From NCBI GenBank assembly GCA_008632985.1, contig QPGO01000020.1, forward strand, positions 372,001-436,000: a DNA stretch of 64,000 nt, written 5' to 3'. The translations under genes and the position numbers were made by a program. Source of the stretch: Psammoneis japonica (taxonomy: Eukaryota). Under the pieces are notes generated by a model. It searched no databases and had not been told where the DNA came from. It was given only the letters and a program-made list of their open reading frames with translations. Positions within the stretch are counted from its first letter, which is position 1, and each line of letters opens with the position of its first letter. Below are positions 1 to 64,000 of the stretch, piece by piece.

Positions 1-129
1 GATGTGTTATGATTTGCATATGGTACTCACAAATGTTCTGTAACCATTGCTCTCTTCCAACACACCAACACGCAGACTTGCTCATGTCGACGGCGGGCAA
101 ATTAGCGACAAGCATGGCGAAGCAACAAG

Positions 130-1465
130 CATTCGAAACCGTAATGTAATTTTCATGCCGCAAGTAGGATTTCTCGTGGAACTCGAAAGACACCACTTGC
201 CACCCCCTGTGCTACCCCCCACCGAAAGCTGATGCAAATGATACTTCGTCCCCGGATGCCGACGTACACCCGGGTCTACCGCCAGATTTTGATTTTATCT
301 TTTCCATTGAAAACAAGCTTTGTTTCAAGAGAGATTGGGAATTTGGACGCCACCATCAAGGACTTTATTAGTATGGTCATCACAGAGCTTGAAGAAGACA
401 TTCTTGATTGTGAAACAGAACTTCGAAGTACCTTTGGAGCGCTTGCTGAACTCGACTGTATTCTTTCCTTTGCATGCTACGCCGCCGACAACGACTACAA
501 CAGGCCCCAGTTGCTCCCCATTGACCAAAAGTGTATTCACATCAAGAATGGCACTCATCCGTTACAAGAACTCATTGTAGACGGTGAATTCATTCGGAAC
601 GACACAAGCATGAACGGGGAACAGAGTCGTGTCAATATCATTACCGGACCCAACTTGAGTTGCAAGAGTTGCTACACTCGTCAGGTTGGAATGCTTGTGT
701 ACATGGCGCATATTGGATGCTACCTTCCCTGTGATGCTGCCAGGATTCCATGACGGATCAGATTTCTACGTGCATTAGTGCGGCTGAAACTTGCTTGGTG
801 CCCCACTGCAGCTGTCAGCTCGATCTGACGCAGGTAGCTTATATTCTTTGGAGGAGCACCCAATCGTCGCTTGTGCTCATTGACGAATTTGGAAAAGGTA
901 GGCACAGACTCTCTGGAGGAATCATGGTACAAAGTACTTCTAGCTGTTCGACACTCAACTCGTCTTGTTTTCCTTGCATACTTACATCACTGAAGGCACA
1001 AGCGCGTTTTTGGCGGCGGGAATTAACAAACTTTCGCGCATGAAATGCAAAGTCATTTGCACGACCCATTTCCTGGAAGTCTTTAGCTTGGGATTGCTAC
1101 GGGATGGCGCGGACGGAGTTTGTGCCCACCGAATGACGGTATACATTCCAGAGTCAAAGAGCGAGGACGAAGTAGAAGACTCTGGCGCAGCACCCTTATT
1201 CAAACTAGAGCAAGGCGTTGCCGAGTCGTCCGCAGGGCTTGTGTGTGCCGAGAGAGCCGACGTAAACAAGAAAGTCCTAACCCTTACCGCTACCAAAGAT
1301 GGACGCACCGTGCAACCGCTCCAAGAAAGCATGAATCTCTTAGAGCTAAAGCCAGAGGTGCAGGACGTCTTGCGCATGTTTCTGGGAGTCAACTCATAGG
1401 CAAATGCCACAGACGAACAGCTTCACGTGCTGGAACGTAAACTTGCTGTTATTTCTATCCCGTAG
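130..1465 (+). pseudogene. MSH5: MutS homolog 5 (MSH5) C-terminal half, disrupted
   Basis: Motifs IFMPQVGFLV, HIKNGTHPLQE, IITGPNLSCKS..QVG..VYMAHIGC, SLVLIDEFGKG and CTTHFLE match the MutS ATPase region, MSH5-type. Walker A GKS reads CKS. Frameshift near 750, probable intron ~898-995, in-frame TAG at 1397-1399 with reading continuing to a stop at 1463-1465. Confidence 0.8.
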
Positions 1466-4400
1466 TAGGGGCGTCGTAGTTGGGGGCAGCTTGTGCAGAC
1501 AACAAGTAGACAAGACCAAGACATGAACGAGTATGGGGGATCAATCCAAGGATTTCTGTTTTTCTTTTTGTGGCGCTTCTTGTGTGGGAAAAAGCGGCAC
1601 TTGTAGATGAGAACGCTGTAGCCAGTGTTGTAATTGAAGGGGCCTCTCTATCACGACATGATGGAGCAAGGGTATACTGAACCTTTTACATGCAGCTTCA
1701 ATCGCGAAATGGTCTTGGAACTCTCGCCACGGTGTAGCATCTCTTGTTCTCTTGTGTGAAAGTCGGTGAATACAATCATATGTCGGATGCGAGTAGCTGG
1801 TCTCGCACGGTGCTCTGCCCAGTCAGAATACGATATCCATACATAGCACAAGGTGGGTTACCTCTCTGCTGAGATTGTGCAATAGTACAGAGACTAGAAG
1901 TTACGGTGTTGACAATAAGATACTCGATACGGTAATGATAAATTTGTGAGAAGATTGTCGATCGTACTCGCTACAGTACTACTGTTGGTACTTTCATCCT
2001 TTTGGTTCCCGCAAGAAACACAAGCAAGGCAAGATATACGCGAGAAGATTCCAGCATAGATGCTGTAAACTGAAAAGCCTTTTACAAGTAAGGTAACAAT
2101 CCGACTTTTCAATTTGGGGGTGCTGCAGAACGATGTTCCGCATCAATGCTCGTAGCGGAGTGAAACTCCGCCGTCACCGAGAAGACACTGAACTTTGCAT
2201 CGACAATTGCACATCCCAAACACGAGCAACAATGAAGAGAAGGGATGTTCCAAGAGTGAGGGGCTGTGACAGTTCTGCACATGCATTCGCATCCAGGGAA
2301 TTGGAGCACATTTTCACCACAAGCGCAGCAACAATTGCAAGCGCCTGTCTCAATGTCCTGCTCAGATGCCATGCTCTTAATTCACATTAGAGGATCAGCA
2401 GATGGAAGGACAAAGAGCTGATCAACGAAGGGTTCAATGCAGCCATTTGAATCATGAGATTGTCAATGGCACTCTTGTTCTTGAGCTTGATGCAGCTTGC
2501 CTCTTGGTGCATGCCGGTGCAAATGAAGTGAACAAACTCATGCAGGGCCATGAGAACATTTTGGCAGCCACTGTTGAAAAGATTGAAACAATTGACAGTG
2601 CACAACTTGCAACTGTCCCACCCTTCCGTGAGGCAAAGCTTGAGAGAGTTGGTTTTCTCAATGAGAGCATCAACCTGTTCCTTGAGTTCTGTCACCTTCA
2701 AGCAAAGCATGGGTGTTGGCAAGCCCGTCCATGGCATCTTTGCGAATCATTGATCTGGTGCCAGTGTCAAATTTCTTCAAACAGTTTTGTTTTGACTGGC
2801 TGAAAAATGAGAAATTCCAACAGAAGGATGTCAAGCTCATGCGCACAGGTGGCAAGAGAAACTTCTTGGCACAGATGCAGTTGTGGAAGTGCTTTGACTT
2901 GCCCGTTGGTTGGCATTTGTTCTTCAGATTTTCAACACCAGTCTGCTGTTGGAGCTCATCTCCAAGGTCCAACAAGTCGATTGCACTGGTTGGGCAAAAG
3001 GCAGAAACAATGTCAACATCGACCTTGGTGGGGTGCTTGCTCCCTCAGAAGGGACCAAGCTATCAGAGGCAGCTGGGGGACAAAGCAGTTGTTGGAGAGT
3101 CAACATCTCTGGTGGCTTGGGAAGGTTCAAGGCCATTTCATGAAGCAACTGAGTGCATTCTTCAAAAAGCTCCATGCAGTCAATTGCCCATTTCTGTTTT
3201 TCAGGCACAACTTGGCTGCCTTCACATTGAAGTCATCCTCAAGGGTGTGGAAGAGCTTCTTCTCACCTGCCCCACTCAAACAAGGACCGCTGAAGTTGTC
3301 ACTCATTGTGGTCTGTGGAGTGGAATCACCATTCCTTTGGGGACTGATTGCGTGGTCCTCATGAATTTCATCATGCTTGCCACTTGTTCTGCTGGAGTGA
3401 GTGGACAGAGAGAAAGTGGTGTCTGCATCGTGGAAGGGGCAAGCAAGGTGTGAGACAGGTGTGGTGCCAATCTTTTGGGATGGAGTGTTTTGCCACCAAA
3501 CAACTTGTGCTCCTTCACAGCCTGTTTGTTTGATTGGCCAACATCTGCCACAAGTGTTTGAGTGGGTTTGGGTCCTTGCAGCCACAAGGTCAAAAGTGTC
3601 CGGGGCATGACGTCCAGCTGCAAGGTTGCAAATGCCAGTTTTGCCATGATGAGTGCTGACAATCTCTTTCTTCAAAAGCAAAAATGCAGCCCCACAGTGA
3701 CCAACAAGCATGACTTGGGAGACCAAAGCCAGCCATGAGATGTGCGCTGACAAAAGTGCAAAGCCAGACTCAAAAGCCAGGGCACTGCAGATGGCCTCAT
3801 TTGGCAGCCACAGAAATGGCTCCGCACCAGTCCTCTGAGTGACAAGACAGACATGCTGCAGCTGCAAAGGGTGCAGTTGGGCCTGCTGTTTTCAATCCAG
3901 AGCACCTTGAGGTCAACAAGAAAGGCAAGGAGATCTGAGAACAGAAAAAAGCACAGCTTGCAACAGACCCCACAGACAAGCAAAGCTGGTTGTTGTTGAA
4001 AACCACAACAAACCTGACAGCCCCCAAGTGGAAACAGAGCTTGGAGGATGTTTTGTGTCTTGTTGGCCCTGTGTGTTTGGCACACCTGTCAGTTGCTCTG
4101 GTGGGCACAAGGCAGCAGGGAGTGGCGGCTGACAAAACTTGGCTGCAGCTGACAGCTGACTGAGCATTTGTTGCGCCAGAAGAGCCTTTGGTTTTCCACT
4201 TTGAGAAGCCCATTTGAAAGGAGAAAAATGGCAGTTGTGGGCCGTTGCTCTAACCTGATGTCTGAGGAGCTTTTGCAACAGGCAGAGTGGCACACAACAC
4301 TCCCAAAGAGCTTGCAGAAGTCTGCACTGACATTGTTGACCAATGTGGACTTCGCGCAAGCAAATTTGTGTGATTGGGATTTACAATGACCTGTTTGGCA

Positions 4401-4554
4401 ACCACGCAACACAGCAATGCTGTTGCGCTCTTGTTGTCCAGCAACAGGTTTTGGTGTTGCATCAATGATGGGGCAGTGTCATCATGGCCATGCTGTTCAT
4501 CCTTGGTGACATTGTCAGAGAGCAGCAGTGGCAAAAGTGCCACGACAAGCACAA

Positions 4555-4745
4555 ACACCTTCTCTGCTTTTGCCAACTGCCAACAGCCTTGAAGAAAAGA
4601 AGACGCAAATGGAGTGACGTTTGATCAAGGGAAAAAGCACTGGAGGCGTCGTGGCAAGTGAGTTTGGGTGATCTCTTGAGCACAAACAAAGAAATTCGTG
4701 ACAGCATGCAGGCTGCACTCCAAGATGGAAAGGCACATTTTGCAT
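4555..4745 (+). repeat. Dispersed repeat/gene fragment, hypermutated copy
   Basis: Aligns by eye to 12380-12612 (ccttctctgc..ttgccaa..agccttga..aatggagt.acgtt.gatcaagg..gtgatctcttgag..caaa.aaagaaa). Confidence 0.8.
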
Positions 4746-6786
4746 TCTCATTGCTGCAGCAATTTGTTGATGGCCGGTGGCACTGTGACTCACAGAGAGC
4801 AGAGGCAAGACTTGCAAAGTGCTGATCTTGACTTGTCGTCTGCATCACCACGCTTGTGACACAACAATGGGGCGAGCAGCACGGGCAAGATCAAAGTGGC
4901 AATGGCATGGCATCTGTTGTCAATTCCGTGCAACAGACCAAGAACTCACTCCAGGCCTCACAAGTCTCAACAGGATTGGCACATTGAGTCACGGTGATTC
5001 AACAGTGTTTTGGTTCTTTGTCTCTGTGTGGAGATTGCAGAAGCATCTGAAAGGAATGCTGCAATGTGTCAAATCAATGGTGCAAAGTAAGAAACTGCCG
5101 CAATTGGCATGTTGGCAGTGAAGCAGTGGATTGCATGAATGCGCTCATGCATGCAAGAAATCATTCTGTTGCTCTCCGTGACAGTTCCACTTCATCTCTT
5201 TCTGGATTCACCCACCAGAGATCCAAAACAGCAGCAGTTGGATGGGATGTTGAATGTTGTGATCAGGTGAGACAAGGAATGTCCAAAAAGGAGAAACACA
5301 AGAGACATGATTGGCTGCCATTTTAGACTGCAAGTTGTTGTTGTTGATGCCAGGCATTGGTGCTGTTGCAGTTGTTTTCCCCGTGTTCTTGTTGATGTTC
5401 TCCTCTCCTCTCATTCAGAGAAACAATTGTTGGATTTGACATGGCACACCCGTTCAATTGGGGTCTCATCACTGACAGACTTTGGAAACTTTTGCCAGAA
5501 ATTGTTGTGCAGAATGGATGACCACCAGCAACCAGGGAGTCAAACCCATGTCAGACAAATGTCCATTGTTTAAAGTGGGAGGCTGTGGAAGATCACAGGG
5601 GTTGCATCACCGCCTTTGCATGTGAGACTTTCCAACCACTTGTTTGAGCCAGTTGATTGGAATTTGTCATGTTGGTGGAAAGTGGCAAAAAGTTTTTTTG
5701 TGGTGTTTTGCAATTTGCACACTTGGCTTGAATTGCTGCCAACAGCATGGGGGAGGACAATTGTGCCCATGCATCAATTGTTGCCACCAAATCTGAATTT
5801 TCCATCCCAGACTTTCTTGTCAACAAGTGGATGGCCCACAATGCCCACAATGCACACAAGACATTCAAGCTTCCACTTTGTGAGGTTGGCAAAGTGTGGA
5901 AAATGTTTGCCCGTCTGATCTTCACACACAAGCCTGTCTTTTCAGCAGCCACCACACACCAAAGAAAGTCTTTTATTTCATGGTCTTGCCAGGGCAGATG
6001 ACAAAACAGCTCAACTTTTGAAAGACACAACCAACTCCTCTGGGAGCACTGCTGCTCAGCATTGCACTGATGCTGACATTCAAACAAAAACTCCTTTTTG
6101 TTGATGAAGAAAGCACAGACACTTTGGAGCTGAATTGTGTTGGCTCAATGACAAAACAGTCTTGCGGGCAGCTGAGAAAATTGACATTGATTGTGCATTG
6201 CTTTGTGCTGATTGCAGATTGCAAAGAGACAACACTGAGTGTGGCATCACTCAGGTTCAACTGCACTGCAATGCTCAGGGAATGCAGCCACATGTTGTTG
6301 ATGCAGCATGGTGGCATGTTTTGGCCTCATGAAAGCAACACACAAAATCCAACATGGAGCAATGCAGCACAGCTCTGAACCTTGCCAAAAGAGCTGGAGC
6401 ATTTGTCAAGAAAGCCAAAGATGGGCAAGCTGACTCTTCTGCCAAGACCATGACTGCACTTGCTTCACTCATCACTCCTTGGGGTTTAGATGGCTCCACT
6501 TGTTTGAAGAACCGTTGAGCTCAATTCCTGCACATGTTGGTGTTGGCACAAGGAAATCATTGATTTTGCACTCAAATTTGCTTTTCTTTTGTGTTTCAAA
6601 GGGGTTGGTTGTGTCACAGCTGAGTTGATTAAGAAAAAGCTGGTGTGTTTGCCAATGTGTTCATGTCAGTTGGTCCAACAAGGCAGATCTCTAAAGTCTT
6701 GCAGCAGCGGCAAAAGATTGAAGAATCAACCTGCTCTTCTTTGCCACCTGCTCATCAGTCAAGTTCCACAGAGTGAGTTGAGAAAG

Positions 6787-7452
6787 TCATGAATGACAAA
6801 GATGCCACTGTTCAATTTGTTGAGCCAGCTGCAGGAGACCGGGGCAGGGGGGGGAGCTGGAGAGGACAGCAACATTGGTGGCGGCAAGGAAGGAGTGCAT
6901 GGAAGGGGTGCTCTTGGGACAGGCAGAGCTGGGTGCAAGTTCAACACTGACATTGGCTGGTCTTTTAAGAGGATGGCCAGAAAGGAGGCTGGTGAGCTCA
7001 AGGAAGACATGGTGACGGGAGTGGCAAAGGCCAGAGAGCGGGGCTGCAAGGTTTTGGATGACAATGGAGATGGCATCTTGGATGTGATTTGACAAGAGCC
7101 CTTTGTGCATCTTGGAACATGTGAAAGCATGGTTGCCAAAGGGGTTGGGAACATGGTGACCGTGACCACAGGGGCAGGGGAGGTGGCAGAGAGGCTGGGA
7201 GGGGCGGCAGGGACGGATGGCTTGTGAAGGTTGTGGAGGGCAGCCAAATTGGGAGGAAGAGAACCAATTGGCTGGATGGGCATGAGATGGGGTGTGGAGA
7301 CAGAGGCTTGTCAAGGGAGAGAGCAAGGACAGAAAAACTGGTGGGAGGTTCAGATGTTGGAGAAGCAAGGGGGGGAGTCTCTTGCTGGCGATGATGCAGG
7401 TGGGCGCGCTGATCCAAGCCACAAAGGTCATGGTCTGATGCAGCAGGTGCAA
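6787..7452 (-). mobile_element. Non-LTR retrotransposon 3' fragment (zinc knuckle plus restriction-like endonuclease region, CRE/NeSL-like)
   Basis: Translation CPCG..NPFGNHAFTC..KG..NHIQDAI...E...KRPANVSV resembles the CCHC knuckle, RHN/RD and RPAD (PD-(D/E)xK) layout of RLE-type non-LTR elements. Confidence 0.55.
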
Positions 7453-7825
7453 GCAGAAGAGTCAAGGGAGAAAAGGGTGGGAGAAAGGAAGCGAAAAGTG
7501 CTCGCGCAAAGCGGTTTATGTGACTCCAGCTCTTCGGCCAGCTTCTTGCTCTCTCGAGACTCGCGATAGCTTCAGGCGGCGTTTTGTGACTCCAGCATTT
7601 CAAAAACCCTACAGTACCGCTTTGACGTGAAATCACACAAATCAAAGCTATGGAAACCGAAAGAGATTGACTCCTGACTAATAGTTCTAATTACGGGTGT
7701 TAAAGGAAAAAGTGCCATGCTATCAACAGAACGATAGTCTTTTCAGGACACGCGATATGAAAAATGGCTGAACACTTGGCGTCCCCCACAAGTGTATGGT
7801 ACAACTAACCACACCCTCAATATTC

Positions 7826-8491
7826 TCAAACGTCAAACTGCGGCTCCAGAAGTAGATAATGCGCAAGTCGTGTCTTCAGCTGCTCAAGAGAATCCCTCCC
7901 CTTTGAGGTTTTAAGCTTTGGCTTATCTCCGTAGAGCTGCCGGAAGTGCTCTTGCGTAAAGAGTGCCCGAAACGCCGGGTTCTCGGCATAATTCTCTCGC
8001 CTCAACGTGAGCAGTACTTGGATGACCTCGCTTCGACTGAGCGCCTTGATATCGGAAAACGACTTTATCCCCACACGTTCTCGAGCTTCCTCCACTGTCA
8101 GCGCAGCAAATCCAAGTCGTTCCTGCTTGAGCTTCTGGAGCTTTTGGTTGACAGCATCTCGCTTCTGCGCTTTCAGCTCCTTGTCCTTGGCGGCGAGCTC
8201 TTTGTCCTTTGCTTGTTCCTTACTCGTCTTTGCTTTTTTTCGACTAGGATTAAGCGAGGCTTCCGCCGAAGCTTGCGCAGGCCCAGATTCGCCGTCTCCC
8301 TTGCTTTCAGAAGCGTCTGTCGTGCTGGACAAAGCTGCCGCCGTGTCGTTGATGCTGTCACCAGAAGCATCCGCCTGAGGTTCAGCGGTCTCTGGTGGCA
8401 CTTCCGGCGGTGCTCCAGTTGCATTCGCGCTTTGCTGCTCGAGTAAGGCTTCTTCATGTTGACGTTTCGCTCTTGATTTTATAGACATCAT
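7826..8491 (-). CDS. Hypothetical protein (~220 aa; acidic low-complexity N-terminus, Lys-rich coiled coil)
   Basis: Long ORF with normal composition. Start placed at the ATG of MMSIKSRAK; no recognised domain. Confidence 0.6.
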   Translation of the reverse strand: MMSIKSRAKRQHEEALLEQQSANATGAPPEVPPETAEPQADASGDSINDTAAALSSTTDASESKGDGESGPAQASAEASLNPSRKKAKTSKEQAKDKELAAKDKELKAQKRDAVNQKLQKLKQERLGFAALTVEEARERVGIKSFSDIKALSRSEVIQVLLTLRRENYAENPAFRALFTQEHFRQLYGDKPKLKTSKGRDSLEQLKTRLAHYLLLEPQFDV

Positions 8492-8914
8492 GATTGAATA
8501 GCAGTAAGAAAGAAGAAGCAAGGAAACTTTGCACCATGATCCTGATCCAAGCATTACCGGAACAGTAAACAGTAAGGCACGGAGAAGCCCAAGTGGGCGT
8601 CAGCCACACATTTTTCTGTGGTACAAGTCTACGTGAAGACCATACCGATGTTAAGTAGATGGTAACCGGCTAAATGGGCCATCGCGTTTCGAGAGACCAA
8701 TCGTCGCTGAGCATACCAGTACCATGAAAATGTGTCCTGTGTTTGCGGGGTTAAGACAGCGTAAAGCCGCTCTATGGTCGACTCTGCGACATAAATGGAT
8801 GCACATATACCGGTAGTAAGCGATCGTTACTATCCTGCAAAAGTGACTGCTTGTCTTTGCGACGTTGTAGCCCTAAATCGATAGGTGGAAAGTAGAAACA
8901 ATCGCATAAGTGCA

Positions 8915-10539
8915 ATGTATTCTCTTCGTCAACGAAAGAAGCACCGGGTCGAAACGCTGGTGAATGACTTGGCAGAGTACCTCGTGCAAAGCGAAAACGA
9001 TGCGGAGACGTCTTGGCAGGACACGCTGAATTTGCTCTTGAACGAGGAATTGTTGACTAACGAAGCAGCGCCTGAAAACGAGGATGAAAACGATGGTATG
9101 GAAGGAATGATAAAGCTGGCAGCAGCCAAGTGCAAGTCGCTGCAGAGATCAAAAGCCGAGAACGAGACTAAGGCTTCGAAGAGAGCTTTAGCGGACGACG
9201 AGAAACGAGCATCGGCTGCAGCTGCCAAGTCGTTCTCTCTCTTTGATAACATCGGAAGCTTTTCTCTGGACGCATTTGTGACTGCCGACCAGCTAGAGGA
9301 GGCGCAAGAACTCTCCACCTCCTCTGCTCAAGACCACGTGCTCGTTCTGTTGGAGAAGGTACAGCACGTGGACGATGTCATGCACTCATGGCAGGATATT
9401 GTGCTACCGTCCGTCTCCAAGGGGATCAGGTGCCAACTTACTAAACACCGCTACATTAAGTTGTGCCGCACGTGGTTCTTTGAACAGTTGGACAATCGGG
9501 AAATGGAGCGCTTGCTCGCGAGAAACGACTTGTGCCACGTACTTTCTTTCGCCATGCCGCTGCATACAACTCATGATGCTTTAGCCACAGAGGCAGACTT
9601 TTCCATTCAAATTGTCCAGTTGTGGCATGATATGTGGATGGCAATCCTGCCGCATTATCCCACCTACCGAAGAAGGAGGAAGAGAATGGCATGGAGCGTT
9701 GTATCTTGCGGCAATTTTCCTTGTCTTCGTCTGCATTGCCGTTGCTCTTGGCCATGGTGGATGAGTACGCAACGTGGTTCACCTGTTGGGCTCAGCAAAT
9801 ACAGCCCCTTGAGCTTTCCAAAATGTTGTGTGAGTGCCAGGAGCTGATACCGTACCTATTGGAGCATGGGCGTTCGCTTCAACCCACTCGTGTGCCACCC
9901 TCGCTGGCGACGGAAGCCAACGTCCACAATGTCTTGGCAGAAGCAATATTGGTACAAGCTCTTTGTATGTTACGGGGTATTTTGATTGTGACGAGGGTGG
10001 TCTTGTTTCCATGGAATCTCGCACTACCAAAAGCGGAGGGCAAAGAGAGTTACGTCTCAGTCTTCACAACGATGGATCCGACGCCAGAGCAAGCCAACCT
10101 TTTTGTGAATTTGTTTGCACACGTGTTGCGCATTGGAATGTCACAGTCAAACACAGTCTCACCGCAACTGGCACGAACTTGTGGAGAAGCGATTACGGTT
10201 TTGCTAATGGGGTGTCGTCATCTTGACGAAGTCATTGAGGGGCTTTTCGACACTGTAACGAAACGATTGCTTGTTGTTGGCAGCAGCAAAAATTCAGGGG
10301 AGGAATCACCAGATACGATCATGCTATGTCAAAGCAGATGCGCGTTGTTGCAGTTGTGCAATGACGTATTGCAAAATGAACTCGGAACCGACGCCCAGCG
10401 ACAAGTGCTTATCAAATCTGTCGAAGGAGCCCTTCGCAATTGGGTACAAGGGAACCTAAATCGTGCTATGGAGACTGCAGACGAGGTGCAAAATGTAATG
10501 GAAATGTTGCTGTACGAGAGCGCTTTAGTTTTAATGTGA
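8915..10539 (+). CDS. Hypothetical helical protein, split by one frameshift near 9660
   Basis: Two overlapping long ORFs (8885-9847 and 9634-10539) with protein-like composition that join by a frame change; no clear intron at the junction. Confidence 0.6.
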
Positions 10540-11389
10540 GCGAGAGCCCGCCCGGGCGAAGCTGTGCCAGACCGCTCGCTCCCACGGTGGAATAAATACG
10601 GTAGCTATAAAGGGACCTTGAATTTTTCTATCGGATGCCATACGGTACATAGGTGATACGGTACATGAACTCGCAAGGTTGTCTCGTTTGATTGTTGGCA
10701 CAATCCTAGAGGAAACGAACAGCAGTATTCCCTGTGCCCAAGGCCACTGCTCACAGCCTCCTATATGGCCCCACGATCGTCCTGTATTACCGGTAGTGAG
10801 CCCCAGTGTAGCAGTCAAACCACCCCGGCAGGCCAATGAGCTTCTTGATGACTGGATCGCCAGGAAAAAGTTGTGTGTCCTGAAATTCACACAGAAACTC
10901 TATATTGTCGTCTCGGCGCTTGACTACATTGATTTCGTCCGTCAAGTTTAGTTTGAAGCGCAACGACGACTTCCGTCTCTTGTGCTGCCAGCTGACATCG
11001 ATTGTCTGCTCGTTCTGCACCAACTCCAAAGGCTACTCGAGTAATGCCCAGAAAAGGAGGTGGCGTTACTGCAGCTTTTCTCTAGCTAGAGAGCTCGGTA
11101 TTCGTGAATATTAGCTTGGCGGCAATCCCACGCCTGCAAAGCTCCATTGATCGCAACTCGTCTTGACCAACTTGATGACCAATGAGCATTTGAATTTCGC
11201 GCGAGGTACAAGTATCTGCAGAATGAATCGATCGGACAACAGTCAAGGCACGGAGCACAATAAACTAAACATACACACAAGCTAGTTGACAAAAATAGAT
11301 TTCTATTTTACTTTCATCATTTCCGTTGTAATCTGTGACTGACTCTCGGATCATCACGATGAAACCCATCTGAGTTCTTCATGCGTCGT

Positions 11390-11917
11390 CTAAACGAACT
11401 GAAGCTGTGCGTCACCGCTGAGCTTGCGAGCAAGATAGAGGAAGGGCGTCTCACAGTTGAAGTCCATCTTAACGGAGGTGTCATAGTGCTGGAGGTTCTT
11501 CTTGCGGTGGAAGAGGGCAGGCCTGTCCTTGACTTTGCGATCCTTGATCTCGACCTTGTTTCCGGCGATAACGATCGGGATATTCCCGCGGCGGAACGTG
11601 ATTTTGCGGTGCCAGGTGGCCACGTTCTTGTACGAGAAACGGGATGTCACGTCATACATGATCATGGCGCACTGCCCCCCGGCGAAGTATCCGTCACGGA
11701 GATATCCGATCTTCTCCTGCGTGTCCCAAACGTTGAACTTGATTGGACCTCGGTTCGTTTGGAATACAATCGAATAGACTTCCACATTCAAAGTCGCGAC
11801 GTATTTCTTGTCGAACTTGTTCGCCAAGAGATGCTTCACTAAGGACGTCTTACCGACACCGCCGTCACCGACGAGGATGAGCTTGAACTCGGGCATCTCT
11901 GGCTGCTGGGTCGACAT
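11390..11917 (-). CDS. RAN: Divergent Ran-like small GTPase (possibly a pseudogene or pseudo-GTPase)
   Basis: [62 protein letters not shown] and PFLYLARKL are Ran-specific. G3 DTAGQ lacks AG and the C-terminal acidic tail is absent. Intronless. Confidence 0.85.
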
Positions 11918-12379
11918 GGTTGAACCGGGAACGGTTGGTGCTTGCTGCTTGATGAAGCCTTCTCTGCCTCGCCGATAGCCTTGAAGAAGAAGAAGAAGAA
12001 GAAGAGAACCCAACGAAGAGATCTTTGATGCGTTCAGAATCATTGTAATCTCTCTTTTTTTAGTCCAGTCCAAGTGGTTTCGAGTGAGGGTTGGGCGGAA
12101 GGCGTGACAAATCAATGCCGGCATTGCCGTGTATGGTACGTAAAATGGATACCTTTTAGAAAGGGTGCTGACCGCTTAATCGGGTGCTTCCAAAACGTTT
12201 GATTTCTGGTTGCGCTTTTGCTGCTTCAAGGGTGGACTTAAAGAAGGCGAAGCATTCCGTCCTGGAAAGTTTAAGCTCAACTTCAGCTACAAGGCCACCG
12301 CTGGAACCTCGAGGCCCTACGAGAGTTGTTGATGCTAGTTGGCTGGCACCAAGAGATGTAATTCGGCCTCCTTGAGGAT

Positions 12380-12612
12380 GACGCCTTCTCTGCCTTTGCC
12401 AATAGCCTTGAGGAAGAAGGAGAAGAACCCAATGGAGTAACGTTCGATCAAGGAGAAAAAGTAGAGGCCTGGTGGCAAGCGAGATCCAGCCACTTTGCTA
12501 TCTGGACGACAAAACGACAAATTCCCAGTGATCTCTTGAGTGCAAATAAAGAAAATCGGGATAGCCTACAAGTACAAGTTACTGCAATCCGAGATGGAAG
12601 GGTATGAATTGC
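12380..12612 (+). repeat. Dispersed repeat/gene fragment, unmutated copy (shorter third copy at ~11955-12025)
   Basis: Homologous to 4555-4745 but retains TA and CG. Translates as DAFSAFANSLEEEGEEPNGVTFDQGEKVEAWWQ. Confidence 0.75.
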
Positions 12613-13138
12613 ACGGTGAGGGCTAGAAATGATTTTCTTCATGCTGTATTTCTGCTTACGATACCTCCCGTCGCTTTCTTGCAAGAACTCCAAGACGGAA
12701 CTCGAGCATTACGGCTACAGTAGTTAGTCAATGACAAATGACATTTTTCTGGGAATTTCGGCGACAACTTAGAATCACCACAGCCTCCGGCCGATTTACC
12801 AACGTTGCTTCCATCGGTTGGTTCCAGTATTTTCAATGCAATAAGGCTTGCAAGACCCTTGTCACACTCTATAACGACTCACCGGCAGATTTGAAAGTGA
12901 AGGAACCGAAGTGAAAAATAGCCATTCGAAAACGCCACAAGTTTTGGTTGATACGGCTCTTAAAGTAGCAGAACAAGAGGGAGGAGGCTATGAGTCGTCC
13001 TTCTTAATTGCTATTCTCCCTTCCTCCAGAGAGGGCTGGCGAAAGGTAGTATAAACTGTTTCTTTAATTCTCATAGTTGCTAGCGATTATGAGACGTAAA
13101 TTTGTCCGCAGCTCACGACTGCGTCAAGTCGATCTCCT

Positions 13139-13933
13139 CTAGCAGGAATCGGGCTTGGTGTAGGAGCGAGATCTCTGCATTTTCCCTTTGCGGAACTCTT
13201 CGAGCTGATCAGAATGATCGTGAATGAGAGCGACGGCACAGTCATCGCTTCCAACGTGCTCAACCTGTACCCCCTTATAGGTGTACTTTGCATCCTTAAA
13301 TTCGTAGTCAGCGTATATGAGTTTCGTCTTGTCATGATTCTCAAAAAAGACCCGAAATAGTTCATCCCCTTGGCGGACACCTTCAGTTAAGCTCGTCATG
13401 TCTGTAACATGTTTTCGGAGAAGCTCACCGACATCAGTGTCATTCGAATACGTTGTAGCATTGACACCATACTCGGTTTTCAGCGCGACGCGCCAAATAA
13501 GCCCTTCTCTTCCTGCTCGTGCGAGGGACTGAATGGTGCTTTGGGCATCTGCCGTCATGCCGCCACCATTTCCCCTGCCACCGCCGCCGCCGGTCCAGCG
13601 TCCTCCTCCTCCATCACCACCACCCCAACCTCTTCCACCACCGCCTCCATCACCCCACCTCAACTTACGCATGGTATTCATCTTGGTCCACGCCCACCAC
13701 GAGGAGTCATCTCGAACATCTTGACGGTTCATGACGTCGGTGTGATACTGATCCATGGTTGAGCCAGCGACTTGTCTGCCACGTAGACGTTGTTTAAAGT
13801 GCTCAAGCTGCTCTTGAGTCATAAAATGGCTATGCAGAGCAATGACATCCTCGTCCGAAAGGAAGGCCATTGATGTTGGCAAAGCCAAAATAGCAAGGAG
13901 TGAGACTACAGTTGCAAAGCAGCGCATGTTCAT
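13139..13933 (-). CDS. Secreted protein with a Gly-rich linker and an internally duplicated C-terminal domain
   Basis: N-terminal signal peptide (MRCFATVVSLLAILALPTSMA), GGGGRGW linker, two copies of a GVxxTxxS(N/D)DxxVxxL(L/I)xxH motif. Confidence 0.8.
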   Translation of the reverse strand: MNMRCFATVVSLLAILALPTSMAFLSDEDVIALHSHFMTQEQLEHFKQRLRGRQVAGSTMDQYHTDVMNRQDVRDDSSWWAWTKMNTMRKLRWGDGGGGGRGWGGGDGGGGRWTGGGGGRGNGGGMTADAQSTIQSLARAGREGLIWRVALKTEYGVNATTYSNDTDVGELLRKHVTDMTSLTEGVRQGDELFRVFFENHDKTKLIYADYEFKDAKYTYKGVQVEHVGSDDCAVALIHDHSDQLEEFRKGKMQRSRSYTKPDSC

Positions 13934-15303
13934 TCCGTGAAGGGACTGATGTGTATGATTGTGTTGCGATTTTTGTCGTGTTGTGAAATTGTGAGAGAAG
14001 AAGCTTGATAACTCCGAAAAGTTTTAAAAAAAAAAGGCCTCTAAAGTGCGGTCCATGATGTTCCAGAAGCGTGTTCGGGTTCTCGTTCGTTTTCTCGGGG
14101 AATCTCTTTTTCCCGAATCAATCAACCCCCCGAACCCATGCGCCAGAGGCCCGCCCCAAGATGGTGACATCTCTTGAGTGTGAAACGACAATTTACAGTT
14201 TTGTAGCTTTTTCCTGGTTCTGCGTTCAGTTGGTGTCTTGAAACATGCTTCTCACGACGGAGAGTCTAATCACCAACAAGAACATTCATCGAGTCTGAAC
14301 CAGCAAATGACGAATGAGGGCGGCATTGAAAGGCACATGACGCCACTGGGGACGCGGGGGAAGAGCACCAACTATCCCAAAACGACGAAATCGTAACCCA
14401 TGGGATGGAACGCATGTCATACGTCTTCTCTTTCTCTACCAACCTGCCGATACAGCTGTGTTTTGATCGAGCGACGCACCAGAAAGTAGAATTCTTGAAT
14501 TTCTCATTACAAAAGACAGCAAAGAATCATTATTAGAAGGAAGATAGGACTGGAACAGAAGCTTGGAGCTCACCCTCACCATCTAGCTACCGTATCAACA
14601 TCGTTCGCTTGGTGCTTGCTGGTGTTTCAGTGTCAACGTTCGGCCGAAGGATGAAGTCTTGGTGTTAGTTTGGGCGTTCGTTGTTGGTTGTGGGTGGTCC
14701 ATCCATCATGAAGCTGTGTCTGACTGTGAAAATGGCGGGAAATTTATGTTTATTTTATTATTGATTACATAATAAAAAACGCGTCATTCAGCCAATCACA
14801 GAAAAACGTCTTGGTCCTTATTTTTATTTAGGAGAAGGTCATAAAAGACACCTGTACATTTCTACGTCCGATCGCGGGCGCGCCATTTTCTGCGAAGCAA
14901 GATCGGCATCATCATCGAGAGAGAGACAAAGAGCGAGGACGCGACCTCGCACATGCCGGTGTGTTTGCGGTGCTGTTGTCTGTTGTTGTCGTCATCGCTC
15001 GCTGGGTGGAATGTTATGACAAGCGGCAGTAGCAAACCGGCGATATGGCGTTTGAAGAGCACCATGAACGACAAAGAGATGAAACGAGTTTTGTAGCGGA
15101 AAAGAGTATGAAAGGTAATTGATCCGTTCGTAGTTCAATCCCGGCACGCTGACAAACGCTGACCTCTGACCTCTCGCTACTGTTTCCTCTTTCTACACGT
15201 TTTGCTTCTCCCTTCAGAGCTCCACAGTGTTGACAAGCCATGTTGTGACTCGGCAGACTCTTCTTTTCAAGCACCGTCTTTTGCAACTGGAACAACCTCT
15301 GAC

Positions 15304-18300
15304 ATGACTCGATCGCCTGCTAATTCGCCGATTCACGGTCGACGCGTTCACGAAGAAGAAACAGTCATTGCAACGCCTCTTTCGCCGAGAGAAGGGAGTG
15401 TCATGACGCCCTCCGAAATTTTGTTTAAAAATTTGAGGCCCTCGAGGCGCAGTGGGCTCGTCAAAAGACGCATGGGAAGCGCTGTGGTGATGAAATTCAC
15501 AAGCGGCTCTGGAAGCCTCGTCTCGACTAGTTCAAGTTGTTGGAACCCCGGACGCTTCGTCTACTCGCCGATACGAATCATTAGCAACACGATCCGTTTA
15601 TACAACAGGATGTATTCCCGAATCATCAAGCGTCTTTGATAGATTGTATTCTCACGGTAAATCACAAATGAAGGCAAGAAGACGACCAGATCGGAATGGC
15701 TTGCATTCTTCAACTCGCTCTCTCATGACACGTCAACGCGAAGCCCCGTCCATCAACGCATCCACCCTATCTTCTATATCAGTTGGCGAGTCTTCCTCTG
15801 TCTTTGAAAGATTGTACAGCAGCCCCAAAACGAAAACGAATCAGCATGAGAGAACGCCGCGTACGGAACAGAATGCGACATCATCGTTGGAACGCCGGTT
15901 GTCCTACACGCCATTTCCACTCAAGAAGCAGAAACCAAAAGAGCTGGACACGCATAATCGTGGCAGAGACGATGACGACTCTTCTGTCTTCAACAGGCTC
16001 TACCGTAATGAGAAAAGGAAAGAACGACTCTACCACTCACCACCAGCACCAACAATTAGGTCCTCTCGGCGAGCGGTACCTCGTTCAAGCACGCCGCCAA
16101 CGAAAATACCCAATCAAACGACAGCTTGTGTCGTATCCCATAATTTGCCGCAACAAACAAAAGAACAACATGCTGCTCTAACCATCCAAAGATTCACCAG
16201 ACAAAGACGACAGCAAGCCTTGGTGTCCATCAGCATTAGAACTTCCACACAGGCAATAGATGAAGCTGGGGTTGTCTCTTTGATCAGACAAGCAAGTGCA
16301 AGACGGATTCAGCGTTGGTTTAGGTACTGCATTCGCTACAAGCGCTTTCGTGAACAAAGCAGAGCATCCGGGATAGTCCCACGTCGCCGGCTCCTGTTCC
16401 CAGATGATGTCCACTACGCTGCAACCATTATCCAGTGTGCATGGAGACGTCACAAATCACTGATTGCGATTGTTTCAAAATGCTTACAGTCGTGGGAGGT
16501 CCTATTTGGTTTTGAGAATGGTCCCGTGTCATCCAATCGCATCTTGGCTCTAAAATATGTTGTACTGTCCCTTTCAAAGCCATTGGACTTGTCAATTGTT
16601 GGTGGATCACAGAAAACTTGAGGCTCAAATTCACCTGCGTTCAAATGGAATGGGAGCGCGAGGTGTGGATTCATTACGAGGAAAATGGCACGAATCATCG
16701 ATTGGAGAGCTGCGTCGTCAGCGTGAAGAGTATTGCCACCCGCACCCTCTTTCTAGACAAATGGAATCATCAAACGATTGCCATAATTTTGGTCAAGGCT
16801 TGTCTCATGCGAAAGCTAGAAGAATGTGAGGGGCGTTTGCACCACAATGCGGCTCTCTTGATTCAAACACGTGTGCGTGTTCTGCTTCGAAATAGAGTGG
16901 AAAGGATATCTCAGCGAGTGGAAGTTGAGCCGTCAATGTCGGGCCGAGCGTTCGATGCTAATGGGTACTCCAGCATTACGGGCAAAAATGCAATTACTGG
17001 TGATGAGAGAAGCGCTATCTTGATTCAAGCTGCGTTTCGGCGCGGCTTGGCGTTTCGCAAGTTTAGACGGGTACTTCGCGGTGTCACCCTCCTTCAAAGA
17101 CTGTGCCTTGAACGACAGTCACATTCCTGTCCACCTAGTCTTCAACAAGACAGCGCTGTCTGTGTAATTCAACGACGTTGGCGCAGATACATTTCTGGCA
17201 AAAGACAAAGATCATGGTATCTAGCAGCCGTCATTGTTCAAAGGTGGTGGAGAAGATCTGCTTATATGAATCGTGAGTTAGCCGCCGTTTGCATTCAAAA
17301 ATGGCAACGTCGTTTTGCAGTGCGAAAGAATTACGAGCGTGTGGTGAAATGCTGTGTGCTATTACAGGCACTATCGCGTGGGGCTCTGGCACGTAAATCG
17401 ATGGCGTTTGGAAAAGAGTGCGCCACTTTAATACAGCGAACATACCGCGGGTTTCGAGCAAGATCATTTGCAGCCCGAAGAGTGAAAAGTGCTCTAGTAA
17501 TCCAGTCTTTTCTGCGAAGAGTTTGGAGTCCAAGAATGCGCGCTGAAACGCGTGGAACGACCATCGCACTGCAGAGTCATTGTCGCGGTGTTCGTTTGAG
17601 GAGCGAGTTGCACGCCGTGCGAAGGGCGACCATTCGTTGGCGTATGCATAGAGCAGAATCATCAAAACACGCAGAGCTACTCAACATTAGAACAAAAAGA
17701 GTGGAGGCTACCACTACTATTCAGAATCATTGGAGGCGTTCTCTTGCCTACCGCCACATGCGGCAGCTTAAGTCAATTGTTGCGATCCAACGGTGTTGGA
17801 GACGGTTCTGGGTCCTGAAGCTTATCAAGACATCAGATCTGCAGCTGTCTTGATTCAGAGTCACTTTCGTTCTTGCTCGGCCAAGCATAGCTACAACAGT
17901 CTAATAAGCTCTTGCGTTCTTGCGCAGGCTACTATGCGAGGATGGCTGTCTCGAAGAAGACTCGTTTACGCATCCAATGCTGCCATCACCATTCAACATA
18001 AATGGCAGGAGCGTAAGGCTCTTGAGTTGCAAAGGGAATCTTTTTCGAAAATTCAGCATTGGTTAGTCTATGTGATTGCACGACGAAAGTGTCGCGAGGC
18101 TGCTATATGTATTCAAAAAAGCTGGAGACGTTTCTGGGTGCTGACGCTTCACAAACACACCAGATCTGCGGCTGTCTTGATTCAGAGTCTTTTCCGTTCT
18201 TACTTGGCCGAGCGAAGCTACAGTAGTCTTATAAGCTCTTGCATTGTAACGCAGGCGATTATGCGAGGCTGGTTGTCGCGAAGAAGACTCGTTTTACAAT

Positions 18301-21300
18301 CCAATGCTGCAATCATCATTCAACATATATGGCATGAGCGTAAGGCACTCAAGCTACAAAGAGTATCTTCTGCGAAAATTCTGCGTTGGTTGCTCGATGT
18401 GGTTGCACGACGAAAGTGTCGTGATGCCGCTATCTGTATTCAGAAGAGCTGGAGACGGTACTGGGTACTGAAGCGTTACCATCTTGCCAGATCAGCCGTT
18501 GTCTTCATCCAGAGTCTTTTCCGTTCGTACGTAGCCAAGCAGAGCTATCTCAGACTCGTAAGCTCTTGCGTTCTTGCACAGGCCATGGTGCGAGGGAGTC
18601 TTTCGCGAGGAAAACTCATTTACGAATCCAACGCTGCCATCATTATTCAGCAACAATGGAAATTCATACGGAAAAGAAAAGCTTTGGAGCTACAACGAGT
18701 ATCTTCTGCGAAAATTCAGCATTGGTTGCTCACTGTGATTGCGCGAAGAAAGTGTTGTGATGCTGCTACTCGTATTCAAAAGAGCTGGAGACGCTTCTGG
18801 GTACTGAAGCATTACAAACACACCAGATCCTCAGCTGTGTTGATTCAGAGTCTTTTCCGTTCTTGCGCAGCCAACCAAAGCTACTACAGTCTGGTTAGCT
18901 CTTGCGTTCTTGCGCAGGCTGTTGTGCGAGGAAGGCTGACGCGAGGAAAACTTGTTTACGAATCCAATGCTGCCATCATCATTCAACGTACATGGCAAGA
19001 GCGTAAGGCACTCGAGCTACAACGAGTGTCTTCTGCGAAAATTCAGGAGTGGTGGCTCGATGTGATTGCTCGACGAAAGTGTGGGGAAGCTGCCACTTGT
19101 ATTCAGAAGAGCTGGAGACGTTTCTGGTTACTGAAGCTTTACAAACACACCAGATCCGCAGCTGTCTTGATTCAGAGTCTTTTCCGTTCTTACGCAGCCA
19201 ACCAAAGCTACAACAGTCTGGTAAGCTCTTGCGTTCTTGCGCAGGCTATTGTGCGAGGAAGGCTGACGCGAGTAAAACTTGTTTACGAATCCAATGCTGC
19301 TATCATCATTCAACGCACATGGCAAGAGCGTAAGGCACTCGAGCTACAACGAGTGTCTTCTGCGAAAATTCAGGAGTGGTGGCTCGATGTGATTGCTCGA
19401 CGAAAGTTTTGGGAAGCTGCCACTTGTATTCAGAAGAGCTGGAGACGTTTCTGGTTACTTAAGCTTTACAAACACACCAGATCCGCAGCTGTCTTGATTC
19501 AGAGTCTTTTCCGTTCTTACGCAGCCAACCAAAGCTACAACAGTCTGGTAAGCTCTTGCGTTCTTGCGCAGGCTGTTTTGCGAGGAAGGCTGACACGAAG
19601 AATACTCGTTTTCCAATCCAATGCTGCCATCATCATTCAACGTAAATGGAAAGAGCGTAAGGCACTTGAACTACAACGAGTATCTTCTGCAAAGATTCAG
19701 CTGTGGTTGCTCGATGTGATTGCACGACGAAAGTGCTGGGATGCTGCTATCTGTATTCAGAAGAGCTGGAGACGCTTCTGGGTACTGCACCGTTACGAAC
19801 ATGCCAGATCAGCTGCTCTTTTGATACAGAGTCTTTTCCGTTCTAAAGCAGCAAGGCAAGGCTACAACAGCCTCGTAAGTTCTTGCATTCTAGCACAGGC
19901 CATTATGCGAGGAAGGCTGTCGCGAAGAAGACTCGTTTTACAATCCAAAGCTGCCATCATCATTCAACATAAATGGCAAGAGCGTAAGGCACTCAAGCTA
20001 CAACGATTGTCTTCTGCGAAAATTCAGCGTTGGTTGCTAAGCGTAATTGAACGACGAAAGCGTTGGAATGCTATCATTTGTATTCAGAAGAGCTGGAGAG
20101 GGTTCTTGGTACTGAAGTATTACAAGCACGCCAGATCTGCAGCTGTCTTGATTCAAAGTCGTTTCCGTTCTCACTTGGCCGTGCAAATCTACAACAGCCT
20201 GGTAGGGTCATGCGTTCTTGCGCAGGCTATTATGCGAGGAAGGCTGTCGCGAAGAAGGCTCGTATCCGAATCCAACGCTGTCATCGTTATCCAGCAGAAA
20301 TGGAAATCCATGCGGAAAAGAAAAGTTTCTGAGCTGCAACGTGTATCTTCTTTGAAAATCCAGCATTGGCTGTCCCGTGTAACTGCACGACGAAGGGATG
20401 CTGCAATCTGTATCCAGAAGGGCTGGCGTGTCGGACTGGCGACGCATAAGTTTCGAAGGCTCCGTAAGTCCAAGAATGCGGCCGCTACATTGATGCAGGC
20501 ATGTTGGCGAAGCCATGCTTCCGCAAAGAAGTCAATGATGATGGTCGAAGCAGCTGTAACGATCCAACGCTTCTGGATAAATCATGACAAAGTTCGATTG
20601 GCCGCCACCAAAATCCAAACTCTGCATCGCCGACGAGTTGCTCAGAATATGTATCAAATACGAATCCATGCGATTGTCCTTGTGCAGTCACATTGGCGTG
20701 GGAGATATGAAAAGATGAAGCTGCAGCTTAGTAGTCGCTTTGCTACGAAGATACAGAGCGTCTGGCGAGGCTCACAGATGAGGAAGTTGCTCAAGCGTGA
20801 GCGCGGAGCTGTTGTGTTAATACAGGCGTTAATCAGGAAAAGGCAAGCCATGAAGTATGGAGAAATTAGATCAGCCGCCATCCTAATTCAAAGCCTTCAG
20901 CGTCGACGAGTTGCACATAATGTGTATCAACGAGTCATCCACGCGACTATGTTCGTGCAGTCGCATTGGCGTGGAAGATACGATAGGATAGATTTTCAGC
21001 TTAGTCGTCATTGTGCTACAAAGCTACAATGCTTCTGGCGAGGCACACAAACGAGGGCAGTTCTCAAGTGTGAACGTGACGCCGCTGTGTTGATGCAGGC
21101 CATTGTCAGAAAGAAGCAAGCCCTAAATGTGTATCGACGACAGATTCAAGCGATTGTACTCGTGCAGTCACATTGGCGTCGGAAGCGTGATAGGACGAAG
21201 CTTCAGCTTTGTCGTCACCATGCCACAAGGGTCCAGAGCGCTTGGCGAGGCTCACAGACGAGGACATTGCTCGAGCGTGAGAGAGGCGCTGTTGTGTTGA

Positions 21301-22405
21301 TGCAGGCATTTATCAGAAGAAGGCAAGCTCTGATTTCATATCGTCGCCTTCGTCATTCTGCTGTTCTTATGCAGAGCGTCGCCCGCACAGCATTAGAGAT
21401 GCAGAGCAGTACATGGCGCTCAGCCTCGAAAATTCAAGTCGCATGCATGTGACCCAGCTTCGGTTTGGACGCATTCGAAAAGCAGTGGAAACCATTCAAC
21501 AAGTATATCTTCGATGGAGGACCAATCTTTTGCTGCTGACTGTGCGATCATCCTCGGTGCTTTTGCAGCTGAGCATCAACGGCACCCTTGTTCGCACAGC
21601 GAGGTATTTTGCGCTATGTCAAATCAATCGCTCCCGCCGAAGCATCGCCGCCTTTTTCATGGAACGGATCAACGATCCATGGACGTTGGCATACGTGCAC
21701 TGTTCCTGGTCAAGAGCAATAGGTATTGCAAGAGATTGTGCCTGCACCATGATTCAACGCGTCGTCCGGCGTAATCTCATCAACAAGTGCAGCTCGGTTC
21801 AACACAGTCCGGCCATTCATCCTACTTTTCACCATTTGCTCACTTATTGCAATAATCTACGAGGGGGTTGGAGGCACATAGACTGTGATGAGACTAGATG
21901 GCGATCGCACAAGCTGACTGACGGGCAAGGGCATAGACAGGCAGCCGTGCTTCAGTCATGGTTTCGATGCTACAAGGCATGCAATGAATATCGAAGCGTC
22001 CGGCAAGGGATAACTTCTCTTCAATCGCTTGTTCGTAAGCGTAGATCAAGTAGTGTCGTTGTCGGGCGTGGACAGCGAACCGCAAGAAATGTCGCTAGCG
22101 CGTCTTCGTCAGAGTTTCAAGCTGCAGCTCTGGCCTTTGAAACCTCCTGTCAATTGGAAAGAGAGCCTCGAAAACAAACATTATCGGCCTGTTGCGGTCC
22201 CGCACAAAATGAAGCATCTCGTAGAGCATTGGCGGACGCCACAGTGAAAGCCGAGGAGCTTTTGACGAAATTTCTCTTCAGCGAGAAGTCGGATGTAAGG
22301 GATGCGCATGGCCCATGCATGGCTCGCGTTGTTGAACGTGTAAAGTTAGTCAGGCTAAAAGAACACCACGCCATGGCGAGCGTGGGAGGTCGTTGTGATT
22401 CTTGA
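15304..22405 (+). CDS. Very large IQ calmodulin-binding repeat protein (ASPM-like repeat content), with about 4 frameshifts as assembled
   Basis: Dozens of IQxxWR/IQxxFR motifs and N-terminal SVF(D/E/N)RLY repeats. Consecutive ORFs join by frame changes near 15490, 16620, 17822 and 21430. Confidence 0.75.
17783..20430 (+). repeat. Coding tandem repeat, about 8 units of 327-336 bp (~109 aa, ~5 IQ-like motifs each)
   Basis: Anchor attca(g/a)aa(g/a)agctggaga recurs at ~18111, 18438, 18774, 19101, 19428, 19756 and 20083; the central units are nearly identical. Confidence 0.9.
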
Positions 22406-22639
22406 GATGTTGGCTCCGCAGAAGTGTTACTTACGCAGTCAGTGATTTGCCTGTGTTTTGTTACGACGGATGTCTACACGCTGAGATTAATGCAAGATTA
22501 GAGTAAGAGTTAGAGGAACTCCCTTTACTCATTAGACAAGCTTGCTCTAAGTGATGGAGCAAAGTGAAGACCGGCTCCTCTCTAGAGGGGCTACGAGTAC
22601 CTCTCTAGCTAGCGAGAGATTTTCTTCCGATACTTTTTT

Positions 22640-25600
22640 GTTGAGAGATGATGGGGACCATCGATTGAGTCGAGTGAGTCAATTTGTCAATTTCGTTCAA
22701 CTCGCAACGATCAAAGCATTGGTGAACATGCGTTGGAACCAGTCAAAAGTTGTTACTCCATTGTTTGTCAACATGTGCCCAATTCAAGAGGCACATCACA
22801 GTAATTCTCAGCCAAGTTGGCTGGTGTGTTTTTTCTTGGCACTCTTTGAAGCCAAATTAAAATGAGGGCAATGGTGCCAAAGAAATTGTTGCTGCATTGG
22901 CCAGCTGAAAATGATGACAGTGCCAAAGAAATTGCTGTGCTGCTCAATTGTGCAGGTGGCTGGTTTGTGTGGTGTGCTTCATTCAATTTTCTCTGGAAAG
23001 CTTTTGGGCATGACATCAACTGAAATTTTGGGCATGGCATCAAATGATTTTTTTTTAGATTGTCACATCATGTTGGAGTTGTGATGACTTGTCTCACCCC
23101 AAGCATGCTTTTGTGGCCAGTTGAAGAGCTCCAGCTGAACTTCCAGATGCAATGGTCTCAACATGCTTTGGTTTGGTTCAGACCCAGATCTCATTGACAA
23201 TGCTTCAAGGCTTCTTGACTCACCAGAAGTGAGTGCATTTTGAGCATGTCATGTTTGCTTGGAGCAATGTTGAGCTGAACAGACAGCTCCTGCCATTTGA
23301 GACATTTTAGAGCATGCCCAGTTGTCAGCACAGCTTCATCCCACACAGGAAACCTCATCCTGAGTCAACAGTCTGCTGCATTTGCTGCCAATGGTGATTC
23401 AAGCATCATGCCCTGTGCTTGCCATTGGAACTTTGATGACAGAGAAATTGCTGCTCATTGTTTGAATGAGCATCACGAACTTGGCAAGCTTGTCAAAGCA
23501 TCGTGAACTGTGTGTGCTCTTATTTTGTTTGAAGCTGAGCGCTTTTGGCATTGCTTTTCTGTGAATTTGGGAAGTTTTCCATGGAAACCTGCTGCAATGC
23601 CCCACCAAAGATCCTGTCAGCCCAAAATGCCTGACAGCAGCCAAATGTGTGCAAATTCATGCTCTCATCTGCGCAGGACTTCGCACATGCCTGAGAGGTG
23701 GCCAGCTCCTGGTGAAGAGAGACCTGTGAAGAGATGGAGGAGGTGCTGTCATGGCCATGCCCTCCCATTGTGTCACCATTGTGTTTGTTCACTCATTCAA
23801 GCCACAAGGTCAACCACGCATGACAACAGGAGTCCATCATTGCAGCCACATGCAAGCTTGCACTGGCAAGAGCACACAAAAGGAGACCGACAAACAGACA
23901 GAACTGTGTTTTCTTTTCCATGCTGTCATTTCATTTGTTGTCTCTCAAATCCATGCCACTTCCAATGATGGGATTGGACTCTTGGTCTTTCCTCAGAATT
24001 GGGCTCAGCTCTGATGACACCATTGCATGGCTCCGTTGTTCTGATTGCATGGCCATGTCCCATTGTTGGTTGGCAGGCAGTTGCATCTGGACTCTGTTTC
24101 CCCTGTGAGCTTGCCCATGGCCTTGAGTTTAATTCCACAATGAACTTCTCTTCTCAAGAAGAGGCACTCACATTGCTTTTGGAAACATCTGGAGCAACAA
24201 CATTGCTTCTTTTCTTGACCTGTGACTCACATGCACACCATTTCTTTGCACTTGTTTGGAGCCACTAAAACAACTGTCTGCCCCTCTTGAGCACCCCAAA
24301 TGCAGACAGTGCAAATGTTGTGCCCAGCTGTTTGCCAGGATTGGAATTCAACAAGATTGTGCTGGCCACTTGCGTGCACAATGTCAATGAGATTGGCATT
24401 TTGAAAGTGCAATGTGCAAGAAGACTCGTCCATTGGGAACAGTGGCCTCCAATGATGACAAGCACAAATGCAGCTTCTGCAAAGGAGCAAGAAATGCTGT
24501 GCAAGGATGCCAGACAATGAGATTTGCTTTGCCAAGAATGACTTGGCCATTTGTCAGAAGGCCCAAGTTTTGTGCATGGGCATGCTTGGACCACACCACC
24601 GCAATGGCTGTAGAAAAAACACAGGATGCATCCAAAGAAAAGCTGCTGTTGCACAATGTCTCACCCTCCATTTTTCTTGCTTGGGGAAACAGCCAACAGG
24701 ATGCAAAAAAAGAGCTGCACATCACTTTCAACCCAAGCAGAAAATGGTCAACGTTGAATGTGTTGAGATTGTTTTGATCATCAGGTGCTTGAATTCAAAA
24801 ACAAGGAATCCATTGGCTGTTGACAAGCATGTGAGATGTCCTCACATTGCATGGTGCAAGCACTGGTTGACAAGATTGAACAAGAAGAATTGCATGGATG
24901 ACACTCACTGGACAAAGTTGGTGCTTGATGGACCATGCACTGAATTGACAAAGGCTGTGTTGCATCTGCAAAAGGTGCAAGTTTCCACCAAGCACAGTTG
25001 AACATGCACAGCTTGAAAACTTTCTGCACGCCTGCCAAATGTTCCTGACACAACCATGCCATGTTTGTGAAACCCCAACTGAAAACTCTCCAACCAGAGC
25101 ACAGGTGTTAAGACCATCAAGTGTCTTGCTGCAGAAACAAGACTGGATTTGTCTGCACTCCAAACTCCACACTGTCCACCACTCAATGGTGCTTTTCAGT
25201 GCAAAATGGAATGTCAAGTCTGACAGGACATGCAAAATTGGTGCTTGAGATGGACCACATGCTGAATTGACAAAGGCCATGTTGTGAGTGTGAAAGGTGC
25301 GAGTTTCCACCAAGCACAATCAGCTTGAAAACTCTCCACACACCTGCCAAATGTTCCCAACACAACCATGCCATTTTTGTGAAACCCCAACAGAAAACTT
25401 TCCAACTGGCAAAGGTGTTAAAATCATCAAGTGCTTCATTGCAGAAACAAAACTGGATCCGTCCGCACTCCAAGTGCCACACTGTCCATGGCCAATGGTG
25501 CTTTTTGGTCCAAACTGGAACATTGAGTCTGTCGCAGAGTTTTCAATCCCACAAAGCTGACTCCAAAATGTTGAATGCAAAGGCACATGTTGTTGTGCAT

Positions 25601-28600
25601 GACATGTGCCAAACTGCAGGCACCATGAAGATTCTGCGCTGTCAACAGAACATCGCTGCTCACCCAAAACTCACCGATTGTCACACACAAAAGCAACAGG
25701 ACCTTGACTGTTCACACTCACAGAGCCAGAGCACAGTTGGAAAACTTGCCACCAGACTCAATTCATCCATTCAAAACCACCGCTGAAGCAAACAAACACA
25801 AGTGTGAGTGTCACCACCTGCAGCCCTCACCAAACTCAATCTCCTTCTTGCCTCGCCATTTCCCCCAATTCATTTTCTTCCTCTTGCAACCTCTCACTCC
25901 CCATCTCTCTCTCTCTTTCTCTCCAAGTTCTGCTCCTCTCTCCATTCTGCACTTCTCTCTCTCTCTCTCTCTCTCTGCCCCCACTCTTCTCTTCTCCTCC
26001 CAGGCATTTCTTTGTTCCTGCAGGCACTTGAACTGTTCCACTGCGCCGCCTCGACGGTTCAAAATTTCAGCCAACCTTTGAACAGCATGCCCATTGACTG
26101 AAAGAACATGCATGCTTCCCAAAGCTGCTCTGAGTCAAGCAGACCACCTTGGAACAATGGAAGCACTGCTGTCCACAATGAGGGAGGCAGGTGCTTGAAC
26201 ATGCTCTGCTTCTTCCACCTGCTCCACATTGACCAACAGCCCATCTACACCGTGCTGGTCTGGAAGGTTCTTGTTGGAAGGGACATCTCACTCTGAAGGC
26301 ACCAATGCTGACAACATCTCAGAGGCACAGTCATCCACAATGAGGGATTCTTGCACTGTTCTTGACACCACTGCAGGGGCGGTCACCACTTGGACGTGAT
26401 CCTCATTTGGACCAAACGCATTGCTTTTGTCAGAAGGAATCTCTCTGTCGCAGTGCTGGCAGATGCAATGGCAGATGGCTCATGTTGAATGGACTGCTCA
26501 GGCAGGTGTGGACTGTGTTTGCAGAGCAAAGCAGAAACAAGTTTTGGTCGATTGTCAATCTCAAAAAGGCGGGACAGAATGACAGTGTGGATGATGTGGC
26601 ACGACACAACTTGCTCTCTGACTCCCCTGCACAGGCAGGACTGGAGCTGATGTCAAGGCCAACTCTCGCTTCACTTTCATCATGAATGGTTGGATGTTGT
26701 TTCCAAGGATGCAGCATTTGGTTCAAGGACTCCCTCCTCACATTGGAGAAGGCATCCATGAACTGTCCATCCAAAGATTCCTGTGCTGCAAATTGCTCCA
26801 TGAAGCACAAGGAATGATCAGGTTTGGAGTGCGAGTTCCTTTGACTTTTTTCCTTGGGGCATGAATGGTCTTTGGGCAAATTCTCTGATGCATGAGATCC
26901 AGCATGGAAGAAGAGTGACTGCTCCCTGGGTCGCCACTCTCCTCAAGACTGGAAACAACAACACAGCAGTGGGACACATGACGGCACTTTTGCAAATCGC
27001 ACTCCCCGTCATTTGGGCATTTTCTCTTGTCACCCAAGCACTCATGGACAAAGAGGCATTCATTTGAAGACTGGCTGTTGACACATTGCATGACACTTGT
27101 GAGTTGATTGTGTTGGCAGCACTCGTCATCTCAACACTGGAGCAGCCTTCATTCATTTGGGCCCACAGCACACAGGCAGCTTTCTGTCCCAGCTCCATGA
27201 TGCCACGTGTAAAAATTGACCCCCCATTTTTAACCAAATGCCCACCTCGATCGACTTGCAGCACACAGATGCAAAGTTCAGCACACTTTTGGGGGCCTAG
27301 AATGGGGGTGGATGTTAGTTGCTTGCCAATCACTGAACATTGACTCTCACACTTGCCCATGTGATAAAGGTGCTCCACAAAAAGTCAGCTCTATTTTGAA
27401 ATGCCAGATGCCATGAACAATGCACACCTGCTACATTCTTGCAAGACATTGGTTTAAAGAGCATTGGACCGATGATTGTTTGGACACCTTGTCTGCCACG
27501 TCAATGTCCTCATTGGCTCCGGCGGTGTTTTGACAAGTTCTCCGTGCACCGGTCGGCATGTTGTCACCGCGATGATGGTCTGTGTGCTGTCCCAAAGGGG
27601 CCTGCAGCTTCAGGATGTGCACGTGGAGAGTCATCAGCCCACTTCGCCGCAGCAAGGTCTCGTCAAAAGTCAAGCACACAAAACATTTGTTCCATGGTTT
27701 TGTCATGGTTTTGTCAAGCTGCATGCCATCAACGATGACATTCCTGGCTGTGTCTGCCATTCGGCTCTCCTGACAAAGACCATGCCGAGTCAGTCAAGCA
27801 TGAAGGAAATCAATGCCGATTTGCACTGGCATTTTCTAGGGCCCCAGCCGCTTGTTGAGGCATTTCTGCTTCCGTTCAGTGTGTTTGGAGAGGTGCTGAG
27901 CTTGCACTGTGCTTGGGTTCTAACCCTGCTGTCTTTTTGGTCATTTCTCGGCCCAAGTGTTGCTGCCGGGACCCAGCAAGGAGAAAAGTTTGCATTTCTC
28001 ATCAAAGCTCCATTTGAAATGCGAGACAAAAAGGATTTTGATTTCTCCTCTCTGCATCAAATGCCAATGTCTCTTTTGCACGTGCGTTTCTGATTCAATT
28101 TTCTGTGAGTGATCATGCATCATCAATCGGGTGCTTCTAAAAAGCGGGGTTTCTGGCTGCGCTTGTTTCACTGCTTCTTTTTACACCTTTAAAATGCAAA
28201 GCTCCTGCTTTTGGCGTCTGTGAAGAATGATGCAAAGACACTTTTTCCAGCGCATGCGATCACAGGCACCGGTCAACAAGATCGACCATCAACTGCTGGA
28301 ATGCCACAGTCAAGCACTGTTTTCAATTTGACAAGGACAAAAATTGTGATGGCGAACGAGCGTCAAGGTGCATGCTCGCTTTCAATGTGCATCTGAACTT
28401 GCAGCTTCACAACTGTTCGTATGCATGCCAAATGAATCTAACACAATCACACCAGCTGTTTTGTGTAAAACCCCAACAGAAAACTTTCCGACTGGCAAAG
28501 GTGTCAAAAATCATCAAGTGCTTCATTGCAGAAATGAGGCTGGATCCGATCGCACTCCAAGTGCCGCATGTCCACGGCCAATGGTGCTTTCCGGTCCAAA

Positions 28601-30865
28601 ATGGAATGTTGTGTCTGTCATCGAGTTTTCAATGCCTCAAAGCTGAGTCGGTGATGTTGAATGTAAAGGCACTGCATGCTGCACATGGCATGTGCTGAAC
28701 TGCAGGCGCCATGAAGATTCTCCACTCGACAGAACATCGCTGCTCACCCGCAACTTGCCGATCGTCATGCATGAAAGCAACAGGACCTTGATCATTCACA
28801 CTCACGAAGCCACAATGTGGTCAGATGACTCGCTGACACGCTCAATCTTTCCATTTGAAACCGCCAAAGCAGACAAAAGCAAGTGTGAGTGTCGCTGCCT
28901 GAGTCCTCACCGATCTCAATCTTTTCCTTGCCTCGCCATTTCCCTGAATTTTTTCATTTTCTTCCTTTCTCGATCTCTCCAGGACCCTCACAAATCAATG
29001 CTTTCTCCTTTCTGAATGCTTCGATCCCCATCTCTCTCTCCAAGCTCCGCTCCTCTCTCCACTCCATGTTTCTCTCTCCAACTCCCACTCCTTTCTCTTC
29101 CCATGCATTTCTAAACTCCCGAAAGCACTCAAACTGCTGCACAACTCTTCCCCGACAGTTCAAGATTCTAGCCAACCTTCGAACAGTTCGCCCATCTGCG
29201 GCAAGAAGATGCACACTGCCAAGAGCTTCCCCGAGCCGAACAGACCGCCTTGGAATGACAGAAGCACCAGCATCCGCAATGAGGGATGCATGCGCTTGGA
29301 TGCCTTCTGCTTCCACCTGTTCCTCTGCCAACACTTCAGCAAAGCCATTGCGTTGATTTGGAACAGAAGTGTCATCGTTTGACAGAGCCTCTTGTACCAA
29401 GGGCACCATGGCCGACACCGTCTCATGGTTGTTGAATGAACCATTGCCCAACAGAGGGGACCGCTTTGGAGCTGAGTGAATGCTGCCATGACAGCTGAGA
29501 ATTGGGTGCAAGACAAGACAGAGTGTTGAACAGCATCAACAGGTTCTAGAATTGTGAGATGTCACACCACTGGGGCCACTGATTGAGCGACAGTGGACCA
29601 ATCGCCAACAGCACATAAACTGCCTGTGTTCGTGACAGTGTGTCAGCATTTGTTCAGAACAACGATGGGAGCCACAGCAGCACTGGCATCCGCAATGAGG
29701 GATTCTTGTGCTTGTGCGTGTCCTTCAACCACACCAATGCATTGATTTGGAACAGAAGTTTTGTCATCGGAATGAGCCTCTTGTGCCAAAGGTGCCACGG
29801 CTGATGCCATTTCGTGGGTGGGATCGTCTGGGATGGAAACAGTCACATGATCCTCTTCCGATGGTTGTTCACACATCTCATTGTGCTGATTTGAAACAAA
29901 CGCATTGGAGTTGGAAGGAGCATCTTGCAACACAGAGACCACTTTGGGTGCCGTTGCCTCTTGACCCTCATCTGAAACGAACGCGTCGCGCCCGTTGGAA
30001 GGAATCTTTCTCGCAGCAGCAGGTCCGATGGCAGATGCCTCATGTTGAATGGATGGACTGCTCAGGTGCATGCTGTGATCGTGGAGTGAAAGCAGCAGCA
30101 CAGTTTTAGTCAGTCGCAAATGGATGTTGGATGAAACATGTTGGGAATGACAAAAAACACTCACTCTCTGACTTCCCCTCTCAGGACTGGAACTGAGTCC
30201 AAGGCCATCACTCACGTCAGTTTCGTCACGCATGACTGGGCATCGTTTCCGAGGACGCAGCATTCGGTTTGAGGACTTTCTTGTCACGCCAGAAAACGTG
30301 TCTATGAAATGTCCATCTGAAGATTCCTGTGCCGCAAAGTGTTCCACAAAGCACAAGGAATGATCGGGTTTGGAGTGAATGTTCATTTGACTTTTTCTTG
30401 GAGCACGAATGGACTTAAAATGGAGGTTTTGATGCGCGCGACTCGACATGGAAGAAAGATGATTTTCTCCGTGGTCACTGCTGCTCTCCTCAAGACTGGG
30501 AACAACATGACAGCAGGATGTGCGACGGCACTTCCGAGAATCACATTCCCTGTTGTTTGGATGTTTTCTCTTGTCACCCGAGCACTCATCGACAAAGAGG
30601 CATTCATTCGAAGACTGGCCAGCAATCCGTTGCATGACACTTGCGAAGTGATTGCGCTGCGAGCACTGGTTGCGACACTGGAGGAGCAAACGCACATTGG
30701 AGGTTTCATGGCTGCCATTGGAGACATTTTGGAAGGCTTCCGATTCTCGAAAGCTGCGTGTCGCATTCGAGCTCCGCTTCGGTTTAGCAGTCGGCTTCTT
30801 TTCCTCCCCTCGGAAGTCCTCCATGTCATTCGAGCTCGGCCCATGGCTTCCATTGGAACGGTGCG
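22640..30865. mobile_element. Degenerate repeat domain 2 with multiple internal duplications, TpA-depleted, unclassified
   Basis: TA nearly absent. Internal paralogous segments: 24900-25220 with 25240-25520; 25370-26300 with 28450-29430; 26330-27140 with 29900-30690. (CT)n tract at ~25905-25975. Confidence 0.7.
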
Positions 30866-31819
30866 GGTAGAGTGATTGTATCTCATGGTTTGTTGGTACA
30901 TCGTGGATGTGATTGATTTTGAAAGCATCGTGAATTTGTGTGGTCTTTCGAGCGCTGAGATTTTGGCGTTGCAAGCAAGGTTTGTGTGACTGCGGATTTA
31001 TCGTAGAAACGTACGAGGGTGTCGTACCACAATCTTCTTATCAAAATGTCCGATCGCCAAAAATAATATATTGTTTAACCAAAACTGTATAAAGCATTCG
31101 AAAACCAATCCAAAAAAAAGAAACCGATGAAAATTGTGATCACCCCGTGCCTCATAAGTCGCCTCTCTAGTCTCTAGCCGACGGTAGCTACAGTACTGTA
31201 GAGCGGGTCTCTCTAGTGACAGAGGAGGTTAGCGCCACCTCTGATTAATAACATCGAAAGGATCTCGATGCGTCTTGGAAAGCTGACATTTGTCCTTCAT
31301 TTTAGTCCATCGTAAACTGCTTCAAAATCATTCAAGAGAACTTTGGTTTTACGTAGCTACGTGTACAGTAGGACCCTACTATTCTTATGGCTGCCCAACT
31401 CGCTTTCATGCACCAACTAACTGGATTATTAAAGTACCGCTAAATGAACCACCAGTGCAGACTACGGGCTCCCTCGATCGAAGCGAGTCCGGCTCTGACT
31501 ATTGCTCCCGCAACAAGCCTTTATGCACTTGCCTTTAGCCTGACGGCACGGAACAAGTCGCCGTCATACAGAATGAACTGTGCATTTCATTTCCATCCCT
31601 CTCTCTTTGGGCCACTAGTAGGCAACATATAGTTCGTGGCATCTTCCTCCTTAATTTCGGTTCCCTTCTTATTCGCCTCGCTCGTTCGCTAACTAGATAG
31701 GACTATGGAGTGGCTTATAAGCAAAAATTGCGAGTTCTAAATTGAGAAAGCTCTGCTTATAGACTACCCTACGCCATTCAGAGATAGAGTTCGCGTAAAT
31801 CTCGTCATCCAGCGGGTAC

Positions 31820-33368
31820 CTAGAACCTCGAAATATCCCGGCCAAAAATTGCTGATTTGAACCAGTGCATAGGAATGAGAATTTTGTTTACCAGACTCGT
31901 TTGACGTCCCCAATATGCCATTCTCCAGAGGAAAAACGCAAGCAAGCCGGTCATCTTATCCGTGGGTAGAATTTTGTTCAACATACTTTCCTTCCCAGGT
32001 TCCCCCACATGAGAGCCATCGTACACACCTTTGTAGTCTCCGAGAGATGCCATACTTCCCAAACTAAAGAACTTGAATGGTTCACTTTCATCTAGTTTGC
32101 CATTTAATACTTTGGCCAAGTGAATGCCTTGCTGTCTCGCGACTTGTGCAAGCTGTGGCAGTGGAGCCTTATCTGGGTCGTTTGTCGTGGCGCAGTCACC
32201 CATGGCCCAAATAGATCCCTCGTGACCAACGACCCTTAGAGCATCGTCTACAATAATTCTCCCGCTCTTCTTGTTCAATGGTAAATCATCGGTAAACTTG
32301 ACGGGGGCCAATCCAGCCGACCAAACCATCGTGCCAAAGGGCAAGGTGTCTCCACAAGACAATTTTGCCTGGCGAACAGCATATTTGTATCCCTCGGGAT
32401 GAAGGTCCTCAATTCCAGTTACTGCAGTACCCAATCGAACATCTATATCACGCTTTTTAAAAAGTTTCTGTACGTATTGTTGCAGCGCCATGTCGAACGG
32501 ACCAAGCAGGGCGGGACCAGCCTCGACCAATGTCACCTTGACGTGGGGCAACAAATCCTTGTACAAGCGACTGACATCTTTCTTGACAAAATCTTGTACA
32601 ATCAATCAGATAGAGAATAAGACAAACAATTAGCGCGTCAGCAAGAAAATGGCACTGTACGTTCGCGCCTTCACAATGAGACCTTACCATGAAGCTCAGC
32701 TACAAATTCACAGGAGGTTGGGCCGCCACCCACAACAACAAAGGACAAAAGCCTTTTCCGTTCGAGGTCCGACATGTTTGGGAGAGCTGCTTTCTCGAAG
32801 TTATCAATGATATTATTTCGAATCTGACGAGCGTGATGAATGTGCTTCAAAAAGAATACACATTTTCCTTCCTACAAATTATGAAAATGATACAGAAAAT
32901 GTAAGGTGTAGAGAGACGAGCACTGCATACCGCATGAGTTTCTCGCTGCATGCACAATATCCATTTTTTGTACAGTACCTTGATGGAATCAATGTTAAAT
33001 GTATTGGTTTTCACTCCAACAGCAATAACGAGCTTGTCATACTCAACTTCGAATGGCTGCTCTTTGTGGATTGATTCGCACGTGAGCACTTTTTTCTCCA
33101 GATCGATACTCCGGGCTTTTGCTTGTAGATAGGTACCCTGATCACCTAGAATAGTCCGAACAGGCTCTTGAATACACCTGAATTCCAACGTACCCACTGC
33201 GGTCGACGGTAAGAGGGGAGTAAAGACAAAGTGATTGGAGGGTGAAACGACTGTCAGGGGCACATCTTTATTGAGCTTTAGCGCCAACTGAAAGCCGCCC
33301 CATCCTGATCCCAACACTACAACACGCGGTTGCTTCGCTGGTGCTCTTGCTACAAGCGTCCGAAACAT
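31820..33368 (-). CDS. NDH2: Type II (alternative) NAD(P)H:ubiquinone oxidoreductase, 3 exons
   Basis: [80 protein letters not shown]. Exons 33368-32979, 32871-32688 and 32592-31820 with GT-AG introns. Confidence 0.93.
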
Positions 33369-33790
33369 TGAATCGAGAGGTAGAGAGACAACCTTTATTG
33401 CATCAGAGGCGTGAAGTAGCCGTTGCCGCCGTCTTTCATCATCTTGCTTTCTCCTCCGCTCTTTCCCCCGCTTGATCCTGGATGGGGCGGGCGGAGTGAA
33501 GTGCCGATGACGTAAGCTGAATGACGTAATCAATCTGTCTGACCGTCGTTTCGGAGGTTGACATTATTTCGAAAATTTCGACGTCACAGGCGCAACGGAA
33601 GAAGAAAGCTCTCTATTCTGATACATACTACGTCTACGTACAAGATGCGTTGAATTTGGCGGGAGAATTGAGTCCGTGCTTCGCCGCACTTGCTCAATCA
33701 ACGCGTGTTCCTCGTGTCAAAGCTCTGGGCTTCCTTCTTCCAGAAAAAGTTGCGCGACCTTCTCTCTGTGCTGTTTATCAAGAAGCGACA

Positions 33791-35287
33791 ATGGCAACAA
33801 CAGAACCCGCAAACCCGTCTTGTTGTATGGGAGAAAGCAAGAATAAGAATAACAAGTGTCTGGAAGCGGACAAATGTGTAAGCAACTGCGCGTGTTACGG
33901 CAAAGTCTGTCCTCTCTCTGCACGCAAGGCCGGTCGTGCTGCCTACGCGGCGATTCAGAAGCTGTCCAAGGATAGCAAAGTGTTCCCGCCCAATCCGTGC
34001 GACTCGTTGAGGGAAGTTGCGAAATGGAATGTCGATGATCTTGACATTGGAGAGAAAATAGGCCAGGGCGGATTTTCTGAAGTTCACGCTGTCACTATCA
34101 AGAAGAAAACGGAAGTTCCGACCGAGGTGTCAACCGAAGAAGAAGAGAACACTCGCTACGCAATCAAGTTTTTGCAGCGCAAGGTCATGGTTCACTCCAA
34201 AGCGTTTCCTTTGGGAGCCTCTGACTTGGCGGTGGAGGCGTATTTCCTAGCAACATTGAAGCACAAGCACATTGTCGAGCTCTACGCCATGACTGCCGGT
34301 GAAGTAGAGGAGAATTTGACTACCGGCAACGAGGGTTGCTTCTTCATTGTGATTGATCGACTCGTTGATACATTGGAGCAGCGAGTCGAGAAATGGAAAA
34401 AGGAATTGGAAAACAGTGTGCCGAATGCCAGTGCAAAAGTGAGGCGACCCCTGAGAATAACTGTAGATGCATTTTCAACGAAAGACTCCCAGCAGCAGTT
34501 GCAAAAGTCTCTCTGCGCACGGTTACAGGTTGCCAAGGATATTTGTGCTGCCATGCAGTATTTGCACAGCCTGAACATTATCTTTAGGTGCGTTTTTTAA
34601 ATGGACGTGCTTTTGTTTCGCCTCTCTTTGCTTCTTTTACACTGTTGGCTCTCACCCTGTGTTGAAAAATTGCTTTTCAGAGATCTTAAACCCGATAATA
34701 TTGGCATTGATAGAAATGGTGTAGTCAAATTGTTTGACTTTGGCCTTGCCAAGGAGTTGAGAGATTCCGACAAGACAGAGTCGGGGACGTACAAGCTAAC
34801 CGGAAAGACGGGGTCTCGTCGATACATGGCTCCCGAGGTGGCCCTTGAGCTCCCTTACTCCAGCTCGGTTGATGTGTACAGTTTTGCCATTCTTACTTGG
34901 GAGATCTGTGCGATGGAAAAGCCGTTCTTGGGCTACTCGGCGAGTCAGCATCAGAAATTGGTGGTAAAAGGACACGAACGACCCGAGATGAAGAGCAACA
35001 ATGCTTATTGCTCGTGGCCATCGGGCTTGCAGCTTCTGCTCCAGACTTCCTGGTCACGGCATGTCAATCAGAGACCCACGTTTGAGACTATTTCGAAGGA
35101 ACTGTCGAGTATTATGAAGGATGTTGAAGAGACGTCCAACAAAATGAGTGCGGGGCATCCACAACGATCACGTGGTACGTCGGTTCCAGAAAGTCCACCA
35201 AAGTTTGCAAAGATGAAGCGCCCCACTAAACAGGGACGAGCCAAAACGTGGGGATTTCCGACCCGAAGACAACAGCAGACTAGCTAG
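33791..35287 (+). CDS. Ser/Thr protein kinase (TKL-like), 2 exons
   Basis: IGQGGFSEV, YAIK, IFRDLKPDN (spliced across intron 34588-34680), LFDFGLA, GSRRYMAPE, DVYSF. Confidence 0.93.
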
Positions 35288-35659
35288 TATATATGGTAGA
35301 CTCTCGGTAAATTTCATATTTTTTCCCTTTGGTACAAGATCTGTTGTGGTATTTTGTTGGATTGAAAAACGTTCTGAAGGACCATAAATCATCACCACCG
35401 CAGAAGACCGAGAGAGTCAGTTGTGCTAGTCTTTCAGTAGTGGATGTTATTCAGGTGAGTGCAGATGATCAACTTGCTTTTCATTCAGAAGTCCCGCACG
35501 GAGATGACCTTTCTTTGCTTGCTGCGTGGTTACAGTGGATGTCACTACTTGACTTGAGACTTGACAACGCCATGTGGGTCGTCAAGTCCGCCAGAAATCA
35601 CAGATCCTGTTGGCACGGGTGGCATCGGGGAGGGGGGTCGATTAAGAGGATGGCTCCCT

Positions 35660-37327
35660 TGTGTTTTTAAGAACCTTGGTGACATTTCTCCGAATATTAA
35701 AGGACCACGATGCATCGACACAGGTGAGTCCGATGCCTCCTGCTTTCACTATGCGAACAAACTGCATGTTATCATTATTTTATTTGATTCATTCCATTAC
35801 GATGTTCGACATTGTCAGGCTTGTCATGTGACACAAAATCGTCGATTTGTAATGGAAAGAATGAATTGTGTATCGCCTCTGGTCCTGGAGAAGACATGTA
35901 TGAGTCGACCGAGATAATTGGTCGCAATCAATACGAAAAGGCAGTTGAGCTTTATCAGAACGCAAGTGAAATCCTCAGCGGTGACATTAATTTTTGACAC
36001 TCTTTCATTGACATGTCGAATCGTACTGTTGTCTTAGACGACGGAAGCACTGCACGTACATGCAGTGCTGCATTGGGATACGCGTTTGCTGCTGGTACTA
36101 CGGATGGTCCTGGCCCGTTTGATTTTGAACAAGGTTCCAACAGTGTAAGTTGATGACGATGACGAGTTTCTCAAGACTGCACGCGTTCTAGACTAACGTT
36201 CCCTATGTTATTTCTGTACGATTTTGCCCACACTTAGTCAAGTCCGTTTTGATACGCCGTCGAGGAGATCGAATGCCAAGCCCCCAAACCCATTCTCATT
36301 AACTCAGGCTCAGCAAGTCTTTCTTACGACTGGGATCCCGCATCTGTCCCCGTATCCATCTTTAGGGTAGGTCAGCTTTTCATTCTCAACGTTCCTTCCG
36401 AATTCACAACGATGGCTGGCCGACGACTCCGCAGCGCCGTCCGAGACATTTTAGTTCACGAAGGAGGACTGAATGGTCCGATAATCACCATTGCTGGGTT
36501 AGCGAACTCGTATACTCATTCCGTTACAACCATAGAGGAGTACGTAGCGCAACGGTATGAGGCTGCTTCGACTTTGTATGGGCCACACACTCTGCAGGCT
36601 TACATTCAAGAATTTCAACGCATCACGCGTGGTTTACTCCAAGACAAGCTTTCCGCCTCAGATCCTGCCCCTCCGGACTTATCAACGAATCAGATATCGC
36701 TCCTCTCACCTGTCGAATTGGACACCATTGGAATTGGGAAGAAGGTACGTCCTTGAGCTGTGGCTACGTAGAGGTCGAGAGGAGATTCAGTAGTCTCAAA
36801 TCTCGTTGTCTCCTTTTCACCATAGTTTGGGTCCATGGCAATAGATGCAGATGAAGAGTCTACAGTTGGAGATAAAGTTTGGTCTCATTTCGATCAGCAA
36901 ACCCCAGGAACAACCTTCGAATTGAAGACAGCTTTCTTTCTGTTGACCGTCTGAACGAAGACGATGGCACATGGACAACAAAGTACGTCGATGGTGATTG
37001 GTGTACGCGGTATTTCTGGAAGGGAGGGTTCATGCATTTTGGCGTGTCTTTCGCTGAAATTTCCTAGGATATTTAGCCCGAGACTCCGTCAGGCGTGTAT
37101 CAAATATGTCACTGCGGGACAAGAAAGACCCTCATTGGTGATACTTCTGGGCTTCTCTTGTCGTCCGATTTGATGACTGGTGGTTTTGGCTCGATCGCTT
37201 TGAATCTGCTTCTTACGGCGATGAGCTTCGCTTGAGGTTTTCCGAACCCGTTAGATCAGTTATCTGGGCACAAGTATATAAAGACTTTCGTGGATGCTCT
37301 CGGCGGTTTCTGGTGAAAAGCTCATGA
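35660..37327 (+). pseudogene. Neutral/alkaline ceramidase pseudogene, 5'-truncated
   Basis: NLGDISPNIKGPRC, CIASGPG.DMYESTEIIG, ALGYAFAAGTTDGPG, CQAPKPIL, PSEFTTMAGRRLR, QRYEAASTLYGPHTL, FRSANPRNN. In-frame stops at 35995 (TGA), ~36250 and 37065 (TAG), plus a frameshift near 36879; the N-terminal part is absent. Confidence 0.85.
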
Positions 37328-39151
37328 GGTCGGTTCTCTTCCCGAAAAGAGTTCTTGACTATTTTAGTGGGCGACCTTGCAACATGATGACTAGTAGTAG
37401 TAGCTTGACCGTCTCTAGTCTGTTCAGATCTGCCAAATTTCATTTGTAGTCTCCCCCCTCCTGTCGTCCGACCTCCTTGGCAACCGCGATCACGTGATGT
37501 GGGATGAATGAATTATGGTCGTACGAGTACGAAGGTCAATCACTTCGCATCACCATGAATTCGCAATGCTCGATGAGGTACCAGTACTGCAGATTCAAGC
37601 GATAGAGCAGTACGAAAGCAGCTACGACGGCGAAAGAGTATGCGAGAGCTATGACCGTCATTGAAGTCGATTGACGTTCGTACGGAATGAATAACACGCC
37701 AAAAAAGATTGCTACATCGTACTTTTAGTCTTTCTACTTCTATTTGAAACGTTTCCAATAGTGGTTCAAAGATTTGAAACACACCAATATAGAAAGTAGC
37801 TATTGAAATCGGTTGCGTAGGGTGACGTTGCCTCAAGAGCTCCATCAAAAGATGGCGCTCAAGCTTTTACGTATCTTCAGAGTGAAATATCACTCAAAAA
37901 AGTAAAAGGGGGGACGTACTACGGAGACAACAAGAAAACTTGCGAGTCAACCGCGTTCTAAATCAACACTCCCTACGAGTGAAGACTTACCGTATCATGT
38001 CACTGATACGACGGAACCCCAAACCCGCGTTCCGTCAACGGCATGATCTGCTTGGCGAGCTTTTGCTGCTTCACAGACGAACGCTGCTGTCTATTTCAAC
38101 AGCCGTGACCTGACGGGTCAAGCGAACAGGCAACTTCCTACGGTCAAAGACACAGGAGTAACATGGACTCAAGGCCGGAGACACGTCGATTTGCCCCGAC
38201 CTCTGGACTTAACTGGCAACACCTACGCCACCTAGAGACAACACGCCATCAAGCAAAATGAGTTGTGGAATGCCAAACGAGAGCGAGTGCTCAATCCAGA
38301 GGAAGGGCGAGCCATCCTTGGCGATTACGGCATTCAAGCTTGGCGAACAACAACACAACGTGCGAGACGACGAGTTGTGATCGAAACGAGCGCGAAAGAA
38401 AAGAGGCGTCAGAGTTTTTGTTTGTGTCGTGACCGTTGCTAAATTTCTCAGCCACTATCATTTTCGTGTACCTTTGTAGAATTAGTACCATAATTTCGTA
38501 AGTAGAAGATGCGTTCGAACTCAGTACTCTCAAAAATATTACTAATTTCTACGTACACTTTACGCAAAAAAAAACGCCGAATTTTTCGCTCGAGGCCCGA
38601 GCTCCCGAAATTCTCGAGAAATCGCGCGGCACTCCACGCATAAGCAGTGAGCGAGCAGCAGTGCGGGCGCAGATGTGTTACGTGACGAACGAAAAAAACA
38701 TGAGGGACATCCACGAGGTAGTTCCCCCACTTGGGATGCAACAGCACACTGTGTAGATGGGAGAGTTCAGGACTCTCTTGAGGTCGTACAATGCAGCAGA
38801 GAGGAAGAAAATTGCAGCAGTGGACAACAAGATGTGCCAAAGAGGACGCGAATTGTGAGAAGATCTCACAGTTGACCGGAGAGGACATTTTGACCCAATG
38901 GCCATGTGTGTCACTCCGATTGCTGTTGCTGGAAGACTCAATGGACATTTCTTCCAGAAGCAGAGATTGGTGACTGGAAGCATCATCTGTGAATCAGATT
39001 CGGCTGTTTTGTTGACTCGCGACTCTCCCTAACTAAAAACTTGTTTTTGCGTGCCTTGACGCTGCACTTTTGCACATCACTCCATGACACATCAACACCT
39101 TGACAACGGCAATTGGCAACCTGTGGGTCAAAGCCCTTGGCAACATTGACA

Positions 39152-39347
39152 CGTCAGCCTGCTCATCCACATGTCGCACGATGGACAGACTGGGTGCGGA
39201 TGATGGCTGGGCCATTTAGATGGACGAGCAGATCTCTCTGAGATCTGCTTCTCACTTTCTCATCTACCAGCACTCGTGTCATCACAGTCCTGGCACTTTA
39301 GGGAGTCTTTCACACCTCCATCATCATTGACCTTTGGCATTCTGTCA
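39152..39347 (+). repeat. 5' LTR (196 bp)
   Basis: Direct repeat of 46421-46616 with 17 substitutions and no indels; ends in ..TGTCA. Confidence 0.95.
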
Positions 39348-39357
39348 GGTTGTGGCC
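39348..39357 (+). promoter_or_regulatory. Primer-binding site (copia-type, tRNA-iMet fragment)
   Basis: GGTTGTGGCC directly after the 5' LTR resembles the copia-type PBS GGTTATGGGCC, with TA changed to TG. Confidence 0.65.
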
Positions 39358-39527
39358 TTGCGCTGTGCCACAGACCTCTGCACCAAGCTTTCCGTTTTGA
39401 TTCATTTGTTTTGTGAGCTGATCGAGCAAGCCTCATCTCTTGTTCCCGGAAGGATTTTTATCTTGCTTTCCCGGCATTTTTCACGACCATAGAAACATGC
39501 CAGATTTCCACGTGTGCATGACCAAAA

Positions 39528-41486
39528 ATGGCTCCACCAACTAAAACCATGGCGTCTTCCGACCCCACAAAGCCTGCTCTTCCGTCCATTGCAGAGATCT
39601 GCCACGAATTCGAGGCACATGCAACGACACCACATCTGCACAATTGCCTGGGTGCGATTTGTGCGGACTCCGTGACTGATCTTGACCCTTTTTTTGATGA
39701 CCCAGAGCATGCGCAACCCAAGAAAGATTTCACGGACATGCTCCGTGATTGCTTCATCCACGAAGCGTTTCCACCCCACACAGCTGATCCTGCAGATGTA
39801 CAATCAATCAAGACGATCATGGATCAAGCCCCGCTCCGACTTGTTGACTCTCAAAGAATTCGTCCAGTCTGTTTGACGACTCCGATCTCATCAAAGCTGA
39901 TCAAGACGAATCTCCTGAACAATGAGCAATCTCTGTTTGTTCTCATCTCCACCCAACACACATGTGTTGATCCGGACATGACATGGAACTGTCGCAATTG
40001 GAACGGATTCTCTCTTGCACCCTGCCAGAAGAAACAGCAACCTCCATCTTCTTCTCAGAAAACTGCAGGACCTGCTACATTGACTGTGGGTGACTTGGTC
40101 AATGCACTCAATGCATGCACGTCGAGCCACGCTCCGCCTTCTGCAGCTTCTGCCAAGACATCTGGAAGCACTGCATCTTCCGTAACATCGAAGCACCTCT
40201 TCAATCCGAACACACCACCTCCAGATGTTCGTGCATGCTACGACCGCAAAGAAGACGGAAAAGTCACTCTTCAGAGCTCTCTCGTCCCTCACGACCATGG
40301 ATTCCGTCACTGTGTTGATGCATCCGATCGCATCATCCTTGACGATGGTGCCCTTTTCATCATGAGCTCGACTCCTGACCAGAAAATGTTGTTCAGGGAA
40401 CCTCCTGCATGTCATGACGATTCTCCCCCTGGGACACGAGCATGGCACCAAAATTTCCAACATCATGCCTTTGATTCAGGACACCACACACATCCACTGT
40501 GGTGTTTTGCCAAGGACCACGGTGGTGAGAAGGGTTTCGAGATCGGAAACGGCAAGGATGATGACTTGCCTCGACGCATGCACATCCACTGCAAGGAAGC
40601 TCAGAGCTCTCTCCACAAAATCCTGTCCAAGTCAGATGTGTTCCCCAAGAACAGCAAACATCATCGGATTGTTGCATCATGCTGCGGCAACGGATGCAAG
40701 GCTCTCAAGCAGATTGTCTGCGAGAATCATCCTGCTTTCGACCACGATGCTGCTGGACTGGTTGATTCCTGTCCCATCCAAGGCAACCGATCATTGACGG
40801 ACCACCACATGATCTTCAATGATTTCCTGCAGCTGCGTGCCTGCATTTTTGATGCAGACTCTATGTTGAATGATCCACGGGAGATGACCATCTTTGTCAA
40901 GAATGCCAAGCACTCCAAGTTCTTATCTCGTGCCACCAGAGATGAACGGAAGTCTCCAGCTGTGCAGAAGAAGTGCGCGGATGCACAGATTGTCGAGACT
41001 CTCTCTGATTTCCTCCGCCAACCGGATGGTCCATCCCTTGCCACTCATGCAACGCAATCCAACCCCTGCCGCACATGGAATCAAGCAGCTGCTGACACGC
41101 GTGCTGATGCGCGACGCACACCTGTCAATGTCAACGCTCTCCAGATCCCTGAGATGCCCCTTCATGAACCAGTTGACGACTCTCCCGCTGAAGACACTGG
41201 TGTGGAGTCTCCACCTCCAGATGCCTTTGACACTTTTTGCAACGAATTGCACGAACTCGAGCTCCCTTCTACGGATGAAGATCCACTTCTTCACCATGCA
41301 CACTCGGCTTCAGTTTATAAACTGAAAGTCACTCCAAATGAAGCCTCCAAGAAACCATGTCTTGTCTGCTCCAGAGAGCATTCATTTGATGACTGTCCGG
41401 TCCTGAAGAACAACCCGTACATCAAGGGATTCCACATCCGTTTTTTGTCAATTCTTAAAGCGGGAAGCAGCTGTGCATGCTTCTGA
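39528..41486 (+). pseudogene. Copia gag-like ORF
   Basis: 652-aa ORF after the PBS ending with a zinc knuckle CLVCSREHSFDDC; only 3 Tyr. Confidence 0.8.
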
Positions 41487-41594
41487 GTTCCAAGGACCCC
41501 AAGGGTTGCTCCCACCCCATCATGAAAACCCTGAAAATCCACCTCAGTCCAGTGCTCCGCCCTCGGATTTTCAATTGGGCCGCTGCAGCTAGTT

Positions 41595-44500
41595 TTGGAT
41601 CTCCGACGCTGCCCGTTGTCTCCTCACCAAGACAAGACTAATGTCAGCGGGATGACCTTGAAAGAGGGACCAACCGTCTCGTCATCCACTGCTGAAATGC
41701 CTCTTTCCTCACAGATTGATGTGGACACCACCCCTTCCACCTCCACGAAGATGTCATTTGACACTGGCAAGTTGCCAGATGATGACCCTGCTCCTCAAGA
41801 AGCCACCGTCGATGATGCTCATGCTCTGGACCCTTTGGAACAGGGGAGGGAAGACCCAGAAACACCGGATTTTGAGGAATGTGTTGACCTCACCTACAAT
41901 GATGTGGCCATTGAAGACGGTTTTGCTGCCATCAATTCTGTTCGTGTTGCTCCAATCGATCCATGCCAAGCAAGTCACTCTCCTGAGCCGGAACTGCTGC
42001 GCTCCACTTGTTCTGTCAATGGGGTAAATTTTGCTCTGAATGAACGTTGTGCTCAGTTGGATGCTGGTGCTGACATTGCGTGTGCAGGTGACCGTGACCT
42101 CCTCCACCGGTGCCAAGACTTCACTCCGTCCCATCCCTGTCCCCTTGCCATCAATCCGGCCCTTGGCCACCAAGCTGTCCCAGTTGGATTCGGGCATCTT
42201 CGCATCCCTGCAGAGAACTCTGACGGCCATGTTGAGGTCCGTGCATGCTGCCACCCACAGATCCAATCTACGTTGGTCGATGAGCGACTCCTCCTTTGTC
42301 AAAATGGTTCTCGTTGTGCAGATTGCAATGTAGATTGCATCCTCAAGTTCCATGATCTCGGTGCCTGCAAGTTTGTTGCATGACACCGATTGCGCAAGAA
42401 TCAGGACATCATCATCCATGGGAAATTGATCAATGGCAAATGCTTTGCTCACCCTCTCATCCTCCCGGAATCTAACGATGAATTGGATGCATCTGTTGAG
42501 CGCCTCAAGACCAGCGACCCTTCCTTTGCCGATGAGTGTGAAGCAGTCTCTGCACACATGATTGAAACATGTTGCACCCACCAACATGATGCTCTTCGTG
42601 CTGAATGCAAGTTGATCCCCAGTGTGTGTCAGGACATTCCTTTTGAAAAGCATGCAGAGAAGAACATTCCTGTGCAATCTCTCAAGGCCGACACGGAATG
42701 CCTTTTGTGGCATCAGCAACTTGATCATCCGAGTGATCACTGCCTTTGTCATGCCCATGAACACGTTGACGGCATCCCCAAGTTTGCCCACGGAACTTCT
42801 CCTCTCGACACTTGTCCTGCATGCATGCGAGCAAAGCAGACGAAGGAACCTGCCGGTCCAAACACTGCTCTTGCTGCCACCCAACCACACCAAGGCCTCA
42901 CGGTTGATTTTTCTTTCTCTGGCCTGTGGTCCAAGAACTCGGAGCGCACCAAAGACTGTGTTGGGTTGAATGGCGAGACTTGTTGGATCACTGTCTACGA
43001 TCATAAAATGAAGTGTCTCCATGGTGCGACCCGGGTCTCCAAGGCAACCCCTCTGAATTGGCTTTGCCACTTTCTGGAAGAGCACTCGCCAAAATGTCCA
43101 GACAAACATGCATTTGTGGATCAAGGAGGTGAATTGCATCAAAACCCAGAAGTTCGGCGACTTTTCGAGGATGACTTTCATCATGCAATTCATCCTGCGG
43201 GAAAAGATGCTTCAAATCAGAGTGGCCCAGTGGAACGCAGTCATTTGAGTGTTGCCAATGCCATCCGGGCCATGCCAATCGGTGCCGATTTGCCCACAAA
43301 ATTCTGGCCCTGTGCTTTTCATCATTTCATTCGAATCAACAACGCTGCACCATCCCGCGGACAAACTGCTGCTCCGATTGCTCTTGCTGTTGCTCTTGCT
43401 GCTGGTCGGAAGGATGATTTCAAGAACTTTCGCATGTTTGGTTGTCCAGTGTGGGCACGTGCGTCGAATCACCGCCCAGCAAAATTTCGGTCTGTCTCTC
43501 GCAAGGGTGCATTCTCAGGCTGTCTTCCGGACACTGCCAAGAACATGCTTTGGTGTGACACTGAGACATTGCATGTCAAGCTTGCCAAGCACATCCGATG
43601 TGATGAGGGCATGAATGATCTGCCCCACGACTCTCTTCCACCGAATGTGGTTCACTTGGAACGTGCTCAAGATGGCAAGGCTTTGCCCGCCAAGACTGAA
43701 GAATCTACGATGGACAAGCTCCACTTTCATGGGAATCCTTTTGCCAAGACCATTGCATGTGCAATGAAGGGGCCATTTGCTGATCCGACGTTTGGACTTT
43801 CCTTGGCTACGGATGATCTCTGTTGGCGAGTGTTTGTCTCTGATGTCAAGTGTGGTTCTCCTGCTGCGCATCTTTTCTCTTCTTTGAAGGCCAACCGCAA
43901 CAAGATCAAGGGTGCGTGTGTTGCATCGATCGATGATCATCCCATCTTCACGGCAGAGGAGGCTGTCAAACGTTTTCAACAAGTCTGTGATTCAGGCAAG
44001 ACTCACTTTGAAATCGAATTCGTGCCGGAACGTCGACTGGACTCCCAGGCTCTACAACGTGCTCTGATGGAACATGATGTCTGTGCACCAACTCCTGACC
44101 CTGATGATGAGCATGTCCCAGAAATTGCCGCTGCTGACATGCGTGCCATTGCTGCCATTCGTCACCCTGACATTGATTTTTCTGACATGGATGATGATGA
44201 CGTCCCTCTGCCGATCTGTGTCGACTGCGACAATGGTGTGGTCAACATTTGCACTGTTTCATCTCACGCGATTGCTCCGGAGGAACAAGCGTTGGGTGCT
44301 TTCACACGCCATCATCTCAAGAAATTGGACACCTGGCCCGAATGGCATGCGGGTGAATTCAAACAACTTGACCAATTTCATGAGTTGGGGATGTTTGGTG
44401 CACAATTAAACGTCCGAAGGATGCCACAGTCCTTCATCTGCATTGGCAATGTGATCTCAAACATGATGGTGCGCGACGATCTCGACAATGCTGCGATGGA

Positions 44501-46020
44501 TCTCCACGTGCTGCATCGATTCTCCACCGTCTTCACTCGACCCACTCCTCTTGTGTGGAGCAACCCATCCAACGCATGTTTTTTGCCCTTGCTGTGACTG
44601 TGAGCTGCCCTGCATTTGGCGGTGATGCTCGTGATGCACATGCACACTCCCCGCGACCATCACACCCCGTCTGTGTTGCCATCGACGAAGCATGCGCGAC
44701 TTGGTGCAAGGCTCGGTTTGGCATTGATTTGGACAGGACTGTGGCACTTCCGATGCAACATGCACTTCAGGGACACCCAGAAGCCGGTGTGCTCTGGGAG
44801 ACGCACATCACGGCATTTCATCCAATGTGAATCTACTTTTTTGCAATGCCACTCATGACAAATGCATCCATTCTGCTGCTTTTGAGGGACACAAGATCTT
44901 GCTCCTCCGTCAGGTTGATGACTTCTCCCTTCCGTGTCCTGAAGAGTCCCTTGCGATCAAGATGTGTGACAAGATTGGCGAAGCTCTTCAATTGGAGTTG
45001 GAAACTTCTCCGCCTTTCAAGTGTCTTGGTGTGATTGAAGAGTTCAATGGTGTGGACATTCATCAACATGATGATTCCATTGGTGTTGCTGTTCACAGCT
45101 GTGTTGATCGGGTTTGTGCTTCGCATGGATGGTCGACACTGACAGACGAAGAACTCGACGATGACTGCAAGGCTGCACCAATTCCGGTTGACTCCATTCA
45201 TGAACTGCACACTGCTGTTGGTCCAGCTGAAGGAACCCCGGAACATGCGGAGTTGCAACAGGCTGCTGGTTTTGGACACCGCACCCTCCTTGGTGAATTG
45301 TTGCACGCGCATGTTGTCTGTCGATTGGACACTGGCTGTGCTGTCACTGCTCTCTCCAAGTTCTCACCTGTCCTGCTTTGGTTCACTGTGATGCACTCAA
45401 GGGAGCATGCAAGCACCTTCGATGCACCAAGCATTGGGAATTGAGTTGCAAGAAGCCCACCTGAGACTCAAGACCACCCGCCTGCCCCTTCGACCGTCTC
45501 ACTCTGGACCCGACCCCACCTTCGTTCCCTTTCCCGGAATGTGATCATCAACTTGTTGCTTTTTTGGATGCTGCACATGGTGATGACCTCCGCAACCGTC
45601 GCTCTACGACTGGCTGTGCTTGCATGTCAGCTGGCGCTGCGACATCCTTTCGATGCAAGACCCAATCGGCGACTGCTGCGAGTTCTGCGGAAGCTGAATT
45701 CCACGCTGCTGGCACTGCTGCTGGCTGCCAAGCATGTCCTTCACCTTCGTCACATCCTACATGACCCAGGCTTCCCTCAGATGAAGGCACCCCGCCATGC
45801 ATTGACAACGAATTGGCGATCAAGATCATCAATCACTCGATCCTGACTGAGCAATCCCGTCATGTTGAGATCCAGTTTTTTGCGATCCAAGAATGGAAGG
45901 AAGCAGGCAAGATTGTCACAAGACATGTTCCTGGCATTGTCAACCCTGGGATGACCTCACCAAGGCCCTTGGCTGGGTGCCACACGCTCGCCACGCTCGA
46001 TGCATGATGGGACACTGCTG
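41595..46020 (+). pseudogene. Copia pol (protease, integrase, RT, RNase H), disrupted
   Basis: Protease QLDAGA; GAG-pre-integrase LWHQQLDHPS..CPAC; integrase VDQGGEL, QSGPVERSH, FWPCAFHH; RT ALQGHPEAG..W, LLRQVDDF; RNase H DAAH..RRSTTG, SSAEAEF, RHVEIQFFAIQEW. Contains stops and frameshifts. Confidence 0.9.
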
Positions 46021-46056
46021 TTGACATTTTTTTTCGCGGTGGCATGGACACTTGTC

Positions 46057-46317
46057 GGCCTGTTCCAGCTCCAGGTGCTCCGCGCGGGTTCGATTCCCAT
46101 CATTTGGAAAATTTGTGCATTCGGCGCAATTGACTTTTTCCAAATCCGTTTTTTGCCAAATCGAAGGGTGAGTGTACACTTTGCATGCATTTTCGGGTGT
46201 ACACTCACCTTTCGATTTTCGAAACGATCAAAATTGAAGGAGTTAATTGCGCTAAACTGCGCAGAAAATCGGCCTCTCGCGTGATGAAAAGCAGAGCACC
46301 TGGAGCTGGAACAGGCC
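46057..46317. mobile_element. Foldback MITE (261 bp) inserted in the copia 3' region
   Basis: Perfect 24-bp TIR GGCCTGTTCCAGCTCCAGGTGCTC (46057-46080 and 46294-46317), nested internal inverted repeats, flanks TGTC and CATC. Confidence 0.85.
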
Positions 46318-46411
46318 CATCGTGTCCCATGTCTGGTCTCTCTGTTTCCCCACATCATCCCTGTTCTTTGGTTTGATCTGTCCCATTTTCTATGTTGGGA
46401 CATTGCAGATC

Positions 46412-46420
46412 AGGGGAGGG
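46412..46420 (+). promoter_or_regulatory. Polypurine tract
   Basis: AGGGGAGGG immediately before the 3' LTR start TGTCAG. Confidence 0.85.
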
Positions 46421-46616
46421 TGTCAGCCCACTCATCTGCATGTCGCATGATGGACAGACTGGATGCGGATGATGGCTGGACCATTTGGATGGACGAGCAG
46501 ATCTCTCTGAGATCTGCTTCTCACTTTCTCATCTGCTGGCACTCGTGTCATCACAGTCCTGGCACTTTGGGGAGTCTTTCACACCTCTGTCATTATTGAC
46601 CTTCGGCATTCTGTCA
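46421..46616 (+). repeat. 3' LTR (196 bp)
   Basis: TG...CA termini; direct repeat of 39152-39347; followed by the TSD TGACA. Confidence 0.95.
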
Positions 46617-48850
46617 TGACAAGGTGCAGTCTGCACCATTTGCTGAGGTGCCAGTGGAAAAAAAGAGCTGGGATTGACACGTTGGCGCAGCTTCACAAAG
46701 CATGCCACAAAAATGCCACCGTGCAGTGCCTATGTCACAGCCATCGTTTCCACCAAAGAGTTTGTTGGCAGCTCTTGAGTCCATGCACAACAAGCTTGTC
46801 TCAGCTGGGGCATCTCCTGTGCACATTTTTGATGGGGCAAGGCATCCAATGAAGAGCGCAGAAAAGGGCCACTCGAAACAACAAGATGGTGAAAGCAGAG
46901 TCATGGCTGGATGAGTGCACAAAGAAAGGCAAAGCAGGTGATGTGATTCTGAGGTTGACCAACACCAACCATTGCAAAGAGCAAGAGATTTGTCCAATCC
47001 TTTGCCTGACATTGTTGCTCATGTGGTCAAAGAATGGATGGCTTGCAATGGAGTCCAACGTGAATGCGCTCTGCATGAGGCCTAGCAGCACCAACTCATC
47101 AAAATGGAGGCAGACAATCGTGCTGATGGTGTCATGATGAAGGACAGTGATGCCGTCATTCTGGGAGCTGAGGTTGTTTGTTTGAAGGTTGGCATGAGGT
47201 GCGGCACATGAAAACACACATGCATGCACTGCTTGCCCTCCAAAAATCTGCCAGGGCCAGAGCACAAGAATTTGCTTGAGCTGAGGCTTGATCCTGATTT
47301 GAGCATGCTGTCTGCAGTTTTTGAATCATGTTGAACTGGGTGCAAGACTCAGAATGGTGCCCCGGAGAGGTGGATGCCAAGACGATCTGCACAGCTCCCT
47401 CATGGCCACAGTGATTGTTGCAGGCTGGTGACGGGCCTGGATCAAGGTGGGACCCAACAGTCCCAACCGCTCTGACAACGCCAACCCTCTCACAACTTTT
47501 GACATGTTCCCCTCCACACCAGTCATTTCCTGGCTCCAAAAAGCTCCAGGGTAACTCGCAAATGCACACCAGGGCAACCTCGCCCCAAAGAGAGGATGGA
47601 AGGGGTTCCCGTTGACACAGATTGTCAAACACACAAAAATCACACTCAAAAGCCACCATCAGATGATCTCTGGTGCATGCCCAAACAAACTTGTTTTTGT
47701 CTTGGGGCTTGCAATGCCAAGTGTTGTCCTCCACCCCAGCTCCATCCTCCACAAGGTCAGAGTCATTGCAGCTTGATTGCTTGTCCCAGGTGAAACAATG
47801 TGCTTTCTTTCAAAGCACAGCAGCCTGGACACCACACTTGCCAGCATGCCGGCCAAACCCCAACACTGTGAACAAAATTTGTGCAGAAGATCCCTTTCGT
47901 CCAAATGAGGGTCCTTCCACAGCACTCGGCACAAGGAACGGTCCATTGCACACATTTTTGGGGCACCTCAGAGCTGCCAAGGGCTGTGAGCAAAAAAGTG
48001 AAACAGAGGCCGACCAGCAAAGGTTTGCACATGTCTTCTGGCCACAAGGTTCCGCCCCCTGAGTGGCATTGAGAACATGAGATCCGCAGCCTTGCAGAGC
48101 TGCTTCTGCCATTCAGGGGTCATCAGTCAAGGGCAAATGAGAAAATGTGGAAGGATTTCTGCACCTCTGTCCTGGCAACCCTGAGCTCCTCCAATGCCGC
48201 GCATGCTGCGGCTGGTGGTGGGGCCCACACCCAACTCCCAGATTTGAACCAAGGCATCTCTGCAGCTTTGCAGGCTGGACAATCCCAGCCGGCAATGTCA
48301 CGCCCCTTTTGAAACCATTCAAACGGGGTCAGTGGCTCCGGAGCAGGAAAACCCACCCAGGACCACACCCAATCAAAAAGTGCTGGAGTCCGGGAAGTGA
48401 CTCACAAGTGAGGTGGAACAAAAGACAACATTTTTGCTCCACTCATGACACCTTCTGACAGCCCTCCTTGGGACACTGCACGTCCGTCCCTTGAGCAATC
48501 ATCCAAAACCCACAGACATGAACCAGGTGAAAGATGAAGCCAAACTTTGCTTCCAGCACCCAAAGGCGAATGACCTGCTCGAGGAGCATGGGGCCAAACA
48601 AAGTGCCTTTGTGGGCAGCCAACTTGGACATCAAGTTGTCAGTGAAAAAGCAAAGCTTGGCTCCCATGTGCTTGCCTCCTGCTTCTCTGAATTCTTCAAC
48701 AGTGTCCACAGTGTTTGAGAGCTCCTTCCAGTTTGAGGAGTTTTCCAAGTCATCCTCACCCCACACACTGATGCAACAGATGATGGTGTTGTCCTGGGTT
48801 TCAAGCAAGGCACCCAAATCCTTTCCGGAGGCATCACTGAAAAAAGGCCA

Positions 48851-49249
48851 GATGCGCTCCAGCTCTGGGTGGGACCTCGCACCACTGCACTGTGACATCA
48901 GAGTTTTTTGGATCGCATCGCATGTCGCGCGCGCACATTTCTGCGTGTGACATTCTACAAAATTGTTTCATGCTCCCCATTTTGCGAAGCCAAAGGCTTT
49001 TTGTTTTCAACATTTGTGAGAATGAAAATGCACTGGGCACATTCTACAATGTCTGTAGAATGTGCCCGGGCAAACTGTCAATTGTGCACACTTCAAGTGT
49101 GAAGGAGGAGATGCGTTCCCAAGATTGCCTCTTTTTCTGTTGGCGATCATTTGTGTTTTTGTTGCCTGACAAATTTGCTGCGGAGCTTGCACGTAGAATT
49201 CTGTAGGCCCAATGTCACACGGAGTCCCACTGGGACTGGAGCCCCCATC
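48851..49249 (+). mobile_element. 399-bp MITE, copy A
   Basis: 4-bp TSD GCCA (48847-48850 and 49250-49253); imperfect TIRs; inverted homolog of 49595-49993. Confidence 0.8.
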
Positions 49250-49594
49250 GCCACCACAATCTTTGACGAGCGGACAACAACAGATGTCGGGACATCGGGT
49301 TCAAGCATTCAGGCCATTGTGCGGAGGTCCAAAAGCAAGCAAGGAACCCCCGAACCTTGGAAGGAGGGCACAGGCCCATCAGCCCCTCTGCTGGTTCCAC
49401 AGGGTCGACTCCCCATTTTTCCGAGATGCGGTGAATCCAACTGGAAAACTCCTTGGCAGACATTGCCCATCCATCCTCCTTCCAATTTGGGTGCCAAAAA
49501 TCCAACGTGAGGTGTGTCCCCTTCAAGAATGGGGCAAGGAAGCCACGTGTCATTGCGAGATGAACAAGAAAGCCTTGTTTTTGCTCCAAATCCT

Positions 49595-49993
49595 GACGGT
49601 TCCAGTCCTCTAGCAGGTGGGACTCGTGACATTGGGCCCGCAGAATTCTGCGTGCGAGCTCTGCAGTAAATTTGTTAAGCAATGAAAATGTGAATGATCA
49701 CCAACAGAAAAAGAGGCAATTTTACGAACGCATCTCCTCCTTCACACTTGCAGCACATCATCAACAGTTTGCCCGGGTGTGTTCTACAGACATTAAAGAA
49801 TGTGCCCAGAGCATTTTCATTCTCACAAATGATGAAAATAGAAAGCCTTTGGCTTCGCAAAATGGGGAGCATGAAACAATTTCGTAGAATATCACACGTA
49901 GAAATCTACGTGCGCGACATGCCACGCGATCCAAAAAACTCTTGATGTCACAGTGCAGCAGTCACGAGGTCCCACCCAGAGCTGGAACGCGTC
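49595..49993 (-). mobile_element. 399-bp MITE, copy B
   Basis: TIR GACG(C)GTTCCAG and 4-bp TSD TCCT (49591-49594 and 49994-49997). Excision restores the host reading frame DHKDLEQKQGFLVH. Confidence 0.87.
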
Positions 49994-52900
49994 TCCTTGT
50001 GGTCAAAGAAGGGGAGGCAATCCTCAGAGAAGCCATCACACACCTTGAGCAAAGCAAAAATGACAGTCTTTGCCTTGTCCCACTTTGCCTGCACCACAGT
50101 TTGGGCTGCATCTCCATCGGTGACTTGGAGCACAGCTCTGGCCCATGCACCCATCTCAGCCTGAGAAGGGGGTCTGACTTTTCCACCCGCATTCTCTGCA
50201 GACCCAAGTGCTGAAGCCTTGTGTCATTTGGTGAGCCACTTGCCAGGCCAGTTCCTTGCTGGCCCCATCCCCACAGGTTGTCTGCAAAGGTTTTGATGTC
50301 ACCCGCTGCAACTTGCAGATGCGAGCTCCACTTCATGACCAGCGGTTTGTTCACCTGACAGTTTGGGTCTCCAGGTGAGTTGCACAAAACCTTGTTGAAC
50401 CCCGTGGGATTTGATTTTTGAAGAGGGTCTCCACGGGCTGCTTTGTCTGCCCAGCAGCAGGACCAAACAGCAAGGCAGGGGCTGGGATGCATTCCCACAA
50501 AGAGGTGGGGGTCCAGCACTCCCAACCCATGAAGCCACCCTTGTGGTCTGAGGCCAGAGAGGAAGATGCTCCCTGAGAGGAGCCAAGTCCACTCCAGCAT
50601 GAGGGAGGATCTTGGGATCCATGAAAAAATTTAGGAACATGTCTCCCAGGTCAAGATCAACAGAAAAAGCACGTGCCGTCATGCACTCCAACGCCAAGGC
50701 CAGAGCAGGTAAAAAGAATGAAGGGGCCCAAAGTGCATCATTGAGCCCTGGCGAGGTGCCATTTTAAGCCACGCGAACATCTTTGACAACCTCAACAAGC
50801 TTGCCCTCCCATGGCTCAAGACGGGCTGTCTTGGGGACCCAGAAGCAATCAGCAAGGCTCTCCACTCACCCTTGATGAATGCACTGATGCTGCCAGATTT
50901 TCTGGAGCTTCTCCACCATGCATTGGATTTTGAAGGGAGTTCCGCAAATTTGTTGATGACGGTGGTGACAAGGGAGAGGCCCCTTTGCAAAAATGGGAGC
51001 ACCATCCCAAGCTGCACATCTTTGCTCCTCCACAAGCCAATGCCAAAACAAGAACAAGGGCCCACTGTCCCAAGCCCACCAAGAGCTGTCATGAATCTGG
51101 GCAAAAACTTTGGCCCCAAGAGAAGCATTCAAGAGAATCAATGGGGGAGAAGAGGGTCGTGGCACACACACACACACCTGTGGACATGCCCTTGAGTGTC
51201 CCAATGATGCCTGCACTGCATGGCCAGGGAAAAAACCCACAAGTGTCCACAGGTGTGGCATGAGCAACTCAAAAATGCCATGTGGTGCAACGATGCCACC
51301 AACCCATGGCCAGAGTGCAAAGCCAAGGCAAGGCAGGCGCAAGAGAGGGGAAAAGCAAGGCAACCCACTTGTCCCACAGCCAAAAAGGAGGGGCTGCCTT
51401 GTCATCCTTTGCTGCCTTGGCCGCAATGAGAGAGACATCAATCCACGAGTGTGGGAGATGGCGAAGCAAACCCGGGAGCCAGGCACCCGAGGGCCATCGC
51501 TCCATGTCCACCACCGTGTTTGGCACATCCCTCAGCAGCAACGGTCAAGAGGCCTGCCCAGAGGAGGCAATGCATGACTCCACCGGGACAGTTGGCAGGT
51601 TGAGCAGAGTGAGCCTTGCACTGTTCTGCACAACCCCAATGGCATCCAACATGCCAGAGCCATCTGGAACCAGAGAGGGAGATCCCGCAGCAAGCAGTTC
51701 AACCAGAGAGAGTGAGCGGGACACCCACCCTGCAGTGGATCTGAAAGACACTGATGCACCACAGGATGGGATAAAGATCCTGGATGAACCAGGTCTGCTT
51801 TGCCGCATGAGGATCCAACCAAGTCCCAAGAGACTGAGAGACCTGTCAGCTTGCAGTCAATGACATGACCAACAGTTCTGCACAACCCAACCCTCAAAAG
51901 GAGGGGTGGGAGTGTGTTTCCAAAACACAGTTGTGCAGAAAGGCGTGACTCCACCCAGACCAAAATGGGACACAGCATGGTGTGGCATGTGTTCAAGACT
52001 TCACAGATTCTGGTGCATTGTGCCTCTCACCAGGATCACAAAAGAAGGAGCAGCCGGGAGAAGATGTGCCACTGACTCCAGAAACCATGGAGGACCTGAA
52101 GCCAACACCAGATCATCCCAAGAGCTGGTGTGACCAACAGAGGTCCAAGCAATGTGGCAAAATGCCACTGGTTGGGACTCAAAGGCCTCGGCAATGGGAG
52201 CCACCAAGGCATCTCCCTCTGCATCATCATTGGACAAGCACACAGTCAGCCACTCAGTGGGGTACAATGCAAGGAGCCAAACCGGGGGGCGGAGGCTGCA
52301 ATGAGACAAGATCCTTTGAACGCAAAGGGTTTGTGGCCACAAACGACATGCCTGGGGTTGGGAGGGCTGTCAGCCAGAACTTCATCATCAGAAGCCCACC
52401 CAGCAGATTTCTCCAGCCCCCGTGCCCCTCTCACCTTTTGTTTTCAAGCGCCTTGAGCCACTTGGCAACATCCTTCAGCTTTTTCGTGTGCAACTTGTTG
52501 ATCTCAACGTGAGCCGAGTCCCCCTCAGCTTGTGCTGACTTGGCCTTGGAGCTTGCATTCTTTGCCTTGCCCGCACAAGTCTCAACAGTCATTTGAAGAG
52601 TGTGGTCACCACCTTGAAGCCTGAATTCAAAGCCAAGAATTTAATGCACTGACATGCCATGGATGGGTGGTCCGTGAACCCAGCCCCTGCATGCTCAGCC
52701 ATGATGTCCTGGGAACAAAATGCTGCCCACAGCAGAATCTTGCCACACACTGCATCCGGGTCAGCCCCAGAGATTGATGTGAGTGCGCCGGATCTCACCT
52801 TCTGGATGTCCTCAATGACAAAACGACGTCATCTTGGCTCGGAGGCACCCTCCTCCAAGTTGAATCAATCCAGAAGTCACAGTTGTTGGGCGGTCGTGCC

Positions 52901-53492
52901 ATCGGCAGGTCGTCTCCATCTATTCTAAAAACTAGTAGAGAGGGTACGAGGAGTCCAACGGCAGCCCGTACGACAAAAAATACAGACGCAGAGAACTTGA
53001 AACTGCCGCCGAGCGAGGATTATTTACAGTACAATGACCAAGTTGCTGCACAGTAGAAGAAATGTGTATACTTTTAGTTATTTGATGTTTTCATATTTGA
53101 TGTTTCAGTTGCTCTCTGCTTGAATCGCCGCTGCTGGCACCTACCGTACGGTAGAGGTAGTCGCATCCTACTCTACTCACTCTCTACCGCTGCTAGCTAG
53201 AGACGAGAGGTGTCAGGGTGCAGTGGAGCGTGGATTTCCTTACGAAATCTTGAAAACGGAATCATGATACCCCCTGCAAATACAAAATTGAATCATCTCT
53301 ATCGATATAACGGGATGGAATACTCGCTTCGCCACGTTTGCAAATGAACGAGAAAGGCAAGCGACATGCGGTACAATGCAACAGTTGGTCCCGAAGCACT
53401 GAAAGCAGGATGGGCGGCAAGTTGAAACAACTCATCAAAGAATGATACTATAAACTACAAACTGAAAAACCAACTACACACAAAATGTTGAC

Positions 53493-55177
53493 TCAATAGT
53501 AGGCTCCAATCGCAGGCGCCGCTTGCGCCATTCCAAATCCACCCACTTGGTAGTGTCCTTGAGGAGCAGCAGCCGCAGGCTGACTTCCGTACAAGACCAT
53601 CATTCCAGCTTGCGCCGCTGCCGGATCAAAGGCATGAGTCCGCATCACTTCTCGTTGAGGCGGTGCCTTGACGGTCGTGTCCTTGATTTGTTCCAAACTC
53701 GCCTGTGGTCCCAAGTGCCAATCGCCACGATTGGGTGGCAGCGGCTTTGACCTCTTCTTGGCCAATTCCTCTTCTTCGTGACGCTTTTGCGCCGCCTCCT
53801 TGATCTTTTCCGGCGTGTTTGGATCTTGTGAAATATCATCCAAATTGACAAGATTCTCGAGTGCGCGTCCTACATCCGATGGATCCGCCTCGACGACATC
53901 GACTCCAGCCGGGTCAGTGTACGACATCATGGTAAGTTTGGTCTGCTGCTGCTGCTGCGGTGGTGCAGCGGGAACAAGCGCTTCCGACTGTTGTTGTTGG
54001 TGTGGTGGTGTCACTACAGGTGGCGACGGCGCAAAGTTGGATGGAGTCGACAATTGCGAAACGGGTGTCGTTCCTTGAGGAGGAGCATACGTGTAGGCCG
54101 GCACGTGAACCGGGGGTGGTGCTTGGTACTGCTGTTGCACCGGAGCTGCAGCTTGTGGAGGCGGTGGTGGTACTTGGTATTGTTGCACAACCGGCGCGGC
54201 TACAGGCTGTGGTGGCTGTTGTTGTTGGGGAGGAGGGGGAGGTGCAGCATACGTGTGCGACTCGGCAGCCAAAGCAGGAAGGGCGGGCTGCTGTGTAGCC
54301 GGTGGTGCCGGTGCTCCTCCTCCATAGGCACTGAGAATACCGGAATGCACGTCAGTCATAGTGGGTGCCTTGGGAGCAAACTCGTCATTTGGAGCAAGAG
54401 CCGGGGCCGTATTGACCGTCTGTGTGTCCACCAAGAGTCCTGCCGTGGGAGAAGCAGCGGTATCGAGATAATCTTGAGGACCCACCGCATCCGAAACGAG
54501 ATCGGCCGGAGGTGGTTGAGCAAAGGCCGGAGCCGATGACACCGACGAGTCTTGCGGTACCAGTCCACGGTCCATTTGACGATACTGCTCTCTTGAATTG
54601 AGTCGTTCATAGTACTGTTCTTCTTGTTGTGGAGGCAACGCGTAGTTATTGTACGCAGGCTGGTTTTCTGCAACGTGCTTGTACGGCACCATACTCGCCG
54701 CGCTCTTGCTGCCCTTGGTGACGCCCAGCTCATACATTTTGGGCATGTCGAAGAAGCTCATGCCGTCGATAAATAGCTCAAACTGACGAAAGTTGGGAGT
54801 CGTAAAGAGAGGCGCCGCCGCATGAGCCACCAACTTGACCGTATGACTGCCTCGCATAGTCCACGTAGTATCAAACTTGGTTTGCTGTAGGTTGCCCTTA
54901 CTAAAGTGTACTTCGTGACCGTCCGCTAACACGAGACGCTTGCCTGATGTAAGAGACCATACCAAGGTGACTTCGTGTTCTTCTCCCCGACACTCAATAC
55001 CGGTCCTGCCCTCGGCGAGAGCTCTCGGGAAGAAAATCCAAAGCGAAAACGAACGCGACGCTTACTCGCAGCCAAGCGCTTGCCGGATTCGAGAGCCGAA
55101 AAGTCAATCTGATACACGGGATTGTGCGCCATACTGAAGCGGGGCGTCGTGTTATCGGCACTTGTCATCATGGTCAT
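53493..55177 (-). CDS. Hypothetical protein: globular N-terminal domain plus long Pro/Gln/Ala-rich tail; one frameshift near 55025
   Basis: ORFs 54926-55177 and 53493-54965 join through ..RFRFGF / ALAEGRTGIECRGEEHEVTLVWSLTSGKR..FELFIDGMSFF; gene-like codon usage. Confidence 0.75.
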
Positions 55178-57340
55178 GTTTGTATCTCAATGATTATACA
55201 ATGGGAAAGCAAAAATCGTGTGCTTTGTGAGAGAGCGTGAGCGTGTTGATTTTCTTGTTGCTCTTGTTTGTGTTGTGTCTGGTTCTCGCGACTTGGCGTC
55301 GTGGGTTGAAAAAATGCCAGTGTGCGCGAAAAGCATTCCCTCTCGTAGCTTCACGTACATTTTGTACCTGAAAGAACCGAATGATACTCCGACGATTTCA
55401 GTCGTATTGAATTTTTAAGTTCTACAGAAGTTTACTCGGAATTTATTTAACGGAATCTTATTTGAAACGATATAGGCTTACATAATATATTCACTCACAT
55501 ATACTGATTATACGCATTTTTCACGTTGTTCGTTGATTAGACGTTATATTTCAGTCATGCAAGTGATTCCCGCGCATCCAAAAAAAGATCCAACCGAATT
55601 GCGTTCCCTGCACGAATCAATCATCAAACAACGATTCACAATGCGCACCGTTTCCTGTCGCGTGTGTGTTATCTCTGATGTGAATATGCTCTATCCACCA
55701 TGCGAGGTTTTTTTGAATGGGATCGAACTAAAAGCAACATGCTCTAAAGACCGCCAACCACCTAGCCAGTTCTCAATGACACTGCGGGCGGAGTTGCGGC
55801 GAATTTTGACAAGCAACAAGCTCATGACGGCGGTGACCACGTACAGTACCACGGACCTCAAATGCAATGGCTGAACCAAGAGTTGAAATTGAAATGCTGC
55901 GTAAAAGGCAAGAGGATTGGTTGAAACGAGAAATCAAGACGACACAACACTGTTGCCTCCGCGATCCAACGACTCGGTATGTTGCTAGGTATGATATGCC
56001 GGACCAAGACTAGTAGTTTCTTTGGATTGTCAATGATCGTGTTTGGATTTTGAGTTGCAATGTTAATACGGATTGCGACCAGGAGGGGTCTCTATTAAGT
56101 GTTGGGGTTGGTGCTTTAGATCCGTCTGTGGATCGATTCCAAACGGCCCCGGCCGCATGTTGTTGGCTATTTGACACGCCCCGCAGCTTTTCGAGGGGTT
56201 TGTCACCAAGGAACTGCTTCGGAATGATTGTTGGAGGACTCTGGTCTAGTAGGTCTCGGTGCTGGATTTCGGACGTTGCGTATGCGCCAAAACTCTGTGA
56301 AGCTGTCGGACAGAAAAGCTCCTCAACTGCGACAGAAGATTTCATCGATTATTCAATGTAAATGGTTGCGATGTGGCCACCGATGCCCTGAGTGCCGTCC
56401 GATTGCAGTGTAGAAACGCATTTCTTGTGATGTGATGTTGCAAGTTTTCAAGACGAAGCTTTGAAAAGACACTGCGACACGTTCTAGAGAAGTCATCCGA
56501 GGGAGGCACGAATGATGCACAACGAGGCAAGATATGTCTACTGTTTGTTAGAGCGACAGGGCGCGAAGGATCGAACCGGCGACAGTTTCTCTTTCTGTCT
56601 ACATTTGCATGAATAGCTCTTGTGATGGAACAAGGGCCCGTGCAGTGGTCGTGGACTTGGGATGATTCGACAGATAGAGGAACCACGACCTGAGTGGAAG
56701 ATCTTACGCAATCATGTTACTCATAAAAATAGCATACCACCATCGAGAAAGTGAGTTTATGCTGGTAACTTGGAAGCGACCTTCCGTGTTCCTTGCTACT
56801 CGAAGACTAACGTCTTCTCACCTTCGTCTTTATTCTACCCTTGCAGATAAAAATACATGAGAGTTTCTGTCCCTTTCAAAATTGCAGGTACTTTCGCGAT
56901 TGGCTAACAGCTCAGATACGCGCTAAAGAACTTGTAGCAGAAAGCTTTAAGCTCGAGAAAAATGACAACAACCAGAGACACATAATGCACCACGTCGTTC
57001 TGACTTCTCCTGGCGGCAGAGAGCAGAGTAACCGGCGGCATAGACAAGAGATTGCTTTCTGTTTTCTAAGTTTCGATATTCGTCGACAGTTCAGTGTTTC
57101 CGCGAAAAGCGACAAATACCCTTCTCGATTGATGTGATCCAAGGTTCTTTGATTTGTAAGAGACTTTGAACAGCGTTCATTCTCTTCCTCGAAGCTATTC
57201 ACCCGCAAGCTCCTCTTGCTCGTCATTGTGATCCAAATGCACAGGACTCAATAGAACGCCGTTGATCATGTCTTATACTTCTTAATATTTGTAGTACTAG
57301 TTCTACGTGACCTAGACAATTCCATTTCGGATGCCGGTAG

Positions 57341-57942
57341 CTACTTGATCATCGTCTTGATCAATTCAATCAAAGCATGAAGTGAGTCTCCATCAGGGGG
57401 CTCCCAACGGTTAGTATCAATCCAGTGCTGGACTCCCGGGTGGTCGGGATTCTTCTTCGCGAACTTACGCATCTTGTTTCGGGTTCCAGAACAGCCTCCA
57501 CGACCGTCTTGCTGGCGTTTATAGAAGTTCTCTTCCGGCTCCAATTTATCCATGTACCTGATAATTGCATCGATGCTTTTTGGCATAGGATCAGGAGCGG
57601 CAAATAAGTACGCTGTTCCTCCAACTCCTCCTCCTCTATGATATTCTCAATCTTCACTTTTTGCTTCTTCATGGGATTGATGTTGGGGTTATCAACTTTG
57701 GAATTCTTTCGTTTCGAGCTTGGCCATCGCAAACGACCAGACTTTTCCTCTTCGGCAAGATCAAACCAGAGTTCATCACCATCATCAAACTCAACAAAAT
57801 GTTGAACACTCTCATTTCCACCCTTCGACTCAGAAATGTCCATTTTTGTGATGATCCCTGTGTAAAAGGCTTGGTTGCCATCCTCTTCAACAAAGAGAAT
57901 GGAGACCTTGCGGTTGAGGACAGTATCCTTGTACACCGCCAT
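57341..57942 (-). CDS. Small protein with a Tudor-like domain; frameshift near 57600
   Basis: LNRKVSILF..FYTGIIT..HFVEFDDGDELWFDL is a Tudor-like pattern; continues into ORF 57341-57586. Confidence 0.55.
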
Positions 57943-58229
57943 GTTGGAGAGGAGCTAGAGGTATAGGCTCAACAATACCCGAGAAACTTAATCGCAAGGC
58001 TTAGCGAGTTCGTGGCGTTACAGAAGACGAAAGACGACAGAGAGATAAAAAGAATAAAGATACTGCGGCGGGGTGTTGCGCTTTTTTGGGCGATGTCGAG
58101 TAAAACGAATGTTGACACAAAACGTGAAACGGTTCCCGCCACCGCGCGCGCCCGCCGGCAGTCATCATTGCGTCATCATTCGTTTTGTAGGCCCCCATGT
58201 CACGGCACATCGGATCTGACCTTTACATT

Positions 58230-61200
58230 GTTGAGGCTGGTTCAGGATGCATCCAGCCATCGAAACTGGAGACAATGTCATGACCATGGTTCAGGTGGAT
58301 GGTGTGTGCCCCTCACAATGATGCTTTTGGAGCAACTGTGGCGGCAGGCACCAGCGTCATTTTGGAAATGTTGTGGTGTTGCCACAGTGTGTGTGAGCGC
58401 ATTGCAAGGAATCTTTGTGTGCTCCAGCTGCCTTTGAGATTTTGACAACAAGTGGCCCAAATGTCCAAGTTGTCATCTGAGGAGAAGGAAACAAAACAAC
58501 AGAGGAGTTTCATTTTGCCAGCAATGATCCCTTCGCCAAGACTCTCAAGTGCGCAATTCGATGGCCCACGTCAGATTTGGCACGTGGCATCATGATGACT
58601 TTCAAGGCCAGTGAGCTGTTCAATGCTCCATTTTGGATGTCAAGTGCAGCAGTTCTGCAGCTTGCCCACTTGGAACAAGATCATGGGCACATGTGTTGCT
58701 TCGATTGTGTGATGCTGATGCTCCTTTTTTGAAATCGTTTTCATGCTGTGGAGAGCCATCTTGACTCCAAACAACTCCAACAGGCTCCAATGGAGCATGG
58801 TGTGTTCTCTTCACCCCCAGAGAAGGATGTGAAGAACATGTCCCCAAAATCACAACAGCAGACATGCACACTGTTGTGGCTTTGCATTTTCCTGACACAT
58901 TGATTTTTCCATGTTGGGCAACATGGATCCTGAATTTTCACCGACAATCAACTTTTTGCCCATCAACGCAGGACATGCAACATGAATTTTGCACTTTGTG
59001 AAGGGAAGTCAGTGCCAACCAGCCACTTTTTCATCTGTGATTGCAGGGAAAGACAACGGCAGTGCAAACATTTGACACTGGTGCGGTGGATTGGTGGTTG
59101 AACGCTGGTGTTTGCCAAAAAGAAAGTGCTGGATCAAGGTGAGGGGCACCCACCCATGATGCTTGTTGTCAGGTGCAGCCCAGCCACCTGCTCAACCATC
59201 GTTGCACTTTGGCAGCAAAGAGCCCCAGGCAATGCTCCTCAAGACTGTGTCACATGTCCACTTGGAGCTGGCTCTCCAGCTCAGCAGACATCTGATGATG
59301 GCTTGTTCCATGATGATGTGCTTCTCATCATGGAGGAGGAGTTTGACCTGCAATCATCATCTCACTCTTGCTCATCCTTGTCCTGCCAAGACAACAGTGA
59401 TGGCAGCACTGTTTGTGACAATGATGGCATGTGCTGCTTTGATCTGCTTGACATTTGGAGGAGTGATCAAGATGGAAGAAGCCCAACTTTTGAGACCTTC
59501 ATGCCTTTGGGAAACAAATTCCCCACCAAAACAAGCTTTGTCTCATGGAGGAAGAGTTGGTGGTCATGATGAAGAAGTGCTGCCCATCCCATGGCTTGTG
59601 CAAGGCTTTTCTTTCTTGGGCTGCACATGCCAAGGAGAGTGACCATGAGCACAAATCTTTGTCCTGCTCCACTGCCTTGCAGTGCATGAATGCTGAGCAT
59701 GCTGACTTTGTTGGGCCAGAGCCCATCTGCTCCACTGTGCATGCAGGGCTCAAGTTTTCCCAAGCACATGCCTGTGGTTTTTCCTCTGCACATTTTGTGT
59801 GAAGGGGGTTTGCAATTCCCTCCAAAGTTGGATGAAACCATCACAGGCCTTCTGTCCAGCCATTTTGGCATTTGCCACTCAGCAACTGCCCACTCCAGAG
59901 CACTTGCCAGTGCAAAAGATGGCACCACCCCTGCCTCCATCATGCCAATTTTCAAAACAAAGTTTGCTCCAAAATTGCCATTTGGAGCACAATTTCCAGC
60001 TGTTGCAAAGAATGGATGGCTGCTCATGCTCTTTGCCAAGACATGGGCAAGTTGCAGGTTGAAGCTGCTTTGTCTGAATTTGTCATGGTGAAAAATGAAG
60101 TTAATTTTCAGCTGGAGCAGCACCTGCAAAGTTGGATGAAACCATCACAGGCCCTGTGTCCAGCCATTTTGGTGTTTGCCACTCAGCAACTGCTTGTTCT
60201 GGAGCACTTGCCAGTGCAAAAGATGGCACCACCCCTGCCTCCACAGTGCTAATTTTTAAAATGAAGTTTGCTCCAAAATTGCCATTTGGGGCACAAAATC
60301 ACTTTGCAGCCACAACTGCTCCTCCACACAAACACCCATGTCATGTGCTGCTGACACCATTGCTGTGAGCCCTCTCTGTGCTGTTCTTTGCTGGGGGGGC
60401 ACCATCATGAATGGAAAACAGCAGATGAGCTGCCACCAAAAAGAACCAAACTCTCTGCTGCCTGCCTGTGCCAGGAGCAGCCAGCGCACTTCTTGGCAAA
60501 GTGTTTTTGAGTGGGTGACAGGCTGCCCAGCTGCAAAAGCAGCCAGCAAGGGCCAGCAACCAGCAGCAGGAGTGCCAGACAGACAACATGTTTCCATGCT
60601 TGACCAGAGTGTCACTTGTCAACAATTGAAATTTTCACATTTGTGCTGATCATTTCCACACATCTTCAATTTGCACGGATGTCAATTTTGTTTCTTGGTG
60701 GGGTTTTCAAGTCACAAACAATTAAGTCCTTTTTGCTTTTGTTTTGAGTTGTTGCCTGTGTGGCTCATTTTTGCACATTTTGAACTTGCCAAGAACAGCT
60801 TCATTTTTTTTCCCTCCATTCTCTGCTTTTGAGTTGCCTGTGTGGCTCATGCAAGTGTTTTCTCTGCATGCTGGAGTTTGCTGGTTCAATTTGTCATGGC
60901 ATGTTTCACCTCCTTGAGAGGTTGTGGCGCGCAGCTCCCAACCACAGTTGGCCATCAACAGCACTGGACTGTGCCACTCTGTCAAATTGCTCTTTGACAA
61001 AGCCACTCCCATTGTTGCAGCAATGATTTCCAGTGCTTGGAGCCCGGCAGAGAGAGCTGCCTGTGCACTCACCAAGCCCTGGATCAAATCAACTTTTGTG
61101 GTTAAATGGAGCTGACTGTGCTCATTGACTCTTGTCATTGCTCATGTTCAACATCCTTCTGTGCGGCAGATGCTTCCCAGAATGTTGCAAAGCACCCAAT

Positions 61201-64000
61201 CTGCATTGTTGACAAACTGCACATTGTTCCATGCATGCTGCAAAATGACAAACATGGGTGTCCAACAGAAGGAGGGTTCCGGCCAGCCATCATCATTTGC
61301 CTGTCACTGGCAGCATTTTCTGCAGTTTGACCTCAATTTTAGAAGCATTGACCACTTGAAAATGCCTCTTTGAAGACAAAGTGAACAATTTAAGCTGTGC
61401 TGCAATTCATTTGGTTGGAGCTGGCACATTCACTGGATCCAGGGTCCAACTGCTTGTAGCTCCTCAGGAACTTGCATGGATTTCTGACACCTGTTGAGAA
61501 CCGCCCAGGATCCTCTCATTTGGTCACAGAGCAGGAGGTGTTTGAGCTGTTGGTTGAAACTTTTGGATGATCTGACAACACAGACATTGAGTTGATTTGA
61601 TCATTGCAAATGATCATGACAAGCAAGGATTTCATCCACAGATCTTCAACACACACAGTTGTTAATTTTGTCTTTTTTGCTTGTTTTGGGCCACCTGTGT
61701 GGCTCATTGTGTTCACATTTTAAAAACTTGTTAAGAGCAGCTTCATTTGCTTTCCATTTGTTAGATCTCTGCCTTTGTTTGAGTTGCCTGTGTGGCTCAC
61801 ACGAGTGTATTTCTGTGTGCTGCAGTTTGCTGGTTCAATCTGTTGTTGTGAAGGGAGGCGAGCTTGGCGACATGTTTCTGAAAGGCACTCGAGCAAGCTT
61901 CACACAATGTGTCAGTTGACAAAACTCTTGAGACACAGTGTTTTTGCTTTGGTTGTTGTGTGAGAGAGCTTTGCATGCAAAGTCATTGCAGGGACAATCA
62001 GTCAGGAGATCATGGTTGAAGTGCTGACATGTTGTGTCCTCTTTTCCAGGTCTGCCAGGAGGAGAGCTGTGCAGTGACAGTGATGTGGAAAATGACCAAG
62101 GCAAGTGTGAAAAGGTTGCTCATTGTTGTAGAATTTTTCACAATGCAAAGCATGCTGACAGGCATTGCTTGTTTCATTTGGCACAGGCATGGTGTCGTTT
62201 GGCTCGGCAGAAGGATTGATCACTTTCTTGCACTTTTGAGCATGAGATCCTCACTTGTGAGATCACCAGAATTTCTTGGATGCAATGTGAGCTCTTTTGG
62301 CTGGCTTTTTTGTCTCACACACAGCATGGACAATTGTCGCAGGCCTGGGCAGTGCAGTCAAAATTAAGGCCACCACTTCAATGCCGGAAGACTGGTCTCC
62401 AGACACTGGATTTTATGGGGAGCAGCAGTCAAGGTAAATGTTGGTGAGAAGGGATGCAATGCAGGTCAGTTTGTTCATGCTCATCAGCTTCTTTGACTTC
62501 TCTGCTGTGCCGGCGACTCTCCTCACAGTGCTTGGACCTTCAAAGCACACACTTTTTGGAGACTTCACAGTGGAAGGGGGTCCAACGGCTGCACTGCAGA
62601 TTCTCTTGTTGGGCAGGTTGGTCACAGCAGACAATTCGCAAGACAGGAGACAACTCCCAGTTGCAGCTGGCCATTGAAATCACCAGCCCATGCCACTTTG
62701 TGACACTGCTCTTTGACAAAGCCATTCTCATCATTGCAGTGATGATTTCCAGTGCTTGGAGCCCAGCAGAGAGAGCTGCCTGCACACTCACCAAGTCCTG
62801 GATCAAACCCACCTTTCATGGTTAAATGGCACCAACTGCGCTTGTTGATTCTTGTCATTGCTCACATTCAATGTCCTTCCATGCAGCAGATGCTTCCTGG
62901 ACCATTGCACAGTGTTCAATCTACATTGTCAACACACTGTGCATTGGTCCATGCATGCAAAACAATGAAAACGGGTGTCTGACAGAAGGGTTCCGGCCAG
63001 CTGTCATCATCCAATTGTTGCTGGCAGCATTTTCTGCAGTTTGACCCCAATCTCAGAGCATTGACCACTTGAAAATGCCTCTTTGCAGACAACGTGACAA
63101 TTTGAGCCATGCTCCAAATCGATTTTGTTGGAGCTGGTGTGTTCACAGGATCCAATCAACTGCCCAGGACAGTCTCCTCAAGTCACAGAGGGTGGTGTTC
63201 AAGCCATTGGTTGAAACTTTTGGATGGATTGACACAGACTTTGAGGCAATTTGATTGCCACAGATGATCATGGCAGGCAAGGATTGCCGTGCTTGCTTCT
63301 GTTTTTGGATTTAAACTTGCCAAAGGCATGGTCTTTGCATCTCATGAAGTGAGCAAGAATGGCACTGCTGCTTGGAAAGCCGTTGCCGGAAGACAGAGAC
63401 TGGGAAGATTGTTTCATCTTCTTCCCTCTGTCACCATTGCTGCAAATGAAGACAATGGCCAGAGTTCATCAGCCACACATTCTCAGTTCCCAGGGGCTCA
63501 CTCTGGTGTTGAGTTTGATGACATGTCTTGGTGTCTCCAATTGGAGAAACAGGCTTGCTGGGTGGATGGTGCACAACGCACAGGCCAGCACCACTTGAGA
63601 AAACAAAATGGAGCATGTGGTGGTGTCCCCATGTCCTCCCAGCAAATGTTTGCCAAATGCCAAGCCAGATCATCAACACCACCACAAATGCACATTGGTT
63701 TGAGTTGCTGCCTGCATGACATGCACCACCCCAGTTGCACTCAGTCTGCATTTGTTGATTGTTGAGTGGGTTTGCCCAATTATGAAGCATTTGCACTCTT
63801 GATTTGGGAAGCTGCAAGCCTTGTCTTGGGCAGCAGCAGCCCCTCATGTGATTCCTCCACAAACAAGAAAAGATGCCCAGCTGCACAAGGTGTGCAAGCA
63901 TCAGGCCCACAGATGTGGCAAAGGAGGTGTGCAGTTGTCTTGGGATGGCATTGGAGGACTCCAGTGGTGGGTTGCCAGGGACATGTCAACAACCATGGTT
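58230..64000. mobile_element. Degenerate repeat domain 4, TpA- and CpG-depleted, with internal duplications; runs off the window end
   Basis: TA and CG nearly absent. Duplications: 59826-59990 with 60130-60295; 60735-60900 with 61680-61850; 60935-61630 with 62650-63285. Confidence 0.7.

Follow-up and report, generated by a model that had tools for sequence, protein, structure and literature searches.

Loss of TA steps, confined to silent, repeat-filled blocks of a diatom genome, points to a DNA mutator that is targeted by location. Within the window, the whole 64-kb stretch of DNA analysed here, four depleted blocks together occupy 31 of 64 kb (about half), and these mutated blocks form regional clusters that are poor in TpA and rich in CpA and TpG. 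The first of them, domain 1, contains 12 TA within positions 2154–7516. The features considered are the following.

1..2100, plus strand: MutS-family gene, TA-normal, which served as reciprocal control
2150..7510, unstranded: domain 1, depleted in TpA and CpG, a mosaic of duplicated host-gene fragments and a multi-copy repeat
2281..3461, minus strand: mutated piece derived from an SPX/cytidylyltransferase gene; the parent (L019, contig C1) is TA-normal
4555..4745, plus strand: inside copy of the SOUL fragment, with zero TA
4837..5137, unstranded: mutated fragment with a TA-normal partner (L078) on contig C39; 1 of 9 TA kept
5535..6843, unstranded: mutated fragment of a 793-codon host ORF, with TA-normal source (L022/L025) on C21
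6883..7149, unstranded: multi-copy repeat; the four other copies fetched (L082–L085) all lie in TA-depleted DNA
11390..11917, minus strand: Ras/Rab/Ran-type GTPase gene
12380..12612, plus strand: outside copy, a dead fragment (5' exon) of a SOUL haem-binding gene, with TA and CG retained
39153..46616, plus strand: Copia-type LTR retrotransposon lying in a second depleted block, used only for comparing and dating copies

Wherever a partner could be identified for a piece of domain 1, the piece proved to be a duplicate. The SPX/cytidylyltransferase fragment has kept 1 of 32 parental TA, and the fragment at 5535..6843 has kept 0 of 41, with 39 converted to TG or CA; its 793-codon source ORF has no Pfam match. 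Reciprocally, duplicates of the MutS gene on C36 are TA-erased, while its second copy on C1 (L015, 87%) is spared. The SOUL, MutS, SPX and C21 ORF parents show TA o/e of 0.4–0.6. No convincing terminal repeats that would delimit domain 1 as a single element stand out in the 163 inverted pairs, of which the 25 longest were inspected.

The inside and outside copies derive from the same SOUL gene family, the parent gene of the outside copy matching PF04832; the segment had at first been taken for a Tudor-like domain, an idea abandoned when the parent turned out to be SOUL. Pairwise alignment confirms the predicted homology between the two segments: 4555–4697 aligns with 12381–12524 at 70% over 151 columns (E 8e-14), and the alignment resumes to ~4745/12612 past a deletion in the inside copy. 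Similarity to the intact SOUL gene extends to ~12994 at the outside copy, relatives' similarity covers ~4182–4779 at the inside copy, and another piece of the fragment, 50 bp long, occupies 11951–12000. The two copies are related as cousins rather than as parent and daughter. A PDB search of the SOUL exon, a plasmid search and an Atlas search returned nothing informative.

The outside copy carries 10 TA in 233 bp and the inside copy 0 in 191 bp. All six sequence changes listed in the original prediction are present, and its rule that TA outside corresponds to TG or CA inside holds at all seven outside TA with an aligned inside base. By our own arithmetic, the chance of this outcome is ~1e-6, because SOUL copies in TA-normal DNA convert just 9 of 64 gene TA sites to TG/CA. 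The surroundings of the copies also differ as proposed, TpA o/e being 0.01–0.06 in the block of the inside copy (~2150–7510) versus 0.5–0.7 in the DNA around the outside copy, which lies beyond the depleted domain.

The pair had been taken to polarise the change by itself, for which it is insufficient; other copies and intact genes are needed. In this outgroup comparison, the intact SOUL genes L002–L005 have TA at the sites concerned, matching the outside copy, and together with the other copies they root the loss inside at 6 of the 7 TA. The remaining site, caaaTAaag, is unrooted as a loss: the change to caaaCAaag had been attributed to the inside copy, but the genes, L011, L079, L009 and L007 have TG here, indicating that the outside copy gained TA. 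The same applies to ttCGatc>ttTGatc, which does not represent CpG decay inside: all other aligned copies have TG, and the outside copy gained CG. Relative to the genes, the inside copy retains 0/7 TA (6 converted to TG/CA) and 3/15 CG, and the outside copy 8/15 TA and 14/27 CG. At eight gene-conserved TA sites, two inside copies retain 0/8 and 0/8, and four outside copies retain 6/7, 6/7, 4/5 and 3/4.

The comparison was extended to the SOUL family at large, with L009 and L012 excluded from the totals as near-identical twins of L008 and L011. Of the nine pseudo-copies compared, those lying in TA-normal DNA retain TA at 45 of 64 gene sites, with 9 converted to TG/CA, and those in depleted blocks at 5 of 55, with 44 converted (Fisher p 2e-14, for copies that are partly non-independent, since L011/L079, W4555/L007 and L080/L081 have indels in common). 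Five dead SOUL duplicates beyond the blocks keep their TA. Divergence at sites that are neither TA nor CG is 0.048–0.077 inside and 0.072–0.143 outside; because inside copies have diverged no more than outside ones, a difference in age between copies is ruled out as the cause of TA loss. This age-matched negative control is new here, and it tells the possible triggers of TA loss apart. The view that location rather than sequence decides which DNA is hit is thus upheld, in the form of a co-occurrence of TA loss with TA-depleted flanks. We regard the polarity of the change, namely TA loss, together with its dependence on position, as nearly certain; residence in a block, rather than duplication, deadness, age or foreign origin, gets DNA mutated.

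The mutation spectrum was compiled from eight parent/copy pairs, in which 270 parental TA yielded 8 kept, 119 TG and 111 CA (230/270 TG/CA). Counted per strand, A>G affects 239/543 TA, 76/1038 AA, 82/1051 CA and 59/988 GA, which corresponds to a rate of 0.44 for TA and 0.06–0.08 for other 5' bases; a sequence comparison of this kind cannot distinguish A>G from T>C. AA shows no significant excess over CA/GA (76/1038 vs 141/2039, p 0.71). The 3' base also matters, in the order TAC (0.61), TAT (0.43), TAG (0.33) and TAA (0.26), and TA survivors are enriched in YTAR, so that the target preference of the mutator reads 5'-T[A]Y-3'. Off-motif A>G shows the same 3' bias, forming a small V-A-Y leakage beyond TpA (V-A-Y 141/1327 vs V-A-R 76/1750, p 2e-11), whereas a gene-versus-gene control is without it (0.041–0.058 for each of the four 3' bases). 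Of the four contexts, C>T is rarest before A (58/1035), against 301/776 before G, and non-CpG C>T amounts to 0.056–0.082 in mutated copies vs 0.025–0.040 in the control. Neither strand-coordinated runs indicative of processive single-strand tracts (p 0.26–0.78) nor clustered survival of TA (p 0.14–0.60) were seen.

The copia copies show that TA change occurs after insertion and independently in each copy. Twelve LTR pairs (2327 sites; L029 and L030 excluded, their best self-match not being the LTR pair of the element) contain 73 TG<>CA, 25 TA<>TG/CA, 20 CG-class and 22 other differences, and 111 of 170 columns with a TA have both TG and CA among 14 copies. TA change runs some hundreds of times above the background rate, by our own arithmetic ~350x the other transitions in the LTR pairs, and outpaces CpG decay, with 6–19% of TA-type columns retained vs 50–75% of CG columns. 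Two metagenome scans with copia frames gave 66 and 597 pattern matches and zero confirmed related loci.

From this signature we infer, at about an even chance of being right, that adenine is deaminated in the DNA of silenced blocks. A DNA-level mutator would convert TpA to TpG or CpA (A:T>G:C at T-A) on both strands of sharply bounded silent blocks, probably heterochromatin, and would act on anything within a block, dead host-gene copies included. A zinc-dependent deaminase with the TadA/ADAT2 or editase fold, recruited to the blocks by a chromatin mark or an RNA guide, may convert A to inosine. Inosine would be fixed as G during replication, aided by the apparent absence of the AAG/MPG glycosylase, and single mutations would accumulate across many divisions until TA is exhausted and transposon frames are destroyed. 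CpG decay in the blocks suggests 5mC, which is not necessarily the guide, because L081 sheds TA (8/9 lost) with CG kept (11/13) and because TA and CG retention are uncorrelated across the 14 copia copies (rho 0.18, p 0.53). The outside copy may have escaped because it is intergenic and adjoins the GTPase gene, sitting immediately upstream with the likely gene start ~460 bp away.

Candidate deaminases encoded in the genome comprise two proteins with an editase domain, one that resembles TadA and one that resembles ADAT2. The gene for the last of these, on C26, has the HxE-PCxxC motifs and an Asn at the TadA-D108 position; such an Asn is commonly conserved in eukaryotic ADAT2. Natural DNA A-to-I activity has been described for one ADAT2 in the available text of PMC10354150. 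This enzyme, amphioxus BjADAT2, yields A-to-I read as A>G, as do ADAT2/3 and TadA on DNA; in hairpin loops it favours TCG and, when deaminating A, GAA instead of TA, and regional genome targeting is not among the properties described, in contrast to the block confinement seen here. A distinctive enzyme was not found, the recovered deaminases belonging to ordinary families without a chromatin-reading Pfam domain. Laboratory TadA base editors prefer a 5' T and a 3' pyrimidine, matching TAY; our literature searches returned no passage on TadA sequence context. Exon-wise searches, which do not prove absence, gave no match for AAG/MPG and no recognisable ADAT3-like match, while a Bd3614-type search recovered only loci already known and MafB19-deam no further locus. 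Conservation of the second editase across diatoms and the presence of an endonuclease V homologue also count against the mechanism. Tentatively, diatoms, and perhaps SAR protists broadly, may possess a DNA adenine deaminase of natural origin, guided by chromatin and aimed at 5'-TAY-3', that edits native or foreign DNA in silenced blocks without homology sensing.

An unlikely alternative is error-prone gap filling. When T:G mismatches left by 5mC deamination, or other lesions, are repaired, a Y-family polymerase would be drawn in and would place G opposite a template T following T. The same blocks do show CpG decay, the genome has five Y-family loci, Rev1- and Pol eta-like among them, and in the text available from PMC6423074 the mutator acting on A:T at the WA motifs of antibody genes is Pol eta. 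Somatic hypermutation likewise makes A>G at TA in DNA and is region-restricted. The WA signature, however, would make AA a hotspot, which it is not here, and strand-coordinated clusters and clustered tracts were not seen. TA moreover vanishes faster than the CpG supposed to trigger its loss, and the hypermutable regions of Bigelowiella natans are described as nearly without GC>AT change (10.64898/2026.01.13.699255, available text).

It is improbable that the lesion lies on the thymine side, where the T of R-T-A, modified or oxidised in silent chromatin, would pair with G and give T>C. T>C at 5'-RTA is what the observed substitution becomes on the opposite strand, and thymine modification of repeats occurs in other protists; yet an exon-wise search of the genome at E<=0.1, which does not prove absence, recovered nothing from the Tet/JBP family. 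Still less probably, no dedicated mutator exists and adenine damage of the ordinary kind escapes repair in compact chromatin, with a chemical or structural context bias. The missing AAG/MPG match in the exon-wise search and the slight excess of non-CpG C>T in mutated copies fit this account, which is opposed by the ~350x TA rate, above that of CpG decay, and by a signature reported in only 11/15 B. natans lines and at TpA only (10.64898/2026.01.13.699255, available text).

A RIP-like process, mutating homology-sensed duplicates irrespective of location, is very unlikely. It accords with the duplicate nature of the domain 1 pieces and with a chromodomain adjoining a C5-methyltransferase ORF at L057, one of 27 PF00145 matches in the genome; this architecture is reported in some diatom DNMT4 (PMC9998398), relatives of RID, the type of methyltransferase on which RIP depends. 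As in the RIP of ascomycetes, a context-specific transition mutator ruins repeats here and leaves sharply bounded compositional blocks. RIP, however, is C>T and makes TA, whereas TA is erased here and C>T is lowest before A. RIP is triggered by homology and strikes both duplicates in strand-coordinated runs, whereas here the parents and the five dead outside duplicates keep TA and no such runs were seen. The NCLDV target in B. natans is, in addition, single-copy (10.64898/2026.01.13.699255, available text). Scarcely credible is the opposite polarity, in which outside copies gained TA, or an artefact of base calling or assembly: one of the original TA sites was indeed gained outside and several 1-bp indels separate the assembly from short-read contigs, but intact genes have TA, single ancestral sites became TG in some copies and CA in others, and base calling is rejected because contigs of run X1, a separate assembly possibly from the source sample, reproduce the TA-poor block over 1563–4122, 4124–5048 and 5066–7987 with just 8, 1 and 13 differing letters.

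Adenine deamination in DNA also has to be set apart from ADAR hyperediting of retroelement RNA, which it resembles in making A>G changes that favour U/T on the 5' side, as the B. natans preprint describes for ADAR (10.64898/2026.01.13.699255, available text). The change was made in DNA, because the strands are equal (119 TG vs 111 CA), non-retro host duplicates are mutated, and the divergence between 5' and 3' LTRs postdates insertion.

The closest known system is that of B. natans, where integrated NCLDV and virophage DNA undergoes hypermutation restricted to TpA, measured de novo (Mettrop et al., bioRxiv 10.64898/2026.01.13.699255), for which, in the available text, ADAT2 is the enzyme proposed. 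Both systems convert TpA to TpG/CpA on both strands, are confined to regions forming TpA-poor, CpA+TpG-rich clusters, and do not require repetition of the target. The host here is a diatom (stramenopile) rather than a chlorarachniophyte, and activity is inferred from sequence, the rate over background being some hundreds-fold from LTR pairs compared with ~1000-fold there. Mutation is near saturation across roughly half of the window here, whereas the NCLDV insert of B. natans has rho 0.45. Because dead host-gene copies (SOUL, MutS and SPX duplicates) are mutated besides copia, the target range extends beyond the foreign DNA described in B. natans. CpG decay and the TAY preference accompany TA loss here; the words 'CpG', 'trinucleotide', 'pseudogene' and 'diatom' are absent from the preprint's main text, as far as it was available. 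Our literature searches found no report of a TpA signature from diatoms.

With the age-matched control in place, how the blocks are targeted becomes open to direct test in a transformable diatom by means of transgenes and chromatin mutants. If deamination holds, nature would have an adenine editor acting on genomes, the other natural DNA A-to-I activity found reported being one ADAT2 with a different context (PMC10354150, available text), and the system would be a genome defence of chemistry opposite to RIP and a natural counterpart to laboratory adenine base editors. In genomes of this kind, LTR-based ages, mutation spectra and codon/GC analyses will be strongly distorted, and DNA stripped of TA, having lost its stop codons, presents false long ORFs.

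Run X2 resembles RNA (a GT..AG skip at 894–993), its library being off record; it has zero depth at 2001–7500, where missing cover is not evidence, and one of its contigs spans 12032–12715. Among the differences listed between domain 1 and X1, two are TA-type and two are TG/CA doublets, a hint of ongoing activity.

The segment at 12380–12612 (the outside copy) and the segment at 4555–4745 within domain 1 (the inside copy) align as homologs, and all six changes quoted in the original prediction are present in the sequence. The outside copy contains 10 TA steps in 233 bp, against zero in the 191 bp of the inside copy; at all seven outside TA steps with an aligned partner, the inside copy reads TG or CA. 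A genome search with the segment (eukaryotic assembly, 91.4 Mb, 597 contigs) returned 13 matches, and a wider search returned more. For one protein of this assembly, every named top match is a diatom. At loci L002–L005, which form two near-identical pairs 85% apart, the gene is open: it starts with a signal-peptide-like stretch and encodes a SOUL haem-binding domain. Both window segments and nine further loci are broken fragments of it. The outside copy shares an insertion with fragments L006 and L009, and the inside copy a deletion with L007; thus, the two are not parent and daughter. Near-identical gene pairs with second copies at 85–88% identity (L002–L005; window 1–1831 versus L015) suggest that haplotigs were retained and that an old duplication or hybridisation took place.

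With the intact SOUL genes as outgroup, the proposed loss of TA inside is upheld at six of seven sites, where the genes or other TA-normal copies carry TA. It fails at caaaTAaag, where the genes and copies L011, L079, L009 and L007 all carry TG, so that TA was gained by the outside copy; the CG of the quoted CpG example (ttCGatc>ttTGatc) was likewise gained outside. Among inside copies, some ancestral TA resolved both ways, for example from GATA to GACA (the window copy, L007) and to GATG (L080, L081). With these two examples corrected, the observation is confirmed and its interpretation supported.

The TpA observed/expected ratio is ~0.5–0.7 in the genic DNA of the window and 0.0–0.15 in four blocks:

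~2150–7510, TA-depleted block (domain 1)
~22500–30400, TA-depleted block
~38700–52300, TA-depleted block
~58000–end, TA-depleted block

In these blocks, CpA+TpG rises to 1.5–1.9, and CpG drops to 0.02–0.8. Host genes with Pfam matches (MutS, GTPase, IQ-repeat protein, NDH2, kinase and ceramidase) lie in the TA-normal DNA, and the copia element sits within a depleted block. Borders can be sharp in places: the count of TA per 100 bp falls from 7 to 1 near 2100 and recovers near 7520, and at three copia element ends TA restarts 28–50 bp beyond the LTR, most remaining ends adjoining more depleted DNA. Since the ~327-bp tandem repeats of the IQ-motif gene (17785–20445, ~80% identity) are TA-normal, repetition by itself is no lure for the mutator. 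A second, weak inside/outside pair (23290–23521 and 30712–30947) shows 62% identity over 246 columns. On contig C1, past the second MutS copy, a TA-depleted block (~1500–9000 of locus L093) begins directly after the gene, equivalent to domain 1 in position but unlike it in content (no similarity).

That location rather than sequence decides which DNA is hit is borne out by the SOUL family. Nine of 11 pseudo-copies examined were counted (L009 and L012 being left out as twins), and TA common to both gene types was scored. Where one or both flanks were TA-normal, copies kept 8/15, 5/9, 3/6, 15/17 and 14/17 TA (45/64 in sum, with 9 changed to TG/CA), whereas copies with both flanks depleted kept 0/7, 1/30, 3/9 and 1/9 (5/55, with 44 changed; Fisher p = 2e-14, which overstates independence, as some copies share ancestry). 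Divergence at other sites is 0.072–0.143 in outside and 0.048–0.077 in inside copies, indicating that erased copies are not older than spared ones. The pseudo-copy at L079:1500–3000 is a 1.5-kb TA-normal island within depleted DNA, with TA loss mostly at one end, and is either a recent insertion or a shielded stretch. Copy L081 has lost 8/9 TA and kept 11/13 CG, an erasure of TA without CpG decay.

Duplicated stretches of host genes make up the mosaic of domain 1: SPX/cytidylyltransferase, SOUL, a contig C39 piece and a 793-codon ORF. The parents of these pieces are TA-normal. In the reverse case, the window MutS gene and its second copy on C1 are TA-normal (60/73 TA shared), and its duplicates on contig C36 are TA-erased. 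Eight pooled parent/copy pairs kept 8/270 TA, with 119 changed to TG and 111 to CA. Per strand, A>G depends on the 5' base (T 239/543, A 76/1038, C 82/1051, G 59/988) and, within TA, on the 3' base (TAC 0.61, TAT 0.43, TAG 0.33, TAA 0.26). This 3' bias recurs in off-motif A>G (V-A-Y 0.106 versus V-A-R 0.043); a gene-versus-gene control is flat. TA surviving in window blocks is enriched in YTAR (relative survival TTAA 0.53, ATAC 0.00), and C>T falls mostly at CpG (301/776).

Of 170 copia columns in which one or more of 14 copies has TA, 111 show both TG and CA. Twelve LTR pairs (2327 sites) differ by 73 TG<>CA, 25 TA<>TG/CA, 20 CG-class changes, 12 other transitions and 10 transversions, with 4 TA common to both LTRs. 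Assuming both LTRs identical at insertion, TA survival is at most 16% and other transitions amount to 0.26% per LTR, a ratio of roughly 350. Copia copies retain 6–19% of TA-type and 50–75% of CG columns, with no correlation between the two across copies. Strand runs of TG or CA outcomes were looked for and are absent, which fits one-at-a-time accumulation.

These data establish the direction, strand symmetry, context and position-dependence of the process and its unclustered action after insertion. Silent chromatin would provide the address and A-to-I deamination the chemistry, a combination we infer with evenly balanced confidence. A deaminase is favoured by the two-sided context common to on- and off-motif sites and by the lack of an AA hotspot and of tracts; the context resembles the preference of TadA. 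Polymerase error in repair is a tentative alternative, a thymine-side lesion is doubtful, and damage left unrepaired is improbable. A homology trigger is very unlikely, as the untouched parents argue against a symmetric homology-sensing process. Artefact or reverse polarity can be dismissed almost entirely: contigs of short-read run X1, which may be the source sample, cover domain 1 in three stretches, differing from it by 8, 1 and 13 letters, and thus carry the TA-poor state, and six of seven sites root as TA. Among the X1 differences listed for domain 1, two TA<>TG/CA and two TG<>CA doublets give a hint, no more, of recent activity. Single bases present in X1 contigs and missing from the window at 4241, 4596, 5459, 5899, 6041, 7678, 9660 and 11285 suggest residual indel errors of the assembly.

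TpA-only A:T>G:C hypermutation was measured in B. natans viral inserts, with ADAT2 proposed (Mettrop et al., bioRxiv 10.64898/2026.01.13.699255); amphioxus ADAT2 deaminates DNA, preferring GAA (PMC10354150); and diatoms methylate transposons via DNMT5 and possess a RID-related DNMT4 (PMC9998398). The diatom process acts like the one in B. natans and fits its mutational definition. It differs in the wider, position-defined target, the near saturation and the CpG decay alongside. The diatom process is not RIP. A literature search, with most subscription journals outside its reach, found no diatom report of TpA erasure.

No recovered enzyme stands out as the culprit. PF00383 has nine matches in the genome, labelled from sequence reading as dCMP deaminases, TadA-like, ADAT2-like, a deaminase-dioxygenase fusion, a further small deaminase and RibD-like. 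PF02137 is represented by two genes; one of them is conserved across diatoms, and none of its 120 matches listed, out of 246, has a further Pfam domain. The genome also holds five Y-family polymerase loci, one endonuclease V and 27 C5-methyltransferase matches; exon-wise searches gave no match to Tet/JBP or AAG/MPG. Three loci combine domains or ORFs as follows:

L044:313–1785, deaminase-dioxygenase fusion (zinc deaminase domain plus DIOX_N/2OG-Fe(II) oxygenase) in a single 491-codon frame
L040/L043 (contig C41), two tandem dCMP-deaminase domains, apparently one gene
L057:1231–3508, C5-methyltransferase ORF with a chromodomain ORF immediately upstream on the same strand

C5 DNA-methyltransferase gene copies, some with stops, also lie within TA-erased DNA (L054, L055, L056, L060, L063, L066, L067), possibly carried by a mobile element. 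The chromodomain/methyltransferase pair of L057 is a candidate histone-mark reader for the depleted blocks.

Follow-up and report, generated by a model that had tools for sequence, protein, structure and literature searches.

TpA-depleted domains and repeats in the window

The window, which is the whole 64,000-nucleotide stretch of Psammoneis japonica DNA analysed here, contains domains with very little TpA. These domains, called by an HMM using TA density alone, have a TA o/e of 0.04–0.08, compared with 0.56–0.67 elsewhere in the window. The domains at 2154–7516 (13 TA, o/e 0.04) and 22632–30867 (38 TA, o/e 0.07) are followed by a domain at 38788–52920 (66 TA, o/e 0.08), in which CG is only half depleted (0.50), and by a domain of decayed repeats at 58225–64000, which is depleted of both TpA (21 TA, o/e 0.05) and CpG (o/e 0.14) and runs on 5,246 bases past the window end. 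The depleted stretches, where searched, are all multi-copy, and gene-bearing stretches hold a TA o/e of ~0.6.

The third domain contains an LTR-retrotransposon-like element (39150–46616, forward strand), which has lost its TA and mostly kept its CG. It is probably Copia-like, judging from its GAG-pre-integrase and retroviral SH3 matches, and it is one of the 18 copies behind the per-site rates given below. Pieces of the 58225–64000 domain are multi-copy as well. A depleted copy of a dispersed repeat lies at 60849–61631 (forward strand) and shares 77% identity with a TA-rich copy (L009); further TA-rich copies are found elsewhere in the genome (L036–L055), and sequence comparison identifies a second depleted copy at 62654–63307 on the same strand. 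Some repeat copies remain TA-rich. Within 59819–60296, a 174-nt direct repeat (59819–59992 and 60123–60296, forward strand, 89% identity) carries TA at 60250 and 60257 in copy 2 and CA at both sites in copy 1. This difference, which may have arisen in either direction, indicates that even TTTAAA can differ among copies.

Sequence context of the surviving TpA

The original prediction held that the TpA left in depleted DNA mostly has a 5´ T or a 3´ A, and that TTAA in particular is spared. All the sites it named are present (TA at 60102, 60250, 60257, 60723, 61103 and 62823, and at 2378, 5571 and 6630 in the first domain). Of the 21 TA remaining in 58230–64000, 17 have a 5´ T or a 3´ A (35% expected, p = 2e-5) and 11 lie in TTAA (4.0% expected, binomial p = 1e-10). 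In the pooled data, TTAA accounts for 110/474 TA inside depleted DNA versus 367/8733 outside. A count of the NTAN tetramers shows that survival differs among them in the window (chi2 164, df 9) and likewise in 200 kb of the genome outside it (chi2 308), so the equal depletion that would have refuted the prediction is not seen. NCGN depletion is flat in the same 200 kb (chi2 7.8, p = 0.55); in the window, NCGN has a chi2 of 32 and a 2-fold spread.

Individual sites require comparison with related copies. The slow hexamer GTTAAA at 61101–61106 (forward strand) recurs at 62821–62826 and in six depleted relatives, as expected from the claim that this TA is kept in both paralogs. However, 18 of 19 TA-rich relatives carry CTTCAA at this site, so GTTAAA is the state of its own subfamily and not a clean survivor. 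A true survivor is TTTAAG at 61389–61394 (forward strand; TA at 61391), where 20/20 TA-rich copies have TA. Among the depleted relatives, TTTAAG is the commonest form at this site (7), followed by TTTGAG (4) and TTCAAG (2).

Repeat copies lose TpA by transitions

After insertion, repeat copies lose TpA site by site through pure transitions to TpG or CpA on either strand, as seen in copies of three repeat families. About nine-tenths of the TA steps in repeated DNA have turned into TG or CA, and this loss is 3–7 times quicker than that of CpG. The 630 TA of a TA-rich copy illustrate these fates (TG 271, CA 226, kept 29). Former TA sites are lost in 7369/8219 cases, while A>G occurs at AA, CA and GA alike at 5–6 per 1000 copy-sites (AA>AG 48/9650, CA>CG 69/12321, GA>GG 60/10127). 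Outside TA, the background A>G per 1000 is 8.5 for AT, 6.8 for AC, 5.1 for AG and 3.1 for AA. At the former TA columns of family A, only 67/5130 outcomes are TC, TT, AA or GA. No TA-rich copy of the retrotransposon families is present among the 40 loci examined.

Lightly hit copies show the direction of change: 16/17 and 9/12 of their TA differences can be assigned to a TA>TG/CA change in one of the copies, and 12/14 differences between the copies L040 and L039 fall at TA. Since these copies bear almost only TA changes, gene conversion from depleted copies is rejected. Changes do not form strand runs (2379 same-direction neighbours versus 2350 expected), which rules out processive single-strand action, and there is no sense bias (0.04 [-0.09, 0.13]). 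A base-calling artefact is argued against by copies that have independently arrived at TG or CA and by a contig from run X1, which spans 55728–59927 with 8 other letters, although X1 possibly comes from the sample used for the assembly itself and is therefore not independent of the strain. Recent activity is suggested by the lightly hit copies and by position 52263, where run X1 shows a TA/CA difference.

Neighboring bases set the rate of TpA loss

Relative TA survival over 117 kb of depleted DNA ranges from 0.64 (TTAA) down to 0.01 (ATAT and ATAC/GTAT). The main axis separates RTAY, which is lost fast, from YTAR, which is lost slowly, and the bases at ±2 and a neighbouring CpG contribute additional terms. 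The fastest-lost words are ATAT and ATAC, and the slowest are TTTAAA, in which the sparing of TTAA is concentrated, and TA beside CG. TTAA is lost more slowly and is not immune, as 133/181 copy-sites are lost in young copies. The proposal of VTAB as the preferred target captured a real context specificity but fails as a rule, because CTAG and CTAC are VTAB and yet slow. Survival in depleted DNA is 0.118 for CTAG and 0.080 for CTAC/GTAG, compared with 0.087 for ATAA/TTAT, and in young copies CTAG (0.25) and CTAC/GTAG (0.18) survive better than ATAA/TTAT (0.10).

The effects can be resolved by strand when the context is written as N-N-T-A*-N-N, where A* is the A turning into G. A pyrimidine at +1 makes A>G on that strand ~4-fold faster, and an A at -1 makes it 1.5–3-fold faster. 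In contrast to these strand-specific effects, a +2 A, a -2 T or a directly adjacent CpG slows both strands 2–3-fold each, so that A-tracts and adjacent CpG act on both strands. In the strand model, the asymmetry terms are 0.74 [0.48, 1.07] for +1 C and 0.43 [0.19, 0.64] for +1 T, the own-strand rates of TAC and TAT are 1.44 and 1.53, and a +1 G is slow to the same degree as a +1 A. The asymmetry is also seen free of any model (550/880 and 77/117 in tight copy groups, with symmetric words at 50:50), and reaches 160/210 in the repeat family of the 58230–64000 finding. Codon selection is excluded as its source, because the asymmetry flips with orientation and is retained both among tight copy groups and in another type of repeat. 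In two retrotransposon families, the survival of individual sites agrees with the survivors in the genome. Hexamer survival in the depleted domains follows the prediction of the model fitted on these retrotransposon copies (Spearman -0.84, n = 104), which also picks TTTAAA as the slowest hexamer.

Candidate mechanisms

Our best reading, which we judge to have an even chance of being correct, is an adenine deaminase that targets repeats and is limited by its access to the duplex. A zinc-dependent adenine deaminase of the TadA/ADAT/ADAR fold would be brought to silenced repeats and would convert the A of TpA to hypoxanthine, which replication would read as G. The enzyme would be strict about the 5´ T and tolerant of the 3´ base, and local duplex properties (A-tracts and probably methylated CpG) would limit its access. 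Many separate hits across generations would erase TpA, while slow words would stay, or re-arise and persist. The genome carries an ADAT2-like gene (L148), a TadA-like gene (L146) and two ADAR/ADAT1-fold genes; they look like ordinary housekeeping genes, and no chromatin-reading domain is present in the frames read. Much of the flank effect is common to both strands, so a single-strand deaminase does not predict the pattern without an added access step. More tentatively, and with less than even probability, a natural dsDNA A:T>G:C editor at TpA, steered to silenced repeats and sensing CpG methylation and A-tract shape, may represent a genome-defence enzyme class that has no characterised member and is common to distant algal lineages. 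If it exists, a natural editor of this kind with strict TA specificity would be a novelty in genome defence and would also be relevant to base editing.

An A>G change in TAY and a T>C change in RTA are one event seen from opposite strands, so sequence data do not identify the base under attack. The prediction that the footprint could separate a deaminase from polymerase error holds only in part: the Pol eta WA pattern is rejected, but adenine deamination and thymine-side chemistry are not told apart. It is possible, though rather unlikely, that T is attacked by a duplex-reading enzyme that recognises the palindromic TpA, prefers R-T*-A and alters the T to pair with G or to become C, through oxidised or alkylated thymine or through amination (formally, RIP in reverse at the same dinucleotide). 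We know of no DNA T-to-C converter. The strict two-base palindromic target and the both-strand flank effects fit this chemistry and resemble recognition of the DNA methyltransferase type, and the genome has 27 DNA_methylase matches. In the parts of a survey considered here (PMC9998398), diatoms encode the RID-related DNMT4, which also favours thymine attack, but DNMT4 is not found outside diatoms there, yet Bigelowiella has the same TpA process. The genome yields no Tet_JBP match, which is weak counterevidence because control searches are also blank. A Pur_DNA_glyco profile search likewise gave no match, which does not show absence.

We consider it improbable that error-prone DNA synthesis in silenced repeats puts G opposite T in a sequence-dependent manner. 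The ±2 flank effects and the action on both strands fit a polymerase, and the background A>G outside TA is also raised before pyrimidines. However, Pol eta mutagenesis at A:T follows the WA motif, to which A>G at TA belongs, and A>G at AA is not above that at CA or GA, which rejects a pattern of this type. Pol eta is thus an unlikely cause: there is no AA component, hardly any transversions (family A) and no same-strand runs such as a repair patch leaves, and the L040–L039 differences concentrate at TA. Slightly less probable still is a two-step process, in which the TpA adenine is first marked in repeats (e.g., N6-methylated) and the marked base is then deaminated. It would explain the strict duplex TpA recognition and the transition-only outcome, in parallel to the decay of probably methylated CpG in these domains, but 6mA in protists lies at ApT, and own-strand TAC is hit as fast as TAT.

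Composition, new TTAA creation or selection, in place of slower loss, is very improbable as the origin of the TTAA enrichment and is refuted as its sole cause by per-site survival: gain contributes, as 22 TA in old copies lie where no TA-rich copy has TA (14/22 in TTAA) and TTTAAA per kb is commoner inside the domains than outside, but sites that were TA beforehand are kept in 19/78 cases in TTAA versus 9/373 in all other words, young copies kept 48/181 TTAA versus 1/428 ATAT, and the effect persists using only groups of near-identical copies.

Comparison with known systems

The flank code speaks against Pol eta, against the editing of RNA ahead of reverse transcription and against the DNA motif known for ADAT2. 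RIP of ascomycetes, as described in the portion of PMC12543289 considered, resembles the present process in being confined to repeats and in making dinucleotide-specific transitions. However, RIP converts C>T in CpA/TpG and creates TpA, while the process here destroys TpA; CA and TG are gained, and among the C>T classes CA>TA is the least frequent (20/11863), which rejects RIP. The natural preferences of ADAR (UAG) and TadA (ACG), as given in part of PMC10661471, also differ from the present pattern, in which TAG and TACG are lost slowly. ADAR acting on retroelement RNA would give A>G on the transcribed strand only, with UAG preferred, and is rejected by the absence of sense bias and the slow +1 G. 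Amphioxus ADAT2/3, whose natural role is tRNA deamination, also acts on A in DNA, with ADAT2 preferring GAA and TCG (PMC10354150). In contrast, the target here is TA, a +1 A is slowest and CG is lost with no TCG preference, which rejects editing of the amphioxus type.

The original prediction proposed a comparison with TadA/ABE and Pol eta contexts; the present process lacks the AA component of the Pol eta pattern and resembles engineered TadA editors in part. In the parts of the reports considered, TadA8e makes genome-wide off-target A>G changes at TA (PMC13225742), and the YAY > YAR order of ABE8e-YA (PMC12528748) matches TAY > TAR here. A 5´ T and a 3´ pyrimidine over purine are thus shared. 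However, those editors are engineered and their YA motif includes CA; CA>CG here equals background, so the TA specificity is stricter than that of YA editors. The both-strand slowing by A-tracts and CpG is a feature of the present process that is not seen for ABE8e or ABE8e-YA in the same parts.

The one published case of TpA hypermutation concerns NCLDV and virophage DNA integrated in the genome of Bigelowiella natans; it is ongoing there, with the rate per generation raised 1000-fold in some lines, and an adenine deaminase (ADAT2) is put forward for it as a proposal only (Mettrop et al., bioRxiv 10.64898/2026.01.13.699255). Our search of the literature, in which subscription journals are mostly uncovered, found no diatom report of TpA hypermutation and no flank analysis, and the main text of the preprint contains none; the quantitative flank analysis is added here. 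Both processes are limited to A>G and T>C changes at TpA, hit foreign or repeated DNA and leave TpA-poor, CpA/TpG-rich clusters, but in P. japonica a large share of the examined DNA is affected and the loss is ~90%. The flank code resolved by strand (TAY lost faster than TAR, TTTAAA slowest, protection by an adjacent CpG, and no activity at CA or AA) provides a testable fingerprint by which a candidate enzyme can be accepted or rejected from its spectrum, and the Bigelowiella mutation list is directly comparable with this code.

Surviving TA sites in depleted domains

An HMM with TA density as its sole input called four TpA-depleted domains in the window, at 2154-7516, 22632-30867, 38788-52920 and 58225-64000, the last of which extends 5,246 bases beyond the window end. 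TA o/e is 0.04-0.08 in these domains and 0.56-0.67 outside, and CA and TG are elevated within them. Elsewhere in the 91-Mb assembly, an 8.5-kb domain (G000:C5, ~235,550-244,100; loci L034-L035) has a TA o/e of 0.15 and a CG o/e of 1.02, which is TpA loss without CpG loss. The window also holds a MutS III/V fragment of an MSH-type gene with normal TA content (145-753; possibly a broken gene), long reading frames that contain numerous IQ calmodulin-binding motifs (16516-21452), and a segment (56750-56847) from which a contig of public run X2 omits 96 bases with GT..AG ends, like a spliced intron.

The original prediction held that TTA and TAA, TTAA above all, are spared in 58230-64000. All the sites it named are found in the sequence, and 11 of the 21 TA in this stretch lie in TTAA (4.0% expected), while 17 have a 5' T or a 3' A (35% expected). 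NTAN words are also unequally depleted in 200 kb from other parts of the genome (χ2 308, df 9); CG loss in that DNA shows no significant dependence on flanks (p 0.55).

Survival was calculated per flank word as TA/(TA+CA+TG+CG), inside relative to outside depleted DNA, with both strands pooled, 150 bases trimmed at segment edges and fetched segments of at least 1 kb. For 117,069 bases of depleted DNA and 220,230 bases outside it, survival is 0.099 for all words together. It is highest for TTAA (0.64), followed by CTAA/TTAG (0.28), CTAG (0.12), GTAA/TTAC (0.11), ATAA/TTAT (0.087), CTAC/GTAG (0.080), ATAG/CTAT (0.046) and GTAC (0.033), and lowest for ATAC/GTAT and ATAT (0.010 each). When the window's retrotransposon domain (38788-52920) is left out, survival is 1.8 for TTTAAA (27 inside, 38 outside), 0.89 for TTAA with one A-tract side, 0.26 for TTAA with none and 0.016 for RTAY. 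Given these hexamer and flank-word values, the proposed VTAB target is only a rough rule; fast RTAY and slow YTAR with a hexamer term fit better.

At former TA columns with invariant flanks in retrotransposon copies, where copy-sites are not fully independent, TA is kept in 48/181 observations of TTAA, 46/188 of CTAG, 79/352 of CTAA/TTAG, 183/1004 of CTAC/GTAG, 84/734 of GTAA/TTAC, 70/692 of ATAA/TTAT, 37/625 of GTAC, 18/739 of ATAG/CTAT, 8/806 of ATAC/GTAT and 1/428 of ATAT. In the family of the dispersed repeat at 60849-61631, TTAA is kept in 19/78 and all other words in 9/373. Gain contributes, as 14 of the 22 TA present only in old copies are TTAA. The TTAA enrichment is slower loss plus some gain, and not gain alone.

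Products of TA loss and the strand hit

The 60849-61631 repeat has TA-rich relatives elsewhere (loci L036-L055). Among 630 TA aligned between depleted copies and one such relative, 271 read TG, 226 read CA and 29 read TA in the depleted copies. First steps are visible in two lightly hit copies, L040 and L047. L040 differs from L039 at 14 positions, and at 12 of these one copy has TA and the other TG or CA; outgroup polarisation assigns 9 of these 12 to TA loss in L040 and 3 not, and 16/17 TA differences of L047 to TA loss. About 20 copies at L036-L055 are free of TpA loss, some adjoining depleted DNA, and the TA-rich copy at L009 is flanked by a 199-base direct repeat of 99.5% identity (L009:1-199, 3487-3684). 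Loss of TA outpaces that of CG 3.3-7.3-fold in two retrotransposon families (18 and 9 copies), and CG occurs in only 7 of the 164 columns that contain a TA.

A plus-strand A>G leaves TG and a minus-strand one leaves CA, so the outcome reveals the strand hit. Similar copies were grouped, and per-strand log rates were fitted inside the groups with conditioning on ascertainment (958 units, 500 sites; bootstrapped by site 100 times). Relative to A, they are 1.44 for C, 1.53 for T and 0.15 for G at +1, and -0.80, -0.40 and -1.10 for C, G and T at -1; +2 not-A adds 0.7-0.9 and -2 T gives -1.03. The strand-specific component at +1 is 0.74 [0.48,1.07] for C and 0.43 [0.19,0.64] for T; the ±2 terms are almost symmetric between strands, with a small asymmetry at +2T alone (-0.31). 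In this model TTTAAA is the slowest word, and its predictions track hexamer survival in depleted domains (Spearman -0.84, n 104; the test set contained one training copy, ~7 of 117 kb).

Model-free counts place A>G on the TAY strand in 550/880 and 77/117 cases for the two orientations, and symmetric words split evenly (350:354 and 78:77). The TAY strand is likewise hit in 160/210 cases in the 60849-61631 family (22/30 sites above half, 4 below) and in 24/36 in four close copy pairs. Adjacent CpG slows loss (TACG -1.00 [-1.47,-0.55]; CGTA -1.13 [-1.54,-0.81]), solely at direct adjacency. Where a TA adjoins a CG column, it survives in 240/883 cases with that CG intact in the same copy and in 80/512 with it decayed, a difference for which copy age is a possible confounder. 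CpG decay itself is direction-biased in ACGC/GCGT, with 75-76% of C>T on the ACGC strand in each of families A and B.

Discussion

The flank code is observed directly; we infer the enzyme, its chemistry and how it is targeted. In the best-supported reading, to which we give about an even chance, the adenine of TpA would be deaminated distributively within silenced repeats; the 3' base would be read on the strand that is edited, and the duplex would govern access. Since A>G in TAY and T>C in RTA are one and the same event, thymine-side chemistry is an alternative, in our judgement an unlikely one. Transversion-type outcomes make up 67/5130 at former TA in family A.

Candidate adenine deaminase genes in the assembly are ADAT2-like, TadA-like and two ADAR/ADAT1-fold genes. 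The ADAR/ADAT1-fold genes (L151, L152) are separate loci within one genome. A single open frame at L147:19-1491 (minus strand; G000:C79) encodes a zinc deaminase domain together with DIOX_N and 2OG-FeII oxygenase domains, a fusion that possibly serves nucleobase salvage. The assembly also has an EndoV match and 27 DNA_methylase matches in ~15 places, including three on C297.

The original prediction was that the footprint could separate a deaminase from polymerase error, and it excludes the WA context: private A>G outside TA is found at 48/9650 AA, 69/12321 CA and 60/10127 GA, against 7369/8219 TA lost at former TA sites, and neither a WA nor a YA pattern is seen. Private A>G outside TA in families A and B is higher before a pyrimidine (AT 63/7445, AC 36/5300, AG 46/8972, AA 32/10381), which is either spill-over of TpA activity or ordinary background. 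Adjacent hits fall on the same strand 2379 times against 2350 expected, and the per-strand fit of retrotransposon copies shows no sense bias; this lack of strand sharing and of sense bias speaks against both processive passage along a single strand and RNA editing ahead of reverse transcription. Base-calling error is ruled out, since a contig of public run X1, which may be the assembly's own sample, matches 55728-59927 with 8 letters different. At 52263, where the window has TA, X1 contigs have CA, and at 59213 and 59842 they have TG in place of CA; these letters may belong to the other allele, resolved independently.

Adenine deamination finds partial support in TadA8e, which produces A>G at TA as its off-target edits (PMC13225742), and in ABE8e-YA, which ranks YAY over YAR (PMC12528748), whereas the preferences of ADAR for UAG and TadA for ACG (PMC10661471) and of amphioxus ADAT2 for GAA and TCG (PMC10354150) count against it. 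A WA motif is named in a reference title of PMC11507097. RIP goes in the opposite direction to the TpA loss here (PMC12543289), and RID has a relative in diatom DNMT4 (PMC9998398). Our literature searches, mostly outside subscription journals, found no diatom report of TpA hypermutation. TpA-only hypermutation is described in Bigelowiella natans (bioRxiv 10.64898/2026.01.13.699255); a term search of that main text found no flank analysis, and its supplements may bear on the point. The present observation is real, replicated and sharper than originally predicted. The flank code turns the enzyme question into a testable one, and is a variant on a process published once before, the TpA hypermutation of B. 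natans.
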